Positions 1 through 64,000 of a stretch of 64,000 bases of DNA are shown in pieces. The stretch spans positions 162,726 to 226,725 of the forward strand of contig CALFWO010000005.1 of NCBI GenBank assembly GCA_937928045.1, read 5' to 3'. Each line of letters opens with the position of its first letter. Within the stretch, counting starts at the first letter, position 1. Under the pieces are notes generated by a model. It ran no database searches. It had not been told where the DNA came from and saw only the letters and a list, made by a program, of their open reading frames with translations. The stretch comes from an uncultured Saprospiraceae bacterium. Its GTDB lineage: Bacteria > Bacteroidota > Bacteroidia > Chitinophagales > Saprospiraceae. The position numbers and the translations under genes were made by a program.

Positions 1-203
1 CTTTCCGAAAAGAAAATTGGGATAGCAATAAGTTGAAGGAATTTTTGTTTGATAAAGGAATCTATACTTCTACGATTTTTCCAACAGCAGCATTGATTGA
101 TGCGCAAAAAAGAGGATTGAAGAGTTTAGTTCGTGCTTCAGTTCACTACTTCAATACGGAAAAGGAAGTTGATCAGTTACTTACAGTGTTGAAGTCGATG
201 TAA
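1..203 (+). CDS. 3' end of a CDS running in from upstream; C-terminus resembles class V aminotransferase / cysteine desulfurase-like proteins (…VRASVHYFNTEKEVDQLLTVLKSM*)
   Basis: In-frame translation from position 1 to TAA at 201-203; the motif RASxHxYNTxEEVD is typical of class-V aminotransferase C-termini. Partial, so weak. Confidence 0.45.
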   Translation, partial: FRKENWDSNKLKEFLFDKGIYTSTIFPTAALIDAQKRGLKSLVRASVHYFNTEKEVDQLLTVLKSM

Positions 204-205
204 AA

Positions 206-1420
206 TTGATTCGAGACATTTTTAAAAATCATTTGATGATCAAAAAAATGGGTGCAGTTTTACTCTGTTTTACATGTTGTTTTGGCACAAGCCAAAACCT
301 AATTCCTAATGGAGGTTTTGAAGATTTAAATATTTGCATTGCTTATCAAGAGGGATGTTTTCCTTCAGCATGGAAAAGTACTTCGCTCAAATTAGCGACT
401 TATCATGGATCTAATCAAAAAGTTAGGACGAAAAATAAAAGAAGTATCTCCTTATTATATCTAGATCTCGCAAGAAATTTCGATCGCAGATTCATTCAAA
501 GTTATTTGCTTTGTCCGATCGAAACTGGTAAACATTACAGCATTAGCTTTGATTACCGATCGAAACTTCCAAGAGCAAAATCGGTTGGATTCTTTTTTTC
601 TGACACATTGATATTCGATAAATCAAATTTTAAATTAGAAAATTTAGATGCGCAGGAAGTTGCGCTAAAAAATGATCATCCAAATGAGTGGCAAACTTAT
701 ACTTTAGATTTTGTCGCGAAGAAAAATGCTGAAGTCCTTGTCATTGGTAATTTTAATTCGGATGATAAAACTGATCAGTTTACCTTGTCCAAAAAAGAAC
801 AAAAGAAATTGGACAATTCTTATGAACCAAAAAATAGAATTTGGATCGAGTTAGACAATCTTAAATTAATTTCAAGATCAGAAATTTTGAATTGCGATCA
901 GATGTCCAAGAAGAAATATATTTATTCTGATAAGGTTAGACACTCTTTTGAATTTGAAACGCCAATAACTCCAATTTTTTCTTCAACGGTACAAAGAGAA
1001 ATTGTATATGATGAAAAACAATCTGTAAAGCCAGTAGAGGAAGTAAATGCAACGCCTATTACGACCTTAAAATTAAAAGTTGGATTAAATCGGCTAGAAG
1101 GCATGGAGTTCGAATTTGGAACAACAGACTTAACGACTAGCGCTCATCAAAAGCTTGATGTAATTGTTCAGTATTTAATTAAAAATGAAAAAACTAAGCT
1201 AAAAATAATAGGCCACACGGATGATGTTGGAAATGAAATTGACAATCATATGTTGTCCGAATCAAGAGCAAACGAAATCAGAAAATACTTAATAACAAAT
1301 GGAATAGCGGCCACTCGGTTATCATCTAAAGGCATGGGAGAGAGTGATCCCATTGCTTCTAATAGAACACCGGAAGGAAGACAAATCAATAGAAGAGTAG
1401 AGGTGGAAATTTACTATTGA
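206..1420 (+). CDS. OmpA-family outer-membrane/peptidoglycan-associated protein
   Basis: 404-aa ORF. The C-terminal ~110 aa carry an OmpA-like domain (GHTDDVGNEIDNHMLSESRANEIRKYL…GMGESDPIASNRTPEGRQINRRVEV). N-terminal hydrophobic signal. Confidence 0.75.
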   Translation: MIRDIFKNHLMIKKMGAVLLCFTCCFGTSQNLIPNGGFEDLNICIAYQEGCFPSAWKSTSLKLATYHGSNQKVRTKNKRSISLLYLDLARNFDRRFIQSYLLCPIETGKHYSISFDYRSKLPRAKSVGFFFSDTLIFDKSNFKLENLDAQEVALKNDHPNEWQTYTLDFVAKKNAEVLVIGNFNSDDKTDQFTLSKKEQKKLDNSYEPKNRIWIELDNLKLISRSEILNCDQMSKKKYIYSDKVRHSFEFETPITPIFSSTVQREIVYDEKQSVKPVEEVNATPITTLKLKVGLNRLEGMEFEFGTTDLTTSAHQKLDVIVQYLIKNEKTKLKIIGHTDDVGNEIDNHMLSESRANEIRKYLITNGIAATRLSSKGMGESDPIASNRTPEGRQINRRVEVEIYY

Positions 1421-2070
1421 GGATTTTCATCTTGCTTCTTTTTCTTTCCTTTTTTTGTATTAAACTGATTCATCGCACGTCCCAATCCAATACTTGCGAA
1501 AGCCATGATAGCATCTGCAGATTTTTTAATGACCTCCGGCAGCGCCTTTTTTTCTTCATCCGACCATTCTCCTAAGACGTAATCTACCTGTCTTCCCTTG
1601 GAGAACTCGGCGCCAATCCCTACTCTCAATCTTGGATAGTTGTTTCCACCACACAATTGATCAATATTCTTTAATCCATTATGGCCTCCATCTGCGCCTT
1701 TTCCGCGCATTCTTAGAATGCCAAAAGTGAGGTTCAAGTCATCGAGCACAACTATGATTCTTTCTTTCGGAATTTTTTCTTTTTGCATCCAATAACGAAC
1801 TGCTTGTCCAGAGAGGTTCATATAAGTGGAAGGCTTGATCATTACTAGAGTTCTACCTTTATGCTTGATTGTAGCTACGGAAGCTTTGCTATCAGATTTA
1901 AAAGAAACATCTTTTTGCGCCGCCATGTATTCGACGATCTTGAAACCAATATTGTGACGAGTGTCTTCATATTCGGCTCCTATATTACCAAGGCCGACAA
2001 CTAAATATTTCATAGGATCTTCCTGAACTTCTGATTGAAAAAAAGATTGGATAAACGTCCAAAAGGACAT
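1414..2070 (-). CDS. pth: peptidyl-tRNA hydrolase
   Basis: MKYLVVGLGNIGAEYEDTRHNIGF…HNGLKN motifs are diagnostic for Pth. The true start is probably the internal Met at 2013 (MKYLVVGLGN); the 19-aa N-terminal extension to 2070 is doubtful. Lys-rich C-terminal tail. Confidence 0.9.
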   Translation of the reverse strand: MSFWTFIQSFFQSEVQEDPMKYLVVGLGNIGAEYEDTRHNIGFKIVEYMAAQKDVSFKSDSKASVATIKHKGRTLVMIKPSTYMNLSGQAVRYWMQKEKIPKERIIVVLDDLNLTFGILRMRGKGADGGHNGLKNIDQLCGGNNYPRLRVGIGAEFSKGRQVDYVLGEWSDEEKKALPEVIKKSADAIMAFASIGLGRAMNQFNTKKGKKKKQDENPQ

Positions 2071-2482
2071 AATTTCGAGAGTTTGTGAATTGCAAAGGTA
2101 ACAACAATACCGGCAAGGGAGAAATTAGAAAAATCTCCCTTATGCCGATATCAGGTCAGAAGTATATCGTGGTCTGAATAGGACATTGAATTGTCTATTC
2201 TACTAAATTTTTAGTGTCTTAACTGTAAGGTAATCGGCGGAGGGAAGTGGGATTAGGTGGGAAGGTATTACAAATATACCCTTTTTGAGGGCGGTATACA
2301 AGGGAATAATTACCAAGATGGAGGTAATGAGAATGTTTTTGATCTTTTTTAAAACATTTGTGCAATTAATATTTTTAATACAGTGATAACTTATCTCAAA
2401 CACTTGATGTAAGTTTGTTATAGGAATAAAAAAAATATCTTCGTCTCCGTATTTATTGGGAGGTGTATAGTACCTTGAGCGC

Positions 2483-3505
2483 ATGGCTTATTACAAAGCA
2501 GACAGTTTAAATTTTATTCGAAAGCAAACCTTTCGCCGTTTGTGGAACGCTATCAAAGTGGTTAGTTCTTTTTACGTAACCAAATGGTTAAAAAAGCCTG
2601 TTCAGTGGGGAATGCCGATGACGATCAGCGTTGAACCTACCACAGCCTGTAATCTTCGATGTCCGGAGTGTCCTAGTGGTCTTCGTCAGTTTACAAGACC
2701 GACAGGTAATTTAAAAGCCAACTTTTTCCAACAAACAATTAATGAAATTCATCGAGAGCTGATGTATCTCATTTTTTATTTTCAAGGAGAACCGTATATA
2801 AATCCTGATTTTCTAAATATGGTCAAATATGCTTCTGATAGAGGAATATATACCATAACCTCTACTAATGGTCACTTTCTTAATGAAGAGAATGCTCGAA
2901 AAACAGTAGAATCTGGACTTGACCGAATTATTATTTCTGTGGATGGAACTACGCAGAAAGTATATGAAAACTATCGTAAGGAAGGAAAGTTGGAAGCTGT
3001 ACTTAAAGGAGCAAGCAATATCGTTAAATGGAAAAGAAAGCTTGGCTCTAAAACTCCCCATACTATTTTTCAATTTTTAGTGGTCAAACCAAATGAACAT
3101 CAAATCCCTGAAATCTATCGATTGGCCAAGGCTATGGGCATCGATGAGGTCAGGCTAAAGACAGCTCAGGTTTATGATTATCAAAATGGAAATCCGTTGA
3201 TTCCCGAGAATGAGGTTTATTCTCGTTACAAGAAACAGGATGATGGTACCTACGCTATAAAAAATGAATTGTTGAATCACTGCTGGAAGTTATGGCACTC
3301 TTGTGTCGTTACTTGGGATGGAATGGTTGTTCCTTGTTGTTTCGATAAAGACGCGACCCATCGCTTGGGTGATTTAAAGAAAGCTTCGTTTAGCGAAGTT
3401 TGGTACAATGAGGAATATCATCGTTTTCGTACCCAATTACTCCAAGGAAGGGACAAAATTGACATTTGCCAAAATTGCACAGAAGGCTGTAAAGTCTGGG
3501 CCTAA
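2483..3505 (+). CDS. radical SAM / SPASM-domain protein
   Basis: CNLRCPECPSG is the CxxxCxxC radical-SAM cluster motif. C-terminal Cys-rich region (CVVTWDGMVVPCCFDKD…CQNCTEGC) is typical of a SPASM/twitch auxiliary cluster domain. Confidence 0.8.
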   Translation: MAYYKADSLNFIRKQTFRRLWNAIKVVSSFYVTKWLKKPVQWGMPMTISVEPTTACNLRCPECPSGLRQFTRPTGNLKANFFQQTINEIHRELMYLIFYFQGEPYINPDFLNMVKYASDRGIYTITSTNGHFLNEENARKTVESGLDRIIISVDGTTQKVYENYRKEGKLEAVLKGASNIVKWKRKLGSKTPHTIFQFLVVKPNEHQIPEIYRLAKAMGIDEVRLKTAQVYDYQNGNPLIPENEVYSRYKKQDDGTYAIKNELLNHCWKLWHSCVVTWDGMVVPCCFDKDATHRLGDLKKASFSEVWYNEEYHRFRTQLLQGRDKIDICQNCTEGCKVWA

Positions 3506-3792
3506 CAAAGTTAAAACGCATTTTTTAGCACAAAAGCTGACGAAGTTCTAATTTTTTCTTGTAAAATCCAAATAAATTATTGAACTTTGAAGTCCTTTCC
3601 TAATACTTTTAAGGAGGCCTAAATCCCATTTGCATTCGGATATCGTATGATAATCTTACACATGTGAGAGAAGCTCGAATCTGAGTCATAATTGATTTCA
3701 ACTTGCGTTGATTTCTTTTTTTGCTCTAAGCTGAATGGAAGGGGTTTTAAAAACATATAGAGTTATTGTTTAATAAACACTAACTCTAAATC

Positions 3793-4800
3793 GTGAATCA
3801 AATGATGACTTATAAGACAATTTTTAAAGGACGATTAGACTTCGGTAACGAAAAGAGTTATGAAAAGGTGTTGAAGATGTTTCAACACAGAGTAGAGAGT
3901 TATTACAAGTCCGATATTCTTTTAGATGAAGAAGAGATCTTCGACGAGGGTACAAAATCTTTAATCGTACCTAGAACAATTACACAAGGATCAAAGAAAA
4001 GTTGGAGCAATACTATTTCGGTATTGGAGTATGTTGCGCAATTTGCTGTTGCAGGTGAAATGGGTGCATGGATGACAGAAAATGGGAAGATTCTGGATCA
4101 TGGTTTTGTAGAGCCTAATTCCGAGCGAGCGGCTGTGCAAGCATTTATCAAAGGAAGGAGTTTAGTTGAGGAAACAGGTAAAGAAAACGAGGCTGTTGAG
4201 GCATTGAATAAAGCGATTGAGAAGTACGAAAAGCATTCAGAGGCATATGAGCGAAGAGCATTTGTAAAAATGCAGCTTAAGGATTATAAAGGTGCATTGA
4301 AAGATTATACGAAATCAATTGCCGGAAACCCTGTAAACAGCAGAGCTTATTATGGGCGTGCAGAGGTGAAAAGAATTTTAGAAATTGAAGAAGGTCGTTT
4401 GGAAGATTTGGAAAATGCTGTTAAATCAACAATTCCATTACAACCATTGTTTTGGCAAGCAAGAAGAAAGAAAGCAGAATACTTTCTAGAAAGAGGTGAT
4501 TCGAAAGGAGCGCTTTTGGATCTTCGTCTTTTCTGTCATAGACAATTCAAAGAAGACAATCCAAATTTTGGTTTCAAGAAATATATGTTATTCGAATACG
4601 GAAAGGCATTGGCTGCTACAGATTCTCCAAAGGAAGCTGAGGAAGCTTTTACTAAAGCCATGCTTATTGAAGATTGCGACCGAATTTCTACTCTTGAAGT
4701 TTTGAAAGAACGTGCGAAAGTTCGTGGTGAGCATAAATTCACCGGAGCAAAAAAAGATCTAAAGACAATCAAAGAAATGGAAAAAGCACTGGCTAAATAA
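3793..4800 (+). CDS. hypothetical protein with TPR-like helical repeats
   Basis: 335-aa ORF with TPR-like segments (AYERRAFVKMQLKDYKGALKDYTKSI…AYYGRAEV). Strong hairpin terminator immediately downstream. Confidence 0.5.
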   Translation: MNQMMTYKTIFKGRLDFGNEKSYEKVLKMFQHRVESYYKSDILLDEEEIFDEGTKSLIVPRTITQGSKKSWSNTISVLEYVAQFAVAGEMGAWMTENGKILDHGFVEPNSERAAVQAFIKGRSLVEETGKENEAVEALNKAIEKYEKHSEAYERRAFVKMQLKDYKGALKDYTKSIAGNPVNSRAYYGRAEVKRILEIEEGRLEDLENAVKSTIPLQPLFWQARRKKAEYFLERGDSKGALLDLRLFCHRQFKEDNPNFGFKKYMLFEYGKALAATDSPKEAEEAFTKAMLIEDCDRISTLEVLKERAKVRGEHKFTGAKKDLKTIKEMEKALAK

Positions 4801-4824
4801 TTCCATTCAGATTGAAATAAAAAT

Positions 4825-4862
4825 AGCGGCATCAATTTACAATTGATGCCGCTTTTTTTATT
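4825..4862. terminator. bidirectional rho-independent terminator between convergent genes
   Basis: AGCGGCATCAATT-tac-AATTGATGCCGCT forms a perfect 13-bp stem. T-runs on both strands (…TTTTTTTATTT on plus; AAAAATA preceding). Confidence 0.6.
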
Positions 4863-4874
4863 TCAATGTATTCA

Positions 4875-5516
4875 CTATTTGCATTCCTTTTTAATCATTG
4901 CCATCTCGTCGTCATTAGCGACCATCTTAGCTGTTCCATCTTCCAAAAGAACATCAACGGGATAATTTAAATGAAACTTGTCTTCTGAATCAGGATTTGC
5001 TGTATACCAAGACTTGATTGCACTCCAGTCTTTGTCATCGCTCATCGTAACTGTAGTGCCATCAGGCATCGTCCAAGTTATTGGATAGACCAACTCAAAG
5101 CAATCCTTTTTTTCTTGATCGCAATATTTTTTAGCAATTACCATCTCTTCCTCATCAGCTATGGTTTTTACATAATCTTCTTTCCATTTAATATCTACTG
5201 GATAATTCAAGCTTGGTTTTTCGACTGAATTGGGATTCGATTCATACCATGATTTCAAGGCATCCCAAAGTGCTGCTTTATCACCTGTGATTGAAGTTCC
5301 ATCAGGCATCGTCAAAGTGATTGGAAAAACTAGCTGAAAGCAATCTTCTTTTCCTTTGTCCTCTTCTTTAAAATCTGCATCAGAAGTTTTGTCATCGCCA
5401 ATAACCAAGGCTTGAATAGAACTTTCATTGTCTATTGCAGAGTACTTGATGTTTTCTTGATTACAGGAGTTGAGTACTAAGAAAGCCACAAATAGCAGGA
5501 GAATGTTCGATTTCAT
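4875..5516 (-). CDS. lipoprotein with two tandem ~75-aa internal repeats
   Basis: Signal peptide plus lipobox (LVLNSC). Two clearly homologous modules (DCFQLVFPITLTMPDGTSITGDK…NPNSVEKPSLNYPVD / DCFELVYPITWTMPDGTTVTMSDD…NPDSEDKFHLNYPVD), each followed by a DEEMxxxKKxC stretch. Confidence 0.6.
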   Translation of the reverse strand: MKSNILLLFVAFLVLNSCNQENIKYSAIDNESSIQALVIGDDKTSDADFKEEDKGKEDCFQLVFPITLTMPDGTSITGDKAALWDALKSWYESNPNSVEKPSLNYPVDIKWKEDYVKTIADEEEMVIAKKYCDQEKKDCFELVYPITWTMPDGTTVTMSDDKDWSAIKSWYTANPDSEDKFHLNYPVDVLLEDGTAKMVANDDEMAMIKKECK

Positions 5517-5679
5517 AAGCCAAGAATTTGATTTATTGATTTCTCTTCAAAAATAGAGAATTATTTTAACAGTTTTAAAGCTAGAAGCCCTTTTGACCTT
5601 TAATGAAAGCTTCGCTCAAAAGAGTTATCAGTATACCTGTTTTACTCAAAAGAAATTATTTTGTTTTAATCTTTTCAGT

Positions 5680-6351
5680 TTACTCTGAACTCTGTATTAA
5701 GTTCAATTTTGCGCCCAACTCCAAAAAGAGTACAACCGATTTAAATACTAAGAATGAATTTTCAACACCAAGCTTAGCGATCAAATCGAACTTGTCACTC
5801 ATTGGAAATTCAACAATCGGTGCAAAAGACAAACCAAAGTATGTATAACTTTTTACATCAATGGCTACTCCAAAAATTGTATTTCCTTGTAAATAAAAAT
5901 TGTATTTATTAGTGCTATGAAATTTATATCTAAGGCCTGTTCCCAAAGTGAATATATTCAAATTTGTTAATCTATTAGGCAAAGAAATTTTATCGCATGC
6001 GTGGCAAAAACAAATTACATTTTCAGGCCTTCTGTTAAATTGGAGATTGCCAATCAAATGCAATTTGTAAGATAGTTTCTTTCCTGCCAATAATCCGATT
6101 CCAAAATTAAGACCAGTCCAATGCTGTTTTATTCCCTCTATTTCTTCCGTAGGGTCAGATAGCAAATTACTAAACCTCGAATGCTCTAAATAGTTTGATT
6201 TCAAAGTATTGCCAGATCTTATCGATAATTCTAAATAGTAGTTCCCGGTTTGTTGGGTAACCTGAGCGGAAGAACTATTAAAATAGAGAAGGCTAACGAA
6301 TAAAATTAGAGTTATCCTAATTCCAACATTGTCGAAGATTGATAATTTCAT
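5680..6351 (-). CDS. hypothetical secreted protein, possibly outer-membrane beta-barrel
   Basis: Signal peptide ending SSSAQ. Alternating hydrophobic/aromatic beta-strand-like pattern. No recognisable catalytic motif. Confidence 0.4.
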   Translation of the reverse strand: MKLSIFDNVGIRITLILFVSLLYFNSSSAQVTQQTGNYYLELSIRSGNTLKSNYLEHSRFSNLLSDPTEEIEGIKQHWTGLNFGIGLLAGKKLSYKLHLIGNLQFNRRPENVICFCHACDKISLPNRLTNLNIFTLGTGLRYKFHSTNKYNFYLQGNTIFGVAIDVKSYTYFGLSFAPIVEFPMSDKFDLIAKLGVENSFLVFKSVVLFLELGAKLNLIQSSE

Positions 6352-6426
6352 TGTTAGCTAATTTGATCAACGGCGAAATTCAGCATCGATAATACCTATT
6401 TTGAATCGAATCCACGAGTACTAAAA

Positions 6427-7605
6427 TTGAAATATTCTATTTCCCAGAACTCTATTATCTTTCCAGTTGTTAAAACAAAAATTGGTTTAGAAGTATTGTC
6501 CATGGATTTTATAAAAGTCAAAGATTGGGGGGTTGATTTTGATGTAAAACATCAATTGTTAATAGCAGGCCCGTGTAGTGCTGAGACAGCGGAGCAAGTG
6601 GAAAAGAGCTTTGAAGGTGCTTTGAATGCAGGGGCAAATATTTTCCGAGCGGGGATATGGAAGCCTAGAACGAGGCCTAATTCTTTTGAAGGAGTTGGGG
6701 AGATTGGTCTTCCTTGGATTATTCAAAGTGCTAAAAAATTCAATCGCCCGGTTGCTATTGAAGTCGCAAAGCCCAGTCATGTGAAAGCTGCATTGAAAGC
6801 CGGTGTTCAAATGCTTTGGATTGGTGCTAGAACAAGTGTGAATCCATTTGCCGTTCAAGATATTGTTGATGCTTTAGAAGGTCAGGATATTCCAATTTTT
6901 ATCAAAAATCCAATTAATCCAGATCTTGAATTATGGATTGGAGCGATTGAAAGGTTTTATAAGAATGGGCATCGGAAAGTCGCCGGTATTCATCGTGGTT
7001 TTTCTGTAAGCAATGCTGCCCCTTACCGAAATGCTCCAATGTGGGGAATTCCTATTGAGTTAAAACGTAGATTTCCAAGCCTGGATATAATCGTCGACCC
7101 AAGTCATATTGCAGGAAAAAGAAAATGGCTGCCAAGTCTCTCTCAGAAGGCAATAGATTTGGAATTCGCTGGCTGGATGATAGAAACACATTGTGATCCT
7201 GATAACGCCTGGAGTGATGCTGCACAGCAGTTAAAAGGAGAGGATTTGAAAAAAATGTTGGATACTTTAATCTATAGGGATAGTTCATCCACTAATCCAG
7301 AATTTTTGGCAAATCTAGAAGCGCTTCGCTACGATATTGATCAATTGGATGCAGAAATTATTCAATTGCTTGGTAAGCGAATGGAAGTAGCCCAAGAAAT
7401 AGGGAAGTACAAAGACCAAGCTGGGATAACCATCTTGCAAATGGATCGATGGAAAACAATATTTGATAAAAGGGTAGCCGCTACGAAGGCGGAAAGATTG
7501 TCAGATGATTTCTCGACTGAGTTTATTAGATCGCTTCACGACGAATCCATTCGCCAGCAAGCCTCAGTAATGAATTCTAGTAAAATAAAAAAGCCCGCTG
7601 AATAG
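6427..7605 (+). CDS. bifunctional 3-deoxy-7-phosphoheptulonate (DAHP) synthase / chorismate mutase
   Basis: N-terminal KDO8P/DAHP-synthase-like domain (LLIAGPCSAE…, IVDPSH). C-terminal AroQ chorismate-mutase helices (LRYDIDQLDAEIIQLLGKRMEVAQEIGKYK). Start may be the internal Met at 6502. Confidence 0.85.
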   Translation: MKYSISQNSIIFPVVKTKIGLEVLSMDFIKVKDWGVDFDVKHQLLIAGPCSAETAEQVEKSFEGALNAGANIFRAGIWKPRTRPNSFEGVGEIGLPWIIQSAKKFNRPVAIEVAKPSHVKAALKAGVQMLWIGARTSVNPFAVQDIVDALEGQDIPIFIKNPINPDLELWIGAIERFYKNGHRKVAGIHRGFSVSNAAPYRNAPMWGIPIELKRRFPSLDIIVDPSHIAGKRKWLPSLSQKAIDLEFAGWMIETHCDPDNAWSDAAQQLKGEDLKKMLDTLIYRDSSSTNPEFLANLEALRYDIDQLDAEIIQLLGKRMEVAQEIGKYKDQAGITILQMDRWKTIFDKRVAATKAERLSDDFSTEFIRSLHDESIRQQASVMNSSKIKKPAE

Positions 7606-7639
7606 TCAGCAGGCTTTGATTACTTTCAATGTTTTTCTC

Positions 7640-10165
7640 TTAATGTTTTACGATTAATCGTTTTGTGATTGTGCGATGACTGGCGGTTCCTTTCAGTAAA
7701 TATACCCCAGGAGCGTAACTGCTCAGGTTGATTTCTAATGAACTGCCCTTGCCTAAATTCATCTGCGAATTTTGATAGATCAGTTTCCCATTCACATCAA
7801 AAATATTAATGGTTCCAATTCCACTTAATTTTCCGGAATTGATGATTGACAAATGTTTACTAGCGGGATTTGGAGCCAAAGTAATGTTCCAATCTTCGTT
7901 GCCAATAATTTTGGCAGAAACTATAGTCGAAAGCGTTGTTCTTCCATTAAAATCTATTTGACTCAAGCGATAATAATATGTTTGATCTGTCGCGGCATTT
8001 CGGTCATTGAATTTGTAAATATTGGTCGTTGAATTTTCTCCAGCATCAACCCAGCCTATTTTTTTAAATTCACTAACACCATTTTCCGATCTCCAAATTT
8101 CGAATCCCCGATTATCTATTTCAATTGCTGTTGACCAATCTACCTCAATATAATTTTCATATGCGGTTGCCTTTATATTTACTAATTCAACTGGAAGAGG
8201 AACAAAGGGTTCAATTGTAAAATCTATATTGGATAAATCAAAAAATACGTTATCACTACAAACGATTTTTACTCTTGCAGTAGTACTCGATAAATCTGGC
8301 ACTTGAATAGAATGACTACCATCATTGGTTACGCTACTCGCTAATGTGATTGGGAAGGTAACACCGCCATCTGTTGATAAAAGAATATCAACATTGGTAC
8401 AACTTACTGGCGACATGTTGGTATTGGCAACATCCCAAGTCACTAGTTCATTGGAAAGTCCAGTCCATGTAACAGCGGTGTTTGGAGCCAAGACTAAAAA
8501 TGGTCCAGAGGAAGCATCCACTGTCATGGAAATTTGATCATAGTCCACACCACCTCCACCAAGTTGGTTATCTCTTACAGTCATTCTGAAATTCATATTT
8601 CGGCCATATGAAGGAAGGATCTCTCCAATCGTTTGCGTATTATTCAACAAATCTGACTCTTGAGGAAAAGTTCTGGAAGGAGAACTGGTAGCAGGAAATG
8701 ATCTAAAAATAGGCGCATTACCGGAGGGGTTATTAGGATTTCCCGCCGGACCAAGATCATATTGTTCCCAATTGTAAGTCATTGGATCACCATCAGGATC
8801 TGTTGCTGATCCAGTCAAAGTAAAAGGTGTGTTTATTGGAATAACATATCCACCTGCGCCTGCATTTGGAACAGGAACACCATTATTGGTTGAAGTGACC
8901 ACAGGGCAGTTATTTCCGCTTCCTGTGGTAGAATAGGCTACCATTTGATCAAAACTATGTGTATGGAAATAGTCATCACTATTGTTCTGCGTATTATGTG
9001 ATCCACATATTCCGGCGTATGCTTGAATAGTTGTACCACTACCTGGCTCATAGGAATTCGAGCCGGAACCATTTGCTCCACAGCTTCCTGCTGTCCCATT
9101 AAAAGTATGACTTCCTGCAAATTGATGTCCAATTTCATGTGCTACATAATCGACCCAGAATGGATCGCCAGTCGGAGACGGCAAACCAGTAACGCCATCC
9201 GCTTTTCTATTATTTCTGCAGACTACTCCAAGTCCTGCCAGGCCCCCACCTCCTGTACTAAATACATGTCCAATATCGTAACTGGAATTGCCAATTGCAT
9301 CATCTAAAACATCTTGGTTCGCATTGATCATTTGAGATGCACTACTGTTGTTGTAAGGGTCGCTACTACTATTGGTAAAAATCAAGAGATCATTATTGGC
9401 CACAAGTTCTAGTCTAATCGCCAATTCCATTTCATAGATTCCGTTAACTCTGTTGTAGGCAGTAACGATGGCTGCCTGCGCGGATGCTACTGTCCCTCCG
9501 TGAAATGCTGTATACTCTCCAGTAGCAGCATTAGCTAGTCTATATGTCCTTAATTGTGTTCCAGAGGGCGCAGATTTTTGCGACGCTCGATTTTTCAAGA
9601 GCCTATTCATTTCTTCTTTTACCTCAGGTTCAAAAGGTTTTGGATGACATGGAGGCAAGTTGAACTGTTCTACCGTAGGTTTTAAATCCCCTTTAAAGTA
9701 GGATTGGTATTTGGTGTTGTCATTTTTATAGATTGGATCTATATAAACCGTACCATTTGGAGAAAAAATGATTCCATGAAAACCTGCTGGAGTATAATCC
9801 AATCTTCCGACAGCAAATCTATTGTCAATACCTTGTGCTGCATAAGTTTTGATCTCTGGGTATTTATTGGCAAGTTTTTCAGCCATAATCGGATCGTAAG
9901 CAATGCTGAATTTTTCCAACTTACCAGAGGGCATAGGAACTTCTAAGATAAAGTCAGAATCTTTTGCTTGAAGACCTGGGGCTTGATTGACTTCGTAAAG
10001 AAAGTCTTCTAATTCATCATTTTGTAAACCGAATGCTTGATAGGTTTGAGGTGATATAAGCCTTTGTTCTGATTTTATTTGGTCATTCGAAATGTTGGTC
10101 CACATTTGAGCGTTAGACTTTACTGCGCATAAAAGGAGTAAAGCCAAGGAGATTACAAGTCTCAT
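7640..10165 (-). CDS. secreted zinc metalloprotease (reprolysin/M12B-like HExxH) with T9SS type-A C-terminal sorting domain
   Basis: Signal peptide. HEIGHQFAGSHTF is a HExxHxxGxxH zinc motif. C-terminal ~80 aa match the Por-secretion tail (…APNPASKHLSI…IFDVNGKLIYQ…PGVYLLK…). Confidence 0.8.
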   Translation of the reverse strand: MRLVISLALLLLCAVKSNAQMWTNISNDQIKSEQRLISPQTYQAFGLQNDELEDFLYEVNQAPGLQAKDSDFILEVPMPSGKLEKFSIAYDPIMAEKLANKYPEIKTYAAQGIDNRFAVGRLDYTPAGFHGIIFSPNGTVYIDPIYKNDNTKYQSYFKGDLKPTVEQFNLPPCHPKPFEPEVKEEMNRLLKNRASQKSAPSGTQLRTYRLANAATGEYTAFHGGTVASAQAAIVTAYNRVNGIYEMELAIRLELVANNDLLIFTNSSSDPYNNSSASQMINANQDVLDDAIGNSSYDIGHVFSTGGGGLAGLGVVCRNNRKADGVTGLPSPTGDPFWVDYVAHEIGHQFAGSHTFNGTAGSCGANGSGSNSYEPGSGTTIQAYAGICGSHNTQNNSDDYFHTHSFDQMVAYSTTGSGNNCPVVTSTNNGVPVPNAGAGGYVIPINTPFTLTGSATDPDGDPMTYNWEQYDLGPAGNPNNPSGNAPIFRSFPATSSPSRTFPQESDLLNNTQTIGEILPSYGRNMNFRMTVRDNQLGGGGVDYDQISMTVDASSGPFLVLAPNTAVTWTGLSNELVTWDVANTNMSPVSCTNVDILLSTDGGVTFPITLASSVTNDGSHSIQVPDLSSTTARVKIVCSDNVFFDLSNIDFTIEPFVPLPVELVNIKATAYENYIEVDWSTAIEIDNRGFEIWRSENGVSEFKKIGWVDAGENSTTNIYKFNDRNAATDQTYYYRLSQIDFNGRTTLSTIVSAKIIGNEDWNITLAPNPASKHLSIINSGKLSGIGTINIFDVNGKLIYQNSQMNLGKGSSLEINLSSYAPGVYLLKGTASHRTITKRLIVKH

Positions 10166-10327
10166 CTTGGTTATTTTAGATAATTAGAAAAACAGGCTTT
10201 TAGAGTAGTGTTCTTGTTCGCTGCTATTCAAAAGATTAGCAGTAAACGTGCTTTAGGATTTGAAAAGTCGATAAGTGGATTAGCTGGTTAAAGATATAAA
10301 AGCAAAATAAATTTTTCTTTTATCAGG

Positions 10328-10636
10328 CTATTCTGGTTCATTAAAATTTCTAATTGCCGACAATACGGTCTGTATTCTTTCGTAGTTGATCGTGTAGTGT
10401 CTGAATTTCCCTTCTTTTTCGGTGTCTACTAGTCCGGCGCTTCTCAAGATTCTCAAGTGTTGAGAAGTGATGGATTGCTCAAGCTTAAGCGTATTATAAA
10501 TTTTGTTAACATTGATCGTATCATTCTGATCTATAAACTGTAATATTTTGAGCCTCAAAGGATGGGCTAATGCGCGCAAAATTTCACTGCCAAAATCTAA
10601 CTTATCCTGATGAATCAGGGTAGATGACTTTTTCAT
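10328..10636 (-). CDS. ArsR/SmtB-family transcriptional regulator (paralog 1)
   Basis: Winged-HTH (ALAHPLRLKILQFI…LEQSITSQHLRILRSAGLV…EGKFRHYTI). Confidence 0.8.
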   Translation of the reverse strand: MKKSSTLIHQDKLDFGSEILRALAHPLRLKILQFIDQNDTINVNKIYNTLKLEQSITSQHLRILRSAGLVDTEKEGKFRHYTINYERIQTVLSAIRNFNEPE

Positions 10637-10770
10637 AGTTATTCGTTTTCTTTTGAAGAACTGGTATAAAAATTCCGGTCAATTCGGGAGGTGGGATTAC
10701 AAAATGAAGCTTGGTGTGACTGTCACTTAGCGATCAAATATGAGAATTTTTATTATGAAAACAAAATATA

Positions 10771-10807
10771 TAAGTAAAAAGCCGTACGACCAATTGGTCG
10801 CACGGCT
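10771..10807 (-). terminator. rho-independent terminator of the ArsR paralog 2 gene
   Basis: On the minus strand GCCGTGCGACC-AATT-GGTCGTACGGC forms an 11-bp stem with one mismatch, followed by TTTTTAC. Confidence 0.55.
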
Positions 10808-10882
10808 AAGTAAATTTTCGGCTTATTTCTTAATGTTTTTTGAGTCGAAATTTTTAGGAGATAGAGAGAAGCATTTTTTTAA

Positions 10883-11248
10883 TTAAGCGGCAAGTTCTTC
10901 AACTAGTCTTGAGATTTGGCCCAATCTTGATTTGTCAATACCGTAGAAAATAAATTTTCCTTGTCTTTCGGTAATAACTACTCCTGCTCTTCTGAGAATA
11001 GCAAGATGTTGTGACGCCACTGATTGTTCTAATCTTAGTTTGATATAGATATCAGTAACTGTCATTTTATCATTTTCTTCTAAAAGGTCGATGATATTCT
11101 GACGTAATTTGTGATTTACAGCGCGGAGGACGAGAACAGCCTTTCTCAATTCTGCATAATCCAATTCGATATCAGTAGAACCCTTCCCTAGGACTACTGT
11201 TTCGTTTTTCTGCTTTCTCATATTTAGTATGTGTTTTTGATGAATCAA
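10883..11248 (-). CDS. ArsR/SmtB-family transcriptional regulator (paralog 2)
   Basis: Same fold signature as its neighbour (LRAVNHKLRQNIIDLL…LEQSVASQHLAILRRAGVV…QGKFIFYGI). The two share the LEQSxxSQHLxILRxAG…GKF core. Confidence 0.75.
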   Translation of the reverse strand: MIHQKHILNMRKQKNETVVLGKGSTDIELDYAELRKAVLVLRAVNHKLRQNIIDLLEENDKMTVTDIYIKLRLEQSVASQHLAILRRAGVVITERQGKFIFYGIDKSRLGQISRLVEELAA

Positions 11249-11407
11249 TACGGGACAAAAAGGCCAAAAACTATACCAAAGTGAAGGATAATAGTTTATC
11301 GTACTCTATAAAAGTACTGGAATTGAGAGAGATATAAAAATGAAAAAACAAACTTCGTTAATTCTATTAATATGAAAAAATAATATTTGTTGCGTAAATA
11401 GACGGTT

Positions 11408-12106
11408 TTATTTCCATATTGGTCTTGGAACTGTGATGTTTGGCGGTTTAAGATACAGTGGTTTGAAATAGGCCAAATCTGCAAATAGCTCTTTTTCATA
11501 GGATTGTAAGGCCAAAGTCGCTAGATGACTAGCCGAGCATCCAATATCCAATAGAATGACCCGATCATTGTCAATCAAGGCCTTGGCCTTTGTAGCCCCA
11601 TTGCCACCTAAAAAAAGTTTTCCTCGGTCAGGAATTTCGTTGGTTAGCAATTCTTTTGTTAAAATAATTGCTGCCGGATTTTGTGATCCCAAGGCATCAT
11701 TGTCATAAAGGGCTCCATACACTTCCAATCTGCGCGCATCGATCATTGGAAAAGATCGATCCTCCTCCTGAAATTGAGCGCCTAATGAATTAACCATAGC
11801 TTCACTTAACGCCTGCAGGGTATCTATAGCTATGAGCGGAATTTCTTGACCATAGCAGATTCCTTTCGCTGTAGCAGCTCCAACCCTAAGCGCAGTGTAT
11901 GATCCAGGTCCTTTACTTAATCCCACTGCATCCAATTCGGAAATATTCCAATTGGCCTTTTTCAATGCCTTTTGAATCAACAGCGTTAAATGCGTTGTAT
12001 GCGACATGGGATCAACCGCAGCTTCTAGTGCAACTATTTTTTCCCCATCCAATAATGCAACAGAGCAATCTGCAGTGGAGGTCTCTATCAATAATATTTT
12101 CGACAT
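11408..12106 (-). CDS. tsaB: tRNA threonylcarbamoyladenosine biosynthesis protein TsaB (YeaZ)
   Basis: MSKILLIETSTADCSVALLDGEKIV…GPGSYTALRVGAATAKGICYG is the Kae1/TsaB-family inactive-paralog signature. Confidence 0.85.
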   Translation of the reverse strand: MSKILLIETSTADCSVALLDGEKIVALEAAVDPMSHTTHLTLLIQKALKKANWNISELDAVGLSKGPGSYTALRVGAATAKGICYGQEIPLIAIDTLQALSEAMVNSLGAQFQEEDRSFPMIDARRLEVYGALYDNDALGSQNPAAIILTKELLTNEIPDRGKLFLGGNGATKAKALIDNDRVILLDIGCSASHLATLALQSYEKELFADLAYFKPLYLKPPNITVPRPIWK

Positions 12107-12275
12107 GTAATCTTATTCTGTCCACGAAAGTAAGGGCTTTTATCAATATGAGAAGTAAAAAAATGTCAATTGTTTTAAGGAACATTTCCATTTATTTTGG
12201 TGTTAAATTAGTGAACAGTTTTGTTTGGAAATAGTAGAAAAGAAATAGATATCTTCGCAATTAAAACCAAGAATT

Positions 12276-12791
12276 ATGCTCTCGAAAACAATGCAAGATG
12301 CGCTCAATGCGCAGGTACTGATAGAAGGTCAATCATCACAAGTATATTTAGCAATGGCCTCATGGGCTGAAATTCAGCCAGGAATAGATAATATAACTTC
12401 ATTTTTCTATAGACACAGTGACGAGGAGCGTGAACACATGCTTAAGTTGATTCATTTTATTAATGAAAGAGGAGGCTTTGCGGTGATTCCAAGTTTTGAG
12501 CAACCTCAATTAACCTTTCCTTCAATTTCTCACGCTTTTAAAACCTTATTGGAACATGAGATTATGGTTTCAGAGAGCATCAATAATTTGGTAGATATTG
12601 CGCTTAAAGAAAAAGATTATGCCACTCATAATTTCTTGCAATGGTATGTAGCTGAACAAATTGAAGAAGAAGCTTTGGCTCGTAATATTAACGACAAGTT
12701 GGAATTGATTGGGAATGAAAAATCTGGTTTGTATCTTTTGGACAGAGACATTTTAAATGTATCAGTCGGTGGTCCCACGCCACCTCAGTAA
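12276..12791 (+). CDS. ftnA: non-heme ferritin
   Basis: Ferritin-like four-helix-bundle signature (LNAQVLIEGQSSQVYLAMASWAE…HSDEEREHMLKLIHFINERGG…NFLQWYVAEQIEEE). Confidence 0.85.
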   Translation: MLSKTMQDALNAQVLIEGQSSQVYLAMASWAEIQPGIDNITSFFYRHSDEEREHMLKLIHFINERGGFAVIPSFEQPQLTFPSISHAFKTLLEHEIMVSESINNLVDIALKEKDYATHNFLQWYVAEQIEEEALARNINDKLELIGNEKSGLYLLDRDILNVSVGGPTPPQ

Positions 12792-13249
12792 GTTTGGACT
12801 TTACTTGTTCGAAAATTTCTTTGACCAATTCTTTTTGTTTGAAAATTATTCAACAACCTACACGACCGATAATTTGGGTTGCGACTGTTGAAGAAGAATA
12901 AAAAATTTTTATTGGGAAAAAGTGTCGAGAGCATTATTTTCCTTTAGCAGCAAATGCTTTCTCCGTACTTGAAATTGAATCTTTTTACAAAGTAAGAATG
13001 TTAGGAAAACTACCTTAAGTTGTTAGTAACTTAATTTAGACGAACTCAGTTTTTGTCCTACCTTTGTGTCGTTCACCATAGCTTTTACCGACATCTCCCT
13101 TTACTTAAAGGGTGCCCTGAAGGGCATTATGAAACACTTGCCGCCTATCCTGTTCATCAGATCTGGGCTAACTATTAATATATAGTTTACAATAAATAAA
13201 TCCCACGAAAGTATTTTTGTCAAATTATTTTAATCAAACAACTTAGAGT

Positions 13250-15844
13250 ATGAAAAATGTTTACTTATTCATTTTCATGATTTTTGCGGGCACAATCTGT
13301 GCGCAGAATGTCGTGACTGGTAAGATCATGGATGATGTTGATCCATTGATTGGAGCCACTGTAATTATTAAAGGAACGACCAATGGAACAATCACAGATT
13401 CTGATGGTAATTTCAAACTAACAACTGACGCTTCAAGCGGAATGTTGGTAGTATCATATGTAGGATATGAGACAATGAATCTTGCATTTGGAGCCGAGGC
13501 TGGTATGGACCTTGGAACAGTAGTCATGGGAACTTCTGCTTTTGGTTTAGGTGAAGTTGTAGTAACTGGAGTAATGGATATTGTTCAAGATAGAAGAACT
13601 CCTGTTGCAGTATCGACTATTACTGCTCAAGAAATTCAAGCAAAAGGAGGAAACGTTGAGTTTCCTGAATTAATGAAATCTACCCCCTCTATCTATGTAG
13701 CAAATCAATCTGGTGGATATGGAGACTCTGAAGTTTTCACTAGAGGATTTGACCAAACAAACACTGCGTTCTTATTAAATGGTCAACCGATTAACGGTAT
13801 GGAAGATGGAAAAATGTATTGGTCAAACTGGTCAGGAATGTCTGATGTTGCCAATGCGATTCAAGTTCAAAGAGGATTGGGTTCTTCTAAGTTGGCGATT
13901 TCTTCCGTTGGTGGAACGACGAACATCATTATGAAAGCTACTGAGCAAACAAAAGGTGGTTCTGTTGGATTTCTATATGGAAACGATAACTACATGAAAG
14001 CTACTGCAAGTTACAGTACTGGAATGTTAAATGACAAATTTGGAATTACAGTATTGGCTACTCACTGGCAAGGTGATGGATGGGCTGAAGGTACTCAAGG
14101 TCAAGGTCAAAACTATTTCTTATCTGCTGGATACAAGGTAAACGATCGAAATACAATAAACTTTTTGATTACTGGTGCACCGCAATGGCACGATCAAAAC
14201 TTCACGAAGAGTATTGCCTCTCATTTTGACGAAAATGGAGAAAATTTCAACATTAAGTATAACAACAACTGGGGACTAAGAAATGGTGAGTATCAAACGC
14301 TAAGAAGAAACTACTATCATAAGCCTGTTGCAAACTTGAACTGGGATTTTCAAATTAATGATAAATCAAAATTCTCTGCTGTTGCCTATGCTTCTTGGGG
14401 GCGTGGTGGAGGAACTGGAGATAGAGGAGACCGTTCCAACAGATTCTTTACCGACGATGGGTATTATGACTGGGATATGATCGAACAGGCTAACAGAGAT
14501 TCAATGGGATCTGCAGAATGGATTATTCGTGCTTCTGTAAATAACCACTCTTGGTATGGATCAGTTTTGAACTATGAAACTGAGCTTTCTGATAACTTGA
14601 CATTAAGTGTTGGTGGTGATCTAAGGACTTATTCAGGTTCTCACTTCCGTCAGGTGGTTGACCTTTTGGGCGCACCTTCATTTACTCAAAGAGGTTCGGC
14701 TAGATTCCCTGATGGCAGAGAAGTTTCTCAAACATTCGAAGCTAATCCATGGTCTGCATTATCAAATTATGCAGATTTAGATCAGCAAATTCACTACTCA
14801 AATGATGAGACCATTAATTACGCTGGAGCTTTTGGTCAATTAGAATTTAACAACGAAAAGGTAAGTGCTTACTTCCAAGGTGCGCTTTCTAATCAATCTC
14901 ACATTAGATTTGAGAAGAGAAATGAAGTTGAGGCTACTGAAGCTTCAGAAAAAGTTAATAACCTAGGGTACAATGTAAAGGGTGGTGCAAGTTATTCATT
15001 TGATGAAAGTAACATCGGATTTATAAATGCTGGTTATTACCAGAGACAACCTTTCCATGATAATATTTACTTGAACTTTGGAAATACTGTTAACCCAGTA
15101 ACTGTTCCTGAAAAGATTTTAGGATTAGAAGCTGGATACAAATTCACGAACCAAAATTTTGCTGCTAATGTGAACCTTTACCGTACTTCATGGAAAGATA
15201 GAGCAACGACTAGAACCTTAGATCCAGATTCTCCGCTTCCAAACGGTGATACTTTGAATTCTGAAGGATTTAGAAATACTTTGCAGAATCAATTGCATCA
15301 AGGAGTTGAGTTAGATTTCTCTTACAAAGTTATGAGAGATTTAAGAATTAAAGGTTATGCTTCTGTTGGAGATTGGGCTTATGAGGGAACTTTAGACAGC
15401 CGTTTTTACAATGAAGACAGAGAATTGGTTTTAGAAAGTGAAGGTGATGATGTAGATGGTGTTAAAGTTGGTGGTGCAGCTCAGACTTCATTTGGTCTTG
15501 GAGTTGATTATAACATTACCAAAGACTTGAGAATTGATTTAGACTATAACTACTATGCTAATCTATACTCTAATATTGGAGTTGGCACGGAATCATTGCA
15601 GTTACCTTCTTACGGAATTCTTGATTTGGGAGCTTCTTACAACTTCAAATTGGCAAACAATCAATTGTTGACATTAAGAGCGAATGTATTTAACCTAACA
15701 GGTACTCAATACATTTCAAGAGCATTCGATGCAATTGAAGCTGATGCAGATGATGCAAATAACTGGAACGGAATTAATAGAGCTAATCGTGTTTCTTTTG
15801 GAAAGACGACAACTTGGAACGTTTCGGCGAAGTACTCATTCTAA
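13250..15844 (+). CDS. TonB-dependent outer-membrane receptor (CarboxypepD_reg-like N-domain + plug + beta-barrel)
   Basis: Signal peptide. Carboxypeptidase-regulatory-like domain (VVTGKIMDDVDPLIGATVIIKGTTNGTITDSDGNFKL). Plug domain. 864 aa ending in the aromatic …KYSF. Confidence 0.85.
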   Translation: MKNVYLFIFMIFAGTICAQNVVTGKIMDDVDPLIGATVIIKGTTNGTITDSDGNFKLTTDASSGMLVVSYVGYETMNLAFGAEAGMDLGTVVMGTSAFGLGEVVVTGVMDIVQDRRTPVAVSTITAQEIQAKGGNVEFPELMKSTPSIYVANQSGGYGDSEVFTRGFDQTNTAFLLNGQPINGMEDGKMYWSNWSGMSDVANAIQVQRGLGSSKLAISSVGGTTNIIMKATEQTKGGSVGFLYGNDNYMKATASYSTGMLNDKFGITVLATHWQGDGWAEGTQGQGQNYFLSAGYKVNDRNTINFLITGAPQWHDQNFTKSIASHFDENGENFNIKYNNNWGLRNGEYQTLRRNYYHKPVANLNWDFQINDKSKFSAVAYASWGRGGGTGDRGDRSNRFFTDDGYYDWDMIEQANRDSMGSAEWIIRASVNNHSWYGSVLNYETELSDNLTLSVGGDLRTYSGSHFRQVVDLLGAPSFTQRGSARFPDGREVSQTFEANPWSALSNYADLDQQIHYSNDETINYAGAFGQLEFNNEKVSAYFQGALSNQSHIRFEKRNEVEATEASEKVNNLGYNVKGGASYSFDESNIGFINAGYYQRQPFHDNIYLNFGNTVNPVTVPEKILGLEAGYKFTNQNFAANVNLYRTSWKDRATTRTLDPDSPLPNGDTLNSEGFRNTLQNQLHQGVELDFSYKVMRDLRIKGYASVGDWAYEGTLDSRFYNEDRELVLESEGDDVDGVKVGGAAQTSFGLGVDYNITKDLRIDLDYNYYANLYSNIGVGTESLQLPSYGILDLGASYNFKLANNQLLTLRANVFNLTGTQYISRAFDAIEADADDANNWNGINRANRVSFGKTTTWNVSAKYSF

Positions 15845-15911
15845 ATTTATTTAGCTAGAATTAAAAAAGGGGATACTCCATTGGAGCATCCCCTTTTCTT
15901 ATGGGGCAATA

Positions 15912-16184
15912 TCAATCCCATAATTCATCTTGGATGTTTGCCTCTTTATTTTTTGGGACAATATCAAAGTCCGTGGTCAATATTTCATGTACTGGTTTTA
16001 AAACCAGAATCATAACAATTGCTAAGCTGAGGATTAGGGCTACAGCTCCTTGAATAACTCCTAGAATAAAGGAACCAAAAACCAATATCAATAGTGCCCA
16101 AGTAACGATTTGCCAATACTGGTTATAGATCGTTTTTCGGAAGTTTAATATTGAACTTAAGGGTTTGATATAATTTGAATGCAT
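15912..16184 (-). CDS. small 2-TM membrane protein (paralog pair member)
   Basis: 90 aa with two hydrophobic helices. Shares NYWQ…KP(V/I)…LLxTD motifs with the adjacent ORF. Confidence 0.45.
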   Translation of the reverse strand: MHSNYIKPLSSILNFRKTIYNQYWQIVTWALLILVFGSFILGVIQGAVALILSLAIVMILVLKPVHEILTTDFDIVPKNKEANIQDELWD

Positions 16185-16202
16185 GTCAAAAAAATGAAGT
16201 TT

Positions 16203-16466
16203 TTAGTGTTTCCAAAAAGTAAGTCCTTCTAAATCTACTTTATAGTCAGTATTCAATAAATCATAAATAGGCTTACCTATCATGGCTATGATAATCGTGC
16301 AAGTAAAAAGTATAGTTGCGGAGCCAGTCATCAAATTTAAAATGTAACCTGCGACAACTAAGAATAAGACAGTCGTTAAGCCCACTTGCCAATAGTTAAT
16401 TCGCAAAGCTTTTTTTTCAGTATCATTTGAAAGACTAATAGTAGGAAGTGAAATTCTAGAATTCAT
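16203..16466 (-). CDS. small 2-TM membrane protein (paralog pair member)
   Basis: 87 aa. Same architecture and motifs (INYWQVGL…GKPIYDLLNTDYKVD) as 15912-16184. Confidence 0.45.
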   Translation of the reverse strand: MNSRISLPTISLSNDTEKKALRINYWQVGLTTVLFLVVAGYILNLMTGSATILFTCTIIIAMIGKPIYDLLNTDYKVDLEGLTFWKH

Positions 16467-16553
16467 GATGTTCGTATTTTAAGGTTTTTTGTAAATATTG
16501 TTTTCGACTTTTTGTCTGATACAAAGAAAGGGGCATTATCCAGTTTGGGGTAC

Positions 16554-16590
16554 ACCCACATGGGTGAAAGCTACTCACCCATATGGGTGA
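16554..16590. promoter_or_regulatory. two near-identical palindromes CACCCA-N2-TGGGTG, 23 bp apart
   Basis: cacccaCAtgggtg at 16554-16567 and cacccaTAtgggtg at 16577-16590 (the latter a perfect palindrome). They lie ~90-125 bp upstream of the minus-strand small membrane gene and downstream of the giant gene stop. Confidence 0.3.
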
Positions 16591-16737
16591 TTTTGAGCTT
16601 AGTAGATTTCAAAGGAATTGATCATATAAAGAAAGGTTTCGGTTTTCTTAGGTCTAAATATTTTCATATTTAGTCAAAAAAAGGGCCGTCAAAAAATGAC
16701 GACCCATTCTAGTTTCTCAAATTAGTAAGTACAGGAT

Positions 16738-19700
16738 TTATTCTGTTTTTAAAAACATTTTGCTGAATTCCAACCCTAAGTCTCGGCTAACTAGAAAATA
16801 ATTTCCAGGCGGCAAATATCCAATATCTATCTTGGTACTTATTTGTCCTTTCTCTTTATTAGTGCGATGTCTTAGTAGTGTCTGCCCCATTATATCTATG
16901 ATTAAAAATTCCGGATTATTTCTTGGACTCTCGCAAATAACATGCAAACTAGCATTATCGCCCTGTACCGGATTGGGATAAATTTCAATACTACTTCTTG
17001 GTTCTTCGCAGTCAAACAAAACACTTGCTATCTTGGAATAGGCAATGGAACCATCCTGATCAACCATCTTCAATCGGTAGTAGGAATTTCCATTAATTGC
17101 ATGATCATTCCAAGAATATGATGCTCCGCTAATGGCTCCTTTTGAATCAATAATATCAGTAGGATTAAAGTTTATTCCATCTCTACTTTTTTCTATTATA
17201 AAATGATTGAAGTTTTCTTCAGAGCTGGTGAACCACTCAAGTGTCGCTTCACAATCTTTTTCATTTGCTGTGAATTCGCTTAATTCGGTAGGTAAAACCG
17301 CTGACATGGCTATGACTGCTGTTCCTCCCGAAAAGCCAGGTAAACCTTCAAATCCAATATAGTTTTTTCCATTTCCTGAGACCGTTGTATCAATAGCCGC
17401 TTCTCCTGAAGCCATATTTACTGATGCAGTAGCTAAACCAGATATGTCAACCATATTGGGAATGCTGTCTGCAGTAATGTCAGAAGGATTAAAACTAATA
17501 TTTCCTCCTTGGTCAGCCTTAAACCATTTTAACTGAGGGTTACCATAGCCCACCAAACCATTTGACTCATCCATCAAGGCAACAAATTCTGCAGGATCAA
17601 AATAGTATTTGATATCAAACATTGCATTTGGTTCTGCCTCCCTTTTAAATACTACGTGCCAATCTCTTGCCATCACTAATAGTGCGTTATTACCATTGTA
17701 TACAATTCGATCTGAAACGTCTGCATCTAATCTTAATTCAATGTAATCAACTAATTCGTTGATTGGTATTGTTCCTAGATTACTTTCATTGTATTTTATC
17801 GCAAACAAAATATTCGTAGGTTCCAAAGGATTGTAATAATAAAACCATCCCTCGTTAGAGCAATAGGTTGTAGCTCTTATTGCACCGGTGTTGGCATTCG
17901 CTTCATGCTTTCCAGATGCAGAATTGTATGAATAACTAACTAATGAACCTCCCATTTCTGATATCGCGTAGTAGGCTGACTGCGTACCACATTCGATCAA
18001 TTGATCTCTGTAATCCGGTTGATTTAAATTGTCCCCTCCATTTTCAGGAAGCAGTAGTAATAAATTATCAGAGAAAAGCGTTCCGGCATCTATTCCATTA
18101 TTACCATTGATATCTTCTGCTGGATTACCTTCCCAAGAAAATATAGAAGGGTCGTTATCTGAATTATCGTAGATGTCGAGTAAGCCGTCACCATCAGCAT
18201 CATCTCCGGATGGATCAGAGATGTTATCAGCTCGGGAATCCCCATCATATAATCCATCCCATGCTTCCTGCCAGTCAGTAATGTTGTCGTTATCTGAATC
18301 TGTGTCTAAGTAGTCTGGTTGATCTTCAGTATCATGATTGTAAGGATCAAAACCATTTGATGTGACTAACGGAGAATCTTTATCGAAGGCGTTGTCGATT
18401 CCATCATTATCATCATCCATCCCTATAGCAGCTAGAAAATTTCCGGTCTCTTGGGCTTCATAGATATCATAGATTCCATCATTATCGGAATCCACATCAA
18501 GAAAATCTAAGACATCGTCTTCGTCACTATCACCAGTACCTGATATTGAAGAATATTCTGGGCGTGTATTAAGATCTGCGGGATCATCTTCAGTAGCTAC
18601 AAAGTATGGATTTCCTCCATCTGCAGGATCAAGTCCATTACTGTATCCATTTGTTCCGACTGGATCTGAAATCATTCCGTCATTATTTGAATCAGTTCCT
18701 CCTGCTTCAATAATATCTAAAATTCCATCGTCATCAGCGTCTAAGTCTAAATGAGCTGGTAGCCCATCTCCGTCAGGGCTACAATTTCCAATACAAATTT
18801 CTATAGGTGTTCCATCACCGCTATCAGCACCAGTTAGGTAATGAGGGATTCCTTCATTGCTTCCAGCATTTGATTCATTAGATGGGTCATAAAGATCAAC
18901 CAGACCATCAGTATCACTATCCGTCAGGTTATCTACTATTCCGTTTCCATCGGCATCCACTCCTCCCAATTCTAATAAATCAGGAATACCATCATTGTCG
19001 GCATCTAAATCAAGAAAATCGGGAACCAAGTCATTATCTGTATCTGCAATAACCAGGGAAGTACCTTCATTAACCCCAGGATTTAGTGCATTTGCATCGT
19101 CATAAAGATCGACTAGACCATCATTATCGCTATCTGTTAAAGAATCGACCAGACCATCTGCATTGACATCAGTTCCACCTGCCTCTATTAGATCCGGAAT
19201 ACCATCGTTGTCTGAATCTAAATCTAGATAATCATAGTAACCATCGCCGTCAGAGTCTTTGATAGTGTAAGGGTAGTCGGCATCCAAATAGTTTGGAGTA
19301 CCATCACCGTCCAAGTCAAAGTCCGGGTCTGGAATCCCATTGCTACAATCCCAGCCATTTACACCTTGAAATACAGCCATACAAAAATCAGGATCGATAT
19401 AATCTGGCGTTCCGTCATCATCATGATCTCCAGAAAATACTTCTTTTAAATCTGGTATTCCATCATTATCTTCATCTAAATCAGTCACTGGGTCCGGTAA
19501 AACTAACAGATAAGCTGTAGCCTGAGTGCATACTTCATTTGGCGATTCAAATTCCAATCCCCAAGAATTTAAAACTCCAACATCTCCTTCTGCATTGTCA
19601 GTAATGGTTAAGGTCCAAATTCCAGCGCTATTTTCTCCATCAAAAATTGAGAGCAAACCATTTAGAGCTTGGTAAATGCCTCCGCTGTTTAATTCGCTGC

Positions 19701-22578
19701 AAAATGCGACAACTGTACCTTCGTCATCAACTGTAATGTTGTATCCTGGTTCATTATTGCCACAAAAGTTATTGAATAATGCGACAGTTGTATTTGAAGG
19801 ACTGGTTAAAGAAATAGCCAAATCGCCCATCCAACTATGGCTTACAACTAAGTTGGTTACATTGAGATCATTGATTGTAACTCCATTAGAAATATTGATT
19901 GTGGAGGTTATCGTGTTGTCATTAATATTTATAGGAATATCCGTTGATGAGTAATTAGTAACGATGTCATCTCCTACTCCAGATAAACAAGATTGATAGA
20001 CAAATTGATCGGGGCCAGTATAAGAAGTGGTTGGGGTATAAGAATATGAACCATCATTGTTTATTGTTACTTGACCGTTTGTGGGAGCGTTAATAGGGGT
20101 AGTAGTGATTGTTCCCCCGCCAGAATCATTGGTAGATAAATTTCCTGCAACCGCTGTATTGATATTGGTTAGATTAAAGTCATCACCTGCATATGGAGCA
20201 TTAATGGCATCTCCATTAAGGTCTGGAATAACATCGATTACAACTACTGCTCCAGCACAAGCTTGAGGAATTCCGTCATCACATACTTCATACGAAAATT
20301 GATCTTGACCTGCAAAACCTTGATTTGGATTATAGGTAAAATCTCCGTTTGCGGCTAATGAAACTGTACCACTAGTTGGATGAGATGTCGGAGTAATATT
20401 TACTATTAGATTGTTACCATCGACATCTGCATCATTTGCTAATACATTAGCTGAAATTGAAACGTCTATGTTTGTGATCCCTTCATCCGCATTTGCAATG
20501 ACTTCATTGTTTGAAAATGATGGAGCGGAAGTAACGGTAATGACTACTGTCGCTGTATCACAGGCGGAAGGAGTTCCATTATCACAAATTATATATTCAA
20601 ATTGATCTTGGCCGACGTAGTCAGAGCTAGGATTATAGGTGTAAGATCCATCGTTAGACAAGTTTACGGAACCATTTGCTGGGTCAACATGGGGAGTTAA
20701 AGTCAAACTGATAACATCTCCTTCATTGTCAACATCATTCGTTAGAACATTTCCGCTAATCCCTTGATTGATTAAAGTATTATTGTCGTCGTTAATTGCG
20801 GTAATTCCATTAATGAAAATAGTCACCCAAGTATCATCGCAAATTGGCGGAGTACTGGCATCGCAGACTTCATACCAGAAACGATCCTCTCCTGTAAATC
20901 CGGAGGCAGGCGTATAAGTAATCTCGCCGGTAATTGAATTTATAGATGTCATTCCATTTTCTGGAAGTGTAGTAACATTTACTGAACCTTGTACAAGACC
21001 TGTACCTTGATCATTGGTTAGTACATCTATTAGGACAGCTGTGTTCAAAGCAGTGTGCGATGTATCTTCTGCTGCAGTCGGAACGCACCACGGAATGTGA
21101 ATATTTGCAGCAGTGCTGGTATGTGAAATCCACCAAGTGTTGATGGTATTGACATTGCCGTAGTCAAAATTGGTCCAAGAATGGCATGGAGAAGTACAAC
21201 CATCTAATTCAATTTGACTTGCTCCATTTCCTGGCACAAAGGGAATTGATGTATCATCGTAGTATAATTTATCAACAAAAACACTAGATGAAGGCCTTAC
21301 AATATCTATTGAATATCCATCAACTACATACTCTACATCGTATGAAGCATAATGTGTAACTCCTTGTTGTAATTTAAGAAATACATCTACATCAGAACCT
21401 AAATTTACTGCATTCCCAAAACCGTTTAGACCATTCCAAGAAACACATCGTCGATAAGGCGCTTTTTCGCCTGGTAAGGCAGATATACATTCTAAAAGTA
21501 AAACATCTTCTGAGTTGAGATCATATTTTCCTGCTCCGCTTGTACTATTAATATCTAATAATATTTCTACCTGTCCTTCCAGCGATGTTTCAATCCAAAT
21601 ACAAGCTTCATTTTGATTACAAATGTTGACTTCAGGATCTGCAGTGATTGTTCCAAGTGTACCATCTGGATATTCTACTGGATCAGGATCATTAAAGAAT
21701 ATTTTATATTGTGGTGCGACACTATAAGAATCTGGAACCGATTTTCGATCTGCTGCTACATCTCCCGTTGATCCGGTACCTAGTGCATTAAAGGCAATTG
21801 TAAAAAACCAACCTCTAAAACCTGAGTTCGCAAAGTCAATTTTGTTAACAAATCCATCATCTGTATAAGCATACACCACTCCATTGAAGCCGCGATCAAA
21901 ATTACCATATGGTGAAGAACTGGAGTTGATTGTAGGAGTAGTTTTAAAGGCCCAGTTGTAAGACCATAGTCGTCCGTCTATAGCTGCCGGAGTAGCTCCT
22001 GAATTATCCGCAACAGTTATGTCAAAAAATGGAATATCAATTATGGTTGTTGAAATTGCAGCTGCATTATCACTAAATTCTATGTAGTAATCCCCCGCGG
22101 TCATTCCACTAGGGTCAAATATGAAAGGAGAATAACCTCCTGCTCCAGCAACTGGCGCAGGTCCAGCAATGGCATCTGCTCTTGAGTTCACGTTGGCAGA
22201 GCTTGCATCTATTAAGGTAGGTCCGTATACAATCGTACCAGAGGGAGATACAATCCGGAAGTAGTATTCTTGAGTGTAGGAATCTCCCAGATAAGCAAAT
22301 GTATTAGGGTCTAAATTTTCGATTGCTCCAATTGACAATCCTAAGTAAACCAATTCAGTACTAGGGTCCGCAATATGAATAAACATTCTAGAATTAATGG
22401 CTCCACCATATTCAGCAAAAGAACCATAACTCGCATTATTGGTCATTAATTTGGTGTAGTCAGTAGGATTAGGATCTAATTGTTTTGTTCCCTCTGCGAA
22501 TGATGGACTCTTACAAAATAATAAGATTAGGCATAGAAATAGGAATCGAAAATTCTTGGGCAGCAGTTGTAAATGCAT
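16738..22578 (-). CDS. giant secreted multidomain protein (1946 aa): tandem cadherin/VCBS-like domains, proprotein-convertase P-domain, long thrombospondin-type-3 Ca-binding (DxDxDG) repeat tract, T9SS type-A C-terminal domain
   Basis: Signal peptide. About 5 repeats of a ~95-aa cadherin/VCBS-like module (…NDVDNEGDVISLT…GSYTYNPSSDYVGQDQFEYIICDNGTPSACDTATVVITV). P-domain-like segment (VSHSWMGDLAISLTSPSNTTVALFNN…). Dozens of DSDNDGIPD/DLDADNDGIPD motifs. C-terminal IEIYPNPVQGD…GNYFLV tail. Confidence 0.85.
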   Translation of the reverse strand: MHLQLLPKNFRFLFLCLILLFCKSPSFAEGTKQLDPNPTDYTKLMTNNASYGSFAEYGGAINSRMFIHIADPSTELVYLGLSIGAIENLDPNTFAYLGDSYTQEYYFRIVSPSGTIVYGPTLIDASSANVNSRADAIAGPAPVAGAGGYSPFIFDPSGMTAGDYYIEFSDNAAAISTTIIDIPFFDITVADNSGATPAAIDGRLWSYNWAFKTTPTINSSSSPYGNFDRGFNGVVYAYTDDGFVNKIDFANSGFRGWFFTIAFNALGTGSTGDVAADRKSVPDSYSVAPQYKIFFNDPDPVEYPDGTLGTITADPEVNICNQNEACIWIETSLEGQVEILLDINSTSGAGKYDLNSEDVLLLECISALPGEKAPYRRCVSWNGLNGFGNAVNLGSDVDVFLKLQQGVTHYASYDVEYVVDGYSIDIVRPSSSVFVDKLYYDDTSIPFVPGNGASQIELDGCTSPCHSWTNFDYGNVNTINTWWISHTSTAANIHIPWCVPTAAEDTSHTALNTAVLIDVLTNDQGTGLVQGSVNVTTLPENGMTSINSITGEITYTPASGFTGEDRFWYEVCDASTPPICDDTWVTIFINGITAINDDNNTLINQGISGNVLTNDVDNEGDVISLTLTPHVDPANGSVNLSNDGSYTYNPSSDYVGQDQFEYIICDNGTPSACDTATVVITVTSAPSFSNNEVIANADEGITNIDVSISANVLANDADVDGNNLIVNITPTSHPTSGTVSLAANGDFTYNPNQGFAGQDQFSYEVCDDGIPQACAGAVVVIDVIPDLNGDAINAPYAGDDFNLTNINTAVAGNLSTNDSGGGTITTTPINAPTNGQVTINNDGSYSYTPTTSYTGPDQFVYQSCLSGVGDDIVTNYSSTDIPININDNTITSTINISNGVTINDLNVTNLVVSHSWMGDLAISLTSPSNTTVALFNNFCGNNEPGYNITVDDEGTVVAFCSELNSGGIYQALNGLLSIFDGENSAGIWTLTITDNAEGDVGVLNSWGLEFESPNEVCTQATAYLLVLPDPVTDLDEDNDGIPDLKEVFSGDHDDDGTPDYIDPDFCMAVFQGVNGWDCSNGIPDPDFDLDGDGTPNYLDADYPYTIKDSDGDGYYDYLDLDSDNDGIPDLIEAGGTDVNADGLVDSLTDSDNDGLVDLYDDANALNPGVNEGTSLVIADTDNDLVPDFLDLDADNDGIPDLLELGGVDADGNGIVDNLTDSDTDGLVDLYDPSNESNAGSNEGIPHYLTGADSGDGTPIEICIGNCSPDGDGLPAHLDLDADDDGILDIIEAGGTDSNNDGMISDPVGTNGYSNGLDPADGGNPYFVATEDDPADLNTRPEYSSISGTGDSDEDDVLDFLDVDSDNDGIYDIYEAQETGNFLAAIGMDDDNDGIDNAFDKDSPLVTSNGFDPYNHDTEDQPDYLDTDSDNDNITDWQEAWDGLYDGDSRADNISDPSGDDADGDGLLDIYDNSDNDPSIFSWEGNPAEDINGNNGIDAGTLFSDNLLLLLPENGGDNLNQPDYRDQLIECGTQSAYYAISEMGGSLVSYSYNSASGKHEANANTGAIRATTYCSNEGWFYYYNPLEPTNILFAIKYNESNLGTIPINELVDYIELRLDADVSDRIVYNGNNALLVMARDWHVVFKREAEPNAMFDIKYYFDPAEFVALMDESNGLVGYGNPQLKWFKADQGGNISFNPSDITADSIPNMVDISGLATASVNMASGEAAIDTTVSGNGKNYIGFEGLPGFSGGTAVIAMSAVLPTELSEFTANEKDCEATLEWFTSSEENFNHFIIEKSRDGINFNPTDIIDSKGAISGASYSWNDHAINGNSYYRLKMVDQDGSIAYSKIASVLFDCEEPRSSIEIYPNPVQGDNASLHVICESPRNNPEFLIIDIMGQTLLRHRTNKEKGQISTKIDIGYLPPGNYFLVSRDLGLEFSKMFLKTE

Positions 22579-23007
22579 TTTTTCGTTATTTAAATTTTAT
22601 CAAATAACTTCCATAAATGAAAGCTGGAAAATAGGAGACAACCAGTATTCAAATTTCTTTTTTAATTATCAGCAACTTGCGTAAAGTGCCGAAAAGAATA
22701 ATTAGCAAATCTGGAATTCTGTGACGATTTTGAAAAATATATTATAAAGGATAGTACTATGAGTTAAAACGAATAAAAGTGGTTTTCCATTCCATTAATA
22801 CTATATTCGGAAAGCGTCAAATCAAAACATCATTAATGATTATTTTTGGAAAAATGAGTTACTTTTGCCTTTGAAATGGTAAAGAAACATTTACATACAG
22901 GAACTATTGAACTTCAATCTTTGGATTGTCATAAGCATCTGGAACTTCAGGTCGCAATAAACCTTTGTATGTACCTAATATAATTTTAGGAGACAAATAA
23001 TTCTTTA

Positions 23008-23050
23008 AAGCGTCCAATGATTCATTGGACGCTTTTTTTGTGATTTTTTT
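23008..23050 (+). terminator. strong rho-independent terminator
   Basis: AGCGTCCAATG-att-CATTGGACGCT forms a perfect 11-bp stem, followed by TTTTTTTGTGATTTTTTTT. Confidence 0.6.
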
Positions 23051-23421
23051 TAAAATATTTTATGCATAAATAATTAGAAATAGAAAATTAGTCTTTGAAA
23101 GAAAAGCATTTGATAGACAGGCATTTGTGATTTTCAATTTATCTACTTCATGGTGGACGGATTTTTCTATGTCCAAAATCAAACTTAATGTATTGATTTT
23201 TAGTTGATTGAAATGGTTTCTTGTTTGGAAAAGTGAATTAATCAATATAAGTTTGCATCGGCAATTAAAATTAATAATGATGTTAGAATTACTAAATATA
23301 AACTTACAAGATCTCCATCAACTTCATCAAGAAGTTCTGGAGCAATTGGATCAGGAACTGATTCTAGATTGGAAGCAACTACATTTTGAGTAGCTAAGAA
23401 ATAATTATTTCTAGTTCAGAA

Positions 23422-23457
23422 AAGCAGCTTCCATATTTTGGGAGCTGCTTTTTTTAT
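23422..23457 (+). terminator. rho-independent terminator upstream of tRNA cluster
   Basis: AAGCAGCTTCC…GGAGCTGCTT stem with one bulge, followed by TTTTTTTATT. Confidence 0.5.
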
Positions 23458-23500
23458 TGGGATTAATGACTTTAGTCTCAATTTTTTCTGGAAAAATAAT

Positions 23501-23573
23501 AGTGCTGTAACTCAATGGCTAGAGTACTCGACTGTCTATCGAGAAGTTGCGGGTTCAAATCCCGTCAGCACTG
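23501..23573 (+). tRNA. tRNA-Asp (anticodon GTC)
   Basis: Manual fold: acceptor AGTGCTG/CAGCACT, D-stem ACTC/GAGT, anticodon stem CTCGA/TCGAG with loop CTGTCTA, T-arm GCGGG-TTCAAAT-CCCGT, 73 nt. Non-G first base and U37 are slightly unusual. Confidence 0.7.
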
Positions 23574-23578
23574 CAGAT

Positions 23579-23650
23579 GCTCCGTTGGTATAATGGCTAG
23601 TACGTCCGACTTTCCATCGGGAGATAAGGGTTCGATTCCCTTACGGAGTA
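23579..23650 (+). tRNA. tRNA-Glu (anticodon TTC), CCA encoded
   Basis: Acceptor GCTCCGT/ACGGAGT (G1·U72). Anticodon stem TCCGA/TCGGG with loop CTTTCCA. T-arm AAGGG-TTCGATT-CCCTT. Discriminator A followed by genomic CCA. C37 is atypical. Confidence 0.65.
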
Positions 23651-23745
23651 CCAAATATGCATTGAAATAATCCTATGTTGTAATGGTAGCAAATCAAAAT
23701 TTGACTTTGACAGAATAGGTTTGATTCCTGTTAGGATTTCAACAA

Positions 23746-23819
23746 GCGGGGGTGGCGAAAATGGCAAACGCGTCTGATTTAGAATCAGATTTCTGAGGGT
23801 TCGAATCCCTCTCCCTGTA
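23746..23819 (+). tRNA. non-canonical tRNA-like gene: Leu-type anticodon loop (UU-UAG-AA) but class-I (short variable arm) architecture and G·U-rich acceptor; possible pseudo-tRNA
   Basis: Acceptor GCGGGGG/TCCCTGT pairs only with three G·U wobbles. D-arm has a 3-bp stem and 11-nt loop (class-II-like). Anticodon stem TCTGA/TCAGA with loop TTTAGAA. Variable region is only TTTCT. Canonical T-arm GAGGG-TTCGAAT-CCCTC. Confidence 0.4.
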
Positions 23820-23837
23820 CAATTTTAAATTCAATAT

Positions 23838-23911
23838 GTTGACTATAGTTTAATTGGCGAGAATACCTCAATGTGAATGAGGAGGATCGGGTTCGAATCC
23901 CGCTAGTCAAC
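23838..23911 (+). tRNA. tRNA-His (anticodon GTG) with encoded G-1 and genomic CCA
   Basis: 8-bp acceptor including G-1:C73 (G-TTGACTA / TAGTCAA-C). Anticodon stem CCTCA/TGAGG with loop ATGTGAA. T-loop TTCGAAT. CCA follows the discriminator. Confidence 0.75.
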
Positions 23912-23925
23912 CCATTTTTTAACCA

Positions 23926-26523
23926 TCACCTCAACAAAGTCAAATCTCCAAAAATAGTTCGTGTCGTTCCGTCTTTCAATTCTAATTCCAAACGATAGAT
24001 ATAAACTCCGGTATCTCCGATTTGACCATTGATTTTTCCATCCCAAAAATCTCCAAAGAAATCGGGATCAATATTTCCTTTAGAAAAGACATTGGCACCC
24101 CAGCGGTTGAATACATCTATTTTCTTAATATTAAATATTGCGCATCCCGGGAATATTTGAAAAACATCGTTTTGGCCATCATTGTTAGGACTAATCGCAC
24201 TAGGAGTATAAAGTAAATTTTCAGTATCTAGTAGAAATCTGACGGCAGAAGTATCTGTGCAGTTGTAATCATTGGCGACTACAAGTTTATAATAAGGATC
24301 AAAAGGGATCAATATTTCCGGTGTTGGGCAGTTGTAACAAGTTAAACCTCGCTGAGGAATCCATTCATAAATCACATTATTGTCGCCACTGATTTGTGGT
24401 TCTATTTTCATGGAATAACACATATCTGTTAGAATGGTATCTGGTAAAATTATCGTTGGAGAAGGAAGTAATTCTATATTTAGAAAATTGCTATCAGAAC
24501 ATATTCCATTATTCAATATGAGATTATATTGACCGGACTGCGCTGAGGACATCGAAGCCACATTCAATTCTCGATCAAAACTTTGATCTCCGTTTGGATC
24601 TCTCCAAATATAAGTTTTAATATCTCCATTGCCTTCTGCGATCAGATTCATTGGTTCTCTTTGGCAGTACTCTTTTTTTCCAATGATTTCAGTTTGAATA
24701 TCTGGGGCCACTTCTACTTCAATAGTTCTAATTTGCTCACAAAATCCTAAACTCGCAATCATGTTATAAGTGCCACTGTTTATTGGCTGAGCATTTAAAA
24801 GAGAAGTCTGAAAATCATTGGAACTTAAGCCGGGTCCATCCCATTCAATCGTAGAGCCTGGAGAAGCCTCGGCGATAAAAGTCAATGTTGAATATGCACA
24901 GACTGGACTATTACTCTCAGCTGATGCAGCCAACAATTCATTGGGTGCGACGACATCAATGGTTGTATCTTTCATTTCAAAGCTGCAGTTACTACTTTGG
25001 GGGGTAATTGCAAATAGGGTGTATTCTCCAGGAAGAATATTTTGAATTGAAAAAGAATTCGAATTGTCAATATCGACTATCCATGAATTTTCTTCGTAAT
25101 TTTCATTCCTTAGTTTGACTTCATAGGTTTCATTAGGAATAAAAACTGGAGAAGAAAGTTGTACAATGACGTCATCAACATCGAAGCAATTTGATGGTTG
25201 TGTTACATTAATTTGAAAGTCATTTAATATTTGTGCGTTGCCAATTACTGTCGTTGGATCTCCGATAGTTCCGCTTGTTCCAGGGTCGTCAGAAGGAAGT
25301 ATATTTCCAAATCTGTCTGGTAAATTTAGTAGAAAGGCTTGGTTGTCTACGAAATCTATTGGAATATCATTAACTAAAATATCAACATTGATGTTGATAA
25401 CGCCACCTATCGGAATTTGAAGATCCTCGATTTCTAAATTTGAGAATCCTATTCCAGTGCCTGCCCGAATATTTCCATCGAAATTGCCAGTAATATTTTC
25501 AATGATCATTCCTTGAGGAAAGCTATCTTGAAAAAAAACCTCGGAGATACCAAGTGGGAATCTATTTACAATGCTAAAGTTATAGGTGATCTTTGAATCA
25601 GTGCAAAGCACATCTTTTGGATTAACATTGCATTGGAAAGTTAGGGTGTATGGGCAAGAGCAACCATCACTGGTTAAGGCAGTAGGTCCGTTCCATGGGA
25701 AAACTGAAGAGGAACCAGTGAATTTGTCAATTTGAATTAATTTATTTTGTCTTAGAATCAATCCGGATTCGGTAGAACCGTAGCCGAAAAGATTCCCTTC
25801 TACATCGAAAAAAAGACTTCCGATTTTACGTACTTCGTTAGTTGATAATTTTCCTACGGGAGTAACCATTCCAAAATTTGGGTCATTGGGATTTATGTTA
25901 ATCCGATGTAAAAATCCTCTAGTTGATACCGGTTCTAAATCCGTGGTAATGTAGTTCCCTTGATAAGCATAAGCAAAATTTGAATTGGTAGGGTCAATGG
26001 CGAGATCTCCAAGTTTTGCTGTGAATGTTCCGCTATTAATAGATTCTGAATCCCAGAAAAGTTCTTCGCTTTTCACAAGTTCGAATGAGTTGATCACATC
26101 AAATATTAAAATTTGATCCAAGTTGTTTTCTATACATAAATATTGGCCGGTGGGTGTGCAATCCCCCGCAGTAATATCTGGTGAACTTACGACTGCTGGA
26201 TCTCCAATAATCTCAAAACTTTCGTCTGCTTTTAGTCGAACAATATTATTACTGATTTGATCTATTCCATAGATGTAGTTGTCGACTAAATTGTATCCTA
26301 AGGCATCAAATTGTCCTCCTTGAAAAGATTTTATGGGATCAAAAAAGAGTGTTCCAAATGGTCCAAAATTTACCTTGCTTGTTTGGTTAAATGCGGCATT
26401 TTGATTGTAAGATATGAGAAGATTGCCATCACAAGAAAATGTTTGACAAATTAGGCTTGTTGTATAAAGACTAAACACTAGAATATAAAAAACACATCTC
26501 ATCATTTTCACAAATCTGATCAC
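23926..26523 (-). CDS. large secreted protein (865 aa) with Ig-like/beta-sandwich repeats and T9SS type-B (gliding-motility-associated, CHU_C-like) C-terminal domain
   Basis: Signal peptide. C-terminal …YTPSAISPNNDGQNDVFQIF…VFNRWGANVF…WDGKINGQIGDTGVYIYRLEL…GDLTLLR matches the type-B sorting domain pattern (PNGDGxND…NRWGxxVF…WDG…GVYxY). Confidence 0.8.
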   Translation of the reverse strand: MIRFVKMMRCVFYILVFSLYTTSLICQTFSCDGNLLISYNQNAAFNQTSKVNFGPFGTLFFDPIKSFQGGQFDALGYNLVDNYIYGIDQISNNIVRLKADESFEIIGDPAVVSSPDITAGDCTPTGQYLCIENNLDQILIFDVINSFELVKSEELFWDSESINSGTFTAKLGDLAIDPTNSNFAYAYQGNYITTDLEPVSTRGFLHRININPNDPNFGMVTPVGKLSTNEVRKIGSLFFDVEGNLFGYGSTESGLILRQNKLIQIDKFTGSSSVFPWNGPTALTSDGCSCPYTLTFQCNVNPKDVLCTDSKITYNFSIVNRFPLGISEVFFQDSFPQGMIIENITGNFDGNIRAGTGIGFSNLEIEDLQIPIGGVININVDILVNDIPIDFVDNQAFLLNLPDRFGNILPSDDPGTSGTIGDPTTVIGNAQILNDFQINVTQPSNCFDVDDVIVQLSSPVFIPNETYEVKLRNENYEENSWIVDIDNSNSFSIQNILPGEYTLFAITPQSSNCSFEMKDTTIDVVAPNELLAASAESNSPVCAYSTLTFIAEASPGSTIEWDGPGLSSNDFQTSLLNAQPINSGTYNMIASLGFCEQIRTIEVEVAPDIQTEIIGKKEYCQREPMNLIAEGNGDIKTYIWRDPNGDQSFDRELNVASMSSAQSGQYNLILNNGICSDSNFLNIELLPSPTIILPDTILTDMCYSMKIEPQISGDNNVIYEWIPQRGLTCYNCPTPEILIPFDPYYKLVVANDYNCTDTSAVRFLLDTENLLYTPSAISPNNDGQNDVFQIFPGCAIFNIKKIDVFNRWGANVFSKGNIDPDFFGDFWDGKINGQIGDTGVYIYRLELELKDGTTRTIFGDLTLLR

Positions 26524-26623
26524 CTAAGATACAAATTTACACGAAAAGATGATGAGCTGTGTTAAGGTTGATAGTTTTGACTGGAATTAACATTTGATGA
26601 AAAGTCCATTTTGCGATTGTCAG

Positions 26624-27847
26624 TTACTGAACTTTAAAGATTTGATCTCGGCCAAGTAATCTGCCTGAATCATCGAAAAGTCCAAGCCAATAATTTCCTA
26701 TCTCCAATAGACTTAGGTCAATGTAATTGCCTACTTTTTTACCTGAAGCGACCTTATGGCCCAAGTTGTTGTATATGATATATTCTGTAAAGTCTACTAA
26801 TCCTTCTATCGTTAATTGATCACGAACAGGATTTGGATAAAGATTTAACTGTTGTAATGATATTTCATTATTGCGAGTGGTGGCGATTTCATATTTCACT
26901 AATCCCATGGAACTTGCCATCCATAAATTTCCTGCCTGATCACATTTCATTTGCCTAATATTCGCAGTAGGAAGTTCTGAAACAAAAGGGAGAAAATGGG
27001 TAAATGAGTTTTCTTCAAAACTACTAAGTGCATTATATTCAAAACCACCAATCCATATTTTATCATTGTTATCAATAGCGATCTTTGAAGGACTATTAGA
27101 GTGAATATCCGAATTATCCATGTTGTAGATATCAAAGTTATCGATACCATCAAAATGTAAGAGACCTTGGTCCTCTTGGACCAACCAAACATCTCCATTA
27201 CCATCTGTAACAAGGTCAAGAATATCTCCAAAAGGGATGTTGGTATTATTAGGATCAAACTTAGTGATGATATTGTCTTTGATTTTATAAAGTGCTGAAT
27301 TTCCACCAACCCAGAGTGTTTGATTTTGATGATCAAAGATTGACGATTTTGAAAATTTAACTTCGCTCAAATTATTCCAGCTCGTTCCGTCAAAGGATTG
27401 CATTTCATTCCCTGAGCCAAGACCGACATAAAGAATATCATTTTGATTGTCTTTTGCCATGGTTAGAACTGCATCAACTGTCATATCAGAATTCTGACTG
27501 GTCCATGTTTCAAAACTTTCATTGTTATAATCAATACGACTCAGTCCTCCATAGCTACAAACTTCAACAATCCCATCATTGGCGACCATATCAGTGGCGC
27601 GTCCCTGTAAGAGCCCCAGATCATTAGCATTAAGAACGGTCCAGTCTTCATTTTCAAGGAAAGCTATTGTCTCTCCAGTGGAGGTTGCATTTGTGCCAAC
27701 CCAAATAAGCCCAGTACTTTGATCTATGGCTAAAGCTTGTAAAGAATTATCCATATCAGGATTATTGTAATTGAAAAATTCTTGTGCATTAATAACTGAG
27801 CTAAAAGCTACTAGGAAAATTGCAACTAGTGTAAAAGTTGATTTCAT
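26624..27847 (-). CDS. secreted beta-propeller-like protein (two-component-regulator-propeller-type repeats) with T9SS type-A C-terminal domain
   Basis: Signal peptide. Repeated …LWVGT/LWVGG…, ILYVGL, IWIGG, LWMAS strands. C-terminal LNLYPNPVRDQLTIEG…GNYWLGLF tail. Confidence 0.7.
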   Translation of the reverse strand: MKSTFTLVAIFLVAFSSVINAQEFFNYNNPDMDNSLQALAIDQSTGLIWVGTNATSTGETIAFLENEDWTVLNANDLGLLQGRATDMVANDGIVEVCSYGGLSRIDYNNESFETWTSQNSDMTVDAVLTMAKDNQNDILYVGLGSGNEMQSFDGTSWNNLSEVKFSKSSIFDHQNQTLWVGGNSALYKIKDNIITKFDPNNTNIPFGDILDLVTDGNGDVWLVQEDQGLLHFDGIDNFDIYNMDNSDIHSNSPSKIAIDNNDKIWIGGFEYNALSSFEENSFTHFLPFVSELPTANIRQMKCDQAGNLWMASSMGLVKYEIATTRNNEISLQQLNLYPNPVRDQLTIEGLVDFTEYIIYNNLGHKVASGKKVGNYIDLSLLEIGNYWLGLFDDSGRLLGRDQIFKVQ

Positions 27848-27965
27848 TGTTTTTTTAACAAAGGAAATAGATTCACCTTGTTATTTATTAGACGATGAGA
27901 TTATTGGTAAATTCCATTGGAGGAAAGGCAGCAAATAGTTATTAGGGAGAAATGAGTAACTATTC

Positions 27966-28454
27966 TTAATTTTTCTTTGGAACCCATGTGCTGTGCATCA
28001 TTCTCAATCGCCAACCATCTTTAGTAGGAATTGCCAATGCTGATTCCAACCATTGAGCGTTACCTACAAGACTATCACCCTGAGTAAAAGTAGCATAGTT
28101 GTGATAGGCTATATTAATGGCATGGCCTTGTTTTTCTAGGGTCAGAAAGTCCATCTTGTTTTCTCTATGAGGTCTATCATTATTTGACAAACTTCTTTTC
28201 ATGAAGTTTCTTATTTCTTGGTTGGTCCATACTTCTCCGTTTTCCAATATGTAGAAATTTTCCGTATGGTATTTTAATATCTTTGTTGAATCCATTCCAG
28301 CCCAAAGGTCATCAAATGAACCCTGAATGAGCTGCTTGGCTATTCGAATTTCTTCAGTTGTGATTTCTTTAGCAGAATTGTCAACGACTTGCTTTTGGCA
28401 AGCAGCTAAAATTACAATTAAGGAGATTAAAAGGAGGGAAAATAGATTTGGCAT
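27966..28454 (-). CDS. lipoprotein, NTF2-like/SnoaL-like (DUF4440-like) fold
   Basis: Lipobox LAAC. 162 aa with a pattern compatible with the NTF2-like superfamily. Weak. Confidence 0.45.
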   Translation of the reverse strand: MPNLFSLLLISLIVILAACQKQVVDNSAKEITTEEIRIAKQLIQGSFDDLWAGMDSTKILKYHTENFYILENGEVWTNQEIRNFMKRSLSNNDRPHRENKMDFLTLEKQGHAINIAYHNYATFTQGDSLVGNAQWLESALAIPTKDGWRLRMMHSTWVPKKN

Positions 28455-28531
28455 ATAAATTTGTTTTCTTTCTTAAATGTAATTGAAAATAATTACTTCT
28501 TTGTGTAATTCTATCTCTTAACTAGCTTGAT

Positions 28532-29533
28532 ATGAATCGTTACTTGTTGCTTATGCTTTTGTCTTTTTTAGGGAATCTGTTATTTGGGCAGAAAAATATT
28601 GATTCCTTAACTTATGAAAAGGCAATTGATGAATTCAATTTTGATAATACGCTGGTTTTGATTGGTGAAGCTCATGAAGTTGAGGGTACCTATGGTTTAG
28701 AAACCTTTATTCTATCAGATTTATTATCAAAAGGGTACGAGCATATTATTTATGAGGGTGGGGTTTCGGAAGCGATATTGTTAAACGAATATTTGGAAAC
28801 TGGAAACGAAGCAGTCCTGGATTATACTAGAGCCAGAGGTAAACATTATAGAAATTATATGAAATCGCTTTTCAACTTGAAATTGAAATTCCCAAGCTTT
28901 ACAATTACCGGAGTAGATTTCGAACGAGCGGTTTGTTTAGAAAAAGTATTTTCTAATTGGTTTGTAAATTATAATGATAACAATGAAATGCTTCTTGATT
29001 TGATTCAAATCACTGGCAAAACAAAACCCAAAAAAGTAAAAGAAATAATTCTTAGGGTTCGTGCTAGTTGGAATGAAAATGTGGAAATTTATAGAGAAGT
29101 GTTAGGATCAAATTTGAAACTATTTCGGGCCATTATTTTTAATCCAGTTTTTCAGGCAGACTTTGGAATGTCTTCAAAGAAAAGAGATGAAGCAATTCAT
29201 AACCATTTGAAAGCATTCGACCAACTATATTTATCTAAGTCGGTTGTAATATTTGGGAGTAACCATTTTACGAATCCTGACTATTTTTGGAGCGCTTATG
29301 CGCCAAGCTTAAAAGATAAATTGAATTGTGTTTTGATACTATTGGCTTATCAGAATTGTAATAATCTAATGAAAAATGGGAAAAAGTATTCTTCGGTAGA
29401 ACCACTCTCTAATTTCTTTTTGAGTAATTATAAAGTCGAAACTGCTATAAGATTTGAGGTAGTGAAAGATTCAGAGATTTCTCCGTTGGATACCAATAAC
29501 AAATTTATTATTGCCAAACTTATAAATCAATAA
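28532..29533 (+). CDS. hypothetical secreted protein (possible TraB/GumN/ChaN-like fold)
   Basis: Signal peptide. LIGEAHEVEG and FGSNHF motifs are reminiscent of GxxH…H Tiki/TraB-family patterns. Speculative. Confidence 0.35.
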   Translation: MNRYLLLMLLSFLGNLLFGQKNIDSLTYEKAIDEFNFDNTLVLIGEAHEVEGTYGLETFILSDLLSKGYEHIIYEGGVSEAILLNEYLETGNEAVLDYTRARGKHYRNYMKSLFNLKLKFPSFTITGVDFERAVCLEKVFSNWFVNYNDNNEMLLDLIQITGKTKPKKVKEIILRVRASWNENVEIYREVLGSNLKLFRAIIFNPVFQADFGMSSKKRDEAIHNHLKAFDQLYLSKSVVIFGSNHFTNPDYFWSAYAPSLKDKLNCVLILLAYQNCNNLMKNGKKYSSVEPLSNFFLSNYKVETAIRFEVVKDSEISPLDTNNKFIIAKLINQ

Positions 29534-29555
29534 TTATAAATCTTGTCGATTGTAA

Positions 29556-31316
29556 TTATTTGCGCTTGGGAATATCAAATTCAAAGGATACACCTCCTAA
29601 GGAACTGTCAACCACGCTTATTTTCCCTCCATATGTATTGACGATTTTTTTACTTAATGCCAATCCCATTCCTGTGCCGGTGTAATCTACTTTGTCTAAT
29701 CGCTTGAAAAGCTCAAAGACCTTACTTCTGAATGCTGGTGCTATTCCAATTCCGTTGTCACTGATTAGAAAGTTGAATGCTTTCTTTGTTTCAATTATTT
29801 CAATCTTGATTTGAGAAGGCTCCTCCTTTTTACAAAACTTGATGGAGTTCCGAATCATGTGATCTAAAATAAGATAAATGTGTTTTGGATGTATCTTAAC
29901 TTTTGGAAGGTCTTTGAAAATTATATTAGGCCAGGCTGAAGTTTTATTTTCCCTTTCAAAATTTGTTTTGATGGTATTAATTATTCCTTCAATATCAACT
30001 GGATAGAGCTTTCCAGAAATTTTTTCTACCGAGGTATACCTTAGTAACTCGTCTAGCATCTTATGCATTTGTTTAGCGCTGTCGACTACTAAGTTTAGAT
30101 GTTCTTGATTTTTTGCGTCTATCTTTTCTTTGAAGTTGTTTAGAAACAATCCACCAAAATTTGAAATATTTGATAATGGAGTTTTCAAGTCATGCGCAAC
30201 GATATAAGCGAATTGTTCAATTTCTTGCTTCTGCAATTGCATTTCGCGATTTTTCTCTTGTAGCGTAAGTATTTCTTTTTCTTTACTTTCTAAGACTTTG
30301 GTTATATTAATTGCTTTTGTTTTTTGGTCGTATTCTTTTCTATTCTTAATTAATAATTTGCTATACTTTAATCCATTTCTGAAATCACCCAGCAATTCAC
30401 AAACATTTATCATTTTGTCATACCATCTGTTAAGCTCGGTATGCAAAGAAAAGTCCGAGCAAAGTTTAGTCTCTTGATCGAATATTTCTGTAAATTTTGA
30501 ATACTGTTTTTTCTCAATGTAGTATTCACTTTTTACTAAGGCAGCAGCAGTTCTAATTTGATTTAAGTTAAATCTATCTGAAATAGGAAATACTTGGTCA
30601 AGCAATGGAATGACTTTCTCCATTTGTCCTAACGTCAAATGACATTTTGCTAAAGCTGTGAGCATATGCCCTAAAATGAAACTATAACTAAACTCACCCT
30701 CTAATGCAATTCCTTTCTTGGCTGTATTAATTCCTAATTGATAGATACCAATTGCTTCGTTTACTTTTCCCATTTGAACAAACATCTCAGCTTTGTTCTC
30801 ATAGATAAAACTTAAAACATTATAGTTATTAGTCTCGGTATTAATTTTTTCTCCTATTGCCAAGTACTTTGCGGCTAGGTCAAATTGTTTGGTACAAATA
30901 AAGGCATATGCAATACTTGGATAAAGTCTTGTATTTGTTTCTGGAATGTCTAAGCTTAGGCATTTGTAAAAGTATTCTATGCCGATTGCATAGTCCTTGA
31001 TGCCATCAATATATATAGAACCAAACTCTCGGTAAATCTCTGCCAGTAAAGATTTATCTTCTATAGCATGAGTGTTTAGAAGTCGGTAGGCATGATTTAG
31101 CCTTTCTATGCAACCGAATACGTTGCCCTGTTTTCTAAGTTGGTTAGACAATTCTGTATTAATAGATATGGCCAACTTATAGTCACCTTTCTCCTCCGCT
31201 AGTTTGATGGCTTCGAATGCCAGTTCTAATCCTTTTTCAGGAGAAGATTTAGCCGTTTCTAAAGCTCTGGCGTACAGCTCCTTAGGGCAGACTTCAATAG
31301 TGTAGGATACATTCAT
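29556..31316 (-). CDS. cytoplasmic TPR-repeat sensor histidine kinase (HisKA + HATPase_c), no transmembrane segment, no adjacent response regulator
   Basis: N-terminal ~330 aa of TPR-like repeats. Coiled coil. H-box FAYIVAHDLKTPLSNI. C-terminal ATPase (N, G1 DNGIGI, G2 GTGMGLAL boxes). Confidence 0.85.
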   Translation of the reverse strand: MNVSYTIEVCPKELYARALETAKSSPEKGLELAFEAIKLAEEKGDYKLAISINTELSNQLRKQGNVFGCIERLNHAYRLLNTHAIEDKSLLAEIYREFGSIYIDGIKDYAIGIEYFYKCLSLDIPETNTRLYPSIAYAFICTKQFDLAAKYLAIGEKINTETNNYNVLSFIYENKAEMFVQMGKVNEAIGIYQLGINTAKKGIALEGEFSYSFILGHMLTALAKCHLTLGQMEKVIPLLDQVFPISDRFNLNQIRTAAALVKSEYYIEKKQYSKFTEIFDQETKLCSDFSLHTELNRWYDKMINVCELLGDFRNGLKYSKLLIKNRKEYDQKTKAINITKVLESKEKEILTLQEKNREMQLQKQEIEQFAYIVAHDLKTPLSNISNFGGLFLNNFKEKIDAKNQEHLNLVVDSAKQMHKMLDELLRYTSVEKISGKLYPVDIEGIINTIKTNFERENKTSAWPNIIFKDLPKVKIHPKHIYLILDHMIRNSIKFCKKEEPSQIKIEIIETKKAFNFLISDNGIGIAPAFRSKVFELFKRLDKVDYTGTGMGLALSKKIVNTYGGKISVVDSSLGGVSFEFDIPKRK

Positions 31317-31451
31317 TTGAACAAAAGAGTTTTTCAGTTAAAGTGGACTGAACACCTTGTGAATTCAAAAATTATACCATAAATAGGGTATAAAAGCGGT
31401 TTCGTACTAAAAATAAAAAAAAGAGGCTAGAGCAGTTGCCCTAGCCTTTTA

Positions 31452-32549
31452 TTATTTGGAATTTGAAAATACCAATTTCAATTGTTCGAGTAACTGACCA
31501 CCTCCAGAAAGAGATAGCGTGCCAATGTTTTCAGCAATTTTCTCTACATATTCCATCTCTTTAAGCTTATAAAGCATCTCATTATTCTCCATGAGCTTTG
31601 CAGTATTCATCAAACTTCTAGTGGAAGCAGTTTCTTCTCTGCGCATGATCACATTAGCTTGAGCCTTTTTTTCTGCAATCAATACTTGATTCAAAATCTC
31701 CTTCATGTCTCCTGGAAGAATAATGTCCTTTATTCCCGCAGCAAAAAGTGAAATACCCATTTCTGACGATGCAATTTTAACAAAGTCCATTACGTAATTT
31801 CCAGCTTTAGACTTGTTTGCCAATAGTTCATCTAAGGTAAGTTGCCCAACGTATTCGCGAAGACCTAATTGGATCAATGAATACAATTGTTTGGTCACCT
31901 CTTTAGTATCAATTAGGGCTTTTTCAATATTGACCAATTGATATTGCGCTTGAAAGTTAATTCTAATATTTGCTTTATCCTTGGTCAATAATTCTTGGCC
32001 AGAAATGTCAATGACTTGCTTTCTCAAATCTCCCTTTAAAACCTTCACGGCTTTTGAACCCTTCCAATAATGGTAGATACCGGCTTCTATTGTTTTAACA
32101 AATTTTCCATCAATGAACAAAAGTCCTTTTTCATAAGACTCCACAGTTTCAACTGAGCAGTGTTGTTTCATCGAATAGGACTGAAGTAATTTTCTGCTTA
32201 CAGCTGCAGGAATTTCAACTTCATCCATATTGTAAATGAATGTCTTGATATCCAAAACATCTTTCCAGTAAACGTAAATTCCAGCAGTCAATATTTTACT
32301 GAAAATCCCACGAGTGAATTGTAGAGCAATTTGATTGTCCTTTACTTCAACAACATCCACCAGAGTTTGTAACTTAGGATGCTGAAGCAATAGTTCAATA
32401 GCAGGATCTTCTAAGGGTAAAGTCATAAATTTAATCACAACTTTGTATCCCCAGCCAATCCAGTAGCGACCTTCTGTATAAACATCGTACAATGCACCAC
32501 GCTTATATACCAATGCCACTTGATAGGCATTTACATGTAATCTTTTCAT
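31452..32549 (-). CDS. SPFH/band-7 (slipin-like) domain protein with duplicated N-terminal module
   Basis: C-terminal half shows the band-7 signature (…GIKDIILPGDMKEILNQVLIAEKKAQANVIMRREETA…). N-terminal half has two related modules (TAGIYVYWKD… / EAGIYHYWKG…). No obvious membrane anchor. Confidence 0.7.
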   Translation of the reverse strand: MKRLHVNAYQVALVYKRGALYDVYTEGRYWIGWGYKVVIKFMTLPLEDPAIELLLQHPKLQTLVDVVEVKDNQIALQFTRGIFSKILTAGIYVYWKDVLDIKTFIYNMDEVEIPAAVSRKLLQSYSMKQHCSVETVESYEKGLLFIDGKFVKTIEAGIYHYWKGSKAVKVLKGDLRKQVIDISGQELLTKDKANIRINFQAQYQLVNIEKALIDTKEVTKQLYSLIQLGLREYVGQLTLDELLANKSKAGNYVMDFVKIASSEMGISLFAAGIKDIILPGDMKEILNQVLIAEKKAQANVIMRREETASTRSLMNTAKLMENNEMLYKLKEMEYVEKIAENIGTLSLSGGGQLLEQLKLVFSNSK

Positions 32550-32894
32550 GATTCGTATGTGATTTATAGGTTTAAAAAAAAACTTGTTTCACTTTTTGCC
32601 TGGATATTATTTCCCTTTTAGGGCAATATTTTGTCAGGCATTTAAAAAAAAATTATCGAGCCAAAATTCAAATTCTGACACCTGTGGAATTTCTTTTAAG
32701 TCAGTTGATTTGAATTTTCAAATTGAATTTGAGCCTCAGGAACCTATTCAATAAAAATTTTCAAAAACAACATGGCGGTATCCAAAAAATTCAGACAATT
32801 GTTGAATTTCAAAAATTGCAAGCAATTTCATTTTAGAAAATTGGCTCGACAAACTGAGATCATTTTTGTGAGTGATCTGCTCGTTAAATGGAGT

Positions 32895-33035
32895 GGAAGT
32901 CCATTGCTCTACCAACTGAGCTACATCGTCTCTACGATGACGGGAATCGAACCCGCGCTTTCGAATTCCTACGTTCTAACCGGACTGAACTAAATGCTCT
33001 TTGAGCATTGGAGGAGTCGAACCTCCGACCTTAGG
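32895..33035 (-). other. block of scrambled tRNA-like modules (tRNA-Gly(TCC)-like 5' portion, Asp-like D-arm, two canonical T-arms) that do not assemble into canonical tRNAs
   Basis: Minus strand reads GGAGG-TTCGACT-CCTCC | AATGCTC-aaa-GAGCATT | TA-GTTC-AGTCCGGTTA-GAAC | …| GCGGG-TTCGATT-CCCGT | CATCGT-agag-ACGATG | TA-GCTC-AGTTGGTA-GAGC-A-ATGGA-CTTCCAC-TCCAT… Each 3'-acceptor-like strand is immediately hairpinned onto the following 5'-acceptor strand. The Gly-like unit lacks a downstream T-arm and the Asp-like unit lacks an anticodon arm. Confidence 0.4.
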
Positions 33036-33405
33036 ATTATATTGAACATTTTGAGTGTTCTGGCAGTCTCACCTCGTTTTCCATCAGAATATGTTGACTT
33101 ATTAGCCACACACTTCAGTGCTATACAGAAACACTAGACGCGGATGGAGGAACAAAAGCGTAAACTTTCTTTATGTATTTTAATAGCGCTGAAATTTTTT
33201 GAAAGAGCGCTTCGAAAGGGTTCGGGACGACTTGTTGAAGTTAATTTATTTGTTTTTGAACCTGGTCTTCACAATAAAAATTCATTTTACTATGAAACTA
33301 GCGTCACACCGTTGGAAAAACTTGTTTTCTCCAACACAAATTTCAATAAACTTCAACGGTAGGTGCATAGCACCACCTTTCAACAAATTTCAACTGACAT
33401 TTTAA

Positions 33406-33951
33406 TCAGTAGGATTTCAAAAGCAGCTTAGTGGGCTCCCCCTTTTTCGGAAGAGCCCCTTTCTTCGCTTTCTTGCACTTCTGCTTCAATCGTTTCACCT
33501 CGCCATTGAAATAATCGTAATCAAATTGGCCTGCAGAAAGTAAACGTCCTCTTTTGTTTTCTTTGATGGCTTCTTTGATTTTTCCCTTGGCTTCCAGCAC
33601 TGTTGCTTTTCGCTTGATCATAACCAATTTCGGCATTCCAAGTTTGGTCATTCCTTTATCGATTAGTGAATTTGCTTTGTCCAGTTCTCCCATCCATATT
33701 AACAATAAACTATAGAATTTATAGGTGTCAACATAGTTAGGATCTTCAACTAAAGCTTGTTCAAAGCAGTGCTTGGCTTCTGAGAATCTTTTCAATTTTT
33801 CCATGAGTAAACGACCCATCAGGCAATTAGATGCTGGATGCATTTCATCGTAACTCAAAGCATAATTCAAAGACTCTACAGTTTGTTCTACATCATAGGC
33901 ATAGTTATCCGATGCTTTCAAGAAGTACTGATCTGCTAAAGTTAAACTCAT
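33406..33951 (-). CDS. tetratricopeptide-repeat protein
   Basis: 181 aa with TPR-like helices (…AKHCFEQALVEDPNYVDTYKFYSLLLIWMGELDKANSLIDKG…). Basic C-terminal tail. Confidence 0.5.
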   Translation of the reverse strand: MSLTLADQYFLKASDNYAYDVEQTVESLNYALSYDEMHPASNCLMGRLLMEKLKRFSEAKHCFEQALVEDPNYVDTYKFYSLLLIWMGELDKANSLIDKGMTKLGMPKLVMIKRKATVLEAKGKIKEAIKENKRGRLLSAGQFDYDYFNGEVKRLKQKCKKAKKGALPKKGEPTKLLLKSY

Positions 33952-34920
33952 GATTAGTGAATTAAATGGTTTTAAAAAATGGTTTTATTAAGACATGCAA
34001 CTCCCGCTTAATGAAAGTCAATTCATTTAATGAGCACAGACAAATCAATTCTTGTCAGTTCAAGACATAGTTTGACTGTTCAACATGGAGCATCATGTTG
34101 GTTTATATTTATGAAATAAATTTTAAGAAAAGCTGAGTTAGAAGCTAGTTATACTCAGCGAAAGGAAGTTGTATTTTCGCTTCGTACTTCTAAAGTTTCA
34201 AATTCCGCATTTCTCAATTTTACAATTTATCCACATGGGCAATTGATTAATTTAAAAATTTGTAATAATGTATTCCTGCAGTATTCAGCGACAATACATT
34301 GATTAATTCGTGCAAAAGCACTATAAATAAAGACAACTGAGAGAAAAAGTGTAGATTCTTGTAGTTGTCTTTGACAACCACAAGTAAAAAGAGTGGTTAT
34401 CTGAAATGAAAGACGGTTCTAGGATTTCCTAGTTCCACTTGGAAACATCTTTGGTCTTGATTCGACCATAATGCTGTGTTATATGTATATATATTAATCA
34501 TTTCAATGACAAAGTTATGACAGTTTATTGGATATGCAAATAGATCGAGGAAATTTTATTATTTATTTTCTGATTAGGAATTGATTTCTTCTTTTAATGC
34601 GCTAATGTATTTTTTGAAATAAACTATTAGGATTCGATTTAATTCGAATACGGAATTCATTTTTTGAATGATGTATTGAAAGCTTTTTGAATTTCATTTC
34701 AATTGAGGGTGCCATCATCTTTAAAATCATCAAAAGCTGTTGATATTATTTAATTCTTTAATGTAATTTCAATCCCACTTTAAATAGGAGGTTTAGCATA
34801 TTATGAAATCAATAAATAAGTGATTAATGTTAAGTTAATTGCCTAGTTCTGGCATTAATATTGAAGTGTTCCGGATGTATGTATATCATACTTTTCGCCT
34901 TTCTCCCATAAAATGTTCTG

Positions 34921-37900
34921 ATGGACTCAAACAAATTCTTTGAAGGATGTAAAGTCTTTATGACTTTGTTGATATTCCTATGTCTTAGCATCATCAAAGT
35001 TGAGTGTCAATCAATCGAAAACGGTTGTAATGCAGCAAGTTTTGGTGTTGATGCTGATCAATATGCGAATAGTAATTCATTTGGTCAAAATGCTAACGAT
35101 AATAATTATTCGGATGATTGGTTTTTTAATCCAGCAGTGAGTAATGGTTTGGGTATTGGAGTTATTGACGTATCAAATGCCGAGAATCTTCAGCAATCTT
35201 TGCAATCAGGTGATAATCTTTCATTAATCTACGACATGTCGATTCCATTCAATACTGTACATCAAGGCGTACGGCTATTGGATGCTATATATGGACGAGA
35301 CTTTTACGGAGGTACACAGAATACAGACTACACCTCTTATATTCAAGCCAGTAAAAATGGGGAGGATCCAGCCATTTGGGATACGGGACCTGCTAATGTC
35401 ACTCCCAAGAATGATCTTATTGATTGCTTTGCTCACTTAAGACGGGATGGAATCAATGGTGATGATGACCTATGGTTATTTGGAGGATTTTCTAGAATCT
35501 CAAATATTGGAAGTAGTTATTTGGATATGGAACTGTATTCGAAAGATATACAATATACTCCCTCCTCTGGTTTTACTTCTGCTGGAAATGATGAAGGTCA
35601 TACTGCTTGGACATTTGATTCAAACGGAAATTTGACTAGAACAGGAGATATTGTTGTTTCCTATAATTTTTCTACAAACGGGGCACCAGAAATTGAATTA
35701 AGAATTTGGGTGGCACAATCGGATTTTCAGAATACTTCACCGACTACTTTTAGTTTTGGTTCAGAATTCGACGGAGGTACGAATAACTCTAATTTTGGTT
35801 ATGCAGATATCCTTCCTCCAAATAACGGAATTTATTCTTGTGGTTTAGGAAATCCTTCAACCACATTTGCCCCGCCTTGGGGGACATTAAACTCTAACGG
35901 AAACTATAGCTACAACTATGAGGGAGGTCAATTTGCAGAATTCGGATTGAATTTAAATGCCTTTGGAATTGATCCATCAGTAGTTCTGTCTTCCGGTGCT
36001 GGTATTTCTTGTGATATTCCTTTTAGCGCAGTTCTTTTTAAAGCTAGGGCTTCGCAATCATTCACCGCTCAGTTAAAAGATTTTGCTGGGCCATATCCTT
36101 TTGAAATCCCATTAACCATTCCTTCCGACATTGTAGGAGATACCATTGATTGCATTAATGCCGCAGTAACCCTTGGTCCAGAAATTGTGATTCCAGACGC
36201 ATCTTATATCTGGTCAACTAGCGATGGAAATATTATAGGGACAACTGATAGTGCATATATTTTAGTAGATCAGCCGGGTACCTATTCATTGGATGCATCA
36301 TCTGCTCCGGGATGTCTGGTAAACACTTCTTCTTTTTATGTTCCGGAATTATATAACTATCCTACAGCAGATATACAAGCAGATACTATTTTTGATTGTG
36401 GAGTCTCTGCTAGTCTAACTGCATGGCCGGCGGGGCATGTCTATGAATGGTCTGGCCCATTTAATTTTCAATCTGATCAGCAACAAATTAGTGTTCAAGA
36501 TGAAGGAATGTATATAGTTTCCGTAATGGATCCAATTTCACAATGTATGGCTCTGGATTCCATATATCTTCCCGGTGGACCTTGTCAAAATATAGATTTA
36601 TCAGAATTGCCTGGAGACGGAAATCAAGTGATTATAATTGATAATGAGCCACCGATGGTAAATTGGCCCGATGATATTACGCTTTCTTGTTTAGATGATT
36701 TTCTAAATCTTTCATTAACAGGAACGCTTGGTCAAATAACAGATAATTGTCCTGAAAATTTACCTGCTCCTTTTTATTTGGATTTGTCTTCAAACGGAAT
36801 TTGTTTAGGCGAAGTTGTTTATAATAGACTTTGGTATGTTACTGATTTCTGCGGAAACTTAGCTTCCCATTCGCAGGTAATAACCTTGGTAGATACTATT
36901 CCTCCTTTTTTCATTGCACCAAATGATGTGACAATTGATTGTTCGATAGATGTAAATGATCTAGGTGATCTTGGAGATGCTACAGGAGAGTATGATGATT
37001 GTGATTTTTCTATCGGAGAAGCATTTTATCAAGATAGTATTGCTAGTGGAGTTTCTTGTACAGGAAATGATGTAATATATAGAGTTTGGACATTAGTTGA
37101 CGGTTGTGGAAATGAAAATATACAAATTCAAACTATTAATTTTGCAGATAGTGAGGCCCCAACATTTACTGTTCCAAATAATATTACTATTTCTTGTTCT
37201 GATGACGCGAATGATTTAGGGTTGACTGGAACTATTGAGGACACTTTGGATAACTGCAGTAATACACTTTTGACTATTAATTATTGGGATCAGATTGTTG
37301 TAGATTCGAATTGTGTATCAAATTATCTGATCTATAGGAGTTGGTTGGTTACAGATGGTTGCGGGAATGATAGCCTAGCTATTCAAGAAATAACAATCGA
37401 AGATATAGCGGCTCCTACATTTACTGCGCCAGAAGATATTACAGTTGCTTGTGATGTCGCTGAAAGTGATTTAATAACTTTAGGAGATGTCATCAATGAA
37501 TATGATGATTGTACTGCTAGTATTGCCAATGCTACTTACACAGATGTTATCATTGCTAGTGGTCCATGTCCTTCAACAAAAACGATAGAACGTACTTGGT
37601 CTCTTTCGGATGATTGTGGAAATATTACTTCTATTATTCAATTGATTGAATTTGAAGATACCAGCAATCCAACGTTTACAGTACCTGAAGACGTTACCAT
37701 AGAGTGTCATGAAGATCCTGCTAATCTATTATTGACTGGGAATGTATTTGATGAAGCAGATAATTGTAGTGAAAATGGATTAGAAGCCACTTATATTGAC
37801 GACGTTACTTCCGGAATACCTTGCAATGGAAGTACTATTATTCAAAGGACCTGGACACTGGTTGATGATTGTGGAAATACCTCATCTGCAATTCAGCAAA

Positions 37901-40900
37901 TAACCTTGGAAGATAATACTCCGCCATCTTTTTCTATGGTGGCTGTAGATCCACAAGTTTCTTGTGATGTCGTAATTCCTACACCTCAGATTGGTGTTGA
38001 TCTTTTTATCACGGATGCTTGCGATACTAGCTTGAACATTTCCTTTTATGAAGAACAGACTAATATTACATGCCCCGATGTTTATGTTTTAAGAAGGGTA
38101 TGGATTGCTGAAGATAATTGCGGGAATATTGATTCATTGGTGCAAGAAATAATGGTTGAGGATTCGGGTGATCCAATTATTTTAGTCTTTCCTCCTGATT
38201 TGACAGTTTCTTGTGATTCAATAATTCCTCCAGGAGGAGCTGTTGTAGATGATAACTGTAGTTCGTCTATTACTGTAAACGTCAATGACTCTATAGTCGA
38301 TGGATCATGTGATTTTAATTATGCTATAATTAGAATTTGGTCATGGGAAGATGATTGTGGAAATGTTAATACAGCAGAACAAACAATTACAGTTGTTGAT
38401 GAAAATAGCCCTAATTTTATTCCACCTTCAGATACTTTGATTGGATGTGATGCTAACTTGTCAGATATAAATCAAACTGGATCTATTTTAAATCCCATAG
38501 ACAATTGTGATCCAACTGTTTTAAATACAACTTATCGCGATTCCGTTTTGAATGGATATCCATGCGAAGGTTCCCAAAGAATAATTAGGATATGGATGGT
38601 GTCGGACACCTGTGGAAATGAAAATGAACATGTACAGGTTATCGACATGATTGATACTGTTTCTCCTACTTGGACATTACCTTCAGATATAACAATTACC
38701 TGTGAAACCGACTTGGCAGATCTTTCAATAACAGGTAACGTAGTTTCTATTGATGACAATTGTGATACGAGTCTTGATTTGCCGACCTATACAGATTCTA
38801 TTGTTCAAGATACATCTTGTTTAAATAGTTCAATTATTTATAGAAACTGGTCTGTTTCAGACGCATGTGGAAACACGATTTCAGGAATTCAAACAATCGT
38901 AATCTCAGATACAATTGCTCCATCATTTACTGTTCCTTCAGACATTACACTAGATTGTTCTGAAAATGTTAATGATTTAAATTTAACAGGATTTGTCATT
39001 GATGAAAGTGATAATTGTCAATCTATAATCGGAGATCCAATCTATATGGACTCAGTTGTTGTTGATCAATCTTGCAGCGGGAATTCGGTAATATATAGAA
39101 ATTGGATTTTAGAGGATGCTTGTGGAAATTCCATTAGACAAGTTCAACTGATTGTAATTCAGGATACCATTGCTCCCACTTTCATAACTCCCAATGACGT
39201 TACATTAGACTGCTCTGAAGATATAACAGACTTGTCAATTACTGGAAGTGTTACTGCAGTTCTTGATAATTGTTCTCCATTTTCTATTGTTTCTTCTCAT
39301 AGAGATAGTCTTGTTGCAAATGCAGGATGCGAAGGTCAATTCACTGTTATTCGGATTTGGACAGTACAGGATATGTGCGGGAATAGTAGTGAAGCGTGGC
39401 AACATATTTATCTGGTTGACAATACTCCTCCATTTTTCGTAGTACCCCCGGATATTACCCTTGATTGTGATGCCGACGTGTCGAATGTAACGCTTACCGG
39501 TTTTCCAGATAGTTCCTTGGTGGATAATTGTTCTTCATTAAATTTGAATATAAGTTATGTTGATTTAATTCGAGATTTAGGAAAATGTGGAGCAACTAGA
39601 AATGTAGTTAGAACTTGGCTAGCAGTAGACGATTGTGGAAATCAATTCTCTGCCATTCAAAACATTTCTTTAATTGATACAATTGCTCCAGTATTTATTG
39701 CACCACCGACGATTGTTATTTCATGTACTGATGATCCTAGTGATTTAACAATAACTGGCGAGGTAGATACTATGCAGATTGCAGAAGCTTGTGGTATTAA
39801 CGATGTCACTATTTATTATGTGGATTCTATTAGTCTGCTGAATAATTGCAGCTCGAACTATGAACTTTTGAGAACATGGTATTTAATCGATGATTGTGAT
39901 AATCAATCATCTGCTGTTCAAGTCATTTCCATTGAAGACCAAATTGGCCCAACTTTTTCTGCACCTGATGATATTACAATTGATTGTGATTTGGATATTA
40001 ATGAATTGATTATTACCGGAGTTCCAGATTCTATTCAAGATGAATGTTCTATTAATTTTTCAACACCGACTTATAGAGATAGTATTGTTGACCAGGGTAG
40101 TTGTATCGTTGAAGTAATTTATAGGACTTGGGAAGTTGTAGATGAATGTGGAAATATTTCCAGAGAAATTCAAACCATAACACTTCAGGATACAATTCAA
40201 CCTGTGTTTTTCTCACCTGCTGACACAACGCTTCATTGTTCACAAGATCCATTAGATTTTTCAATTACTGGACTTCCTTTCATGCCGGATGATAATTGTG
40301 ATAATAATCTAGGACAGATTATGTTTAGCGATAGTTTAGTTGTAAGTGATTCCTGCGCAATACATCGTGCGCTATATAGAACATGGTCTCTTTCTGATCA
40401 ATGTAACAATCTTGCATCTTATTTACAGATCATTTATTTGTTGGATACCCTTGGGCCAAGTTTTACAGTGCCTCAAGATGTGACATTGAATTGTGAAGAA
40501 AATTTAGATAATTTGTCCATTACTGGAAATGTGGCCAATGAATTTTTTAACTGCGAAAATCAAGTTGGATTAACTACTTACCAAGATAGTTTAGTAGTCT
40601 CAAGTAATTGTAACGAAATAATTGTACATCGACTTTGGAACTTATCAAATAATTGCGGCTGGGATACTAGCCAAGTTCAATTAATAACTTTGATAGATAC
40701 ATTGGCTCCTACATTTATTAACCAACCCGCTGATTTGACTTTATCATGCGGTCAAGCACTTCCAGTATTCACTCCAAATGTCATAGATGCTTGTTCATCA
40801 AATCCTATCATATTATCAAGTTTGGACACTTTGGCAGGTGATTGTTTTAATGAAATAAATATTGTAAGAACATGGATGGCCACAGACAGTTGTGAAAATG

Positions 40901-43377
40901 CTGACAGCATTCAACAGCAAATTCTTGTCGAGGGATGTGCTCCAGATCTTGAATTGGTTATGCCAAGTTCTTTGACAGAATGTTTTGGCGCTGAAGTTAC
41001 AATGCAAGTTAATATACAGGCTCAAGTCTCGTCAATATTTTTTCAATGGCAAGTATTTTTAAACGGACAATGGACTAACATAGATGGAGCTGATCAGGCA
41101 ATATTCACAATTGCCTCAGCCGAAACAAGTGATGAAGGAGTCTATAGATGTATTGCAGCTGGACAATTATTGGACATTGGTAATGAGGACTGTCAGATAA
41201 TTAGTCCAGAAATTGATCTCTCAATAACATCTCTACCAATTCCGGTTATCTCATACTTAACATTTTGTGAAGGAGATACTATAATTATTAATAATTTAAT
41301 AATTACCACTCCTGGAACTTTTTTGGATACAATAAATATTCAAAATGGTTGTGATAGTCTAATACAGTTGGAGATTGAAATGCTCTTACCAACTTCAAGC
41401 CAAGAATTTATTAATATTTGTGAAGGAGATAGTGTAAATTATAATGGCAATTGGTATTCTCAACCTACTAGTTTTTATGACACACTAACGAATGTATCTG
41501 GTTGCGATAGTATACATGCGATCAACATAGAAGTTGGACAATATACAACTGAGGAAAGATTGGTCCAAGTCTGTTTAGGAGATAGTTTATTTGCCGGTGG
41601 AGCATGGCATTCAGATCCGGGAGTATTTTTAGATACTATTAACGGAAGTAGTGGTTGTGATACGATACTTTCTACAACACTAAGTTTTGTAAATTATATT
41701 GAAAATTCGATAACCTCTAATTTGTGTTCTGGCGATACAATAATTTGGAACGGAAATCTTATTTATTCTGCAGGTGTTTGGAGGGATACAATATTAAACG
41801 CACTAGGGTGTGATACAATCTATATTCATAATGTTGTTGAAATTCCAATAGTCAACACAAACGAAAATTACATTTTATGTGAAGGCGATTCTGTTTTTGT
41901 TGCAGGAAATTGGCGATATGAAAATGGCTTTTTTGTAGAAACGTTTTCGGGCAGTTCTAGATGTGACAGCATAGTCAATAGTACTGTTGTTTTTAACCCA
42001 TCATATAGTTTTCAAGATACCGTTTTATTGTGCTTTGGAGATTCTATAGCGATAGATGGACAAATCATTACTACCGCAGGTAGCTATGCGAATTCTATGA
42101 CTTCAGTTAATGGATGTGATAGTATTATTAATTATGTTGTTGAATTTAATTTGCTAGATACTATTGAATTAGTAGAGCAAATTTGTTCCGGACAATTTTT
42201 TAATTTTAATGGGACTGAACTTTCTATTGCTGGAGACTATCAAGAGATCTTTCAAAATCAGTACGGATGCGATAGTATTGTTAATTTGACTCTTGTAGTA
42301 GAGGATGATATCGAAGTTGAATTAGAATATTTGATTTGTCCTGGAGATTCGGTTGAAATAAATGGATCTTGGTATTTTGCTAATTCAGATCTGTTTTTTG
42401 CAGATCTTGCTCAAAATGGAGGCTGCGATAGCCTGACGAATGTATCTGTTATTCTGGCTGAGGTTTATCAAGATACAAGTAGATATCAGATATGTCAAGG
42501 AGATAGTATTTCACTTTTTGGCAACTTTTATGCGGTACCAACTGAAATTATTGAAACTTCTCAGTCTGTTGATGGATGTGATAGTAACATTGTTCATATT
42601 TTAGAAATAATAGATGTTACACAATTAATTGTAGATGACGCTTATATCTGTAGAGGTGAAGGCGTAGAACTTTTTGTTGAAGGTGCAGTGGAAGTAGAAT
42701 GGTCCCCTTCGACAGGATTAAGTTGTACAAATTGTCTAAATCCAATCGCTTCACCCAATCAATCTACAACTTATACGGTATCATCCAGTTCATGTTTAGG
42801 GGAATCAGTTGAACAAGAAATAACTGTATATGTATATGAATTGCCAACCGTAAGTATTTTGGGCAATGCAAATGTTACCCCTGGTGATACACTGGAATTG
42901 ACTTATGAGGTATCCGACACCACTGCGCAATTAATGTGGTTAGATGCGCAAGGAGATACACTTTGTAATGATAATTGCCCAGATACACTTTTTGTTATTG
43001 CAGACTACAATTCAATATATACTATAGCAGCAATCGATGAAGATGGATGTAGAGCTGAGGATGAAATAGTAGTTCGAATTAATGATAAATGTGAAGATGC
43101 CAAATTGTTCTTTCCAAATTTTATTACGCCAAATGGAGACGGTAAAAACGATGAATATGTTGTGACTTACGAAGATGTAAAGTCTATTGCATTGTTAAGG
43201 ATATTTAATAGATGGGGAGAATTGATTTTTGAGACTTATGATGTAGACAATGACCACTGGGATGGAACATTCAGAGGTGTACCTGTAAACGTTGGGGTTT
43301 ATGTTTATTATTTGGAAGGGGTATGTCTTAATAATGTAGATTTTATAGAAAAAGGAAACATAACGATTATAAGATAA
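34921..43377 (+). CDS. giant SprB-like cell-surface adhesin (2818 aa): ~19 tandem HYR-type ~95-aa domains, ~12 tandem ~38-aa CxGDS…GCDS modules, Ig-like domain, T9SS type-B C-terminal domain
   Basis: Signal peptide. Repeated unit DTxxPxFxxPxDxTxxCxxxxxDLxxTGxxxxxDNCxx…YxDSxxxxxCxGxxxIxRxWxxxDxCGNxxxxxQxIxxxD recurring from ~aa 570-2050. Then repeats such as ICEGDSVNYNGNWYSQPTSFYDTLTNVSGCDSIHAINIEV. C-terminal FFPNFITPNGDGKNDEYVV…IFNRWGELIFE…WDGTFRGVPVNVGVYVYYLEG tail. Confidence 0.85.
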   Translation: MDSNKFFEGCKVFMTLLIFLCLSIIKVECQSIENGCNAASFGVDADQYANSNSFGQNANDNNYSDDWFFNPAVSNGLGIGVIDVSNAENLQQSLQSGDNLSLIYDMSIPFNTVHQGVRLLDAIYGRDFYGGTQNTDYTSYIQASKNGEDPAIWDTGPANVTPKNDLIDCFAHLRRDGINGDDDLWLFGGFSRISNIGSSYLDMELYSKDIQYTPSSGFTSAGNDEGHTAWTFDSNGNLTRTGDIVVSYNFSTNGAPEIELRIWVAQSDFQNTSPTTFSFGSEFDGGTNNSNFGYADILPPNNGIYSCGLGNPSTTFAPPWGTLNSNGNYSYNYEGGQFAEFGLNLNAFGIDPSVVLSSGAGISCDIPFSAVLFKARASQSFTAQLKDFAGPYPFEIPLTIPSDIVGDTIDCINAAVTLGPEIVIPDASYIWSTSDGNIIGTTDSAYILVDQPGTYSLDASSAPGCLVNTSSFYVPELYNYPTADIQADTIFDCGVSASLTAWPAGHVYEWSGPFNFQSDQQQISVQDEGMYIVSVMDPISQCMALDSIYLPGGPCQNIDLSELPGDGNQVIIIDNEPPMVNWPDDITLSCLDDFLNLSLTGTLGQITDNCPENLPAPFYLDLSSNGICLGEVVYNRLWYVTDFCGNLASHSQVITLVDTIPPFFIAPNDVTIDCSIDVNDLGDLGDATGEYDDCDFSIGEAFYQDSIASGVSCTGNDVIYRVWTLVDGCGNENIQIQTINFADSEAPTFTVPNNITISCSDDANDLGLTGTIEDTLDNCSNTLLTINYWDQIVVDSNCVSNYLIYRSWLVTDGCGNDSLAIQEITIEDIAAPTFTAPEDITVACDVAESDLITLGDVINEYDDCTASIANATYTDVIIASGPCPSTKTIERTWSLSDDCGNITSIIQLIEFEDTSNPTFTVPEDVTIECHEDPANLLLTGNVFDEADNCSENGLEATYIDDVTSGIPCNGSTIIQRTWTLVDDCGNTSSAIQQITLEDNTPPSFSMVAVDPQVSCDVVIPTPQIGVDLFITDACDTSLNISFYEEQTNITCPDVYVLRRVWIAEDNCGNIDSLVQEIMVEDSGDPIILVFPPDLTVSCDSIIPPGGAVVDDNCSSSITVNVNDSIVDGSCDFNYAIIRIWSWEDDCGNVNTAEQTITVVDENSPNFIPPSDTLIGCDANLSDINQTGSILNPIDNCDPTVLNTTYRDSVLNGYPCEGSQRIIRIWMVSDTCGNENEHVQVIDMIDTVSPTWTLPSDITITCETDLADLSITGNVVSIDDNCDTSLDLPTYTDSIVQDTSCLNSSIIYRNWSVSDACGNTISGIQTIVISDTIAPSFTVPSDITLDCSENVNDLNLTGFVIDESDNCQSIIGDPIYMDSVVVDQSCSGNSVIYRNWILEDACGNSIRQVQLIVIQDTIAPTFITPNDVTLDCSEDITDLSITGSVTAVLDNCSPFSIVSSHRDSLVANAGCEGQFTVIRIWTVQDMCGNSSEAWQHIYLVDNTPPFFVVPPDITLDCDADVSNVTLTGFPDSSLVDNCSSLNLNISYVDLIRDLGKCGATRNVVRTWLAVDDCGNQFSAIQNISLIDTIAPVFIAPPTIVISCTDDPSDLTITGEVDTMQIAEACGINDVTIYYVDSISLLNNCSSNYELLRTWYLIDDCDNQSSAVQVISIEDQIGPTFSAPDDITIDCDLDINELIITGVPDSIQDECSINFSTPTYRDSIVDQGSCIVEVIYRTWEVVDECGNISREIQTITLQDTIQPVFFSPADTTLHCSQDPLDFSITGLPFMPDDNCDNNLGQIMFSDSLVVSDSCAIHRALYRTWSLSDQCNNLASYLQIIYLLDTLGPSFTVPQDVTLNCEENLDNLSITGNVANEFFNCENQVGLTTYQDSLVVSSNCNEIIVHRLWNLSNNCGWDTSQVQLITLIDTLAPTFINQPADLTLSCGQALPVFTPNVIDACSSNPIILSSLDTLAGDCFNEINIVRTWMATDSCENADSIQQQILVEGCAPDLELVMPSSLTECFGAEVTMQVNIQAQVSSIFFQWQVFLNGQWTNIDGADQAIFTIASAETSDEGVYRCIAAGQLLDIGNEDCQIISPEIDLSITSLPIPVISYLTFCEGDTIIINNLIITTPGTFLDTINIQNGCDSLIQLEIEMLLPTSSQEFINICEGDSVNYNGNWYSQPTSFYDTLTNVSGCDSIHAINIEVGQYTTEERLVQVCLGDSLFAGGAWHSDPGVFLDTINGSSGCDTILSTTLSFVNYIENSITSNLCSGDTIIWNGNLIYSAGVWRDTILNALGCDTIYIHNVVEIPIVNTNENYILCEGDSVFVAGNWRYENGFFVETFSGSSRCDSIVNSTVVFNPSYSFQDTVLLCFGDSIAIDGQIITTAGSYANSMTSVNGCDSIINYVVEFNLLDTIELVEQICSGQFFNFNGTELSIAGDYQEIFQNQYGCDSIVNLTLVVEDDIEVELEYLICPGDSVEINGSWYFANSDLFFADLAQNGGCDSLTNVSVILAEVYQDTSRYQICQGDSISLFGNFYAVPTEIIETSQSVDGCDSNIVHILEIIDVTQLIVDDAYICRGEGVELFVEGAVEVEWSPSTGLSCTNCLNPIASPNQSTTYTVSSSSCLGESVEQEITVYVYELPTVSILGNANVTPGDTLELTYEVSDTTAQLMWLDAQGDTLCNDNCPDTLFVIADYNSIYTIAAIDEDGCRAEDEIVVRINDKCEDAKLFFPNFITPNGDGKNDEYVVTYEDVKSIALLRIFNRWGELIFETYDVDNDHWDGTFRGVPVNVGVYVYYLEGVCLNNVDFIEKGNITIIR

Positions 43378-43413
43378 TTTTGAAAAAACGTACCTCCCAA
43401 TACGAATTTTGCC

Positions 43414-44460
43414 ATGAAAAAATATTTAGTATTATTTGCAGTGATTCAATTAGTAATTACTCTGCAAGCGCAGGATGTTCATTTGTCGCATATTCATGCT
43501 TCACCGATTCATTTGAATCCGGCGATGACAGGTGTATTTCAAGATGGATATTTAAGATTGATCGCTAACTCAAGGTTGCAATGGGAGACATTTACAAAAG
43601 GTTATAAAACTGTAATGGCTTCTGCTGATTTGAAGTTAGTGAATTTAAATAATAGTTCCATTCTTAGTGGTGGTATTCAAGTTGCTTCTGACAAAGCTGG
43701 AGATTTGAATTTTTCTACAAATACAGCCTCAATTAATTTTTCAGTTCAAAAATCTTTTGATCGTCAAAGTAAGAATGTAGTTTCTTTTGGGTTTCAAGGA
43801 GCATTGATTAATCATAGAATAGATTTTTCAAAAATGATTGGTTATGAAATTGAGACTGAACTAATAACTGATGCACCTGAAACCATTAATGCCTGGGACG
43901 TTAGCACTGGGGTGACGTGGTTTCATTCTTTTTACCCTAAGAATCATTTTTATATTGGAGCAGCTCTGTTTCATTTGAATCAGCCATCCATTAGCTTCTT
44001 CGGAGATTTAGATCTTTACGAATTACCTTATGATGAAGTGGGAAAAATACTCTATAGAAAATTTATAATTCATGGAGGAGGAAAAATTGGTATTCATAAA
44101 AATATTAGTCTTTTACCAAGTTTTTTAATTGCAGATCAGGGACCACATCGAGAAATGAAAATGGGTACATTTTTTAAATATGAAAACAGAAGATCCAGAA
44201 AAGATAATGATTATGCAGTGTATTTGGGAGGTTGGGTCAGATGGTATTTAGAAAAAGATTTGATTGGAACTGATGCTATAGATCTTTCACTGAGAATTGA
44301 TCATGAATCAACCATTTATACTTTTTCGTTTGATGTTAATATTTCTAAACTGACAAGAGTTAGCCAAGGTTTGGGTGGCCCAGAACTTTCAGTGATTAAA
44401 ATATTTGACAAGAAGAATACCAAGCGTAAAAAATTCAAAGTAAAATGTCCAGCACTCTAA
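43414..44460 (+). CDS. T9SS outer-membrane protein, PorP/SprF family (cognate partner of the upstream type-B cargo)
   Basis: Signal peptide. N-terminal SHIHASPIHLNPAMTGVFQDGYLRLIANSRLQWETF parallels the PorP/SprF consensus (…QYMFNPLxLNPAYAG…RxQW). Beta-barrel-like remainder. Starts 37 nt after the type-B CTD adhesin. Confidence 0.8.
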   Translation: MKKYLVLFAVIQLVITLQAQDVHLSHIHASPIHLNPAMTGVFQDGYLRLIANSRLQWETFTKGYKTVMASADLKLVNLNNSSILSGGIQVASDKAGDLNFSTNTASINFSVQKSFDRQSKNVVSFGFQGALINHRIDFSKMIGYEIETELITDAPETINAWDVSTGVTWFHSFYPKNHFYIGAALFHLNQPSISFFGDLDLYELPYDEVGKILYRKFIIHGGGKIGIHKNISLLPSFLIADQGPHREMKMGTFFKYENRRSRKDNDYAVYLGGWVRWYLEKDLIGTDAIDLSLRIDHESTIYTFSFDVNISKLTRVSQGLGGPELSVIKIFDKKNTKRKKFKVKCPAL

Positions 44461-44573
44461 GAAATGATCATTTATGCAGCGGTATAAATTTAGGTTTTTA
44501 TAATTTATAGATGAAGTTCATTCGTTTGTTGACTTTAAATAAATTCATTAATTTGCAACAAATAAAATGAATC

Positions 44574-45257
44574 ATGGCTAAAGTTACACATCTAGATAAA
44601 TCGGTTTTTACGTTTTTGAAAAAATTGGATAAAAACAATAATCGAGAGTGGTTTGCGGAGAATAAATCCAAATACATTGCAGCACATGAACACTTCAAGG
44701 CGTTTGCTGCTGAATTGAATTCAGAAATGGAAAAGTTTGACAATATCGAAAAAATGAAACTTTTTCGAATTTATAAGGATGTGCGTTTTTCTAAAGATAA
44801 AACACCGTACAAGAAAAGTTTTAGCGGAGGGTTTTCAAGAGCTACCACTGCTCTTCGGGGTGGTTATTATTTTCATTTGGAACCTGGCGGCAATAGTATG
44901 GTGGGTGGTGGATTTTGGCAGCCAGAGCCCAAAGATCTTAAACGAATTAGACAAGAAATTGCAATGGATGATAAACCATTGCGAAAAATTATCAACTCGG
45001 CATCTTTCAAAAAACATTGGGGGCAGATAGAAGGAGATCAAGTCAAAACGGCACCAAAAGGATATGCCAAGGATCACCCAGCTATAGATTTGCTGAGATA
45101 CAAGTCATTTATAGTAACCCATAGTTTCACGGATAAAGAAGTGACCACTCCAGGCTTTGTCAAGGAAGTGTTCAAATACATGAAAGCTACCCGCCCATTC
45201 TTTAATTATATGAGCGAAGTTTTAACAACGGATATTAATGGAGTCCCATTAATTTAA
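44574..45257 (+). CDS. DUF2461 (TIGR02453) family protein
   Basis: N-terminal FTFLKKLDKNNNREWFAENKSKYIAAHEHF…FRIYKDVRFSKDKTPYK matches the conserved DUF2461 pattern. Confidence 0.7.
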   Translation: MAKVTHLDKSVFTFLKKLDKNNNREWFAENKSKYIAAHEHFKAFAAELNSEMEKFDNIEKMKLFRIYKDVRFSKDKTPYKKSFSGGFSRATTALRGGYYFHLEPGGNSMVGGGFWQPEPKDLKRIRQEIAMDDKPLRKIINSASFKKHWGQIEGDQVKTAPKGYAKDHPAIDLLRYKSFIVTHSFTDKEVTTPGFVKEVFKYMKATRPFFNYMSEVLTTDINGVPLI

Positions 45258-45268
45258 GATCAGAGGTT

Positions 45269-45550
45269 TTACCAGCCTTTTTCGTTGCCTAATGCCTTGA
45301 TTGCTCCTTTGAATTCTTTCCAATCAAGTTGATCATTCTTGTCTTTGTCAAATTTGTCAATGATTTGACTAGCCGCAAGTGCCGAAATCCATCTATTCAC
45401 ACCAGCCTCTTTCAGTAAATCAACTACCTCACTTTTGTCTAGGTATAAATTACTGTTCTTATCGAAATAGTTAAAAGCATCTTCATCTGTATTGAATCTT
45501 CGGGTAATCAGAATTTTCAATTTTCCTAGTATCTCTTTCTTTGAAGCCAT
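45269..45550 (-). CDS. small EF-hand calcium-binding protein (two canonical EF loops)
   Basis: DKNSNLYLDKSE and DKDKNDQLDWKE each fit the 12-residue EF-hand loop (D1, D/N3, N5, x7, D9, E12) and are flanked by helices. Confidence 0.6.
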   Translation of the reverse strand: MASKKEILGKLKILITRRFNTDEDAFNYFDKNSNLYLDKSEVVDLLKEAGVNRWISALAASQIIDKFDKDKNDQLDWKEFKGAIKALGNEKGW

Positions 45551-46033
45551 TTTTTTATTTCAAAGATAATTATTTATGATGCTGAAATAGAAAATAACAT
45601 TGTAAACTCCGAAAACAGCTTGTTGTCTCTAATGATGGAAAATAGCGGACATTTTAATCATTAATCTTGTTAGTTTATGACAATAAAATATCTATAACTA
45701 GCGGACAGTCAAGCAATGGCGAAGAAATTTCAAGCTATTATCGTTCCGTTTTGCTGTTTAAGATCATCTTTTTCTAAACATAAAAGGTATTAACTTTGTG
45801 TTGCATTAACACGAAAGGAATTGGGCTCTTATAGGTCCATTACTCTTTCTTAGCTCCGTTTCATAAATACTTAAGAACAAAATTGGATTATAGTAACCTA
45901 TAAGTGTATCACTTGTGATAGTACGATGTTGCTGATTATCAAATGTTTAGGGAGTGTATCCTTAGAAATATATTGATAGTAAGAATAGACTTACAAATTA
46001 CACTTCTACTAGAATTGTTGATTTGTAGGGTCA

Positions 46034-46061
46034 AAGAATGGGTTTTATTAAGGCGTGTTTT
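46034..46061 (+). repeat. 28-bp direct repeat copy 1 (AAGAATGGGTTTTATTAAGGCGTGTTTT) followed by a hairpin terminator
   Basis: Exact 28-nt match to copy 2. Followed by GGAAGTCGTC-gcat-GACGGCTTCC + TTTTTT (46062-46092). Confidence 0.6.
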
Positions 46062-46474
46062 CAGGAAGTCGTCGCATGACGGCTTCCTTTTTTAAAACCC
46101 GAATATTATAACAAGGTAAAAGCAAATGTTTATTCTTTTGCTAGTTGGTATTGGATTAGTGCAAAATTGACCTTATATTAACCACTGAAAAAATTTGAAT
46201 TGCAGGCTGCAATCCATTGATTATAAGAAGATTCGATGTGTAAATGTAACTACTATTTACCAAAGAAAACAAGTTTTAGGCTTTGAAATTCTATATGTAA
46301 TGGACTATTTGATACTAAATATCGTGTATTGAAAAAAGGTAAATTTTGAACAAGTAAACAATAGGTGATAAAAGAAATTAGGCATAGTACATTTCGCTAA
46401 GTCAAGTGAATTGGTTTATGTCGAAAAATATAAGGATTCGATGGTCATTTTAATTGATAGATGAATATCGAATA

Positions 46475-46502
46475 AAGAATGGGTTTTATTAAGGCGTGTT
46501 TT
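46475..46502 (+). repeat. 28-bp direct repeat copy 2 followed by a different hairpin terminator
   Basis: Identical 28-mer. Followed by AGAGAGTTG-tctttggg-CAACTCTCT + TTTTTTATTT (46505-46540). Confidence 0.6.
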
Positions 46503-46629
46503 TAGAGAGTTGTCTTTGGGCAACTCTCTTTTTTATTTAATGATCTAGATCTCTAATTTTGAATAATAGTCAGGCATCCATTATTAAGAGGACTTCGTAT
46601 TAGATTACAGAACCTTCAACCATAGAATT

Positions 46630-47262
46630 ATGAAAAATCTAATTTTATCCATTTCGATGTTATTGGGTTTTGTAGCTGCCAATGCTCAGAACGCTTTAAT
46701 AATTCCTGATTATTTTGACCCAATATATCCAGAAGAATTCTGTAATAATTGCTTTACAAATATTGAGTTTAGCTCAGGCGTCAAGTATTCAATAGGAATA
46801 GGATTAGTTAAACCCGTTAGTGAGCGGTTTGATTTGGTGACAAATTTAGGATTTGGATATTGGAACTACGAAGTGACAATTCAAACCTCTGGAGGAATTT
46901 GGTATGAAGGATTTTATGATCAATACAAAGAGAAAATGAGCCTATTTAATTTTTCAGTTGGAGAAAGATTTCATCTTTTTCAATTAAAAAATTCTTCATT
47001 CTATTCAGGGCTAAACTTTAATGTTCAATTGTATACCCAAGATTTGCAAAAGAACGCAGGTCTGAGTATTGAGCCTACTTTTGGATGGAGAAAATCTTTG
47101 ACCACGAAGAGTGAACTGTTTATTGCGGTGGGATACGATCAGCATTTGACATCTTATTCCGAGATTTCAAATAGACGACCAGGAAAATTGGCTTTTAATT
47201 TGGGATACAACATAGTATTGCAAAGCAAGAAGAGGGATAGTGAAGATTTAATTAAAAAATGA
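46630..47262 (+). CDS. secreted hypothetical protein, tandem paralog A (possible small outer-membrane beta-barrel)
   Basis: Signal peptide. Clear homology with the next ORF (GIGLVKPVSERFDLVTNLGFGYWNYE…FHLFQLKNSSFYSGLNFNVQL…FIAVGYDQHL…RRPGKLAFNLGYNIVL). Confidence 0.5.
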   Translation: MKNLILSISMLLGFVAANAQNALIIPDYFDPIYPEEFCNNCFTNIEFSSGVKYSIGIGLVKPVSERFDLVTNLGFGYWNYEVTIQTSGGIWYEGFYDQYKEKMSLFNFSVGERFHLFQLKNSSFYSGLNFNVQLYTQDLQKNAGLSIEPTFGWRKSLTTKSELFIAVGYDQHLTSYSEISNRRPGKLAFNLGYNIVLQSKKRDSEDLIKK

Positions 47263-47294
47263 TAAACTTCGATGCTTAAGGTAAATCCATTAAT

Positions 47295-47888
47295 ATGAAA
47301 TATTTCATCAGTTTAACTATCGCGATTGTAATAAGTGTTACAACTCAAGCACAAAGTGGTTTAGAATTGGTTCCACCAGATAATGACTTTTGTTATAATT
47401 GTGAAAATGGGTATGGTATTGATATAGGGACCAAGATGCAAATTGGTATTGGCGTAGTAAAAGAAATCAAACCAAAATTCGATCTCGTTTCAAATTTAGG
47501 CTACGGATATTGGGCCTACCAGCAAACATTGAAGAATGCCGAAGGTATCGTCCTAGATCAATTCAAGACCACTGAACATCTAATGTTCTTGTCGCTTGGC
47601 GAAAGATTACACCTTTTTAAATTTGAAAATTCTTCTTTCTATACTGGGGTGAATTTTAATCTTCAATTAAATGTTGACAAAGTAGTTCATAAAGCAAGAG
47701 TGACCATTGAACCTTCAATAGGCTGGAGATATACAACAAGTAGAAAAACTGAAATATTTATCGCGGCAGGTTATGATCAACAACTGAATAGATACATTAG
47801 AGACCAAAGACCTGGGAAAGTTACCTTCAACCTAGGTTTCAATTTTGTATTGAAAAAGAAAGATGAGCATTCGTCCGAGGAGATATAG
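47295..47888 (+). CDS. secreted hypothetical protein, tandem paralog B
   Basis: GIGVVKEIKPKFDLVSNLGYGYWAYQ…LHLFKFENSSFYTGVNFNLQL…FIAAGYDQQL…RPGKVTFNLGFNFVL aligns with paralog A along the full length. Confidence 0.5.
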   Translation: MKYFISLTIAIVISVTTQAQSGLELVPPDNDFCYNCENGYGIDIGTKMQIGIGVVKEIKPKFDLVSNLGYGYWAYQQTLKNAEGIVLDQFKTTEHLMFLSLGERLHLFKFENSSFYTGVNFNLQLNVDKVVHKARVTIEPSIGWRYTTSRKTEIFIAAGYDQQLNRYIRDQRPGKVTFNLGFNFVLKKKDEHSSEEI

Positions 47889-47891
47889 TAA

Positions 47892-48434
47892 CTATACTGA
47901 CTTTGTATAAGCTAATTTAATCCATTCTTTCAACTCTTTATCTACTTCGCTTGCTTCATTCAGTTGAACGCGATGCGTACACATAGTTCCAAAAGGTCCG
48001 GAGTTTCCGAGTCGATCCGTAGTTGGAAAATCCTTTAATTTAAATCCCAAATCGATTCTAGTCTTCGTAGCTGGTTTAATCAATATAAACTGTCTTTTTC
48101 TAATGATACTAACGCTTCCTTTTTTAGGAGTAATCGTAATATCTTTTCCTAGTGTGCTGACATATTTAATAATGGCCTTGTAAATTGGCAACAATACTTC
48201 CTTCCCTTTATATTGATTTGAGAGGAGATCATTAGATGCGTTATTCTCTTCCTTGGAAAGCGTCACAATAGTATTTGCAAAACCATGTGTAATGCCATGC
48301 TCAGTTTTTAAATATTTGACGCCTTCAGAATGTTTTGCAAATGCCTTTTTCGTCAAAATCTTTTTCCATTCCTCCAGAGATTTTCCAGTTTTCTCTGGCA
48401 TATTAGCAATCATTGTTTGAAGCGCCTGATCCAT
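47892..48434 (-). CDS. DUF4287-like protein
   Basis: MDQALQTMIANMPEKTGKSLEEWKKIL…HGITHGFANTIV is typical of DUF4287. The longer ORF to 48605 would overlap the upstream oxidoreductase start, so the start at Met 48434 is preferred. Confidence 0.55.
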   Translation of the reverse strand: MDQALQTMIANMPEKTGKSLEEWKKILTKKAFAKHSEGVKYLKTEHGITHGFANTIVTLSKEENNASNDLLSNQYKGKEVLLPIYKAIIKYVSTLGKDITITPKKGSVSIIRKRQFILIKPATKTRIDLGFKLKDFPTTDRLGNSGPFGTMCTHRVQLNEASEVDKELKEWIKLAYTKSV

Positions 48435-48453
48435 AGTTGTTCTTCTACTGAAA

Positions 48454-49617
48454 TTAAAATTTTGTCCACTTTGATTTTGACTTTCCGCTAGCCACCACTT
48501 TCTCAATGAACTGCATACCTCGAACACCATCTTCAATTGTAGGAAAATCTGAGAATTGTTTCTTTGGTTTTTTACCAGCTTGATAAGCTCTAACGCTTTG
48601 TGCAAAATTTAAATAAATGGTAGCAAAAGCTTCCAAGTATCCTTCCGGATGACCAGCTGGAATTCTTGTAGCGTTTGAGGATTCTGGATAGATACCAGCA
48701 GACCCGGTTCTTAACAATTGCACTGGTTTGTCCAGCCATCGAGCTGTCAGGGTATTGGGTTCCATTTGGGACCAGTCTAGTCCTCCTTTTTCACCATAAA
48801 CTCTAATTCTAAGATTGTTCTCTTCTCCTGCCGAAATTTGAGAAGCCATCAGAACTCCTCGTGCGTCATTGTCAAATTTTAAAAGGACCGAACCATCGTC
48901 ATCCAATCTACGTCCTTTAACAAAAGTGTGCAAGTCCGCACAAAGGTGAGTGATTTTCAAACCTGTAATATACTCAGCAAGATTTTCGGCATGCGTTCCA
49001 ATATCTCCCATGGCTCCAGCAGCTCCAGATTTTTTAGGATCTGTTCTCCATGCAGCTTGTTTTTGATCACTAGCTTCTAACCTAGTGCTCAGCCATCCTT
49101 GTGGATATTCAACAACAATTTTTCGAATTTTTCCCAGTTTTCCTTTGGCGATCATGGCCTTAGCCTGTTTGACCATTGGATAGCCTGTATAGTTATGAGT
49201 CAGGGCAAAAACTAACCCTGTCTTTTTTACAATCTTTTGTAAAGCTTTGGCTTCTTTTAAATTGAATGTTGCAGGCTTATCACAGATTACATGAAAACCA
49301 TTTTCAAGCGCCATTTTCGCCGGAGGAAAATGAACATGGTTGGGAGTAACGATCGCCACAAAATCCATTCGCTCGGTTACGGGCAATGTTTTTTCCTTCT
49401 TAATCATCTCCTCATAGGAACCATAAACACGATCAGCTGGCAAAAAGAAATCTTTGCCAGAAAGTTTAGACTTCTTAGGATTGGAAGAAAATGCTCCGCA
49501 AACTAACTCTATTTGACCGTCAAGGGCTGCCGCCATTCTATGTACAGCTCCGATAAATGCTCCTCGGCCGCCGCCAATCATACCCATTCTAATCTTTCGC
49601 ATGTTTTTTTTGTGCAA
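48454..49617 (-). CDS. Gfo/Idh/MocA-family NAD(P)-dependent oxidoreductase
   Basis: Rossmann GxGxxG at the N-terminus (IRMGMIGGGRGAFIGAVH). EKP motif region (ICDKPATFNLKEAKAL). C-terminal α/β domain. Confidence 0.85.
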   Translation of the reverse strand: MHKKNMRKIRMGMIGGGRGAFIGAVHRMAAALDGQIELVCGAFSSNPKKSKLSGKDFFLPADRVYGSYEEMIKKEKTLPVTERMDFVAIVTPNHVHFPPAKMALENGFHVICDKPATFNLKEAKALQKIVKKTGLVFALTHNYTGYPMVKQAKAMIAKGKLGKIRKIVVEYPQGWLSTRLEASDQKQAAWRTDPKKSGAAGAMGDIGTHAENLAEYITGLKITHLCADLHTFVKGRRLDDDGSVLLKFDNDARGVLMASQISAGEENNLRIRVYGEKGGLDWSQMEPNTLTARWLDKPVQLLRTGSAGIYPESSNATRIPAGHPEGYLEAFATIYLNFAQSVRAYQAGKKPKKQFSDFPTIEDGVRGMQFIEKVVASGKSKSKWTKF

Positions 49618-49634
49618 GATAATAAGATGGAGAA

Positions 49635-50198
49635 TTACAACAAAGCTTCATAGACCAAGAAAGAAACGTAAATTAATTTGAAAGACCAGAGAAGTGTCCG
49701 AATCCAATTTCCACGAATCAAACTTTTGATGACCCCGTTATCTTTTCCGGCCGATAATTTGTTGTGTTGAGGGACTTGAATAAAAAAGGTGCTTAACCAA
49801 ATTGATAAGACAATCATAAATGGAAGGAACCAATCTCCATTGACACCAGATCTCATAACAAGCCAGCCATTGAGACCAAACTCTACCAACATGAGAGGCA
49901 TTACAATCCATAATACAAAACCCGTGTATTCGTTGTGATATCTGTTCCAATTTTCTTCGCTGAGCCATCGAAATCCTGGATAAACTACTAACTGAACCAT
50001 CCATATAACTCCGAAAAGGGTGGCGCTAATGATAAGATTTAAGATAAGTTCTGTTTGAGAGATGTATTCCATAAAGTGTGACAAAGGTGGTGATAATTTT
50101 TTGCTATTCAAAAGATGTTTATCAATTGAAATTGTTCCAAAACCTATTAATAAGAAGGTCATTGAAGATATTAGAATTTTATGTTCAAATTTCATCCT
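49635..50198 (-). CDS. integral membrane protein (DUF1772-like), start trimmed to internal Met
   Basis: Multiple TM helices (…LIISATLFGVIWMVQLVVYPGF…FVLWIVMPLMLVEFGLNGWLV…). The ORF extension to 50399 would overlap tag on the opposite strand. Confidence 0.45.
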   Translation of the reverse strand, partial: RMKFEHKILISSMTFLLIGFGTISIDKHLLNSKKLSPPLSHFMEYISQTELILNLIISATLFGVIWMVQLVVYPGFRWLSEENWNRYHNEYTGFVLWIVMPLMLVEFGLNGWLVMRSGVNGDWFLPFMIVLSIWLSTFFIQVPQHNKLSAGKDNGVIKSLIRGNWIRTLLWSFKLIYVSFLVYEALL

Positions 50199-50221
50199 TT
50201 TGTTAACTTCACATAAAAAAA

Positions 50222-50818
50222 ATGAAAAAAGGGTTGATAAAAAGTGCTGATGGAAAAGTTCGTTGTTGGTGGCCCGCCGAACATGAAGATTATCTGAAGT
50301 ATCATGACACTGAATGGGGTAGACCAGTCCATGACGATATTCGTCTATTTGAAAAAATCTGTTTAGAAGGATTCCAATCGGGCTTATCTTGGTTAACAAT
50401 TCTGAGGAAAAGGGAAAACTTTAGGAAGGCATTTAAAAATTTTGATTTTAATAAGGTTGCTCGTTTTAATGAGAAACATGTCGAAAAATTACTTCAGGAT
50501 GCAGGGATCATTCGTCACCGTGGCAAGATAGAAGCATCAATAAACAATGCTAAAAGGGCGAAGGAAATGGTGAAAGAATTTGGATCATTGTCAGAATACT
50601 TTTGGAAATTTAAACCACCCGCAAGTGAAAGACCGAAGGTTTTGGATTACGAGGCCGCGATGAAATTGAATAAAACGCCGTCTTCAATAAGCTTGAGTAA
50701 AGATTTGAAAAAAAGAGGTTGGAAGTTCGTAGGACCGACTACCGCTTATGCTTTTATGCAAGCGATGGGTTTAGTAGATGATCATTTAGAGGGATGCTTT
50801 TGTAAAGGGAAGAAATAA
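50222..50818 (+). CDS. tag: DNA-3-methyladenine glycosylase I
   Basis: CWWP…YHDTEWGRPVHDD…FEKICLEGFQSGLSWLTILRKRENFRKAF plus C-terminal CxxxxC-type zinc-site remnants (HLEGCFC) match the Tag family. Confidence 0.85.
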   Translation: MKKGLIKSADGKVRCWWPAEHEDYLKYHDTEWGRPVHDDIRLFEKICLEGFQSGLSWLTILRKRENFRKAFKNFDFNKVARFNEKHVEKLLQDAGIIRHRGKIEASINNAKRAKEMVKEFGSLSEYFWKFKPPASERPKVLDYEAAMKLNKTPSSISLSKDLKKRGWKFVGPTTAYAFMQAMGLVDDHLEGCFCKGKK

Positions 50819-50825
50819 TTTTTTA

Positions 50826-51944
50826 CTAAATATCTACCTTTTCAAAATAGGCTCGCTCAGTTAAATCTGACCATGGGCGACCTTTACTTCTAAAGGATTG
50901 ATAAGAAGCGTAAATTTTTCTACACATCTCATCGGATTCCGCTAACTCTTGAATTACGTCTTCGGTATACTTTTTCAATTGAATCATCACTTCATCAGGA
51001 TACGATCGAATTTCAGCCGAAGATTCTTTCTTAATTTTAGCTAAATACTCTCCATTCTTAGCATCGAACTCAGCCAGCATCCATTGATTCAATCTTTCAG
51101 CAGCGCATCTAACAATAGCTTGGAGGTCTTCTGGCAAGCTTTCAAATTTTTCTTTATTGAAGATCATTTCCAGAGCTGTACCAGGTTCATGCCATCCCGG
51201 AGTGTAATAATATTTCGCAATTTGATGAAAGCCCATTTTGTAATCATGGTATGGACCAATCCATTCAGTAGCGTCGATGATTCCTCTTTCTAAGCCCGTA
51301 TACAATTCGCCGCCTGGAAGCAATACTGCGGTACCACCTGCTTTGGCAAGAACCTTTCCGCCAAGGCCAGGCATGCGCATTTTTAATCCTTGAAGATCGT
51401 CAACAGAATTTATTTCTTTATTGAACCAACCGCCCATTTGTACACCGGTATTCCCACCGGGCATAGGAATTAGGTTGAATGGAGCATAGAGTTCTTCCCA
51501 TAGCTGAAGGCCGCCGCCACAGTATAACCAGGAATTTAGCTGTTGGGCATTCATTCCAAAAGGTATGGAGCCGAAGAACTGCGCTGCAGGAGATTTTCCA
51601 GCCCAATAATAGGCGGCGCCACTAGCACATTCTGCGACCTCATTTCTTACAGCATCAAAACAATCCAAGGCAGGGACCAACTCTCCACCTCCATAAACCT
51701 CTATTTCCAAACGTCCACCACTCATCACCTTGACCCATTCAGCCCAAAGTTTAGCGCCTTCTCCTAATACCGGAAAATTCGGTGGCCAAGTGGTTACCAT
51801 TTTCCATTTGTATTTCTTTTCGGTATGAATGGCTGCGGTGTTGCTGTTTTGCTGAGCAATCGGATCTCCTCCACAAGATCTTATAACAAGCGGTAGAGAA
51901 ATAGTACCTAAAGCCAATCCCTTGAAAAATGTTTTCCTTTTCAT
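50826..51944 (-). CDS. periplasmic solute-binding protein, probably TRAP-transporter DctP-like, with Tat-like signal; no adjacent permease genes
   Basis: KRKTFFKGLALG resembles an RRxFLK Tat motif. The α/β periplasmic binding-protein-like pattern (…WKMVTTWPPNFPVLGEGAKLWAEWVKVMSGGRLEIEVYGGGELVPA…) resembles DctP-family proteins. No DctQ/M nearby. Confidence 0.45.
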   Translation of the reverse strand: MKRKTFFKGLALGTISLPLVIRSCGGDPIAQQNSNTAAIHTEKKYKWKMVTTWPPNFPVLGEGAKLWAEWVKVMSGGRLEIEVYGGGELVPALDCFDAVRNEVAECASGAAYYWAGKSPAAQFFGSIPFGMNAQQLNSWLYCGGGLQLWEELYAPFNLIPMPGGNTGVQMGGWFNKEINSVDDLQGLKMRMPGLGGKVLAKAGGTAVLLPGGELYTGLERGIIDATEWIGPYHDYKMGFHQIAKYYYTPGWHEPGTALEMIFNKEKFESLPEDLQAIVRCAAERLNQWMLAEFDAKNGEYLAKIKKESSAEIRSYPDEVMIQLKKYTEDVIQELAESDEMCRKIYASYQSFRSKGRPWSDLTERAYFEKVDI

Positions 51945-52327
51945 TTAATGAAGTTAATAAAACTATTGACAATGCATTAAAATTAACTTATTCAGTTTGT
52001 GCTATTTTAATTCTAGAAAAGCCCAACGTCGAATTCATTAATATTGAATTATTTAAGAGAAATTACAGAAAGCCTCGGTCATTCTATCTTGGGCGCCCGA
52101 TCATCAACAGATTTTCTTGAATTAAAAATGATTTGGGTGAGCCCGTTGGGCCGGGTCATTCGCTCCATCCTGACTTTTTGTCAGTATCCGCTGCTACCCC
52201 TCTCACGTTCCACAGTAGTGCGCTGTGATATTAATTTATGGTAAACTAGGTCGCTCAGTTGAACTTTACAAAAGTAAGTTCCAATTGACGAAAGTGGTTA
52301 AGAGAAATGCTTCTGGGAATTGGAAGG

Positions 52328-54991
52328 TTACCAATAAAACTGAATGTTGAGATTAGGAGTTATTCCAAGATCTGTTTTATTTGTATAGTTCAAACGAATT
52401 TTTTCGTCTGGTTTTTTATCAATAAAAAAGGAACGGTAAATAAAATTTTTTTGATTGTAGATGTTCAAAATGGAAAATCCAATTACTGCTTTCCATTTAC
52501 GTGTTTCAGAAGCAGGAATATTGTATAGAATTGTTGCATCCAGTTGATGTCTAAATGGCAATCTTCCACTGTTGTATTCATTTACAATTGGAACTATGGT
52601 TTCTTTGGTTCCGGGTCCATTGTTAGTTGTTCTAACTTCGAAGTTTTCAATAAGGGAAAACGGTGTTCCCGATGAACCTTTCCATCCTATTGAAAAATTA
52701 AAGTTTTTCAATTTATACAAATGTACCCATTGTAAAATATGAGGTTGTTCAATGTTCGCTGAAAATTCCAAGTCAAAAAACCTAGGAAATGAATGATCAA
52801 TTTGACTAAGCGAATAACTGGCCCAAGATTGATAATTGAACCATCTTTTTTTGATAAGGAAATCGAATCCTTTTATTTTAGCAGTCCCCGGCTTGTAATT
52901 GCCTTGGATCATTTCATCGAAGCCGGTAGCCAATGATGACAACCCATCTATGGTTTTATAATATCCTTGTAATTCAACGGTCCAGCGATTTTTCATAAAT
53001 ACACCGCCTATTTGAAATTGATTAGAACTTAAGACTGGCACTTCTTGGTTTCCTGCAAGTACCCACACTGGAGTTTCGATGCTAGAATTGTCACCTGCGA
53101 TTTGGATCAACTGGCTTAGGAATTGTTGATATCTTCCAGCTTTGAAATTGAATTGTAATAAGTTATTTGGTTGATACCAAAGCCTCAATCTCGGCGAGAA
53201 ATAATTTGATTTCTCCTTTTCGAAATAGCTATATCTAATTCCTAGATTAAATCCAATCTTTTTTCTAGTGGATGAATTGAAACTGGTGTATGTAGCATGA
53301 ACATTGGAAGTTAAATCCCGTTGAACATCATCCTGAGGATTATTTTGCAACTGATTAATGATCTGATGGCTGACATTATATCTAGTCAACTGATAACCTA
53401 ATTTAATTTCAACAATTGAATTTTCATAAATGTCTTTTAAGGAATAGTTGTTACTAAAATGCAGTTGTTTCTCATTGATTTTTGAACTTTTAATTCCATT
53501 TTTTCTATTTCCGTTCTCATTCTGACTTTTAACTTCATAGTCGTAGTCATAGAAATAATCAGAAGAAAGAAACGAAATTGATGATTGAAATTTGGAATTC
53601 CATAAATGATTCCATTTGATTTTAGTCCCAGAATTTTTAAGATATAAACTATCGTTTTGAAGGCTTTTTTCCCTGGTGTTGTCAATGGTTGATTTAAAAT
53701 CATTATTACCATAAAGCCATGCGATCTCGAGATTATCGCTGTTTGATAAGTTTACATTTGCACTTACGTTTGCATCTAGAAAATTAAAGTCTTCTTCAAT
53801 TATTAGGTCTTTAGGAATTCTTCCAGGATTTTCAAGCTCAAGAAGAATACCTTGCTGAATCCTACGTGTGATACTGTTGTAGGTAGGTGAACGCCAGATT
53901 TCAGAGATGGATCTTCTGACAGAGTAGATAATGTTTAGTTTATTTTCCAGAAGAGAAAGATTTCCATGTGCTGAAGCATTAATGAAATTTAATCCAAGAC
54001 CAAAGTTCTTTTTCCTATCAATATTATTTTTAGACTTTAAATCTATTAATCCCGAAATTCTGCCACCATAGTCAGCTCCAAAACCTCCGCGGAAAACTCT
54101 TGCCTGATCCATAATTTCTGGATTTAGCGCAGAGATCATTCCGAAATAATGCGCTGAATGATATAGCGGAATATCTTCCCACAAAATAAGGTTTTGGTCA
54201 GAAGAACCTCCTCTAATACTTAGACTAGCAGAAGAGCCATCAGTAGAAGTAACACCTGGCAAAAATTGTATGCTATTCAATACATTACCGTCTGATTGCC
54301 CGGGTAAAGTTTTTAGTTTTTGTGGATGTACATCAGTGAAATCACCATTCTTCCTAAGTGAAATTCCATCCGTTATATAATCGGTAACAACAACAAGGCC
54401 TTGCTCAATTTCATTAAGTTTCAAATATATTTCTGAACAGTCACCATTACTAATATCACTGGCTTTTAATATTTTATCTTGGTATCCTATATAGCTAATT
54501 ATTACTTGGTCAGATAATTCTGCCTCTATTTGATATTTGAATTTTCCTTCTAAATCCGCAGCAATACCTTTTTTTCTATTAGGAATGAAAATGTTCGCAA
54601 GTACTAATGGGTCACCAGTTTTTTCGTCAAGTATTTGTCCACAGAATGTAAGTGATGGTAAAGAAATACCAGATTCTTTTAATAGCTTATCATTTATTTG
54701 GTAAATTAAAACGTAGCGATTTTCAACTACTTCAAAATCGAGTTCTTTGTTTAAAAGTAATTGAGCTAAAAATTCGTTTATTGAGGTTGAGTGAAAAGAT
54801 CCACTTATCCTGATGCCATCTATTGCTGTTTCAGGGTAAGAAAATAGAAATCCATTTTCTTTTTCTATTTGAGAAAAAACATCAACAAGCGAGGCATTCT
54901 CTACTTCAAGATTAATCGGATATGTTTGTCCAGATGCGAATATCGTCAAGAACAAAAATGAAAGAACAACAAGGCATTGTTTAAAGTACAA
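52328..54991 (-). CDS. TonB-dependent transducer (STN signalling domain + CarboxypepD_reg-like + plug + barrel) of a FecIRA-type cell-surface signalling system
   Basis: Signal peptide. N-terminal STN-like domain (LVDVFSQIEKENGFLFSYPETAI…FLAQLLLNKELDFEVVENRYVLIY). Plug and 22-strand-sized barrel ending …NIQFYW. Immediately downstream of the FecR gene. Confidence 0.85.
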   Translation of the reverse strand: MYFKQCLVVLSFLFLTIFASGQTYPINLEVENASLVDVFSQIEKENGFLFSYPETAIDGIRISGSFHSTSINEFLAQLLLNKELDFEVVENRYVLIYQINDKLLKESGISLPSLTFCGQILDEKTGDPLVLANIFIPNRKKGIAADLEGKFKYQIEAELSDQVIISYIGYQDKILKASDISNGDCSEIYLKLNEIEQGLVVVTDYITDGISLRKNGDFTDVHPQKLKTLPGQSDGNVLNSIQFLPGVTSTDGSSASLSIRGGSSDQNLILWEDIPLYHSAHYFGMISALNPEIMDQARVFRGGFGADYGGRISGLIDLKSKNNIDRKKNFGLGLNFINASAHGNLSLLENKLNIIYSVRRSISEIWRSPTYNSITRRIQQGILLELENPGRIPKDLIIEEDFNFLDANVSANVNLSNSDNLEIAWLYGNNDFKSTIDNTREKSLQNDSLYLKNSGTKIKWNHLWNSKFQSSISFLSSDYFYDYDYEVKSQNENGNRKNGIKSSKINEKQLHFSNNYSLKDIYENSIVEIKLGYQLTRYNVSHQIINQLQNNPQDDVQRDLTSNVHATYTSFNSSTRKKIGFNLGIRYSYFEKEKSNYFSPRLRLWYQPNNLLQFNFKAGRYQQFLSQLIQIAGDNSSIETPVWVLAGNQEVPVLSSNQFQIGGVFMKNRWTVELQGYYKTIDGLSSLATGFDEMIQGNYKPGTAKIKGFDFLIKKRWFNYQSWASYSLSQIDHSFPRFFDLEFSANIEQPHILQWVHLYKLKNFNFSIGWKGSSGTPFSLIENFEVRTTNNGPGTKETIVPIVNEYNSGRLPFRHQLDATILYNIPASETRKWKAVIGFSILNIYNQKNFIYRSFFIDKKPDEKIRLNYTNKTDLGITPNLNIQFYW

Positions 54992-54996
54992 TTAAA

Positions 54997-55944
54997 TTAA
55001 TTTTTAGAAAGTTTAACTTTTCTATTCTGTAGTATATTAAACTTTATTCCTAGAGGGGAGAGGGTCGTTTTTAAAGCCAATTCTAGATTATCCTTTTGAA
55101 AGTTACAAGTAATTACTTCATTAATATTAATGTCAGTATTATCAATATCAATATTGAATTGTCTTTCCAGTTCCTGTAGCACTTCTTTTAATGCAACTTT
55201 TCTAAATTTAAATATTCCGTTCGTCCAAGCAGCTTGATTGGTGTTACCTATATCCCATTTTTTAGTCTGGATTCCTGAGGAGATTCGAACGGCTTCTCCC
55301 GCAGATAATTCTACCATTTTTTTTCCTAACTTATTCATAATCGCGACCTTTCCTTCCTGACAGCTTACCTCTAAATTTTGATCTCGAGCATAAACATTAA
55401 AATGAGTACCCAAGACCAAAACAGATCCACTGCTCGTATAAACTTCAAAGGTTGACCCTTTTTTTACTTCGAAATACGCTTCGCCTGATAAGTTTAATTT
55501 TCGTTCTTTTAACCAATTTTTGTCGTCAAAAGAAATCTCACTTTCCGCATTTAGAATAAATGTAGACTGATCAGGCAATACGCCAGTTTTGTTTTCTCCT
55601 TTTGATATTTTGTAGTTGGTTACAGTAGAAGATTTGGGCCAAAAAAAGATTCCAATCAAAATTAAAGCAGTAGCCGCTAATCCATATTTTAACCAAGGTG
55701 ATAAAAAATCTTTTCGACTGCTATTTGTTTGATTATTCTCTTTCTTAGCAACCGATTCCGCCTTCTTATGGTTCAAAATATTATGTAGCATGCTAGTCTT
55801 GTCAAACTGAGGTGCCATCAAATGCTCCGTTTGTTTATACAACTCTAGCAAAGATTTATATTCTGGTCTAGCTTGAAAAATTTTCAATTCTTCGTCAGAA
55901 ATGCTTCCTGCTATCCATTTATGTAAAAGTTCGTCATTTTCCAT
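54997..55944 (-). CDS. FecR-family anti-sigma factor / signal relay protein
   Basis: Cytoplasmic N-terminus, single TM (LAATALILIGIFFW), then a periplasmic FecR-type domain (…LPDQSTFILNAESEISF…SGEAYFEV…). 60 nt downstream of the ECF sigma gene. Confidence 0.85.
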   Translation of the reverse strand: MENDELLHKWIAGSISDEELKIFQARPEYKSLLELYKQTEHLMAPQFDKTSMLHNILNHKKAESVAKKENNQTNSSRKDFLSPWLKYGLAATALILIGIFFWPKSSTVTNYKISKGENKTGVLPDQSTFILNAESEISFDDKNWLKERKLNLSGEAYFEVKKGSTFEVYTSSGSVLVLGTHFNVYARDQNLEVSCQEGKVAIMNKLGKKMVELSAGEAVRISSGIQTKKWDIGNTNQAAWTNGIFKFRKVALKEVLQELERQFNIDIDNTDININEVITCNFQKDNLELALKTTLSPLGIKFNILQNRKVKLSKN

Positions 55945-56004
55945 TTTTAGTTGATAATTATTACTTCCGATCTAAATACAGCCGAGTTCCTTAAAGACCT
56001 ACCT

Positions 56005-56517
56005 TTAAGGAATTAATTTGGAGACTTTTCTTAAACTATTTAAAGCATTATACATTCTCTTTTCTACAGCTTGCTTGCTAATTCCGAGGAGACTTGCTAT
56101 TTCTTTATAAGTTTTTTTGTCGATTCTACTCATTAAAAATACAACTCGCTGCTTCTCGGGTAATTCAGAAATCGCTTGTTCTAGTTGTCTTTGGAATTCT
56201 TTTTCTTCGATAATAAATTCAGGATCTTGAATATTGATGTTATTGGTTGAACGTTGTTCAAAGGCCAAAACCACCTTCTGATGACTAATTTGATTGAGCA
56301 TTAGATTTTTGGCAGTTTTAAAAACATATCCTTTGGCGGTAGCAAAAATCACTTTTTTGCAATTCTGCCAAAGTTTTACGAATGCTTCTTGAGTGAGATC
56401 CTGTGCTAAATTTTTATTCCCCGTTTTGTAAAAGAGGTAGTTATGAAGCGAAATCGCATACTCGTCAAAAACTTGGGAGAAAGTGGCCTCGTCACACAGA
56501 GAAATTGGTTTACTCAT
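56005..56517 (-). CDS. ECF (sigma-70 family group IV) RNA polymerase sigma factor
   Basis: Region 2 (LAQDLTQEAFVKLWQN) and region 4 HTH (KTYKEIASLLGISKQAVEKRMYNALNSLRK). Confidence 0.85.
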   Translation of the reverse strand: MSKPISLCDEATFSQVFDEYAISLHNYLFYKTGNKNLAQDLTQEAFVKLWQNCKKVIFATAKGYVFKTAKNLMLNQISHQKVVLAFEQRSTNNINIQDPEFIIEEKEFQRQLEQAISELPEKQRVVFLMSRIDKKTYKEIASLLGISKQAVEKRMYNALNSLRKVSKLIP

Positions 56518-56655
56518 AATTATTTCGAATTTTTCTTCAAAACAAAGTAGGTCTTTTGTAAAACGCCCTGTCTTTATATTAAAGAGACGAATTCGCCTGC
56601 AAATTACGGATAACAGTTGATTTTGTTGTGTTCTATAATTATATATCTGAAGCCG

Positions 56656-57867
56656 ATGAACAAGAAAAATGTAGAAGATATTTTAGCACGAAGAGAAATT
56701 TTATTGCTGCTATTGATATTGATTGGATTTACTTCTTGTGTTCCGGACAATAATCTAGGTAGTGATACAATTGATATAAATACACTTGATCCAAACAACG
56801 GAACAAACTCGAATAGTACCTCAATGGTGGAATTGGGTAGGCAATTGTTTTGGGATCCAGTATTATCTGGTGGAATGGATGTGGCTTGTGTAAGTTGTCA
56901 TCATCCTGATTTTGCTTATGCTGATGGTAGGGCATTGCCTATTGGCGTTGGAGGACAAGGACTGGGGCCACAAAGAATTGATGCAGTAAATGACAACATT
57001 GGTTTGGTAGGAAGAAATTCTCCAACTATCCTTAATACGGCATTTAACGGGCTGGATGAAAATGGAAATTTTAATCCAGTAACCGCGCCTATGTTTTGGG
57101 ACAATCGGGCGCAAAGTTTGGAATCTCAAGCTATCCAACCTTTGCTATCATTTGAAGAAATGCGGGGTCATGCCTTTGATGAAACGGTGGCCATAGATAG
57201 TATTGTAGCGCGTCTTGAAGCGATACCAGAATACGTCTTAAATTTCAACAATGTTTTTGGGAATAATTCTTCCATTAATTCTGATAATATTGGTACTGCT
57301 ATAGCCGCTTTCGAACGGACCATTTTAGCAACGGATAGTCCTTTTGATCGATTTCAAGCAGGCGACAATAGTGCTTTGACAAATGCTCAGATTAGAGGAA
57401 TGAATACCTTTCAAAGAGTTGGATGCGAAGATTGCCACAGTGGCTCAATGTTTTCAGATTTTGAATTACATACTATTGGTGTGCCGGATAGTCCACTTTT
57501 AAATGAAACAGATTCTGGTGCCAATGGGAACTATGAGTTTCGAACTCCAACTCTAAGAAACCTTCCGCAAACAGGCCCTTATTTTCACAACGGAGTTGCA
57601 GGTTCATTGGAAGAAACAATTCGATTCTATATAACTGCAAGAAATTTCGCAAACAACAATGGAAATGGTGGACCAGAAAATTTAAAGATTAACCCTAATG
57701 TAAACAGAAATCAATTGGACAACGATATTAGAAATCTGGGCCCAATAAATAATAACAATGTTCAAGATATTATCCAGTTTTTACATGCATTGAACGACAC
57801 GAATTTTGATAAAATAATTCCTACTTCGGTTCCAAGTGGATTGAATCCCGGTGGTAATATTAACTAA
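56656..57867 (+). CDS. di-heme cytochrome c peroxidase (CcpA/MauG family) lipoprotein
   Basis: Lipoprotein signal (LILIGFTSC). Two heme-binding CxxCH motifs (CVSCHH, CEDCHS). Family-typical spacing and the PxFHNG region (GPYFHNGVAGSLEE). Start placed at the internal Met (MNKKN…). Confidence 0.85.
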   Translation: MNKKNVEDILARREILLLLLILIGFTSCVPDNNLGSDTIDINTLDPNNGTNSNSTSMVELGRQLFWDPVLSGGMDVACVSCHHPDFAYADGRALPIGVGGQGLGPQRIDAVNDNIGLVGRNSPTILNTAFNGLDENGNFNPVTAPMFWDNRAQSLESQAIQPLLSFEEMRGHAFDETVAIDSIVARLEAIPEYVLNFNNVFGNNSSINSDNIGTAIAAFERTILATDSPFDRFQAGDNSALTNAQIRGMNTFQRVGCEDCHSGSMFSDFELHTIGVPDSPLLNETDSGANGNYEFRTPTLRNLPQTGPYFHNGVAGSLEETIRFYITARNFANNNGNGGPENLKINPNVNRNQLDNDIRNLGPINNNNVQDIIQFLHALNDTNFDKIIPTSVPSGLNPGGNIN

Positions 57868-58012
57868 TTAACTAATTAACTGCTTAATGCTCAAGGACGC
57901 TTGAGTGTGAATCTTAATTTAAAGCAATGCTTTAAGTAGGCCCCTTTTGTCAATTTTCAAAATTGTACTCGTACTGAAGAATATTTATTCAAATAACTAA
58001 AAACATTTAAAT

Positions 58013-60163
58013 ATGGCACTCCCAATCAGAAAATTAGATTTACGATATTTTGAATTACCTCTGAGTTTTGGAATATTGATATTTATCTTATTGTTAGTCG
58101 GACTAGATGCTTCTTATGCTCAGAACACCCCGTCAGAAAATGAAATTAAAATTTATGGAACAAACTTTCAAACTTTTAAACATATTCCTAGAATCAAAAA
58201 CAGCAATCGTTCTGTTTGTAGTCATCAACCTAATCGTACAATTGATGGTACCTGTAATAATATTGTAAATACCAGTACTATGGTTTGGGGTGCTACAGAT
58301 ATTCCTTTGTTCCGTGAGATGCCTTCAGCTTACGGAGCTCCTGACTTTTATAATGATATGGCAGGGCAATGCAGATTGTCACCTAGAGTAATTTCAAACT
58401 TGGTTGTTGCTCAGGATGGTGATTTACCAAGCCCGAGAAATTTATCTTCCTTGGTATTTACTTGGGGACAATTCCTAGATCACGATATTGATCTTACACC
58501 AGAAGGTGAAACAGAATATGTACCAATTTTACTTTCTGCAAATGAACCACTTTTTACACAGCCAATTCCTTTTTTAAGATCTGAACCTTTTCCAAATTCG
58601 GGTGTGAACGGTCCAAGAGAGCAGGAAAATATAATTACTTCATGGATTGATGCTTCTCAAGTGTATGGTTCAGAAGAAACGAGGGCTATGTGGTTGAGAA
58701 CATTTACTGAAGGTAAGTTAAAAACTTCTGAAGGGAATCTACTGCCCTATAATACAGTTGATGGTAATCTCGATAGCGCAATCGATCCAAACGCTCCAAG
58801 TATGGCCGGTGACAGTGATGGCACAGTTAAAGTTTTTGTTGCTGGAGATGTTCGAGCGAATGAACAACCGGGACTAACATCTATGCATACTTTGTTTGTA
58901 AGAGAACACAATCGTCTTTGTGATCAGATTAACAATGAACCAGGTAGTAATTTTTCCGATGAGGAAGTATACCAGCAAGCTAGAAAACTTGTTGGAGCAT
59001 ATATGCAAAACATTACCTACGAACACTTTCTTCCTGCTTTAGGGGTTGAATTAGAAAATTATAATGGTTACAAACCTAATGTTCAACCTGATATCAGTAA
59101 TATATTCGCTTCTGCGGCTTATCGATTAGGTCATACAATGGTCACAGATGAAATTCCCTTGATTGCTGAAGATTGTGAATTAGTTGATGATGGTTTCATT
59201 GCTTTATTGGATGGATTTTTTAATCCTACGGTAGTACAAGAAAATGGGATTGAACCACTTATTCAGGGTTTGGCAAGTCAGATTCAACAGAAAGTGGATG
59301 CTAAGATTGTAGACAACTTAAGAAATTTTTTATTTCCAGTACCTGGATCTAATCAAACCTTTGGATTAGATCTGGCTTCTCTGAACCTTCAAAGGGGCAG
59401 AGATCACGGATTGCCGGATTATAATGCAGTACGAACTTTTTACGGCCAAGAATCCGCAAGTGGATTTGAGGATATAACCACTGATCTTGAGTTACAAACT
59501 GCGCTGTCAAAAGCCTATGGCTCAGTATATGATATGGACCTCTGGGTAGGCCTATTGTCAGAAGATCCAATGTCAGGAACTTCAATTGGTCCAACCTTAA
59601 ATGCAATTCTCTCCCAGCAATTTGAGATTTTGCGGAATGGTGATTATTATTTTTATCAAAATGACCCTGTGTTGAGTAATCAGGCTAAAGAGCAAATTAG
59701 ACGTACAGATCTCGCTGAAATCATAGAACGCAATACATCAATTTCAAGAATTCAAAATAATGTGTTTTTTGCAAGAGATTGTGGTGATTCACCCGGAGGT
59801 GGCAATGGACCCGGAGGGCCAGGTCGACCTAATCGTCCTAGAAATGATGGTGGAGTAAATCAAATAAACATTAATTCGAGTGTTGACAACAACTTCAATA
59901 CTTCAACTTTAAATTTATACCCAAATCCGAATCAAGGTCTTTTTGAGATTAATTTCCTAAAGGAAGAGCTTACTCAAAATGTTCGAATGAATATTGTTGA
60001 TATCAATGGTCGAATAGTGTACAACGACGAGTTAAATACAACTGAAAAAAGTATAAATTTTAAACTTGATATGAGTCATCTATCTCCAGGATTGTACATC
60101 GTAAAAATAAGTTCAGGAGATGCTGTTTATACCCAAAGAATGATGATTAATAAAAAGGAATAG
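58013..60163 (+). CDS. animal-type heme peroxidase (peroxidase-cyclooxygenase superfamily) with T9SS type-A C-terminal sorting domain
   Basis: Signal peptide. Distal-His/Ca motif region (TWGQFLDHDIDLTP). Proximal region (MHTLFVREHNRLC). …LPDYNAVR…, Gly/Pro-rich linker. C-terminal LNLYPNPNQGLFEINF…PGLYIVKI tail. Confidence 0.8.
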   Translation: MALPIRKLDLRYFELPLSFGILIFILLLVGLDASYAQNTPSENEIKIYGTNFQTFKHIPRIKNSNRSVCSHQPNRTIDGTCNNIVNTSTMVWGATDIPLFREMPSAYGAPDFYNDMAGQCRLSPRVISNLVVAQDGDLPSPRNLSSLVFTWGQFLDHDIDLTPEGETEYVPILLSANEPLFTQPIPFLRSEPFPNSGVNGPREQENIITSWIDASQVYGSEETRAMWLRTFTEGKLKTSEGNLLPYNTVDGNLDSAIDPNAPSMAGDSDGTVKVFVAGDVRANEQPGLTSMHTLFVREHNRLCDQINNEPGSNFSDEEVYQQARKLVGAYMQNITYEHFLPALGVELENYNGYKPNVQPDISNIFASAAYRLGHTMVTDEIPLIAEDCELVDDGFIALLDGFFNPTVVQENGIEPLIQGLASQIQQKVDAKIVDNLRNFLFPVPGSNQTFGLDLASLNLQRGRDHGLPDYNAVRTFYGQESASGFEDITTDLELQTALSKAYGSVYDMDLWVGLLSEDPMSGTSIGPTLNAILSQQFEILRNGDYYFYQNDPVLSNQAKEQIRRTDLAEIIERNTSISRIQNNVFFARDCGDSPGGGNGPGGPGRPNRPRNDGGVNQININSSVDNNFNTSTLNLYPNPNQGLFEINFLKEELTQNVRMNIVDINGRIVYNDELNTTEKSINFKLDMSHLSPGLYIVKISSGDAVYTQRMMINKKE

Positions 60164-60183
60164 AACATCAAGCGTATGATATT

Positions 60184-60231
60184 AAAAGTCGTCACTTAAT
60201 TCTTAAGTGGCGACCTTTAATATCATTTTTT
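60184..60231 (+). terminator. rho-independent terminator of the heme peroxidase gene
   Basis: GTCGTCACTTAA-ttc-TTAAGTGGCGAC forms a 12-bp stem with one G·U, followed by a T-run. Confidence 0.55.
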
Positions 60232-61029
60232 AATAAAAATAGGTATGTAAGAATGAAAGGAAAGCAAGAAAGGTTTTTTACCACATTTCGATTGCTCTTT
60301 AGATTAATTAGATAAGTGTAATCAAAGATTGATTTTTGAAAACAATGTGTTTGATTCTGCGGATTGTCATATGTTAGTCAGTTTGTTGGAATCTTTACAG
60401 ATATTTGGTTTGAAGAAATTTGCAATCAAGGAAGTATTCGCAATAAACTTCGGGATAAGAGCATTTTCAAAATGTATTTTGCAAAGACTTTCAATCATGA
60501 ATATTTAGACAAATTTGCTAAGCCTATTCGTTTATATTTTCCTGAAATAAAATAAATAGATACGTGCAGTAATTTCTTTTGATGTAATATCTTTTTTTGA
60601 TATGCGAAAATTACTGTCTTTTAAATATAACTCTCTTTCCAACTATCCATTATTTATTCCTACCTTTGCTTTTAATGAAAGAACTAATACATCAGCAAGC
60701 AGGAGACTTTATTTTTTGGAAAATGGAAGATAACTACAGTATCATTCTACTAGCTGGTATCAATCGTAAGAAAGAAAAGGAATTTAAGCTTAATGAAACC
60801 GAGAAGAAGCATTACCTAGATCGTGGTATGGCTTACATTCGTGAGTTGGTAAAAAAGAAAGGATAAATAATGTTATTTGTGTCTGAAAAGTCATTTGCTA
60901 ACAAATTTTGTTATTCCTGTTATATAATGTCATTGCAATAGACTTAAGAATTTTCTCCATTAAAATTGCATCAGTCGTTTAAGCGATAAACTGAGAACCT
61001 AAAAAAGTTCAGTTGTTGTTCATTCCGGT

Positions 61030-63753
61030 TTACATTGTAAGGCCAGTTTCTTTCTTATTTCTACCCAACCTGTACTTTATACCCGCCAAAAAGTAGCGTG
61101 TCAAGGTATTGAAACGCTGTTCAAATACTCCATTTAGGCCACCAGATCTTGAAAGGCCAACATTTTGCTTGAGGATATCATAGGCCTCAAGGCTAATTTG
61201 CCACTTATTTTCTTTAAAACTCTTAGTCAAGCTAGCATTCCAGAGGTTGTATTGGATGCCTTCCGAAAATATTTCATTGGAGTAATTATGAAAGTCATAT
61301 GAACTGGATAAGGTCCAATCTTTAGTGATAAACCAATCGGCCTCTATGAATAACTTATAGTTAAGAAATTGTTGGTTAAAATTAGATTCTAGAGCATAGG
61401 CCCTCGTATTGTAATTGAACTGAGTACCAACAGCGATATCCAGTTTTTCTTTTTTGCGGTTCTCCAATACAAAACTTAAGCCCATGGATTGCTCCTCAAC
61501 AGGACTTTTCTGTTCGTTCAGAAATCCTTCGTAAGTGGAATAGCTATAGTTGACATTTGCTCTAAATTTTATCTTAAGTGGACGAATTGGAGCATTGAAT
61601 GTGAGCCTTCCTATTAGACGTAAGTGCTGATCTAAGTTAATTGGTGAAAATGTTTTTAGAAAATTTTCATCAATAGTCACTTGATCGTTAACCCAATTGT
61701 TTGTTAATTCTGCAATTGAGTAAGCGAATAGATTTGTGAAATTGAATTGATCGATGATGCTAAATCTTGCTTGAATTTGATGTTTGTATGCTGGTTCCAA
61801 ATTCGGATTCCCTTTAAAAAGAATATTGGGATTACTATTGTCTGGCAACGGAGCAAGCTGATTTAAACTTGGTAAGTCAATCTGAGTCGTGTAGTTAAAA
61901 CTAAGCTTTGAAATTTTTGTCAATGTATGTTCAATTGACAGCGATGGCAAAATGTAAAAATTTTGATTTAAGATAGATTCTTCTAAACTTGAAATAGCTC
62001 CTTTAATTTTTGCCCATTGCGAAGTAATTCCGGCGTTAAGTTTTATTTTTTTTGTATTTCTTCTGATTGATAATTGTGCTTTTTGAATTGTATTCGTTTT
62101 TGTAAATTGATTCGAAAAGTCTTCATTAAAAATTTGCGAGGAATTGATAACATCATAGAATTTCTGAATCGGAAGTTCTTCTTCGTTTTCAAAATTATAC
62201 GAACCAGATAAATAGGAATATTTACCCAATGGCTCCGTGTAGACAGAGCGAAGTTCTACTTTGTTATTGGTAAATCGAAAATCTTGAAGTTGTGTGATCA
62301 CAGTTCTAGGAGTAGTTAATTCTAATAAGTTATTCAACTCCCTATCTTCTGTTAGACTTCCCAACTGGTAGTTTATTCTGTTAATCCAATTTCTACCTTT
62401 CTTTTGGAATTTTTTTCGCAACTGGATATTGCCATCGATTCCCAATTGATCATTATTTTGCATGGTCAATCTTTGGGTTAAGCCTGTAGCGAGTTCGTTG
62501 GTAAAAAATTGAGTGGTATCCTTGTGAACTTCGTTGTTATCAGCAATACTCAAATTATTTGTCCACTTCCACTGAATGAATGGAGAAGGTTTAAAATCTA
62601 ATTTTACCTGAACACGATGTTGTTGATTGCTTTGAGTTAAGTTGGATGAAGAGTTTGTTGAAAAATTTTCACTACCTGTGAATTCTTTGCTAAAGGTATT
62701 TTCTTGAATAGATTGATCGTTGTTTAATAGAAAGTAATGGCTACGTATTATAAACTTTGAAGAAAAATCATAGTTGAAATTAATTCCTGTTGAAATGTTT
62801 TCAGTCAAACCTCTAGGAGCGGAACCTTGCCCAAATTCTCCAAAATTTATTAAGCCATTGTTGCCAGCAATCGCATTTCCAATGCCACCCATTAATTGAA
62901 TGTACTCGTTGAACGAAAAAGCTTGCTTGTTGATATTATTCGCGTTGGCGATAATTGCAGCTTGCATCTTCGGATTGAATCGATTGTAATTTAATTTTCC
63001 ATTGAATCGCTCCTCGGTCCCTGCTTGTAACTCTAAAGCACCAAACCCTCCTTTCTTGTATTCTTCCTTTAGCTTTAGGTTAATTGTTTTTTCATCTGCT
63101 CCATCATCAATTCCAGTGAATTCGGCGATCTCAGATTTTTTGTCAAATACTTGCACCTTGTCTACAGCTTCGGCTTCAAGATTTTGAGTGGCAATCTTGG
63201 CATCTGATCCAAAAAATTCTTTTCCATCTACCAATACATTTTCAACATCCTCTCCCATCGCTTTGATAGTTCCGTCTCGAGTAACTTCGACTCCTGGTAA
63301 TTTTTTAAGCAAATCTTCAACAGTGGCGCCTGGCCTTGTTTTGAAAGCAGAAGCGTTGTAGTTAATAGTATCTCCGTCAATTCCCATGGGTATGTGCTCC
63401 GCCTTAACTTCCACAATTTGCAAGACTTCTTCCTCAGATTCCAATTTAAATATTCCCAAGTCTTGTACTTTGTTTTCTGCATTGACTGTTATCGCTAATT
63501 CTTGATTTGAAAAAGAAACAAAACTCAATTGAAGCACATAACTTCCCTCGACTATATCTTCCAATTTGAATTTTCCGTTGTGATCCGAAATGGCAAATGC
63601 GACCATGGAGGAATCTTGAATTTCTAACAAGACGACGGTAGTACCTTGTAAATTTTCTCCGTCGGTATCTTGAATTATTCCGTGGAGCACTCCTTGAGCC
63701 AAAGTGGTTCCAGCGGTAAGTATGAATAATAGAGAGATCAATACAGTTTTCAT
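61030..63753 (-). CDS. TonB-dependent receptor / outer-membrane beta-barrel family protein (CarboxypepD_reg-like + plug)
   Basis: Signal peptide. N-terminal VLHGIIQDTDGENLQGTTVVLLE…DHNGKFKLEDIVEGSYVLQLSFVSF. Plug region (DGDTINYNASAFKTRPGATVEDLLKKLPGVEV…). 907 aa. Confidence 0.75.
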   Translation of the reverse strand: MKTVLISLLFILTAGTTLAQGVLHGIIQDTDGENLQGTTVVLLEIQDSSMVAFAISDHNGKFKLEDIVEGSYVLQLSFVSFSNQELAITVNAENKVQDLGIFKLESEEEVLQIVEVKAEHIPMGIDGDTINYNASAFKTRPGATVEDLLKKLPGVEVTRDGTIKAMGEDVENVLVDGKEFFGSDAKIATQNLEAEAVDKVQVFDKKSEIAEFTGIDDGADEKTINLKLKEEYKKGGFGALELQAGTEERFNGKLNYNRFNPKMQAAIIANANNINKQAFSFNEYIQLMGGIGNAIAGNNGLINFGEFGQGSAPRGLTENISTGINFNYDFSSKFIIRSHYFLLNNDQSIQENTFSKEFTGSENFSTNSSSNLTQSNQQHRVQVKLDFKPSPFIQWKWTNNLSIADNNEVHKDTTQFFTNELATGLTQRLTMQNNDQLGIDGNIQLRKKFQKKGRNWINRINYQLGSLTEDRELNNLLELTTPRTVITQLQDFRFTNNKVELRSVYTEPLGKYSYLSGSYNFENEEELPIQKFYDVINSSQIFNEDFSNQFTKTNTIQKAQLSIRRNTKKIKLNAGITSQWAKIKGAISSLEESILNQNFYILPSLSIEHTLTKISKLSFNYTTQIDLPSLNQLAPLPDNSNPNILFKGNPNLEPAYKHQIQARFSIIDQFNFTNLFAYSIAELTNNWVNDQVTIDENFLKTFSPINLDQHLRLIGRLTFNAPIRPLKIKFRANVNYSYSTYEGFLNEQKSPVEEQSMGLSFVLENRKKEKLDIAVGTQFNYNTRAYALESNFNQQFLNYKLFIEADWFITKDWTLSSSYDFHNYSNEIFSEGIQYNLWNASLTKSFKENKWQISLEAYDILKQNVGLSRSGGLNGVFEQRFNTLTRYFLAGIKYRLGRNKKETGLTM

Positions 63754-63780
63754 GAAGTGAGCATTTATAGGGAAAATATT

Positions 63781-64000
63781 TTAACCTCGAATTATTATAG
63801 TTTCATCACCGCCTAGTTCTCTTTGCAGTTCTTTTGTTTTTTCTTCAACTATTTGATCATATTCTTCTGCAGTTACTTTCTTGCCTTTTTTTGGAAGCTC
63901 AAATATTTCATCGTCAAGAGATTTTAGGTTAACGGCAGTCGCTTTGATTTCTTTTTTACCATCGTTTTTGGAAATCATAAGAATAGCACCAGGTAATTGA
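63781..64000 (-). CDS. hypothetical protein, probably 3' part of a CDS continuing beyond the window edge
   Basis: The reading frame is open upstream of the listed Met through position 64000. Lys/Glu-rich sequence with no recognisable domain. Confidence 0.3.
   Translation of the reverse strand, partial: QLPGAILMISKNDGKKEIKATAVNLKSLDDEIFELPKKGKKVTAEEYDQIVEEKTKELQRELGGDETIIIRG

What the first reader, a model, noticed from the sequence alone, without database searches (positions are those of the whole stretch)
32895..33035. Scrambled tRNA-like modules on the minus strand (permuted or recombined tRNA halves)
Several canonical tRNA elements are present: a Gly(TCC) acceptor + D-arm + anticodon arm, an Asp-like D-arm, and two perfect T-arms. 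They are ordered so that each 3'-acceptor-like strand sits immediately before a complementary 5'-acceptor strand (AATGCTC-aaa-GAGCATT; CATCGT-agag-ACGATG). The Gly-like unit has its matching T-arm and 3' acceptor upstream rather than downstream. This is the layout expected for circularly permuted tRNA genes. Alternatively it reflects repeated integration or recombination at tRNA genes, for example an att-site scar. Neither is an ordinary tRNA locus.
Basis: seen in the sequence. Interest (0 to 1): 0.7.

Follow-up and report, generated by a model that had tools for sequence, protein, structure and literature searches.

The report
Slipin-linked RNA with tandem tRNA mimics
The "scrambled tRNA" block is the core of a conserved ~360-nt non-coding RNA of Bacteroidota that carries two tRNA-shaped domains with closed acceptor ends (like the bacterial Y RNA YrlA); it always sits just upstream of a stomatin-like "slipin" gene, often with the RNA-repair ligase RtcB, in a system predicted from genomics in 2016 that I found no experimental study of.

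Summary
On the minus strand at 33036-32887 there are two tandem tRNA-shaped modules. Each runs T-arm, then an acceptor stem closed by a short loop, then U8-A9, then D-arm. ARAGORN finds no tRNA there. Rfam's best match is the bacterial Y RNA YrlA (39.6 bits, below its threshold of 69), which has this same topology.

The modules are not permuted tRNA genes and not recombination scars. They lie inside a ~360-nt structured RNA (about 33138-32776) with five parts:
- a 5' hairpin with an invariant loop
- a variable hairpin
- the two modules
- an H-type pseudoknot
- an invariant GGAUACCG motif

I recovered more than 100 homologous loci, nearly all in Bacteroidota, carrying 1-3 modules each. Covariation is strong: 93% of cells are paired against 72% in shuffles, and 44 of 55 pairs show compensatory changes. 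The "anticodon" is not conserved.

The RNA always lies directly upstream of, and co-oriented with, a soluble stomatin-like (SPFH/slipin) gene. RtcB follows in 27 of 59 loci, and a WYL regulator lies upstream in 30 of 71. The window's copy has slipin only.

The best reading is a slipin-associated, YrlA-type tRNA-mimic RNA of an RNA-repair or quality-control module. This is related to the "b7a-tRNA"/YrlA-Band-7 link predicted by Burroughs and Aravind (2016). I rate it a new variant of a known kind.

The parts
32776..33138 (-). Conserved core of the slipin-associated non-coding RNA (about 360 nt). The true 5' and 3' ends are unknown.
   Evidence: The span from the 5' motif GTTTCTGTATAGC to the 3' motif GGATACCG is conserved in syntenic relatives L002, L004 and L005 and in 31 full-length two-module members. 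Over the whole structure, 93.4% of cells are paired against 71.5% in shuffles.
33115..33138 (-). 5' hairpin P1, closing the invariant loop (G)UUUCUGUAUAG(C).
   Evidence: RNAalifold helix 1. The outer pairs covary (for example GC:13 AU:8 UA:7 CG:2), and the loop is identical in almost all members. The loop sequence was the anchor of the genome scan.
33089..33113 (-). Variable hairpin H1. The base is GUGUGU/ACAUAU and the inner part differs between genomes.
   Evidence: Helix 2: 96% paired, and 4 of 6 pairs change on both sides.
33044..33060 (-). Lineage-specific hairpin GAACA-CUCAAAA-UGUUC (anticodon-arm-like).
   Evidence: Found only in the window and in L002, where it reads GAGCA...UGCUC (one compensatory change). 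It is absent from L004 and L005. Support is weak.
32967..33036 (-). tRNA-like module A. In order: closing 'anticodon-stem' helix strand UCCUA (33036-32), 5-nt variable loop AGGUC, T-arm (33026-33010), 7-bp acceptor stem closed by AAA (33009-32993), U8-A9, D-arm (32990-32973), G26, and the other helix strand UAGGA (32971-32967).
   Evidence: Module model hit at 52.0 bits, E 9e-12. The closing helix covaries in 4 of 4 pairs (helix 3). Acceptor helix: 5 of 5 pairs change on both sides (helix 5). The minimum-free-energy fold predicts the same domain.
32957..32966 (-). Linker between the modules (AUUCGAAAGC).
   Evidence: Variable in sequence and length among relatives.
32887..32956 (-). tRNA-like module B. 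In order: T-arm (32956-32940), 6-bp acceptor stem closed by AGAG (32939-32924), U8-A9, D-arm (32921-32906), and an intact anticodon-like arm AAUGGA-CUUCCAC-UCCAUU (32905-32887).
   Evidence: Module model hit at 63.6 bits, E 9e-15. Rfam YrlA hit at 32879-32981, 39.6 bits. Helices 7-9. The anticodon-like loop keeps Y32-U33-NNN-R37-A38, but the triplet varies.
32858..32883 (-). H-type pseudoknot. S1 is CGAG (32883-80) with CUC(A) (32872-69). S2 is GAUCA (32877-73) with UGAUC (32862-58). Loop 3 is A-rich (CAAAAA).
   Evidence: 79.5% paired against 64.3% in shuffles (0/500) and 33-49% in slid controls. S1 covaries as GAAG/CUUC, GGGU/ACCC and GGAG/CUCC. Support is weaker than for the modules.
32776..32783 (-). 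Invariant 3' motif GGAUACCG.
   Evidence: Identical in all 31 aligned full-length members, which were selected for this motif. A regex screen finds it in 45 loci.
31452..32549 (-). Partner gene: a soluble stomatin-like SPFH/Band-7 ('slipin') protein of 365 aa.
   Evidence: Pfam Band_7, E 2.5e-22. Homologues lie directly downstream on the same strand in 100 of 100 loci that have the gene, and in 56 of 59 loci with enough flanking sequence. The AF2 model (pLDDT 80) shows beta-repeats, an SPFH domain and a long helix.

Best explanation
The block is the functional core of a structured non-coding RNA that belongs with the downstream slipin (SPFH/Band-7) gene.

The RNA displays two tRNA-shaped domains built on the same plan as the tRNA-like domain of the bacterial Y RNA YrlA. 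The strand enters at the variable-loop side and forms the T-arm. It then forms an acceptor stem whose end is closed by a small loop, so there is no free CCA end. It continues through U8-A9 and the D-arm. The universal elbow nucleotides (G53 T54 Psi55 C56 A58 C61, U8, A14, G18/19, A21) are kept. The domains should therefore fold into the L-shape that tRNA-binding enzymes recognise. They cannot decode.

Shown here: the structure, its conservation, and its obligatory linkage to slipin, with frequent linkage to RtcB, a WYL regulator and tRNA arrays.

Inferred:
- The RNA is transcribed as the first element of the slipin(-rtcB) operon.
- Its invariant non-tRNA parts (5' loop, pseudoknot, GGAUACCG) bind the slipin oligomer.
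- The tRNA mimics act as handles or decoys. They could recruit tRNA-recognising enzymes (RtcB, RNase P, CCA-adding and modification enzymes, nucleases) to the particle, or attract tRNA-targeting toxins to it. This would parallel the way Y RNA tethers Ro60/Rsr to partner enzymes in the rsr-yrlA-rtcBA repair operon.
- The 7-bp acceptor stem of module A may be nicked by RNase P, as reported for M. smegmatis YrlA.
For: Structure:
- Rfam's best hit is YrlA, at 39.6 bits and E 4.6e-7. YrlA also hits the relatives L002, L004 and L005.
- The independent module model hits at 63.6 and 52.0 bits.
- There are 164 module hits across 98 sources, with 97.8% of cells paired against 68.8% in shuffles and 40-51% in slid controls. 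All 6 acceptor pairs are compensatory.
- RNAalifold on a plain MAFFT alignment gives 46 pairs, 36 of them compensatory.
- The whole structure including the pseudoknot is 93.4% paired against 71.5%, with a covariation score of 0.646 against 0.229.
- tRNA-universal positions are invariant in the module seed.

Context:
- The SPFH gene is downstream on the same strand in 100 of 100 loci that have it. RtcB follows in 27 of 59 loci and a WYL-WCX-PhyH regulator is divergent upstream in 30 of 71.
- PNKP lies upstream in L005, next to a truncated ORF with a sub-threshold Rnl1-type ligase match.
- Same-strand tRNA arrays lie within 1 kb upstream in 22 of 92 loci.
- The RNA-slipin spacer shows no promoter-box enrichment, and the window has no predicted terminator.

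Literature:
- YrlA's tRNA-like domain is modified by TruB and DusA, and a 7-bp-stem YrlA is cut by RNase P and receives CCA (PMC4201824).
- Band-7 and RtcB neighbourhoods with a predicted tRNA-like RNA, and occasional YrlA next to Band-7, were reported by Burroughs and Aravind 2016, as cited in bioRxiv 10.1101/312249.
Against: - I have no expression, end-mapping or binding data of any kind.
- The physical RNA-slipin interaction is inferred only from invariant gene adjacency.
- The window's own copy lacks RtcB and the WYL regulator. Its neighbours are a TPR protein and a histidine kinase, so a repair role is not evident locally.
- The YrlA score is below Rfam's gathering threshold.
- The family was retrieved with a pattern that required the 5' motif plus a T-loop, so counts are biased towards members that resemble the window.
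- The pseudoknot has weaker support, at 76-84% paired.
Confidence: 0.75

Rival explanations
1. The RNA is a cis-acting 5' leader of the slipin(-rtcB) operon. Its tRNA-like domains would be sensed in cis, for example by RNase P cleavage or by tRNA-binding or tRNA-damaging factors, to control downstream expression. It would not work as a trans-acting RNP component.
For: - It is always on the same strand directly upstream of slipin, with a median of 561 nt from the 5' motif to the start codon.
- The spacer after GGAUACCG has a median length of 210 nt and shows no enrichment of the Bacteroidota -7 box: 2 observed against 6.1 +/- 2.5 expected.
- No intrinsic terminator is predicted in the window's gap.
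Against: - In the closest characterised analogue, Y RNAs are encoded within the rsr-rtcBA operon, so co-transcription would not exclude a trans role.
- The spacer length is very variable (105-740 nt).
- The invariant 5' loop and 3' motif look more like binding sites than like an expression platform.
- This reading and the main explanation are not mutually exclusive.
Confidence: 0.2
2. It is a bona fide Ro60/Rsr-binding Y RNA (a YrlA orthologue), with the rsr gene lying elsewhere in the genome.
For: - Rfam YrlA is the best family match in the window (39.6 bits).
- It is also the best match in relatives (31-43 bits).
- L004 carries GUCGAAUG, which fits the published GNCGAAN0-1G Rsr-module motif.
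Against: - No TROVE domain was found in any of the 37 ORFs of at least 120 aa in the 64-kb window.
- None of the annotated neighbour clusters over about 115 loci is TROVE; the annotated clusters are SPFH, WYL, RtcB, TPR and amidohydrolase.
- The motif deviates in the window (GUCGAGCC) and is absent from most members.
- All scores are below the gathering score of 69.
- Published YrlA RNAs were defined by lying within 4 kb of rsr.
Confidence: 0.08
3. These are circularly permuted or split tRNA genes that are processed into functional tRNA-like or circular molecules. Processing would involve RNase P and RNase Z cuts in the acceptor loops and ligation, possibly by the neighbouring RtcB.
For: - The topology is a true circular permutation of the cloverleaf.
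- The acceptor stems are 6-7 bp, and a 7-bp-stem YrlA is cleaved by RNase P and CCA-tailed in vivo.
- RtcB, a tRNA-splicing-type ligase, is a frequent neighbour.
Against: - The anticodon triplet is not conserved, with 13 triplets among 21 members.
- Module A has no anticodon loop.
- There is no cross-module acceptor complementarity beyond chance: 6 of 62 pairs against 8.4% expected.
- RNase P products (5'-P and 3'-OH) are not RtcB substrates. This comes from established enzymology, not from a test here.
- From my own knowledge, bacteria are not known to have the tRNA splicing endonuclease used for permuted tRNAs in algae.
- The window lacks RtcB.
Confidence: 0.04
4. It is debris from recombination or integration at tRNA genes (an att-site scar, or pseudo-tRNA fragments) with no function.
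For: - tRNA-derived sequence elements are present.
- tRNA arrays are frequent neighbours in relatives.
Against: - The same architecture is conserved in more than 100 species-level genomes, with pervasive compensatory substitutions.
- The position relative to slipin is fixed.
- No integrase domain was found among the window ORFs scanned.
- The modules are not similar to the window's tRNAs beyond the universal T-loop.
Confidence: 0.01

Closest known systems
YrlA, the bacterial Y RNA-like family (Rfam RF02553; Chen et al. 2014, PMC4201824; Wang et al. 2018, bioRxiv 10.1101/312249)
   Same: - The tRNA-like domain has the same strand topology: variable region, T-arm, acceptor stem closed by a loop, U8-A9, D-arm, and a closing 'anticodon' stem.
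- The same conserved elbow nucleotides are kept.
- The genomic theme is the same: an RNA-repair neighbourhood with RtcB.
- It is the best Rfam match.
   Different: - There are two tandem modules here, and 1-3 across the family, instead of one.
- Module B keeps a complete anticodon arm.
- The RNA is embedded in a ~360-nt molecule with its own invariant 5' loop, pseudoknot and 3' motif.
- No conserved Rsr-binding GNCGAAN0-1G helix is present.
- The partner gene is SPFH/slipin, not rsr (TROVE).
- Scores are below the Rfam gathering threshold.
b7a-tRNA (Band-7-associated tRNA-like RNA) predicted by Burroughs and Aravind, NAR 2016. I know it only through its citation in bioRxiv 10.1101/312249 and my memory of the abstract; the paper itself was not readable here.
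   Same: - It is a predicted ncRNA encoded next to a Band-7/SPFH protein and RtcB.
- It was proposed to be a cofactor of an RNA-repair scaffold.
- The same source notes that YrlA is occasionally found next to Band-7.
- As of 2018 it had not been validated experimentally, and my literature searches found no later study.
   Different: - b7a-tRNA is described as 'strongly resembling an authentic tRNA'. The window's element is not a contiguous cloverleaf: ARAGORN finds none, and it calls a tRNA inside the RNA in only 5 of about 110 relatives.
- I cannot tell whether the multi-module architecture, the extra domains and the phylum-wide distribution in Bacteroidota were described in that paper.
Circularly permuted tRNA genes of the red alga Cyanidioschyzon merolae and a few other algae and archaea (from my own knowledge)
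   Same: The 3' half (T-arm and 3' acceptor strand) lies upstream of the 5' half (5' acceptor strand and D-arm), joined by a short linker.
   Different: - Those genes yield mature decoding tRNAs through a circular intermediate made by the splicing endonuclease and ligase.
- Here the anticodons are not conserved and one module has no anticodon loop.
- The units here are parts of a larger RNA in a bacterium.
The vault particle: major vault protein plus vault RNA (and the TROVE protein TEP1). The architecture is from my own knowledge; the structural hits are.
   Same: - The partner slipin is predicted to have tandem five-stranded beta-repeats, an SPFH 'shoulder' and a long helix.
- MVP chains give the longest, whole-length Foldseek alignments: about 400-425 columns, TMq up to 0.51, and E values from 1e-9 to 7e-8.
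- Both pair a cage-forming protein with a small structured ncRNA.
   Different: - The best E-values go to membrane SPFH cages (stomatin, HflK/C, prohibitin).
- The bacterial protein has only about 2-3 repeats and 365 aa.
- No particle or RNA binding has been shown.
- Vault RNAs are not tRNA mimics of this kind.

Membership tests
YrlA / bacterial Y RNA (RF02553) | tRNA-like domain: T-arm, acceptor-like stem closed by a loop, D-arm, enclosed by a stem | tested here: met
   The cmscan alignment matches the YrlA structure. The module model hits at 63.6 and 52.0 bits. All helices covary.
YrlA / bacterial Y RNA (RF02553) | Reaches Rfam's curated gathering score (69 bits) | tested here: not met
   39.6 bits in the window and 31-43 bits in relatives.
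YrlA / bacterial Y RNA (RF02553) | Ro60/Rsr-binding module: a terminal helix carrying the GNCGAAN0-1G motif (Chen et al. 2014) | tested here: not met
   The window has GUCGAGCC at 32850-32843, which deviates from the motif. The motif-like TTGTCGA occurs in only 3 related loci (the window itself counted twice, via its duplicate L001, plus L002 and L004) and two stray matches (L073, L108) among about 120 loci. No terminal 5'/3' helix was found.
YrlA / bacterial Y RNA (RF02553) | Encoded within about 4 kb of an rsr (TROVE-domain) gene | tested here: not met
   No TROVE hit in any of the 37 ORFs of at least 120 aa in the 64-kb window. None of the annotated neighbour clusters in relatives is TROVE; the 7-locus cluster represented by L111:384-4382 was not annotated. 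The rest of the genome could not be examined.
b7a-tRNA (Band-7-associated tRNA-like RNA) | Encoded adjacent to a Band-7/SPFH gene | tested here: met
   Slipin at 31452-32549(-) starts 583 nt downstream of the 5' motif. The arrangement is the same in 100 of 100 relatives that have the gene.
b7a-tRNA (Band-7-associated tRNA-like RNA) | Neighbourhood includes RtcB ligase | tested here: not met
   There is no RtcB in the window; the next gene is a histidine kinase. RtcB is present in 27 of 59 relatives with enough flanking sequence.
b7a-tRNA (Band-7-associated tRNA-like RNA) | 'Strongly resembles an authentic tRNA' (a contiguous cloverleaf) | tested here: inconclusive
   ARAGORN finds none in the window. 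Rfam's tRNA model gives 29.9 bits with the T-arm missing. ARAGORN calls a tRNA inside the RNA in 5 of about 110 relatives. The original definition could not be read.
Circularly permuted tRNA gene | 3' half upstream of 5' half with complementary acceptor strands | tested here: met
   AATGCTC/GAGCATT and CATCGT/ACGATG pair, and the pairing is maintained by covariation.
Circularly permuted tRNA gene | Encodes a complete decoding tRNA with a conserved anticodon and identity | tested here: not met
   Module A lacks an anticodon loop. Module B's triplet varies: TCC, GTT, ATT, CAT and others, with 13 types among 21 members.
Circularly permuted tRNA gene | Bulge-helix-bulge processing signal, and mature or circular tRNA products | not tested
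   No BHB search was made, and no RNA data are available.
Ordinary tRNA or (permuted) tmRNA gene | Recognised by ARAGORN or by Rfam at threshold | tested here: not met
   ARAGORN finds no tRNA or tmRNA in 32.5-33.4 kb. tmRNA scores 13.9 and tmRNA_permuted 11.4 bits, against a threshold of 47.

The most novel reading that the evidence does not exclude
The soluble slipin could form a closed, vault-like cage; its predicted architecture is beta-repeats, an SPFH shoulder and a cap helix. This RNA would be its dedicated component. The invariant 5' loop, pseudoknot and GGAUACCG motif would anchor the RNA to the cage. The one to three tRNA mimics would act as bait, bringing damaged tRNAs, tRNA-repair enzymes or tRNA-cleaving toxins to the particle. 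That would make it a bacterial counterpart of the eukaryotic vault/Ro ribonucleoprotein logic, widespread in Bacteroidota.
Probability: 0.15. Interest if true: 0.85.

Novelty: new variant of a known kind. Interest (0 to 1): 0.6.

Why it matters
tRNA mimicry by Y-type RNAs is well documented structurally, but its purpose is still unclear. The Band-7-linked tRNA-like RNAs predicted in 2016 had not been validated as of 2018, and I found no later study.

This locus defines a large, easily alignable family with more than 100 genomes, many of them cultivable (Flavobacterium, Sphingobacterium, Pedobacter, Chitinophaga). Its architecture is richer than YrlA's, with tandem tRNA-shaped domains plus an invariant loop, a pseudoknot and a 3' motif. 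Its protein partner is obligatory, and its links to RtcB, WYL regulators and auxiliary tRNA arrays are frequent.

That makes several questions directly testable:
- What do SPFH cages do in the cytoplasm?
- Why do repair systems carry tRNA decoys?
- Do bacteria have vault-like RNPs?

The family is also a candidate new Rfam family, and it explains a class of pseudo-tRNA signals in Bacteroidota annotation.

Tried and rejected
- Phage origin: blastn of the region against the phage collection found nothing. The window is a Bacteroidota chromosome with T9SS/CHU_C, TonB-dependent receptor and PorP genes.
- Ordinary tRNA, tmRNA or permuted tmRNA: rejected.
- Thermodynamic stability as evidence: the 291-nt fold is not more stable than shuffles (z = -0.58). 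Single-sequence energy is therefore uninformative here, and the case rests on covariation.
- Rsr or RtcB in the window: none.
- Donor tRNAs: the modules are not similar to the five tRNAs at 23.5 kb beyond the T-loop.
- A hidden ordinary cloverleaf made from the 5' half of module A and the 3' half of module B: complementarity equals the random expectation, and L004 is an isolated exception.
- Alternative pairing of module B's 5' acceptor strand with the downstream UUGUCGA (the Rfam tRNA and ARAGORN view in the window and L002): this is possible only in the closest relatives. The motif is absent family-wide, whereas the upstream closed hairpin covaries everywhere.
- A kissing interaction between the invariant 5' loop and GGAUACCG: at best 5 of 6 pairs. 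The U-to-C loop variant in L002 is not compensated. Both motifs are otherwise invariant, so this cannot be tested by covariation.
- A canonical Bacteroidota promoter (TAnnTTTG) in the gap: none in the window. The sigma-70 scan gave one weak site, no more than expected by chance.
- Reading Burroughs and Aravind 2016 and the Sim et al. 2020 review: neither is held in the library.
Full report
**1. The observation**

On the minus strand the sequence reads, 5' to 3':
- ...UCCUA-AGGUC
- [GGAGG-UUCGACU-CCUCC], T-arm A
- [AAUGCUC-AAA-GAGCAUU], acceptor hairpin A
- UA-[GUUC-AGUCCGGUUA-GAAC], D-arm A
- G-UAGGA, then AUUCGAAAGC
- [GCGGG-UUCGAUU-CCCGU], T-arm B
- [CAUCGU-AGAG-ACGAUG], acceptor hairpin B
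- UA-[GCUC-AGUUGGUA-GAGC], D-arm B
- [AAUGGA-CUUCCAC-UCCAUU], anticodon-like arm

ARAGORN finds five ordinary tRNAs at 23501-23914(+) and nothing in this region. Rfam at its curated thresholds gives only a borderline tRNA match (29.9 bits, threshold 29) at 32847-32930(-), in which the T-arm is replaced by a 30-nt insertion.

**2. First identification**

A permissive Rfam scan of the 856-bp intergenic gap gives one meaningful match. It is YrlA, the bacterial "Y RNA-like" family, at 32879-32981(-), with 39.6 bits and E 4.6e-7 against a gathering score of 69.

The YrlA consensus structure is T-arm, then a closed acceptor-like hairpin, then D-arm, all enclosed by a stem. The window has two such units in tandem.

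Module A (33036-32967) is closed by a 5-bp helix, UCCUA/UAGGA, with a 5-nt variable loop. It is therefore a cloverleaf opened at the anticodon loop. The minimum-free-energy fold predicts this domain. The fold energy as such is not better than that of shuffled sequence (z = -0.58), so it carries no weight.

Module B (32956-32887) keeps a complete anticodon-like arm and is opened at the variable region.

**3. Genome and context**

The window is a Bacteroidota chromosome. It encodes CHU_C and Por_Secre_tail type IX secretion cargo, PorP/SprF and TonB-dependent receptors, at about 35% GC.

The element lies between a TPR gene (33406-33951, -) and an SPFH/Band-7 "slipin" gene (31452-32549, -). None of the 37 ORFs of at least 120 aa in the window has a TROVE (Ro60/Rsr) or RtcB domain.

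**4. Conservation**

The slipin protein's closest homologues (79%, 67% and 58% identity) come from Saprospiraceae-like metagenome contigs. In all three, the gap upstream of slipin contains the same RNA, with compensatory changes:
- GAACA/UGUUC becomes GAGCA/UGCUC.
- CGGG/CCCG becomes CGAG/CUCG.
- Acceptor hairpin A reads AAUGCUC/GAGCAUU in the window, AAUGUCC/GGGCAUU in L002, UCCUGAC/GUCGGGG in L004 and UCCGCCA/UGGCGGA in L005.

The "anticodon" changes from TCC to GTT, ATT and CAT. Rfam YrlA also hits these loci, twice in tandem in L005.

I then scanned one genome per species with the conserved 5' motif plus a T-loop (GTTTCTGYATARC-N70-100-GGTTCRANTCC). Nearly all are Bacteroidota, including Flavobacterium, Sphingobacterium, Pedobacter, Chitinophaga, Dokdonia, Tenacibaculum, Emticicia, Saprospiraceae, Carboxylicivirga and Draconibacterium. 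One is from Chlorobiota, and a handful are chance hits at real tRNAs in other phyla. Members carry one, two (the majority) or three T-loops spaced about 60-70 nt apart.

**5. Structure statistics**

I built a 53-position covariance model of a single module from 40 modules of other genomes. It hits the window's two modules at 63.6 and 52.0 bits (E 9e-15 and 9e-12). Junctions between adjacent genuine tRNAs reach only 32.5 and 22.8 bits, with no acceptor hairpin.

Across 98 sources the model finds 164 modules. In the resulting alignment:
- 97.8% of cells form standard pairs, against 68.8% in column shuffles (0/500) and 40-51% when partners are slid.
- All six acceptor-hairpin pairs change on both sides, with 4-6 pair types each.

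That alignment is fitted to the model. I therefore also ran RNAalifold on a plain MAFFT alignment of 31 full-length two-module members. It independently predicts:
- a 5' hairpin that closes the invariant loop UUUCUGUAUAG
- a variable hairpin
- the closing helix of module A
- both T-arms, both closed acceptor stems and both D-arms

36 of its 46 pairs carry compensatory changes.

Adding a 3' H-type pseudoknot (S1 GAAG/CUUC-type, S2 GAUCC/GGAUC-type, A-rich loop 3), the whole structure is 93.4% paired. The shuffles give 71.5% (0/500) and the slid controls 40-49%. 44 of 55 pairs change on both sides, and the covariation score is 0.646 against 0.229.

The module seed keeps the tRNA-universal positions invariant: G53 T54 Psi55 C56 A58 C61, U8, A14 and A21. 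An L-shaped fold with a normal elbow is therefore expected.

After the last module, the anticodon-like hairpin usually starts at the canonical offset. It keeps Y32-U33-NNN-R37-A38, but I saw 13 different triplets among 21 members.

**6. Gene neighbourhood**

I clustered all ORFs in the loci.
- An SPFH/Band-7 gene lies directly downstream on the same strand in 100 of 100 loci that contain it. It is present in 56 of 59 loci with enough downstream sequence.
- RtcB follows slipin in 27 of 59 loci.
- A WYL-WCX-PhyH regulator is divergently encoded upstream in 30 of 71 loci.

One relative (L005) has a PNKP (E 1e-51) upstream. Next to it is a truncated ORF with a weak, sub-threshold Rnl1-type ligase match.

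Genuine tRNA arrays lie on the same strand within 1 kb upstream in 22 of 92 loci. From ordinary tRNA gene density I would expect about 1%; that figure is my own estimate.

The spacer between the 3' motif and the slipin start has a median of 210 nt. It is not enriched in the Bacteroidota -7 box (2 against 6.1 +/- 2.5), and no terminator is predicted in the window. The RNA is therefore probably the first element of the slipin operon transcript. This is an inference.

The window's own locus has the RNA-slipin core but no RtcB and no WYL regulator.

**7. The partner protein**

By sequence profile, residues about 129-342 match stomatin, QmcA and HflK. By eye, the protein has no hydrophobic membrane segment.

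The AlphaFold model (pLDDT 80) shows three five-stranded beta-repeats (1-41, 64-107, 131-174), the SPFH alpha/beta domain and a 60-residue helix.

In Foldseek, the best E-values go to stomatin, HflK/C, prohibitin and erlin cages. The longest alignments cover the N-terminal repeats as well. They are to major vault protein, at 397-425 columns, TMq 0.42-0.51, and E values from 1e-9 to 7e-8. This is a resemblance in architecture. It does not show that a particle forms.

**8. What is known**

Chen et al. 2014 showed that:
- YrlA RNAs mimic the tRNA T-arm, D-arm and acceptor stem.
- TruB and DusA modify them.
- M. smegmatis YrlA, the one with a 7-bp acceptor stem, is cut by RNase P and receives CCA in vivo.

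They reported only candidates within 4 kb of rsr.

Wang et al. 2018 summarise Burroughs and Aravind 2016 as follows. [quoted passage not shown] None of this had been validated.

I could not read the 2016 paper. I found no later description in the searchable library.

The link between a tRNA-like RNA, Band-7 and RtcB is therefore known in outline. As far as I can tell, the following have not been described:
- the tandem multi-module architecture
- the additional invariant domains
- the near phylum-wide distribution in Bacteroidota
- the frequent tRNA-array neighbours

No Rfam family covers this RNA.

**9. Mechanism**

Shown here: a conserved structured RNA with two tRNA-shaped, non-decoding, closed-acceptor domains, obligatorily linked to a soluble stomatin-like gene and frequently to RNA-repair genes.

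Inferred by analogy with Rsr-Y RNA-RtcB systems: the RNA is the cofactor of the slipin oligomer. Its tRNA mimics would act as handles or decoys for tRNA-recognising enzymes or toxins. RNase P may nick the 7-bp acceptor stem.

The main rival is a purely cis-regulatory leader, which I put at about 0.2. It is not exclusive with the main explanation. The other rivals are unlikely, for the reasons given in their entries: a Ro-binding Y RNA with rsr elsewhere (about 0.08), true permuted tRNA genes (about 0.04) and recombination debris (about 0.01).

**10. Verdict**

The permuted-gene and att-scar readings are not supported.
- Novelty: a new variant of a known kind.
- Interest: 0.6. This is a real, large and experimentally untouched RNA family that makes the function of tRNA mimicry in bacterial RNA-repair modules testable. 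It was, however, anticipated in outline by earlier comparative genomics.

**Limits**
- I have no transcript data.
- The RNA ends are unknown.
- The family was retrieved with a motif-dependent, row-capped scan.
- Module counts are approximate.
- The rest of this genome, including any rsr or rtcB genes, could not be examined.

Noticed in passing
window 23501-23914 (+); related loci L008, L012, L020, L029, L031, L043, L048, L059, L061: The window has a tight cluster of five tRNA genes (Asp, Glu, Gln, Leu, His, 4-18 nt apart). Their sequences look atypical for housekeeping tRNAs: Asp starts AGTGCTG, and Rfam scores are only 52-67 bits. In relatives, arrays of up to 18 tRNAs lie immediately upstream of the slipin-associated RNA on the same strand, in 22 of 92 loci within 1 kb. 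This suggests a functional link between auxiliary tRNA arrays and this RNA-slipin module.
   Followed up: partly
window 31452-32549 (-): The slipin protein has no obvious membrane segment. Its predicted architecture is tandem five-stranded beta-repeats, an SPFH domain and a long helix. Its longest structural alignments are to major vault protein (TMq up to 0.51), although stomatin and HflK/C score better by E-value.
   Followed up: partly
L005 1-1557 (Logan ERR9287630 contig), upstream of the RNA: In one relative a polynucleotide kinase-phosphatase (PNKP, E 1e-51) lies about 2 kb upstream of the RNA, where many loci have RtcB downstream. Next to it is a truncated ORF with a weak T4 Rnl1-type RNA ligase match (E 4e-4, below threshold). 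A tRNA-Gln gene lies in between.
   Followed up: partly
relatives such as L014, L015, L010 and L042, about 100-150 nt upstream of the 5' motif; window 33156-33163: Many members share an upstream box GTTCTTTGA, preceded about 21 nt earlier by TTTG. This could be a promoter or a regulator site next to the divergent WYL gene. These members also carry an extra 5' hairpin that the window lineage lacks. The window has only CGCTTTTG, about 25 nt upstream of the 5' motif.
   Followed up: no
L004 3516-3580: In this relative both acceptor hairpins use the same 5' strand (GTCGGGG). The 5' half of module A can therefore pair with the 3' half of module B to give a near-normal cloverleaf (Rfam tRNA 47.4 bits). 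Across the family such cross-pairing is no more frequent than chance (6 of 62).
   Followed up: yes
PMC10272220 (Anabaena sp. PCC 7120), from the literature check: In a cyanobacterium, a slipin gene (alr0740), rtcB and a 26-gene tRNA operon are all de-repressed together when the repressor TrcR is deleted. The tRNA operon is induced by translation-targeting antibiotics. This is an independent hint that slipin, RtcB and auxiliary tRNAs act in one stress response.
   Followed up: no
window 34921-43377 (+) and 16738-22578 (-): The window has two giant secreted proteins. One is 2818 aa with HYR-like and CHU_C domains. The other is 1946 aa with cadherin-like and Big_9 domains, a P-domain and a Por_Secre_tail. 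Both are type IX secretion cargo, typical of Bacteroidota and unrelated to the finding.
   Followed up: no

What the first reader, a model, noticed from the sequence alone, without database searches (positions are those of the whole stretch)
34921..44460. SprB-like giant adhesin with HYR-domain array plus cognate PorP/SprF
A 2818-aa protein ends in a type-B T9SS sorting domain. 37 nt downstream lies a PorP/SprF-family outer-membrane gene, the arrangement required for SprB secretion in gliding Bacteroidetes. The body is unusual. About 19 tandem HYR-type domains carry conserved Cys/DNC/DxCGN positions. A second array follows with ~12 short CxGDS…GCDS modules. Neither array is the classical SprB-repeat composition. 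The gene is preceded by a ~1-kb AT-rich non-coding region.
Basis: partly seen in the sequence, partly recalled or inferred. Interest (0 to 1): 0.7.

Follow-up and report, generated by a model that had tools for sequence, protein, structure and literature searches.

The report
Giant T9SS surface adhesin with carrier
A Saprospiraceae-type bacterium encodes a 2818-residue filament-like surface protein next to the outer-membrane carrier that should export and hold it. The pairing is a known kind, but two of its building blocks are still undescribed domains and the carrier has a single, strictly conserved tail cysteine.

Summary
The 2818-aa protein ends in a type-B T9SS sorting domain (TIGR04131 49.5 bits, cutoff 35; CHU_C). 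36 nt downstream lies a PorP/SprF-family gene (TIGR03519 132 bits, cutoff 90.55).

The repeat counts were wrong:
- There are 17 HYR_4C modules of about 85 aa, not about 19 of 95 aa.
- There are 9 two-cysteine modules of 51 aa, not about 12 of 38 aa.

The body is not unusual in its own lineage. In 53 Saprospiraceae loci the same carrier subfamily follows a type-B cargo, and 52 of these carry 5-59 copies of the 51-aa module. 23 also have HYR_4C arrays. A colinear ortholog has the same 17+9 layout.

It is not an SprB ortholog. It has no SprB repeats, no sprC/sprD, and its carrier has no Cys-x-Cys motif.

Three things go beyond the finding:
- A conserved roughly 370-aa N-terminal head has no Pfam or NCBIfam model and no close solved fold.
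- The 51-aa module is widespread but has no Pfam match.
- The carrier's only cysteine sits in an invariant C-terminal Cys-Pro motif. This suggests, without proving, disulfide coupling to the GldK track.

Verdict: new member of a known kind, modest interest.

The parts
33952..34920 (.). 969-nt AT-rich intergenic region between the divergent TPR gene (33406..33951, -) and the adhesin gene. It presumably holds both promoters.
   Evidence: No ORF longer than 44 aa. GC is 29.3% against 35.9% for the window. No Rfam match at E<=1. Promoter and terminator pattern counts are at shuffle level. No DNA conserved with the upstream regions of orthologs L004, L006, L026 and L002.
34921..43377 (+). Gene for the 2818-aa T9SS type-B cargo, a giant surface adhesin. 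It has 111 Cys, 405 Asp+Glu and only 63 Lys+Arg.
   Evidence: The same product is called in an independent assembly. Ortholog L004 is colinear at 51.4% identity over 2824 columns.
34921..35010 (+). Signal-peptide-like N-terminus (aa 1-30; hydrophobic TLLIFLCLSII, then ...VEC/Q). Met14 (nt 34960) is an alternative start.
   Evidence: Direct reading of the translation. The AF2 model has a helix at aa 4-22. Homologs begin with similar leaders ending ..AQ. No signal-peptide predictor was available.
35011..36120 (+). Conserved N-terminal 'head' domain (aa ~31-400). It is an all-beta domain with no family model and is the presumed distal ligand-binding tip.
36121..36648 (+). Two Ig-like linker modules (aa 401-576), each with the pattern Y.W....G.I....I.V..PGTY.L....GC.
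   Evidence: The motif is conserved in the family alignment A1 beyond the head and seen in the sequence. Pfam gives no significant hit.
36649..40944 (+). Array of 17 HYR_4C (HYR-like, four-cysteine) modules, aa 577-2008, period about 85 aa. Consensus: P.F..P.D.T..C..D..DL..TG......DNC........Y.DS......C.....I.R.W...D.CGN..S..Q.I...DT.
   Evidence: Pfam PF23237, 3.3e-35 for the whole protein. A self-built HMM finds 17 copies with i-Evalues of 1e-20 to 1e-35. 11 of 17 modules hit PF23237 singly. Invariant residues include 4 Cys plus R, W, Q and I. No solved homolog by sequence.
40945..41241 (+). Single Ig-like module (aa 2009-2107), weakly I-set/Ig_3-like.
   Evidence: Pfam Ig_3 E 0.0014 and I-set E 0.0068, both below their cutoffs.
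41242..42624 (+). Array of 9 two-cysteine modules of 51 aa each (aa 2108-2568). Consensus: iC.GDS....G......G.Y.DTL....GCDSI....L.V. Predicted to be compact small beta modules forming the cell-proximal stalk.
42625..43092 (+). Cys-containing beta-rich linker region before the CTD (aa 2569-2724).
   Evidence: Sequence reading only. No Pfam hit.
43093..43374 (+). Type-B T9SS C-terminal sorting domain (aa 2725-2818), containing FFPNFITPNGDGKNDEY...IFNRWGELIF...WDG...GVYVYY.
   Evidence: CHU_C PF13585 at 8.5e-15 (2.8e-16 on the isolated segment). TIGR04131 at 3.6e-13, 49.5 bits against a cutoff of 35, covering aa 2731-2801.
43378..43413 (+). 36-nt spacer between cargo and carrier genes. It has no terminator-like hairpin, so co-transcription is likely.
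   Evidence: The ortholog L004 has a 39-nt spacer.
43414..44460 (+). PorP/SprF-family outer-membrane carrier (348 aa), cognate to the cargo.
   Evidence: PF11751 at 3e-28. TIGR03519 at 2.9e-38, 132 bits against a cutoff of 90.55. Its subfamily is found almost only in Saprospiraceae MAGs, with several paralogs per genome.
44407..44457 (+). Basic C-terminal tail DKKNTKRKKFKVKCPAL. It contains the protein's only cysteine, Cys345 (codon 44446-44448), in the motif K-V-x-C-P-x-[FLM].
   Evidence: All 120 close homologs end with this motif. 114 of 120 have exactly one Cys in the mature protein. 129 of the best 150 representatives at 50% clustering keep a Cys-Pro within the last few residues of the protein, and none has C-x-C.

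Best explanation
This is a two-gene type IX secretion (T9SS) cargo/carrier cassette.

The 2818-aa protein should be exported to the periplasm by Sec, fold there with many disulfides, and pass through the T9SS translocon by means of its type-B C-terminal domain. It should then stay bound to its dedicated PorP/SprF-like beta-barrel, encoded 36 nt downstream, which anchors it in the outer membrane.

The product would be a long, acidic, disulfide-stapled filament, roughly 100 nm by my estimate from domain counts. From the cell outward it would run:
1. CTD bound to the carrier.
2. Stalk of nine 51-aa beta modules.
3. Seventeen HYR_4C Ig-like modules.
4. Two Ig-like modules.
5. A conserved roughly 370-aa beta-sandwich head that most likely binds the ligand, possibly a glycan.

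Favoured sub-model, about 0.4: the carrier's single, invariant tail cysteine (Cys345) forms a disulfide with the GldK/PorK track, as SprF Cys326 does in Flavobacterium johnsoniae. The adhesin would then be dragged along the cell surface as a gliding adhesin functionally analogous to SprB.

What is shown and what is inferred:
- Shown by homology: the domain identities, the pairing, and their conservation across loci.
- Inferred from work on F. johnsoniae and P. gingivalis: the export route and the anchoring to the carrier.
- Speculative: the ligand, the filament length and the track coupling.
For: - Type-B CTD and PorP/SprF models both score above curated cutoffs.
- No terminator lies in the 36-nt spacer.
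- In 53 of 62 related Saprospiraceae loci, the frame directly upstream of the carrier gene ends in a homologous CTD. Ortholog L004 keeps the head, 17 HYR_4C, 9 modules, CTD, a 39-nt spacer and the carrier, colinear at 51% identity. The neighbouring genes differ, so the pair is the conserved unit.
- Literature: type-B substrates need and stay bound to their own PorP/SprF carrier (PMC9143113, PMC12618676, PMC12635249).
- Head as tip module: it is shuffled onto different stalks and CTD types, is modelled confidently, and weakly resembles CBM9, Sas6 and DOMON-like binding domains.
- For the mobile sub-model: the carrier's only Cys is invariant, 3-5 residues from the C-terminus, in 120 of 120 close homologs and 129 of 150 distant representatives. 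A sole cysteine cannot form an intramolecular disulfide. SprF and PorG use tail cysteines to bond GldK/PorK, and P. gingivalis PorG does so with a single Cys (PMC12635249).
- No PorE/OmpA-like gene lies beside the carrier gene here or in the 80 related loci. Gorasia et al. postulate this arrangement for mobile type-B adhesins (PMC9143113).
Against: - Nothing here is experimental.
- The genome outside the window could not be checked for gldJ/K/L/M/N, sprA or porV.
- It is not an SprB ortholog: no SprB repeats, no sprC/sprD upstream, less than half SprB's length, and the carrier lacks the twin Cys-x-Cys that both matter for SprF function.
- Some type-B cargo/carrier pairs are static (Fjoh_3952/3951, PMC12618676).
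- The Cys-Pro tail is so widespread in the family that it may not separate mobile from static carriers. Five Cys-less carriers sit in similar loci, without an adjacent PorE-like gene.
- I could not align the tail to F. johnsoniae SprF, so the equivalence of Cys345 and SprF Cys326 is unverified.
Confidence: 0.75

Rival explanations
1. It is a static surface appendage. The same cassette would build a filament held at fixed positions for attachment to particles, algae, filamentous bacteria or prey, like Aureispira GhpA grappling hooks or F. johnsoniae Fjoh_3952. It would not be moved by the gliding track.
For: - Not all type-B cargos are mobile. Fjoh_3952 gives only static foci (PMC12618676).
- A member of the same class, Aureispira, uses a giant T9SS cargo with a PorP homolog as a static heptameric hook (bioRxiv 10.1101/2024.01.29.577165).
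- Genomes carry several paralogous cassettes with very different stalk lengths, from 5 to 59 modules. That fits a repertoire of attachment fibres better than one motility adhesin.
- The carrier lacks the SprF Cys-x-Cys motif.
Against: - No PorE/OmpA-like partner gene lies next to the carrier, unlike ghpABC and unlike the PorP-PorE arrangement postulated for non-mobile cargos (PMC9143113).
- The invariant sole tail cysteine needs an intermolecular partner or some other role.
- No sequence match to any solved structure, and no GhpA-like hit in the fold searches.
Confidence: 0.35
2. It is a released or catalytic cargo. The protein would be secreted into the medium or act as a surface enzyme or nutrient-capture protein rather than an adhesin, and the head domain would be catalytic.
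For: - The head has invariant Asp, Glu, His and Arg positions.
- The window encodes several enzymatic T9SS cargos: a reprolysin-like peptidase and a haem peroxidase.
Against: - Those enzymes carry type-A CTDs. Type-B cargos studied so far remain bound to their carriers (PMC9143113, PMC12635249).
- About 85% of this protein is repeated Ig-like modules with no enzyme family hit.
- The head's nearest folds are binding modules, not enzymes.
Confidence: 0.07
3. It is an artefact or a decaying gene. The long ORF would come from mis-assembled repeats or would be a non-functional remnant.
For: Related long-read loci show frameshifted fragments of such genes (L002), and giant repeat genes are prone to assembly errors.
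Against: - The repeats are only 27-36% identical at protein level, with no DNA tandem repeat, so collapse is unlikely.
- An independent assembly calls the same 2818-aa product.
- The ortholog is colinear with identical module numbers.
- All structural cysteines are intact.
Confidence: 0.02

Closest known systems
Flavobacterium johnsoniae SprB / SprF (gliding adhesin and its carrier)
   Same: - Giant repetitive Ig-like surface protein ending in a type-B (TIGR04131) CTD.
- The PorP/SprF-family carrier gene lies immediately downstream on the same strand.
- No PorE-like gene is adjacent.
- The carrier has a cysteine a few residues from its C-terminus.
   Different: - No SprB repeats (PF13573). The body is HYR_4C plus a 51-aa two-Cys module.
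- 2818 aa against 6497 aa.
- No sprC/sprD upstream; the upstream neighbour is a divergent TPR gene.
- The carrier tail has one Cys in a Cys-Pro motif instead of the Cys324-x-Cys326 pair.
- The carrier subfamily is Saprospiraceae-specific.
Aureispira GhpA / GhpB / GhpC grappling hook (Saprospiria)
   Same: - Same bacterial class.
- Giant T9SS cargo made of successive Ig-like domains with disulfides.
- A distinct distal head.
- A PorP homolog is encoded downstream.
   Different: - GhpA is 5898 aa, forms heptamers, and has a PorE homolog (GhpC) after the PorP homolog.
- Here there is no PorE-like gene and no detectable sequence similarity to any solved structure.
- The oligomeric state is unknown.
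Other F. johnsoniae type-B pairs (Fjoh_4750 mobile; Fjoh_3952/Fjoh_3951 static) and P. gingivalis PG1035-PorP-PorE
   Same: A cognate type-B CTD and PorP-like carrier act as a self-contained secretion-and-anchoring unit.
   Different: Those pairs show that the class includes both mobile and static members. Which applies here cannot be read from the sequence with present knowledge.
Pfam HYR_4C (PF23237) and the eukaryotic HYR (hyalin repeat) Ig-like adhesion domains
   Same: The seventeen roughly 85-aa modules carry the four conserved cysteines of the family, and 11 of 17 match the model individually.
   Different: This is an exceptionally long uninterrupted array used as the shaft of a T9SS filament. 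Six modules fall below the family threshold when scanned alone.
CBM9 / DOMON-like beta-sandwich binding modules (1i82, 4jpq, Sas6 7uwu)
   Different: - Only 7-11% identity.
- The head is about twice as large.
- Foldseek finds no significant PDB match.
- No ligand-binding residues could be mapped.

Membership tests
T9SS type-B cargo | A type-B sorting domain (TIGR04131 / CHU_C) at the extreme C-terminus | tested here: met
   TIGR04131 scores 49.5 bits against a cutoff of 35, over aa 2731-2801 of 2818. PF13585 scores 55.1 bits against a cutoff of 27.
T9SS type-B cargo | An N-terminal Sec signal peptide | tested here: inconclusive
   A hydrophobic leader (aa 14-27) followed by ..VEC/Q is read from the sequence. 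The AF2 model has a helix at aa 4-22, and homologs have similar leaders. No signal-peptide predictor was available.
T9SS type-B cargo | A dedicated PorP/SprF-like carrier gene is genetically linked | tested here: met
   The carrier gene lies 36 nt downstream on the same strand. The linkage is conserved in 53 of 62 related loci.
PorP/SprF carrier family | Full-length match to TIGR03519 / PF11751 above the curated cutoff | tested here: met
   132 bits against a cutoff of 90.55, model positions 1-288 of 292. PF11751 scores 99.6 bits against 22.3.
SprB proper (gliding adhesin of Flavobacterium) | A body built of SprB repeats (PF13573) | tested here: not met
   No PF13573 hit in the whole protein at E<=0.01 or, at E<=10, in five segments that exclude the HYR_4C array. 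hhalign of the 51-aa module against SprB repeats gives probability 19%.
SprB proper (gliding adhesin of Flavobacterium) | Part of an sprC-sprD-sprB-sprF operon | tested here: not met
   Upstream lie a 969-nt non-coding gap and a divergent TPR gene. There is no same-strand upstream gene.
SprB proper (gliding adhesin of Flavobacterium) | Helical movement along the cell surface, and a requirement for gliding | not testable with these tools
   This needs live-cell tracking and mutants.
SprF proper | A periplasmic C-tail with the invariant Cys-Xaa-Cys motif that bonds GldK Cys343 (PMC12635249) | tested here: not met
   The tail is ...KFKVKCPAL, with a single Cys and no C-x-C. None of 120 close homologs or 150 distant representatives has C-x-C in the tail.
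SprF proper | A reactive cysteine a few residues from the C-terminus (the equivalent of SprF Cys326) | tested here: inconclusive
   An invariant sole Cys lies 3-5 residues from the C-terminus. It could not be aligned to F. johnsoniae SprF because that sequence was not retrievable.
GhpA-type grappling hook | A ghpA-ghpB(PorP)-ghpC(PorE/OmpA-like) gene cluster | tested here: not met
   The gene after the carrier is DUF2461. No OmpA-like ORF is adjacent on the same strand in the window or in 80 related loci.
GhpA-type grappling hook | Sequence or fold similarity to GhpA | tested here: inconclusive
HYR_4C (PF23237) | A module of about 73-85 aa with four conserved cysteines that matches the Pfam model | tested here: met
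   The whole protein scores 120.5 bits against a cutoff of 27. 11 of 17 modules match singly. All 17 share the four Cys.

The most novel reading that the evidence does not exclude
The head / HYR_4C / 51-aa-module filaments riding on single-cysteine (Cys-Pro-x-Phe/Leu) PorP-like carriers would be the gliding adhesins of Saprospiraceae, replacing SprB. The Cys-Pro tail would be the general signature by which much of the PorP/SprF family is covalently hooked to the GldK/PorK track. The disulfide-coupling mechanism found in 2025 for SprF and PorG would then extend, with one cysteine instead of two, to a large clade of carriers: 129 of the 150 best cluster representatives, out of 4194 relatives at E<=1e-3. 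The untyped N-terminal head would be a new ligand-binding domain family that sets what these cells stick to.
Probability: 0.25. Interest if true: 0.55.

Novelty: new member of a known kind. Interest (0 to 1): 0.3.

Why it matters
On its own the locus is another T9SS type-B adhesin with its carrier. It is useful for annotation but not surprising. Three by-products are worth more.

1. **Two unmodelled building blocks.** The roughly 370-aa head and the 51-aa two-cysteine module match no Pfam family here (the head also none in NCBIfam), so thousands of Bacteroidota surface proteins remain largely unannotated.

2. **A natural series of filaments.** Within Saprospiraceae the stalk varies from 5 to 59 modules, with or without HYR_4C arrays. 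Such a series could be used to study how filament length and tip domains relate to attachment, gliding or predation. Saprospiraceae are abundant in activated sludge and on marine particles.

3. **A directly testable prediction.** The invariant sole tail cysteine of the carrier bears on the recently proposed disulfide coupling of outer-membrane carriers to the moving GldK track. A carrier-GldK disulfide adduct would be the test.

Tried and rejected
- **RNA element or conserved regulator in the 969-nt upstream region.** Rfam finds no match there at E<=1. Promoter and terminator patterns are at chance level. BLASTN against ortholog upstream regions finds nothing below E 0.1. Ortholog L004 has only about 300 nt upstream. 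Treated as an ordinary divergent promoter region.
- **The 51-aa module as a shortened SprB repeat.** hhalign gives probability 19%, with only the G.Y...D..GC hairpin aligning. Not supported.
- **Solved-structure homologs by sequence.** None for the whole protein, the HYR modules, the 51-aa modules or the carrier profile.
- **Using the tail cysteine or PorE adjacency to separate mobile from static carriers.** Five Cys-less carriers also follow type-B cargos and also lack PorE neighbours, so no dichotomy emerged at n=5.
- **Naming cultivated organisms for distant Cys-Pro carriers.** Cluster look-up returned only MAG or unnamed entries.
- **Defence-system models.** PADLOC gives no hit on the head or the carrier.
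- **DNA tandem repeats.** None found.
- **F. johnsoniae SprF tail sequence.** Sought in PMC12635249, but it appears only in a figure.
- **Further copies in the window.** The head, HYR and 51-aa HMMs hit only this gene. The CTD HMM also hits the 865-aa protein at 23926..26523.


Full report
**1. What is in the sequence**

ORF 34921..43377 encodes 2818 aa and ORF 43414..44460 encodes 348 aa. They are separated by 36 nt (43378..43413) with no terminator-like hairpin. An independent public assembly (Logan ERR9287620) calls the same 2818-aa and 348-aa products.

Upstream, 33952..34920 is 969 nt with no ORF longer than 44 aa. It is 29.3% GC against 35.9% for the window, and it is bounded by a divergent TPR gene.

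**2.

The last roughly 90 residues match CHU_C (PF13585, 8.5e-15) and the NCBIfam type-B sorting domain TIGR04131 (49.5 bits, cutoff 35). The downstream protein matches PorP_SprF (PF11751, 3e-28) and TIGR03519 (132 bits, cutoff 90.55) over its full length. Neither refuting condition occurred.

**3. Anatomy of the giant protein**

With HMMs built from the protein itself, the first array has 17 modules, not about 19. They are 79-87 aa long, not 95, and span aa 577-2008. Each has four invariant cysteines plus invariant R, W, Q and I, and mean pairwise identity is 36%. Pfam calls the array HYR_4C (PF23237, 3.3e-35), and 11 of the 17 modules match singly.

The second array has 9 modules, not about 12. 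They are 51-52 aa long, not 38, and span aa 2108-2568. The consensus is iC.GDS....G......G.Y.DTL....GCDSI....L.V, with two invariant cysteines and mean identity 27%.

Neither array is repeated at DNA level, so both are old and diverged, and assembly collapse is unlikely.

The other regions are:
- a signal-peptide-like leader (aa 1-30);
- a conserved head (aa ~31-400);
- two Ig-like modules (aa 401-576);
- one weakly I-set-like module (aa 2009-2107);
- a Cys-containing linker (aa 2569-2724);
- the CTD (aa 2725-2818).

The protein has 111 cysteines and is very acidic, with 405 D+E against 63 K+R.

**4. The two unmodelled parts**

*The head.* It matches no NCBIfam family, and its only Pfam hit at E<=10 is an insignificant Kelch_4 match (E 0.046, below cutoff). 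It nevertheless has 148 homologs at E<=1e-3. In these it precedes SprB repeats plus PKD_6, HYR_4C, or cadherin/Big_9 arrays, or sits directly on a type-A CTD in complete proteins of about 650 aa. It therefore behaves as a shuffled tip module.

**5. Comparative context**

A scan of one genome per species with a profile of the carrier found 138 relatives. Nearly all of the best 80 come from Saprospiraceae MAGs, and several genomes carry more than one. The best is 62% identical, so the window's own species is not among them at this locus.

In 62 loci a long same-strand frame ends just upstream of the carrier gene. In 53 of these it ends in a homolog of the window's type-B CTD. In 52 of the 53, 5 to 59 copies of the 51-aa module lie next to the CTD. 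23 loci also have 2-24 HYR_4C modules further towards the N-terminus. The head is found in four upstream frames: the three where the start of the gene is within reach (L004, L006, L026) and L039, whose frame runs off the locus edge.

L004 (Saprospiraceae bacterium SS_bin_23) is a true ortholog. It has 2820 aa, the head, 17 HYR_4C modules, 9 small modules and the CTD, followed by a 39-nt spacer and a 350-aa carrier. It is colinear at 51.4% identity over 2824 columns, while its flanking genes differ.

So the conserved unit is the two-gene cassette. Module number is held constant between orthologs but varies widely between paralogs.

**6. The carrier's tail**

The carrier has a single cysteine, Cys345, in a basic C-terminal tail: DKKNTKRKKFKVKCPAL. 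All 120 close homologs end in K-[VI]-x-C-P-x-[FLM], and 114 of 120 have exactly one cysteine in the mature protein.

Among the best 150 cluster representatives, drawn from 4194 relatives at E<=1e-3 and reaching down to about 30% identity, 129 keep a Cys-Pro within the last few residues of the protein (the classifier scanned the last 14). None has Cys-x-Cys.

Liu et al. 2025 (PMC12635249) showed three things:
- F. johnsoniae SprF uses a tail Cys324-x-Cys326 motif.
- Cys326 forms a disulfide with GldK Cys343, and this couples the adhesin to the moving track.
- P. gingivalis PorG does the same with a single cysteine.

A sole, invariant cysteine cannot form an intramolecular disulfide. An intermolecular partner such as GldK is therefore an attractive inference, but I could not align the tail with SprF itself. 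The motif is also so widespread that it may not separate mobile from static carriers.

**7. Mobile or static?**

The literature shows both outcomes for type-B pairs. SprB and Fjoh_4750 move helically, while Fjoh_3952 is static (PMC12618676). Aureispira GhpA, in the same class, is a static heptameric hook encoded with PorP and PorE homologs (bioRxiv 10.1101/2024.01.29.577165).

Gorasia et al. (PMC9143113) postulate that mobile cargos are anchored by a PorP-like protein alone and static ones by PorP-PorE. Here the gene after the carrier is DUF2461. No OmpA-like ORF lies adjacent on the same strand in the window or in 80 related loci. This favours the mobile class under that postulate.

Against it, five Cys-less carriers also lack PorE neighbours, so this criterion did not discriminate in my small sample. 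I put the mobile sub-model at about 0.4 and the static one at about 0.35.

**8. Comparison with known systems**

Membership in the class 'T9SS type-B cargo plus cognate PorP/SprF carrier' is met on every testable feature. Membership in SprB/SprF proper is not: there are no SprB repeats, no sprC/sprD, less than half the length, and no twin-cysteine tail. Membership in the GhpABC type is not met either, since there is no PorE gene.

The locus is best filed as a new member of a known kind. The more useful leads are the two unmodelled domains and the tail-cysteine prediction.

**9. Limits**

- Only the 64-kb window and fetched loci could be read, so the presence of gld/spr core genes is untested.
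- No signal-peptide predictor or AFDB search was available.
- Many database hits appear truncated at about 800-900 aa, so full architectures of most head-bearing homologs are unknown.
- The filament length of about 100 nm is my rough estimate from domain counts, not a measurement.

Noticed in passing
window 32847-32981 (-): In the 850-nt non-coding gap between the SPFH gene and the TPR gene there is a Y RNA-like (YrlA, RF02553) match at 39.6 bits, below the gathering score of 69 (E 1.2e-6). It overlaps a borderline tRNA-like match at 29.9 bits (cutoff 29) that ARAGORN does not call. No Ro/Rsr (TROVE) gene was seen among the neighbours scanned.
   Followed up: partly
window 23926-26523 (-): A second type-B CTD protein (865 aa, DUF6923 plus CHU_C) has no PorP/SprF gene beside it. 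Immediately downstream is a five-tRNA cluster instead. It is an 'orphan' type-B cargo of the kind shown in F. johnsoniae to share a distant carrier.
   Followed up: partly
window 23501-23914 (+): A tight cluster of five tRNA genes (Asp-GTC, Glu-TTC, Gln-TTG, Leu-TAG, His-GTG) within 414 nt.
   Followed up: no
window 56617-60163 (+): An animal-type haem peroxidase (An_peroxidase, 6.5e-142) carries a type-A T9SS sorting tail. It sits directly after a di-haem cytochrome c peroxidase gene. A secreted peroxidase pair is an uncommon T9SS cargo.
   Followed up: no
window 7640-10165 (-), 16738-22578 (-), 26624-27847 (-): The window is dense in type-A T9SS cargos. These are a reprolysin-like metallopeptidase, a 1946-aa Big_9/cadherin/P-domain protein, and a Reg_prop beta-propeller protein.
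   Followed up: no
carrier homologs P0404, P0417, P0419, P0427, P0430, P0460, P0501, P0505: A subset of more distant PorP-like carriers has a second cysteine in or just after the last predicted beta-strand (...IY.GC...), 10-14 residues before the terminal Cys-Pro (...CP.F). This could play the donor-disulfide role that Cys324 plays in SprF.
   Followed up: no
loci L021, L029, L048 (upstream frames): Some paralogous cargos are almost pure arrays of the 51-aa module, with 52-59 copies in about 3000-3250 aa and no HYR_4C detected in the part available.
   Followed up: partly
locus L002 (10001-18761): The closest database relative of the head (P0002, 49% identity) lies on a 5x-coverage long-read contig. 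There the giant gene is broken into several called fragments, ending in a CHU_C fragment followed by a PorP_SprF gene. These are probably sequencing frameshifts rather than a pseudogene.
   Followed up: partly
protein database hits: Most hits to the head and to the 51-aa array are 650-920 aa long and end abruptly without a CTD, even on megabase contigs (for example P0027). Giant proteins seem to be represented by truncated or fragmentary entries, so architecture counts from these tables are lower bounds.
   Followed up: no

Follow-up and report, generated by a model that had tools for sequence, protein, structure and literature searches.

Cell-surface signaling of the FecIRA type, as in the E. 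coli Fec system and the Pseudomonas Fpv, Fox, Fiu and Pup systems, combines an ECF sigma factor, a FecR-type regulator and a TonB-dependent transducer with an N-terminal signaling domain. It is known almost entirely as a controller of iron-carrier uptake in Proteobacteria, and most characterized systems import iron carriers (PMC9249621). In contrast, the very numerous ECF/anti-sigma/transducer sets of Bacteroidota are assumed to serve glycan uptake, and a 2021 survey found that no member of the corresponding sigma group, ECF240 (formerly ECF10), had been characterized experimentally (PMC7826278). In the methanobactin and copper systems of methanotrophs, MbnT-like transducers with MbnI and MbnR homologs sit next to MbnH-type MauG-like di-heme enzymes and a co-encoded extracytoplasmic partner protein (MbnIRT with MbnPH; PMC3621798). 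Here we describe a Bacteroidota locus in which such a trio faces two predicted exported peroxide-using enzymes and shares a conserved promoter-like motif with them. Literature searches combining a haloperoxidase or heme peroxidase with an ECF sigma factor or a TonB-dependent transducer found no description of this pairing.

Organization of the locus

The locus lies in a 64,000-nucleotide stretch of uncultured Saprospiraceae DNA, referred to as the window. The nearest relatives are Saprospiraceae MAGs. The features are as follows, with coordinates in the window.

52328–54991, minus strand: TonB-dependent transducer, 887 aa, with a signal peptide, an STN-like signaling domain (about residues 26–98), a CarboxypepD_reg-like domain, a plug and a 22-strand-type barrel
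54997–55944, minus strand: FecR-type anti-sigma/sigma regulator, 5 bp upstream of the transducer gene, with an N-terminal cytoplasmic part, one transmembrane helix (about residues 84–103) and periplasmic FecR and FecR_C domains
55973–56002, minus strand: site 2, ECF-type promoter motif GTAGGTCTTT-N12-TGTATTTA, starting 3 nt after the stop codon of the sigma gene and pointing into fecR and the transducer gene
56005–56517, minus strand: ECF sigma factor, 170 aa, Bacteroidetes FecI-like type
56547–56576, plus strand: site 1, ECF-type promoter motif GTAGGTCTTT-N12-TGTCTTTA, 79 nt upstream of the ATG of the di-heme gene and pointing at the di-heme/peroxidase operon
56600–56607, minus strand: possible housekeeping (sigma-A type) -7 box for the sigma gene
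56656–57867, plus strand: MauG-like di-heme lipoprotein, 403 aa
58013–60163, plus strand: predicted secreted animal-type (lactoperoxidase-like) heme peroxidase, 716 aa, with a signal peptide, a peroxidase domain at residues 75–585, a Gly/Pro/Asn-rich linker and a T9SS type-A C-terminal domain
60188–60214, plus strand: terminator-like hairpin (12-bp stem), 25 nt after the peroxidase stop codon

An earlier note, made from the sequence alone, had described a complete FecI/FecR/FecA-type trio sharing a divergent promoter region of about 140 bp with a di-heme cytochrome-c peroxidase lipoprotein, followed by a T9SS-secreted heme peroxidase. This observation is confirmed: all five genes are present at the positions given there, and the divergent spacer (56518–56655) measures 138 bp. 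The listed di-heme open reading frame begins at a TTG at 56617, whereas the ATG at 56656 agrees with the public gene call.

Profile searches against Pfam and NCBIfam support these assignments. The sigma factor contains regions 2 and 4 only (Sigma70_r2 and r4_2). It scores 126.1 bits against the Bacteroidetes-type model TIGR02985, for which the cut-off is 126.4, but matches the FecI equivalog models only weakly (53 bits against 260), so that it is FecI-like but not a FecI ortholog. The regulator matches FecR (6.9e-18) and FecR_C (9e-07), and its single hydrophobic segment is visible in the translation. The transducer matches Plug (3.9e-11) and CarbopepD_reg_2, with weak N-terminal STN/FecR_C hits at residues 30–97 (STN 18.7 bits, below the cut-off of 28.4; FecR_C-like 20.9 bits). 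Although the STN domain is weak by sequence, other evidence supports it. A sequence search of the PDB returned no hit at E<=0.01, so a structure was predicted instead; the AlphaFold2 model (pLDDT 83) shows a beta-alpha-beta N-terminal domain at residues 26–98 in front of the plug and barrel, and its best Foldseek matches are the full-length signaling transducers FpvA and FoxA. The transducer belongs to a family of about 545 homologs of roughly 880 aa in Saprospiraceae and other Bacteroidota, many of which carry precomputed STN/FecR_C hits. It is not of the SusC/RagA type, as no NCBIfam hit (TIGR04056) was obtained, and no SusD gene follows; the next gene downstream, 383 bp away, encodes a DctP-family binding protein.

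The heme peroxidase carries the T9SS type-A domain by two models (PF18962, 1.5e-15; TIGR04183, 9e-14). The window also encodes PorP/SprF and several other T9SS cargo proteins, which makes T9SS export plausible. The hairpin after the peroxidase gene likely marks the end of the operon, although the number of such hairpins across the region was not above chance (4 found against 5.5 expected).

The block is conserved across loci with different flanks

The note had named loss of synteny in relatives, or constitutive peroxidase promoters unrelated to the sigma factor, as observations that would count against its reading; both were examined, and neither was found. The full five-gene block occurs in 8 loci, the window's own and seven others (our loci L002 and L162–L167), with unrelated flanks and with peroxidase identity falling to 55%. 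The peroxidases of these loci form one clade. Scans of metagenomes and genomes seeded with the peroxidase, which covered only part of the relatives, returned mostly distant relatives (55% identity or less) without the trio, and the informative contexts came from exact look-ups of the closest homologs. About 145 of 157 loci with peroxidase homologs have no trio nearby.

Searching from transducer homologs at 34–46% identity revealed the same trio facing other partners. At locus L168 the partner is the di-heme gene alone, at L170 a peroxidase followed by a second MauG-like gene, and at L171 a vanadium-haloperoxidase-like lipoprotein. The family's outputs are not uniform, however: L169 has only a 66-aa ORF and an OmpA-family gene in the output position, and L172 has no divergent output within 8 kb. 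Contig-length coincidences between the three homolog lists (peroxidase, transducer and di-heme) suggest that at least 17 contigs carry both a transducer and a di-heme homolog.

A paired ECF-like motif precedes both operons

Comparison of the spacers identified a bipartite ECF-like motif, TAGGTCTTT-N12-YTGTCTTTA (core GGTC-N16-GTC). The GAAC...CGTC-like motif proposed in the note is not present. The motif occurs twice per locus, at the same two positions and orientations, in all 13 trio loci that have a divergent output gene (26 sites). Site 1 is present in 13 of 14 trio loci, always oriented toward the divergent output gene, while site 2 holds its position and orientation in all 14. L170 contains a third copy in front of its second MauG-like gene. 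The spacers are otherwise unalignable and range from 91 to 455 bp. In the window, two exact matches were found, against 0.10 expected by chance even allowing 3 mismatches, and a relaxed pattern gave 17 matches in the 9 module loci included in that scan and none in 158 other loci. Recognition of the motif by the co-encoded sigma factor is inferred from this comparison alone.

The sigma gene itself appears to have its own housekeeping-type promoter and no copy of the motif upstream. The reverse complement of 56600–56607 reads GTAATTTG, an imperfect match to the Bacteroidetes consensus TAnnTTTG, and a perfect TAnnTTTG lies on the trio strand 20–56 nt beyond site 1 in 9 of 13 loci; this assignment is inference only. 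A sigma-70 consensus scan of 51900–61100 gave 44 hits against 34.6 expected and is not informative, because Bacteroidota use different housekeeping promoters. In the 145-bp spacer between the di-heme and peroxidase genes, the sequence GTAGGCCCC...GTCAAT has the wrong spacing for a separate copy of the motif, and we therefore treat the two genes as one operon.

Predicted properties of the two enzymes

The di-heme protein (CCP_MauG, 2.1e-45) contains two CxxCH motifs but is MauG-like rather than a classical cytochrome-c peroxidase, as the note had called it. Canonical bacterial di-heme peroxidases have a His/Met-ligated electron-transfer heme, whereas MauG-like (His/Tyr) enzymes such as MauG, MbnH and BthA have a Tyr axial ligand. 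In alignments with PDB sequences, the position of the presumed Met ligand of the Paracoccus cytochrome-c peroxidase (KIMSSA) is Tyr (RFYITA), and the IGHGWQ segment of the bacterial peroxidases is IGVGGQ, so that the distal His, which ligates the peroxidatic heme of the canonical resting enzyme, is replaced by Val. The same holds in all 9 module orthologs. ETIRFY aligns with TAILFY of MauG, whose Tyr is the heme ligand Tyr294, and FWDNR keeps the Trp between the hemes. The Tyr is invariant in 9 of 9 module orthologs and present in 117 of 120 family members. The next-best NCBIfam hits are the MauG, MbnH and His-Xaa-Ser families, but the protein does not belong to the specific MauG or MbnH equivalogs (159 and 156 bits against cut-offs of 444 and 363; TIGR04039 is the model scoring 156 against 363). 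Most orthologs carry a lipoprotein Cys followed by QKDD(D/E), which matches an experimentally defined export signal (PMC5080379). In the window, the lipoprotein signal ends ...GFTSC and the sequence that follows is degenerate (CVPDNN), lacking a good surface-export signal.

The heme peroxidase (An_peroxidase, 6.5e-142) keeps the catalytic residues of the halide-oxidizing lactoperoxidase type. WGQFLDHD, GDVRANEQ and AYRLGHT align with MPO and CyanoPOX, and the distal Q153, D156 and H157, R281 and E284, and the proximal H374 are invariant in 17 homologs. The best PDB match is CyanoPOX (8S6C, E 4e-135), which oxidizes iodide best (kcat 885 per s; PMC11776367). CyanoPOX binds its heme non-covalently as isolated, so that retention of Asp and Glu does not prove a covalent heme or a halide preference. 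The L171 protein matches the Zobellia vanadium-dependent haloperoxidase 4CIT, an iodoperoxidase, at E 2e-23, with K-x6-RP, PSGH and R-x5-H conserved.

A proposed signal-controlled peroxidase regulon

We propose, with fair but not full confidence, that the locus is a cell-surface-signaling regulon. In this model, an extracellular ligand would bind the transducer, whose STN-like domain would signal to the FecR-type regulator in the inner membrane, and the co-encoded sigma factor would be released or activated and direct RNA polymerase to the two promoters. Site 2 would drive fecR and the transducer gene, giving feedback on the sensor, while site 1 would drive the output operon. The apparent lack of autoregulation resembles FecI, which is not known to be autoregulated. 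The likely chemistry is H2O2-dependent oxidation outside the cell, most plausibly of halides or pseudohalides (I-, Br-, SCN-) to hypohalous oxidants, and the MauG-like enzyme would either mature the peroxidase or oxidize a second substrate. Gene content, conserved synteny, the paired motif and conservation of the catalytic residues are demonstrated by the sequence comparisons, whereas use of the motif by this sigma factor, halide oxidation, the ligand and the role of the di-heme enzyme are inferred, and no step rests on experimental evidence. The vanadium-haloperoxidase substitution is a single case, at 34% transducer identity, and no H2O2 source or inner-membrane transporter is conserved in the block. 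The note's interpretation, a signal-controlled extracellular peroxide-handling or peroxidative substrate-modifying system, is supported, although the second wording fits better than the first, and the pairing that the note considered not commonly described has a partial precedent in MbnIRT with MbnPH.

Of the alternatives, a metal-acquisition system in the style of MbnIRT-MbnPH or EfeUOB, unlikely on present evidence, would retain the same regulatory wiring; the transducer would import a metal or metal chelate (Cu, Fe or Mn), and the enzymes would process a partner protein or oxidize Fe(II) or Mn(II) at the cell surface to make it available. The MbnH precedent, the family hits of the di-heme protein, the prevalence of iron-carrier import among characterized systems and the link of bacterial animal heme peroxidases (MopA) to Mn(II) oxidation favor this reading. 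However, no MbnP-like partner is present, no periplasmic binding protein or inner-membrane transporter is conserved in the block, the transducer has no detectable sequence relative among solved siderophore or heme receptors, and the replacement in L171 points to halide chemistry rather than metal oxidation. That replacement, together with the absence of linked heme-uptake genes, also led us to reject as the main idea that the transducer supplies heme to the enzymes. It is less likely still that the motif is an operator for another DNA-binding regulator, such as a response regulator recognizing direct repeats. The motif does contain GTCTTT twice, about 21 bp apart, and LytTR-type two-component systems lie next to the trio in L169 and L170, but no such regulator is conserved across the 14 loci, whereas the sigma gene is always present, and the spacing and strict orientation toward the downstream gene in all 27 sites fit ECF promoter architecture. 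The motif is also absent from 158 unrelated loci.

Defensive detoxification, in which the transducer senses a cue associated with a host or algal oxidative burst and the enzymes simply consume H2O2 at the cell envelope, appears improbable. Both enzymes use H2O2, and canonical CCP_MauG members detoxify periplasmic H2O2 (PMC11892367), yet the canonical ligands are replaced, exporting a lactoperoxidase-type enzyme that generates stronger oxidants is a poor way to detoxify, and neither catalase nor AhpC is linked to the block. Fortuitous adjacency, with the trio regulating only its own transducer and the peroxidase genes having independent promoters, could be argued from the many peroxidase loci without a trio and from L172, but is very unlikely given the conserved block, the same motif before both operons in 13 loci and the third copy in L170.

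A more far-reaching possibility, which we consider doubtful but which would be of considerable interest if true, is an inducible bacterial "oxidative burst". The transducer would sense a cue from prey, a competitor or an algal host, and the cell would display a hypohalous-acid generator on its surface, functionally parallel to neutrophil myeloperoxidase, with the MauG-like enzyme acting as a dedicated maturase or activator, for example by installing heme-protein or side-chain cross-links. Cell-surface signaling would then regulate chemical warfare, or signal destruction, rather than nutrient uptake.

The analysis defines a predicted regulon for one Bacteroidota transducer family, with a concrete promoter motif and a non-nutritional, oxidative output, and gives a direct handle for testing how these sigma factors recognize promoters. 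It suggests that environmental Saprospiraceae and related bacteria deploy haloperoxidase chemistry on cue, which bears on marine and freshwater halogen cycling, on algal-bacterial and predator-prey interactions and on the unexplained abundance of "animal" heme peroxidases in bacteria. It also adds a new candidate partner type for MauG-like di-heme enzymes.

Comparison with known systems

The locus shares with FecIRA-type systems the three-part architecture, the apparent lack of sigma autoregulation, an inferred sigma-dependent promoter before the transporter gene and the predicted transducer fold. It differs in its Bacteroidota host and Bacteroidetes-specific sigma family, in the extra CarboxypepD_reg-like domain of a transducer without a sequence-level PDB relative, and in an inferred promoter that lies upstream of fecR rather than only of the receptor gene. 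Its output is predicted exported peroxidases instead of iron-carrier transport genes; no iron-transport genes lie in the block, and no Fur-type control is evident. The ECF240 sets with SusC-type transducers of polysaccharide utilization loci belong to the same phylum and the same sigma and anti-sigma families, and share the STN plus CarboxypepD_reg arrangement and partner enzymes that are surface lipoproteins or secreted proteins, but here there is no SusD gene, SusC/RagA signature or glycoside hydrolase, and the outputs are oxidative enzymes.

Among enzymes, bacterial members of the peroxidase-cyclooxygenase superfamily (CyanoPOX; LspPOX) and mammalian LPO/MPO share the distal and proximal residues described above, whereas the protein studied here has a T9SS C-terminal sorting domain, lies under inferred ECF control and is paired with a MauG-like gene. 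The vanadium-dependent haloperoxidases of marine Bacteroidota are non-homologous and not present in this window; the homolog in L171, which occupies the output position of an orthologous trio behind the same motif, serves only as functional corroboration. The closest precedent is MbnIRT with MbnPH, together with SACCP/MopE, in which a FecIRA-like trio likewise lies next to a MauG-like di-heme enzyme and a partner protein, and whose His/Tyr-type di-heme chemistry is implied here by the conserved Tyr. In our locus the partner is a lactoperoxidase-like heme enzyme rather than MbnP or MopE, the MbnH model scores far below its cut-off, the phylum is different, and no methanobactin genes or copper link are present.

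Gene content of the locus

The ORF list, together with Pfam and NCBIfam scans, confirmed the observation of the earlier note, a complete sigma/anti-sigma/transducer trio divergent from two peroxidase-type genes. The five genes are arranged as follows:

56005-56517, minus strand: ECF sigma factor with regions 2 and 4, scoring 126.1 against a cut-off of 126.4 with the Bacteroidetes-type model TIGR02985
54997-55944, minus strand: FecR-type regulator with FecR and FecR_C domains and one hydrophobic segment
52328-54991, minus strand: TonB-dependent protein of 887 aa, starting 5 bp after fecR, with Plug and CarboxypepD_reg-like domains and weak STN/FecR_C hits at residues 30-97
56656-57867, plus strand: CCP_MauG-family lipoprotein with two CxxCH motifs
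58013-60163, plus strand: An_peroxidase domain with a signal peptide and a T9SS type-A C-terminal domain

The divergent spacer is 138 bp long. The window, which is identical to a Logan metagenome contig, is rich in T9SS cargo (7640-10165, 16738-22578, 23926-26523, 26624-27847, 34921-43377, 43414-44460), including a reprolysin-like metalloprotease, a 1946-aa cadherin/Ig adhesin, two CHU_C-tailed proteins (one of 2818 aa) and a Reg_prop protein, with a PorP/SprF gene directly after the 2818-aa gene. Just downstream of the peroxidase operon lies a 907-aa CarboxypepD_reg plus OMP_b-brl_3 outer-membrane protein (61030-63753, minus strand), which on the longer public contig is followed by a Porph_ging-family gene and a two-component system. 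This protein is not conserved next to the module in other loci.

Because the STN assignment of the transducer was weak, we examined it by structure prediction. An AlphaFold2 model built on 40 homologues (pLDDT 83, pTM 0.74) shows a beta-alpha-beta N-terminal domain and a beta-sandwich, followed by plug and barrel. The best Foldseek matches of this model are full-length FpvA and FoxA, both of which are signalling transducers. By sequence, in contrast, the protein has no PDB relative at E<=0.01. It carries no SusC/RagA signature in the NCBIfam scan, and no SusD gene follows it.

Conservation of the pairing

To assess whether the pairing is conserved, we first searched with the peroxidase. Among the 80 loci returned by a scan of species-representative genomes, only the two closest Bacteroidota loci carry the trio: L002 (65% identity) has all five genes, while in L006 (59%) the trio faces the peroxidase directly. 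The metagenome scan, which was partial, returned more distant relatives without the trio. Exact look-ups of the closest metagenomic homologues gave six more loci with the complete block (L162, L163, L164, L165, L166 and L167), with unrelated flanks on both sides. In a neighbour-joining tree the peroxidases of the eight complete blocks, including that of the window, form one clade, and those of L006 and L170, a locus reached from the transducer, form a second trio-linked clade, with unlinked peroxidases sitting between the two. A more distant peroxidase locus without a trio, L021 (43% identity; peroxidase at 6201-8204, plus strand), also has a CCP_MauG-family gene about 3.6 kb upstream (1557-2576, plus strand), which hints that the link between the di-heme enzyme and the peroxidase extends beyond the signalling module. 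In two of the loci, a second pair consisting of an ECF sigma gene next to an OMP beta-barrel gene lies within a few kb of the module (L163 1662-3633 and L164 12618-14490); this pair is absent from the window.

We then searched with the transducer, whose family has about 545 homologues of roughly 880 aa. Five look-ups at 34-46% identity (L168-L172) all found sigma, FecR and transducer together, but the divergent partner varied:

L168: the di-heme gene alone
L169: a 66-aa hydrophobic ORF (5969-6169, minus strand) followed by an OmpA-family gene (4799-5587, minus strand), with no peroxidase
L170: a T9SS peroxidase followed by a second MauG-like gene (2486-3817, minus strand)
L171: a lipoprotein (4856-6325, minus strand) whose best PDB match is the Zobellia vanadium-dependent haloperoxidase 4CIT (E 2.4e-23), with K-x6-RP, PSGH and R-x5-H conserved
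L172: no divergent gene

The outputs of the transducer family are therefore not uniform. In L171, the genes downstream of the vanadium-haloperoxidase-like gene (252, 542 and 150 aa, and a DUF6175 protein) have no known function and may belong to the same operon. Contigs of equal size across the three homologue tables suggest that at least 17 contigs carry both a transducer-family and a di-heme-family protein, although this is a proxy rather than proof.

A shared promoter-like motif

Side-by-side comparison of the spacers revealed an island of identity in otherwise unalignable sequence, TAGGTCTTT-N12-YTGTCTTTA, which occurs twice per locus. Site 1 lies in the divergent spacer on the strand of the output gene, and site 2 begins 2-166 nt after the stop codon of the sigma gene and points into fecR and the transducer gene. 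In the window these are:

56547-56576, plus strand: site 1, 79 nt before the di-heme ATG
55973-56002, minus strand: site 2

The window holds two exact matches, against 0.10 expected even with three mismatches allowed. A relaxed pattern gave 17 matches in the nine module loci included in that comparison and none in 158 other loci. All 13 trio loci with a divergent gene carry both sites in the same orientation, while L172 keeps site 2 only. Site 1 precedes the peroxidase in L006 and L170, the vanadium-haloperoxidase-like gene in L171, and only the 66-aa ORF with its following OmpA-family gene in L169. L170 has a third copy (3885-3916, minus strand) between the peroxidase gene and the downstream second MauG-like gene. 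The latter encodes a 443-aa MauG/MbnH-like di-heme protein of a different subfamily, which also has the Tyr 14 residues after the conserved His.

The core of the motif reads GGTC-N16-GTC, which is ECF promoter geometry. No copy faces the sigma gene. Instead, on the trio strand, 20-56 nt beyond site 1, 9 of 13 loci carry TAnnTTTG, often as TTTGTAAATTTGG (among them L002, L006, L163, L165 and L167-L170); the window has only the imperfect GTAATTTG (56600-56607, minus strand). TAnnTTTG matches the Bacteroidetes housekeeping -7 box. It would place the promoter of the sigma gene face-to-face with the ECF-type promoter, so that the sigma mRNA leader would be antisense to site 1. The simplest reading is that the sigma gene is expressed from a housekeeping promoter and is not autoregulated, while the sigma factor drives fecR plus the transducer gene and the output operon.

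Further sequence features accompany the motif. A perfect palindrome, CGAATTCG (window 56588-56595), lies 12 nt after the -10-like element of site 1, near the predicted transcription start, and related (T/C)TCGAAT sequences follow site 1 in most other loci. The divergent spacers of four loci are longer, at 261-455 bp (L162 8162-8616, L163 8018-8471, L164 5020-5280, L165 6225-6531), and share conserved blocks beyond the promoter motif (for example CATTAAAGCTGCCAC ... ATCATCAAAATTCATATTTATAGATTTATAAC) that are absent from the 138-bp spacer of the window. These blocks could be a leader RNA, a small ORF or a second regulatory site. A hairpin with a 12-bp stem at 60188-60214 follows the peroxidase gene.

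Predicted properties of the output enzymes

The peroxidase aligns with myeloperoxidase and lactoperoxidase over the whole catalytic domain. It keeps the distal Gln, Asp and His (WGQFLDHD), the Arg and Glu (GDVRANEQ) and the proximal His (AYRLGHT), which are invariant in 17 homologues. The closest solved structure is CyanoPOX (8S6C, E 4e-135), whose best substrate is iodide (kcat 885 per s) and whose heme was non-covalent as isolated, although the Asp and Glu are present (PMC11776367).

The di-heme protein, which the earlier note had called a cytochrome-c peroxidase, is about 30% identical to canonical enzymes of that type. However, the position aligned to their presumed Met ligand is Tyr, and the segment holding their distal His reads IGVGGQ. 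Its C-terminal third aligns best with MauG, placing its Tyr on MauG Tyr294. This Tyr is invariant in nine module orthologues and present in 117 of 120 family members. The protein is therefore MauG/MbnH/BthA-like, although it does not reach the cut-off of any specific equivalog. Enzymes of this kind typically oxidise a co-encoded partner protein.

Most di-heme orthologues have C-Q-K-D-D-(D/E) after the lipobox, which matches the experimentally defined Bacteroidetes surface-export signal (PMC5080379). The protein encoded in the window has CVPDNN, so its surface exposure is uncertain. The L171 vanadium-type enzyme is also a lipoprotein, with acidic residues after the Cys.

Inferred mechanism

The best supported reading is a ligand-gated cell-surface-signalling switch that turns on exported H2O2-dependent oxidising enzymes. 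Two lines of evidence point to halide oxidation: the heme enzyme is of the halide-oxidising type, and in one relative a non-homologous vanadium-haloperoxidase-like enzyme sits in the same regulated slot, although this substitution rests on a single locus. The MauG-like enzyme may either mature the peroxidase or act in parallel, and the transducer might import a reaction product. Whereas the gene arrangement is confirmed by the analysis, every functional step, from ligand sensing and promoter use to the chemistry of the enzymes, is inferred. With these refinements, our results support the interpretation put forward in the earlier note, namely a signal-controlled extracellular peroxide-handling or peroxidative substrate-modifying system. 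The resulting prediction is specific, comprising a promoter motif, a regulon and an enzyme chemistry, and can be tested directly.

We weighed this reading against metal acquisition in the Mbn style, peroxide detoxification, fortuitous adjacency of the two operons, and a role of the motif as an operator for another regulator. LytTR-type two-component systems (histidine kinase plus response regulator) lie next to the trio in two loci (L169 2014-3913; L170 11339-13116), but these are relevant only to the idea that the direct-repeat-like motif is an operator.

Comparison with known systems

Full-text literature searches found no description of a peroxidase or haloperoxidase under this kind of control. 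Bacteroidetes FecI-like sigma factors (ECF240) are attributed to carbohydrate scavenging, and none had been studied experimentally by 2021 (PMC7826278). The architecture of the module is FecIRA-like, but it differs in phylum and sigma family, in the extra transducer domain, in promoter placement and in output. The nearest precedent for a trio next to a MauG-like enzyme and its partner is MbnIRT with MbnPH, where isolated MbnPH pairs sit near MbnT-like transducers that have MbnI and MbnR homologues (PMC3621798). Here, the partner is a peroxidase, and the score of the di-heme protein with the MbnH model is far below its cut-off.
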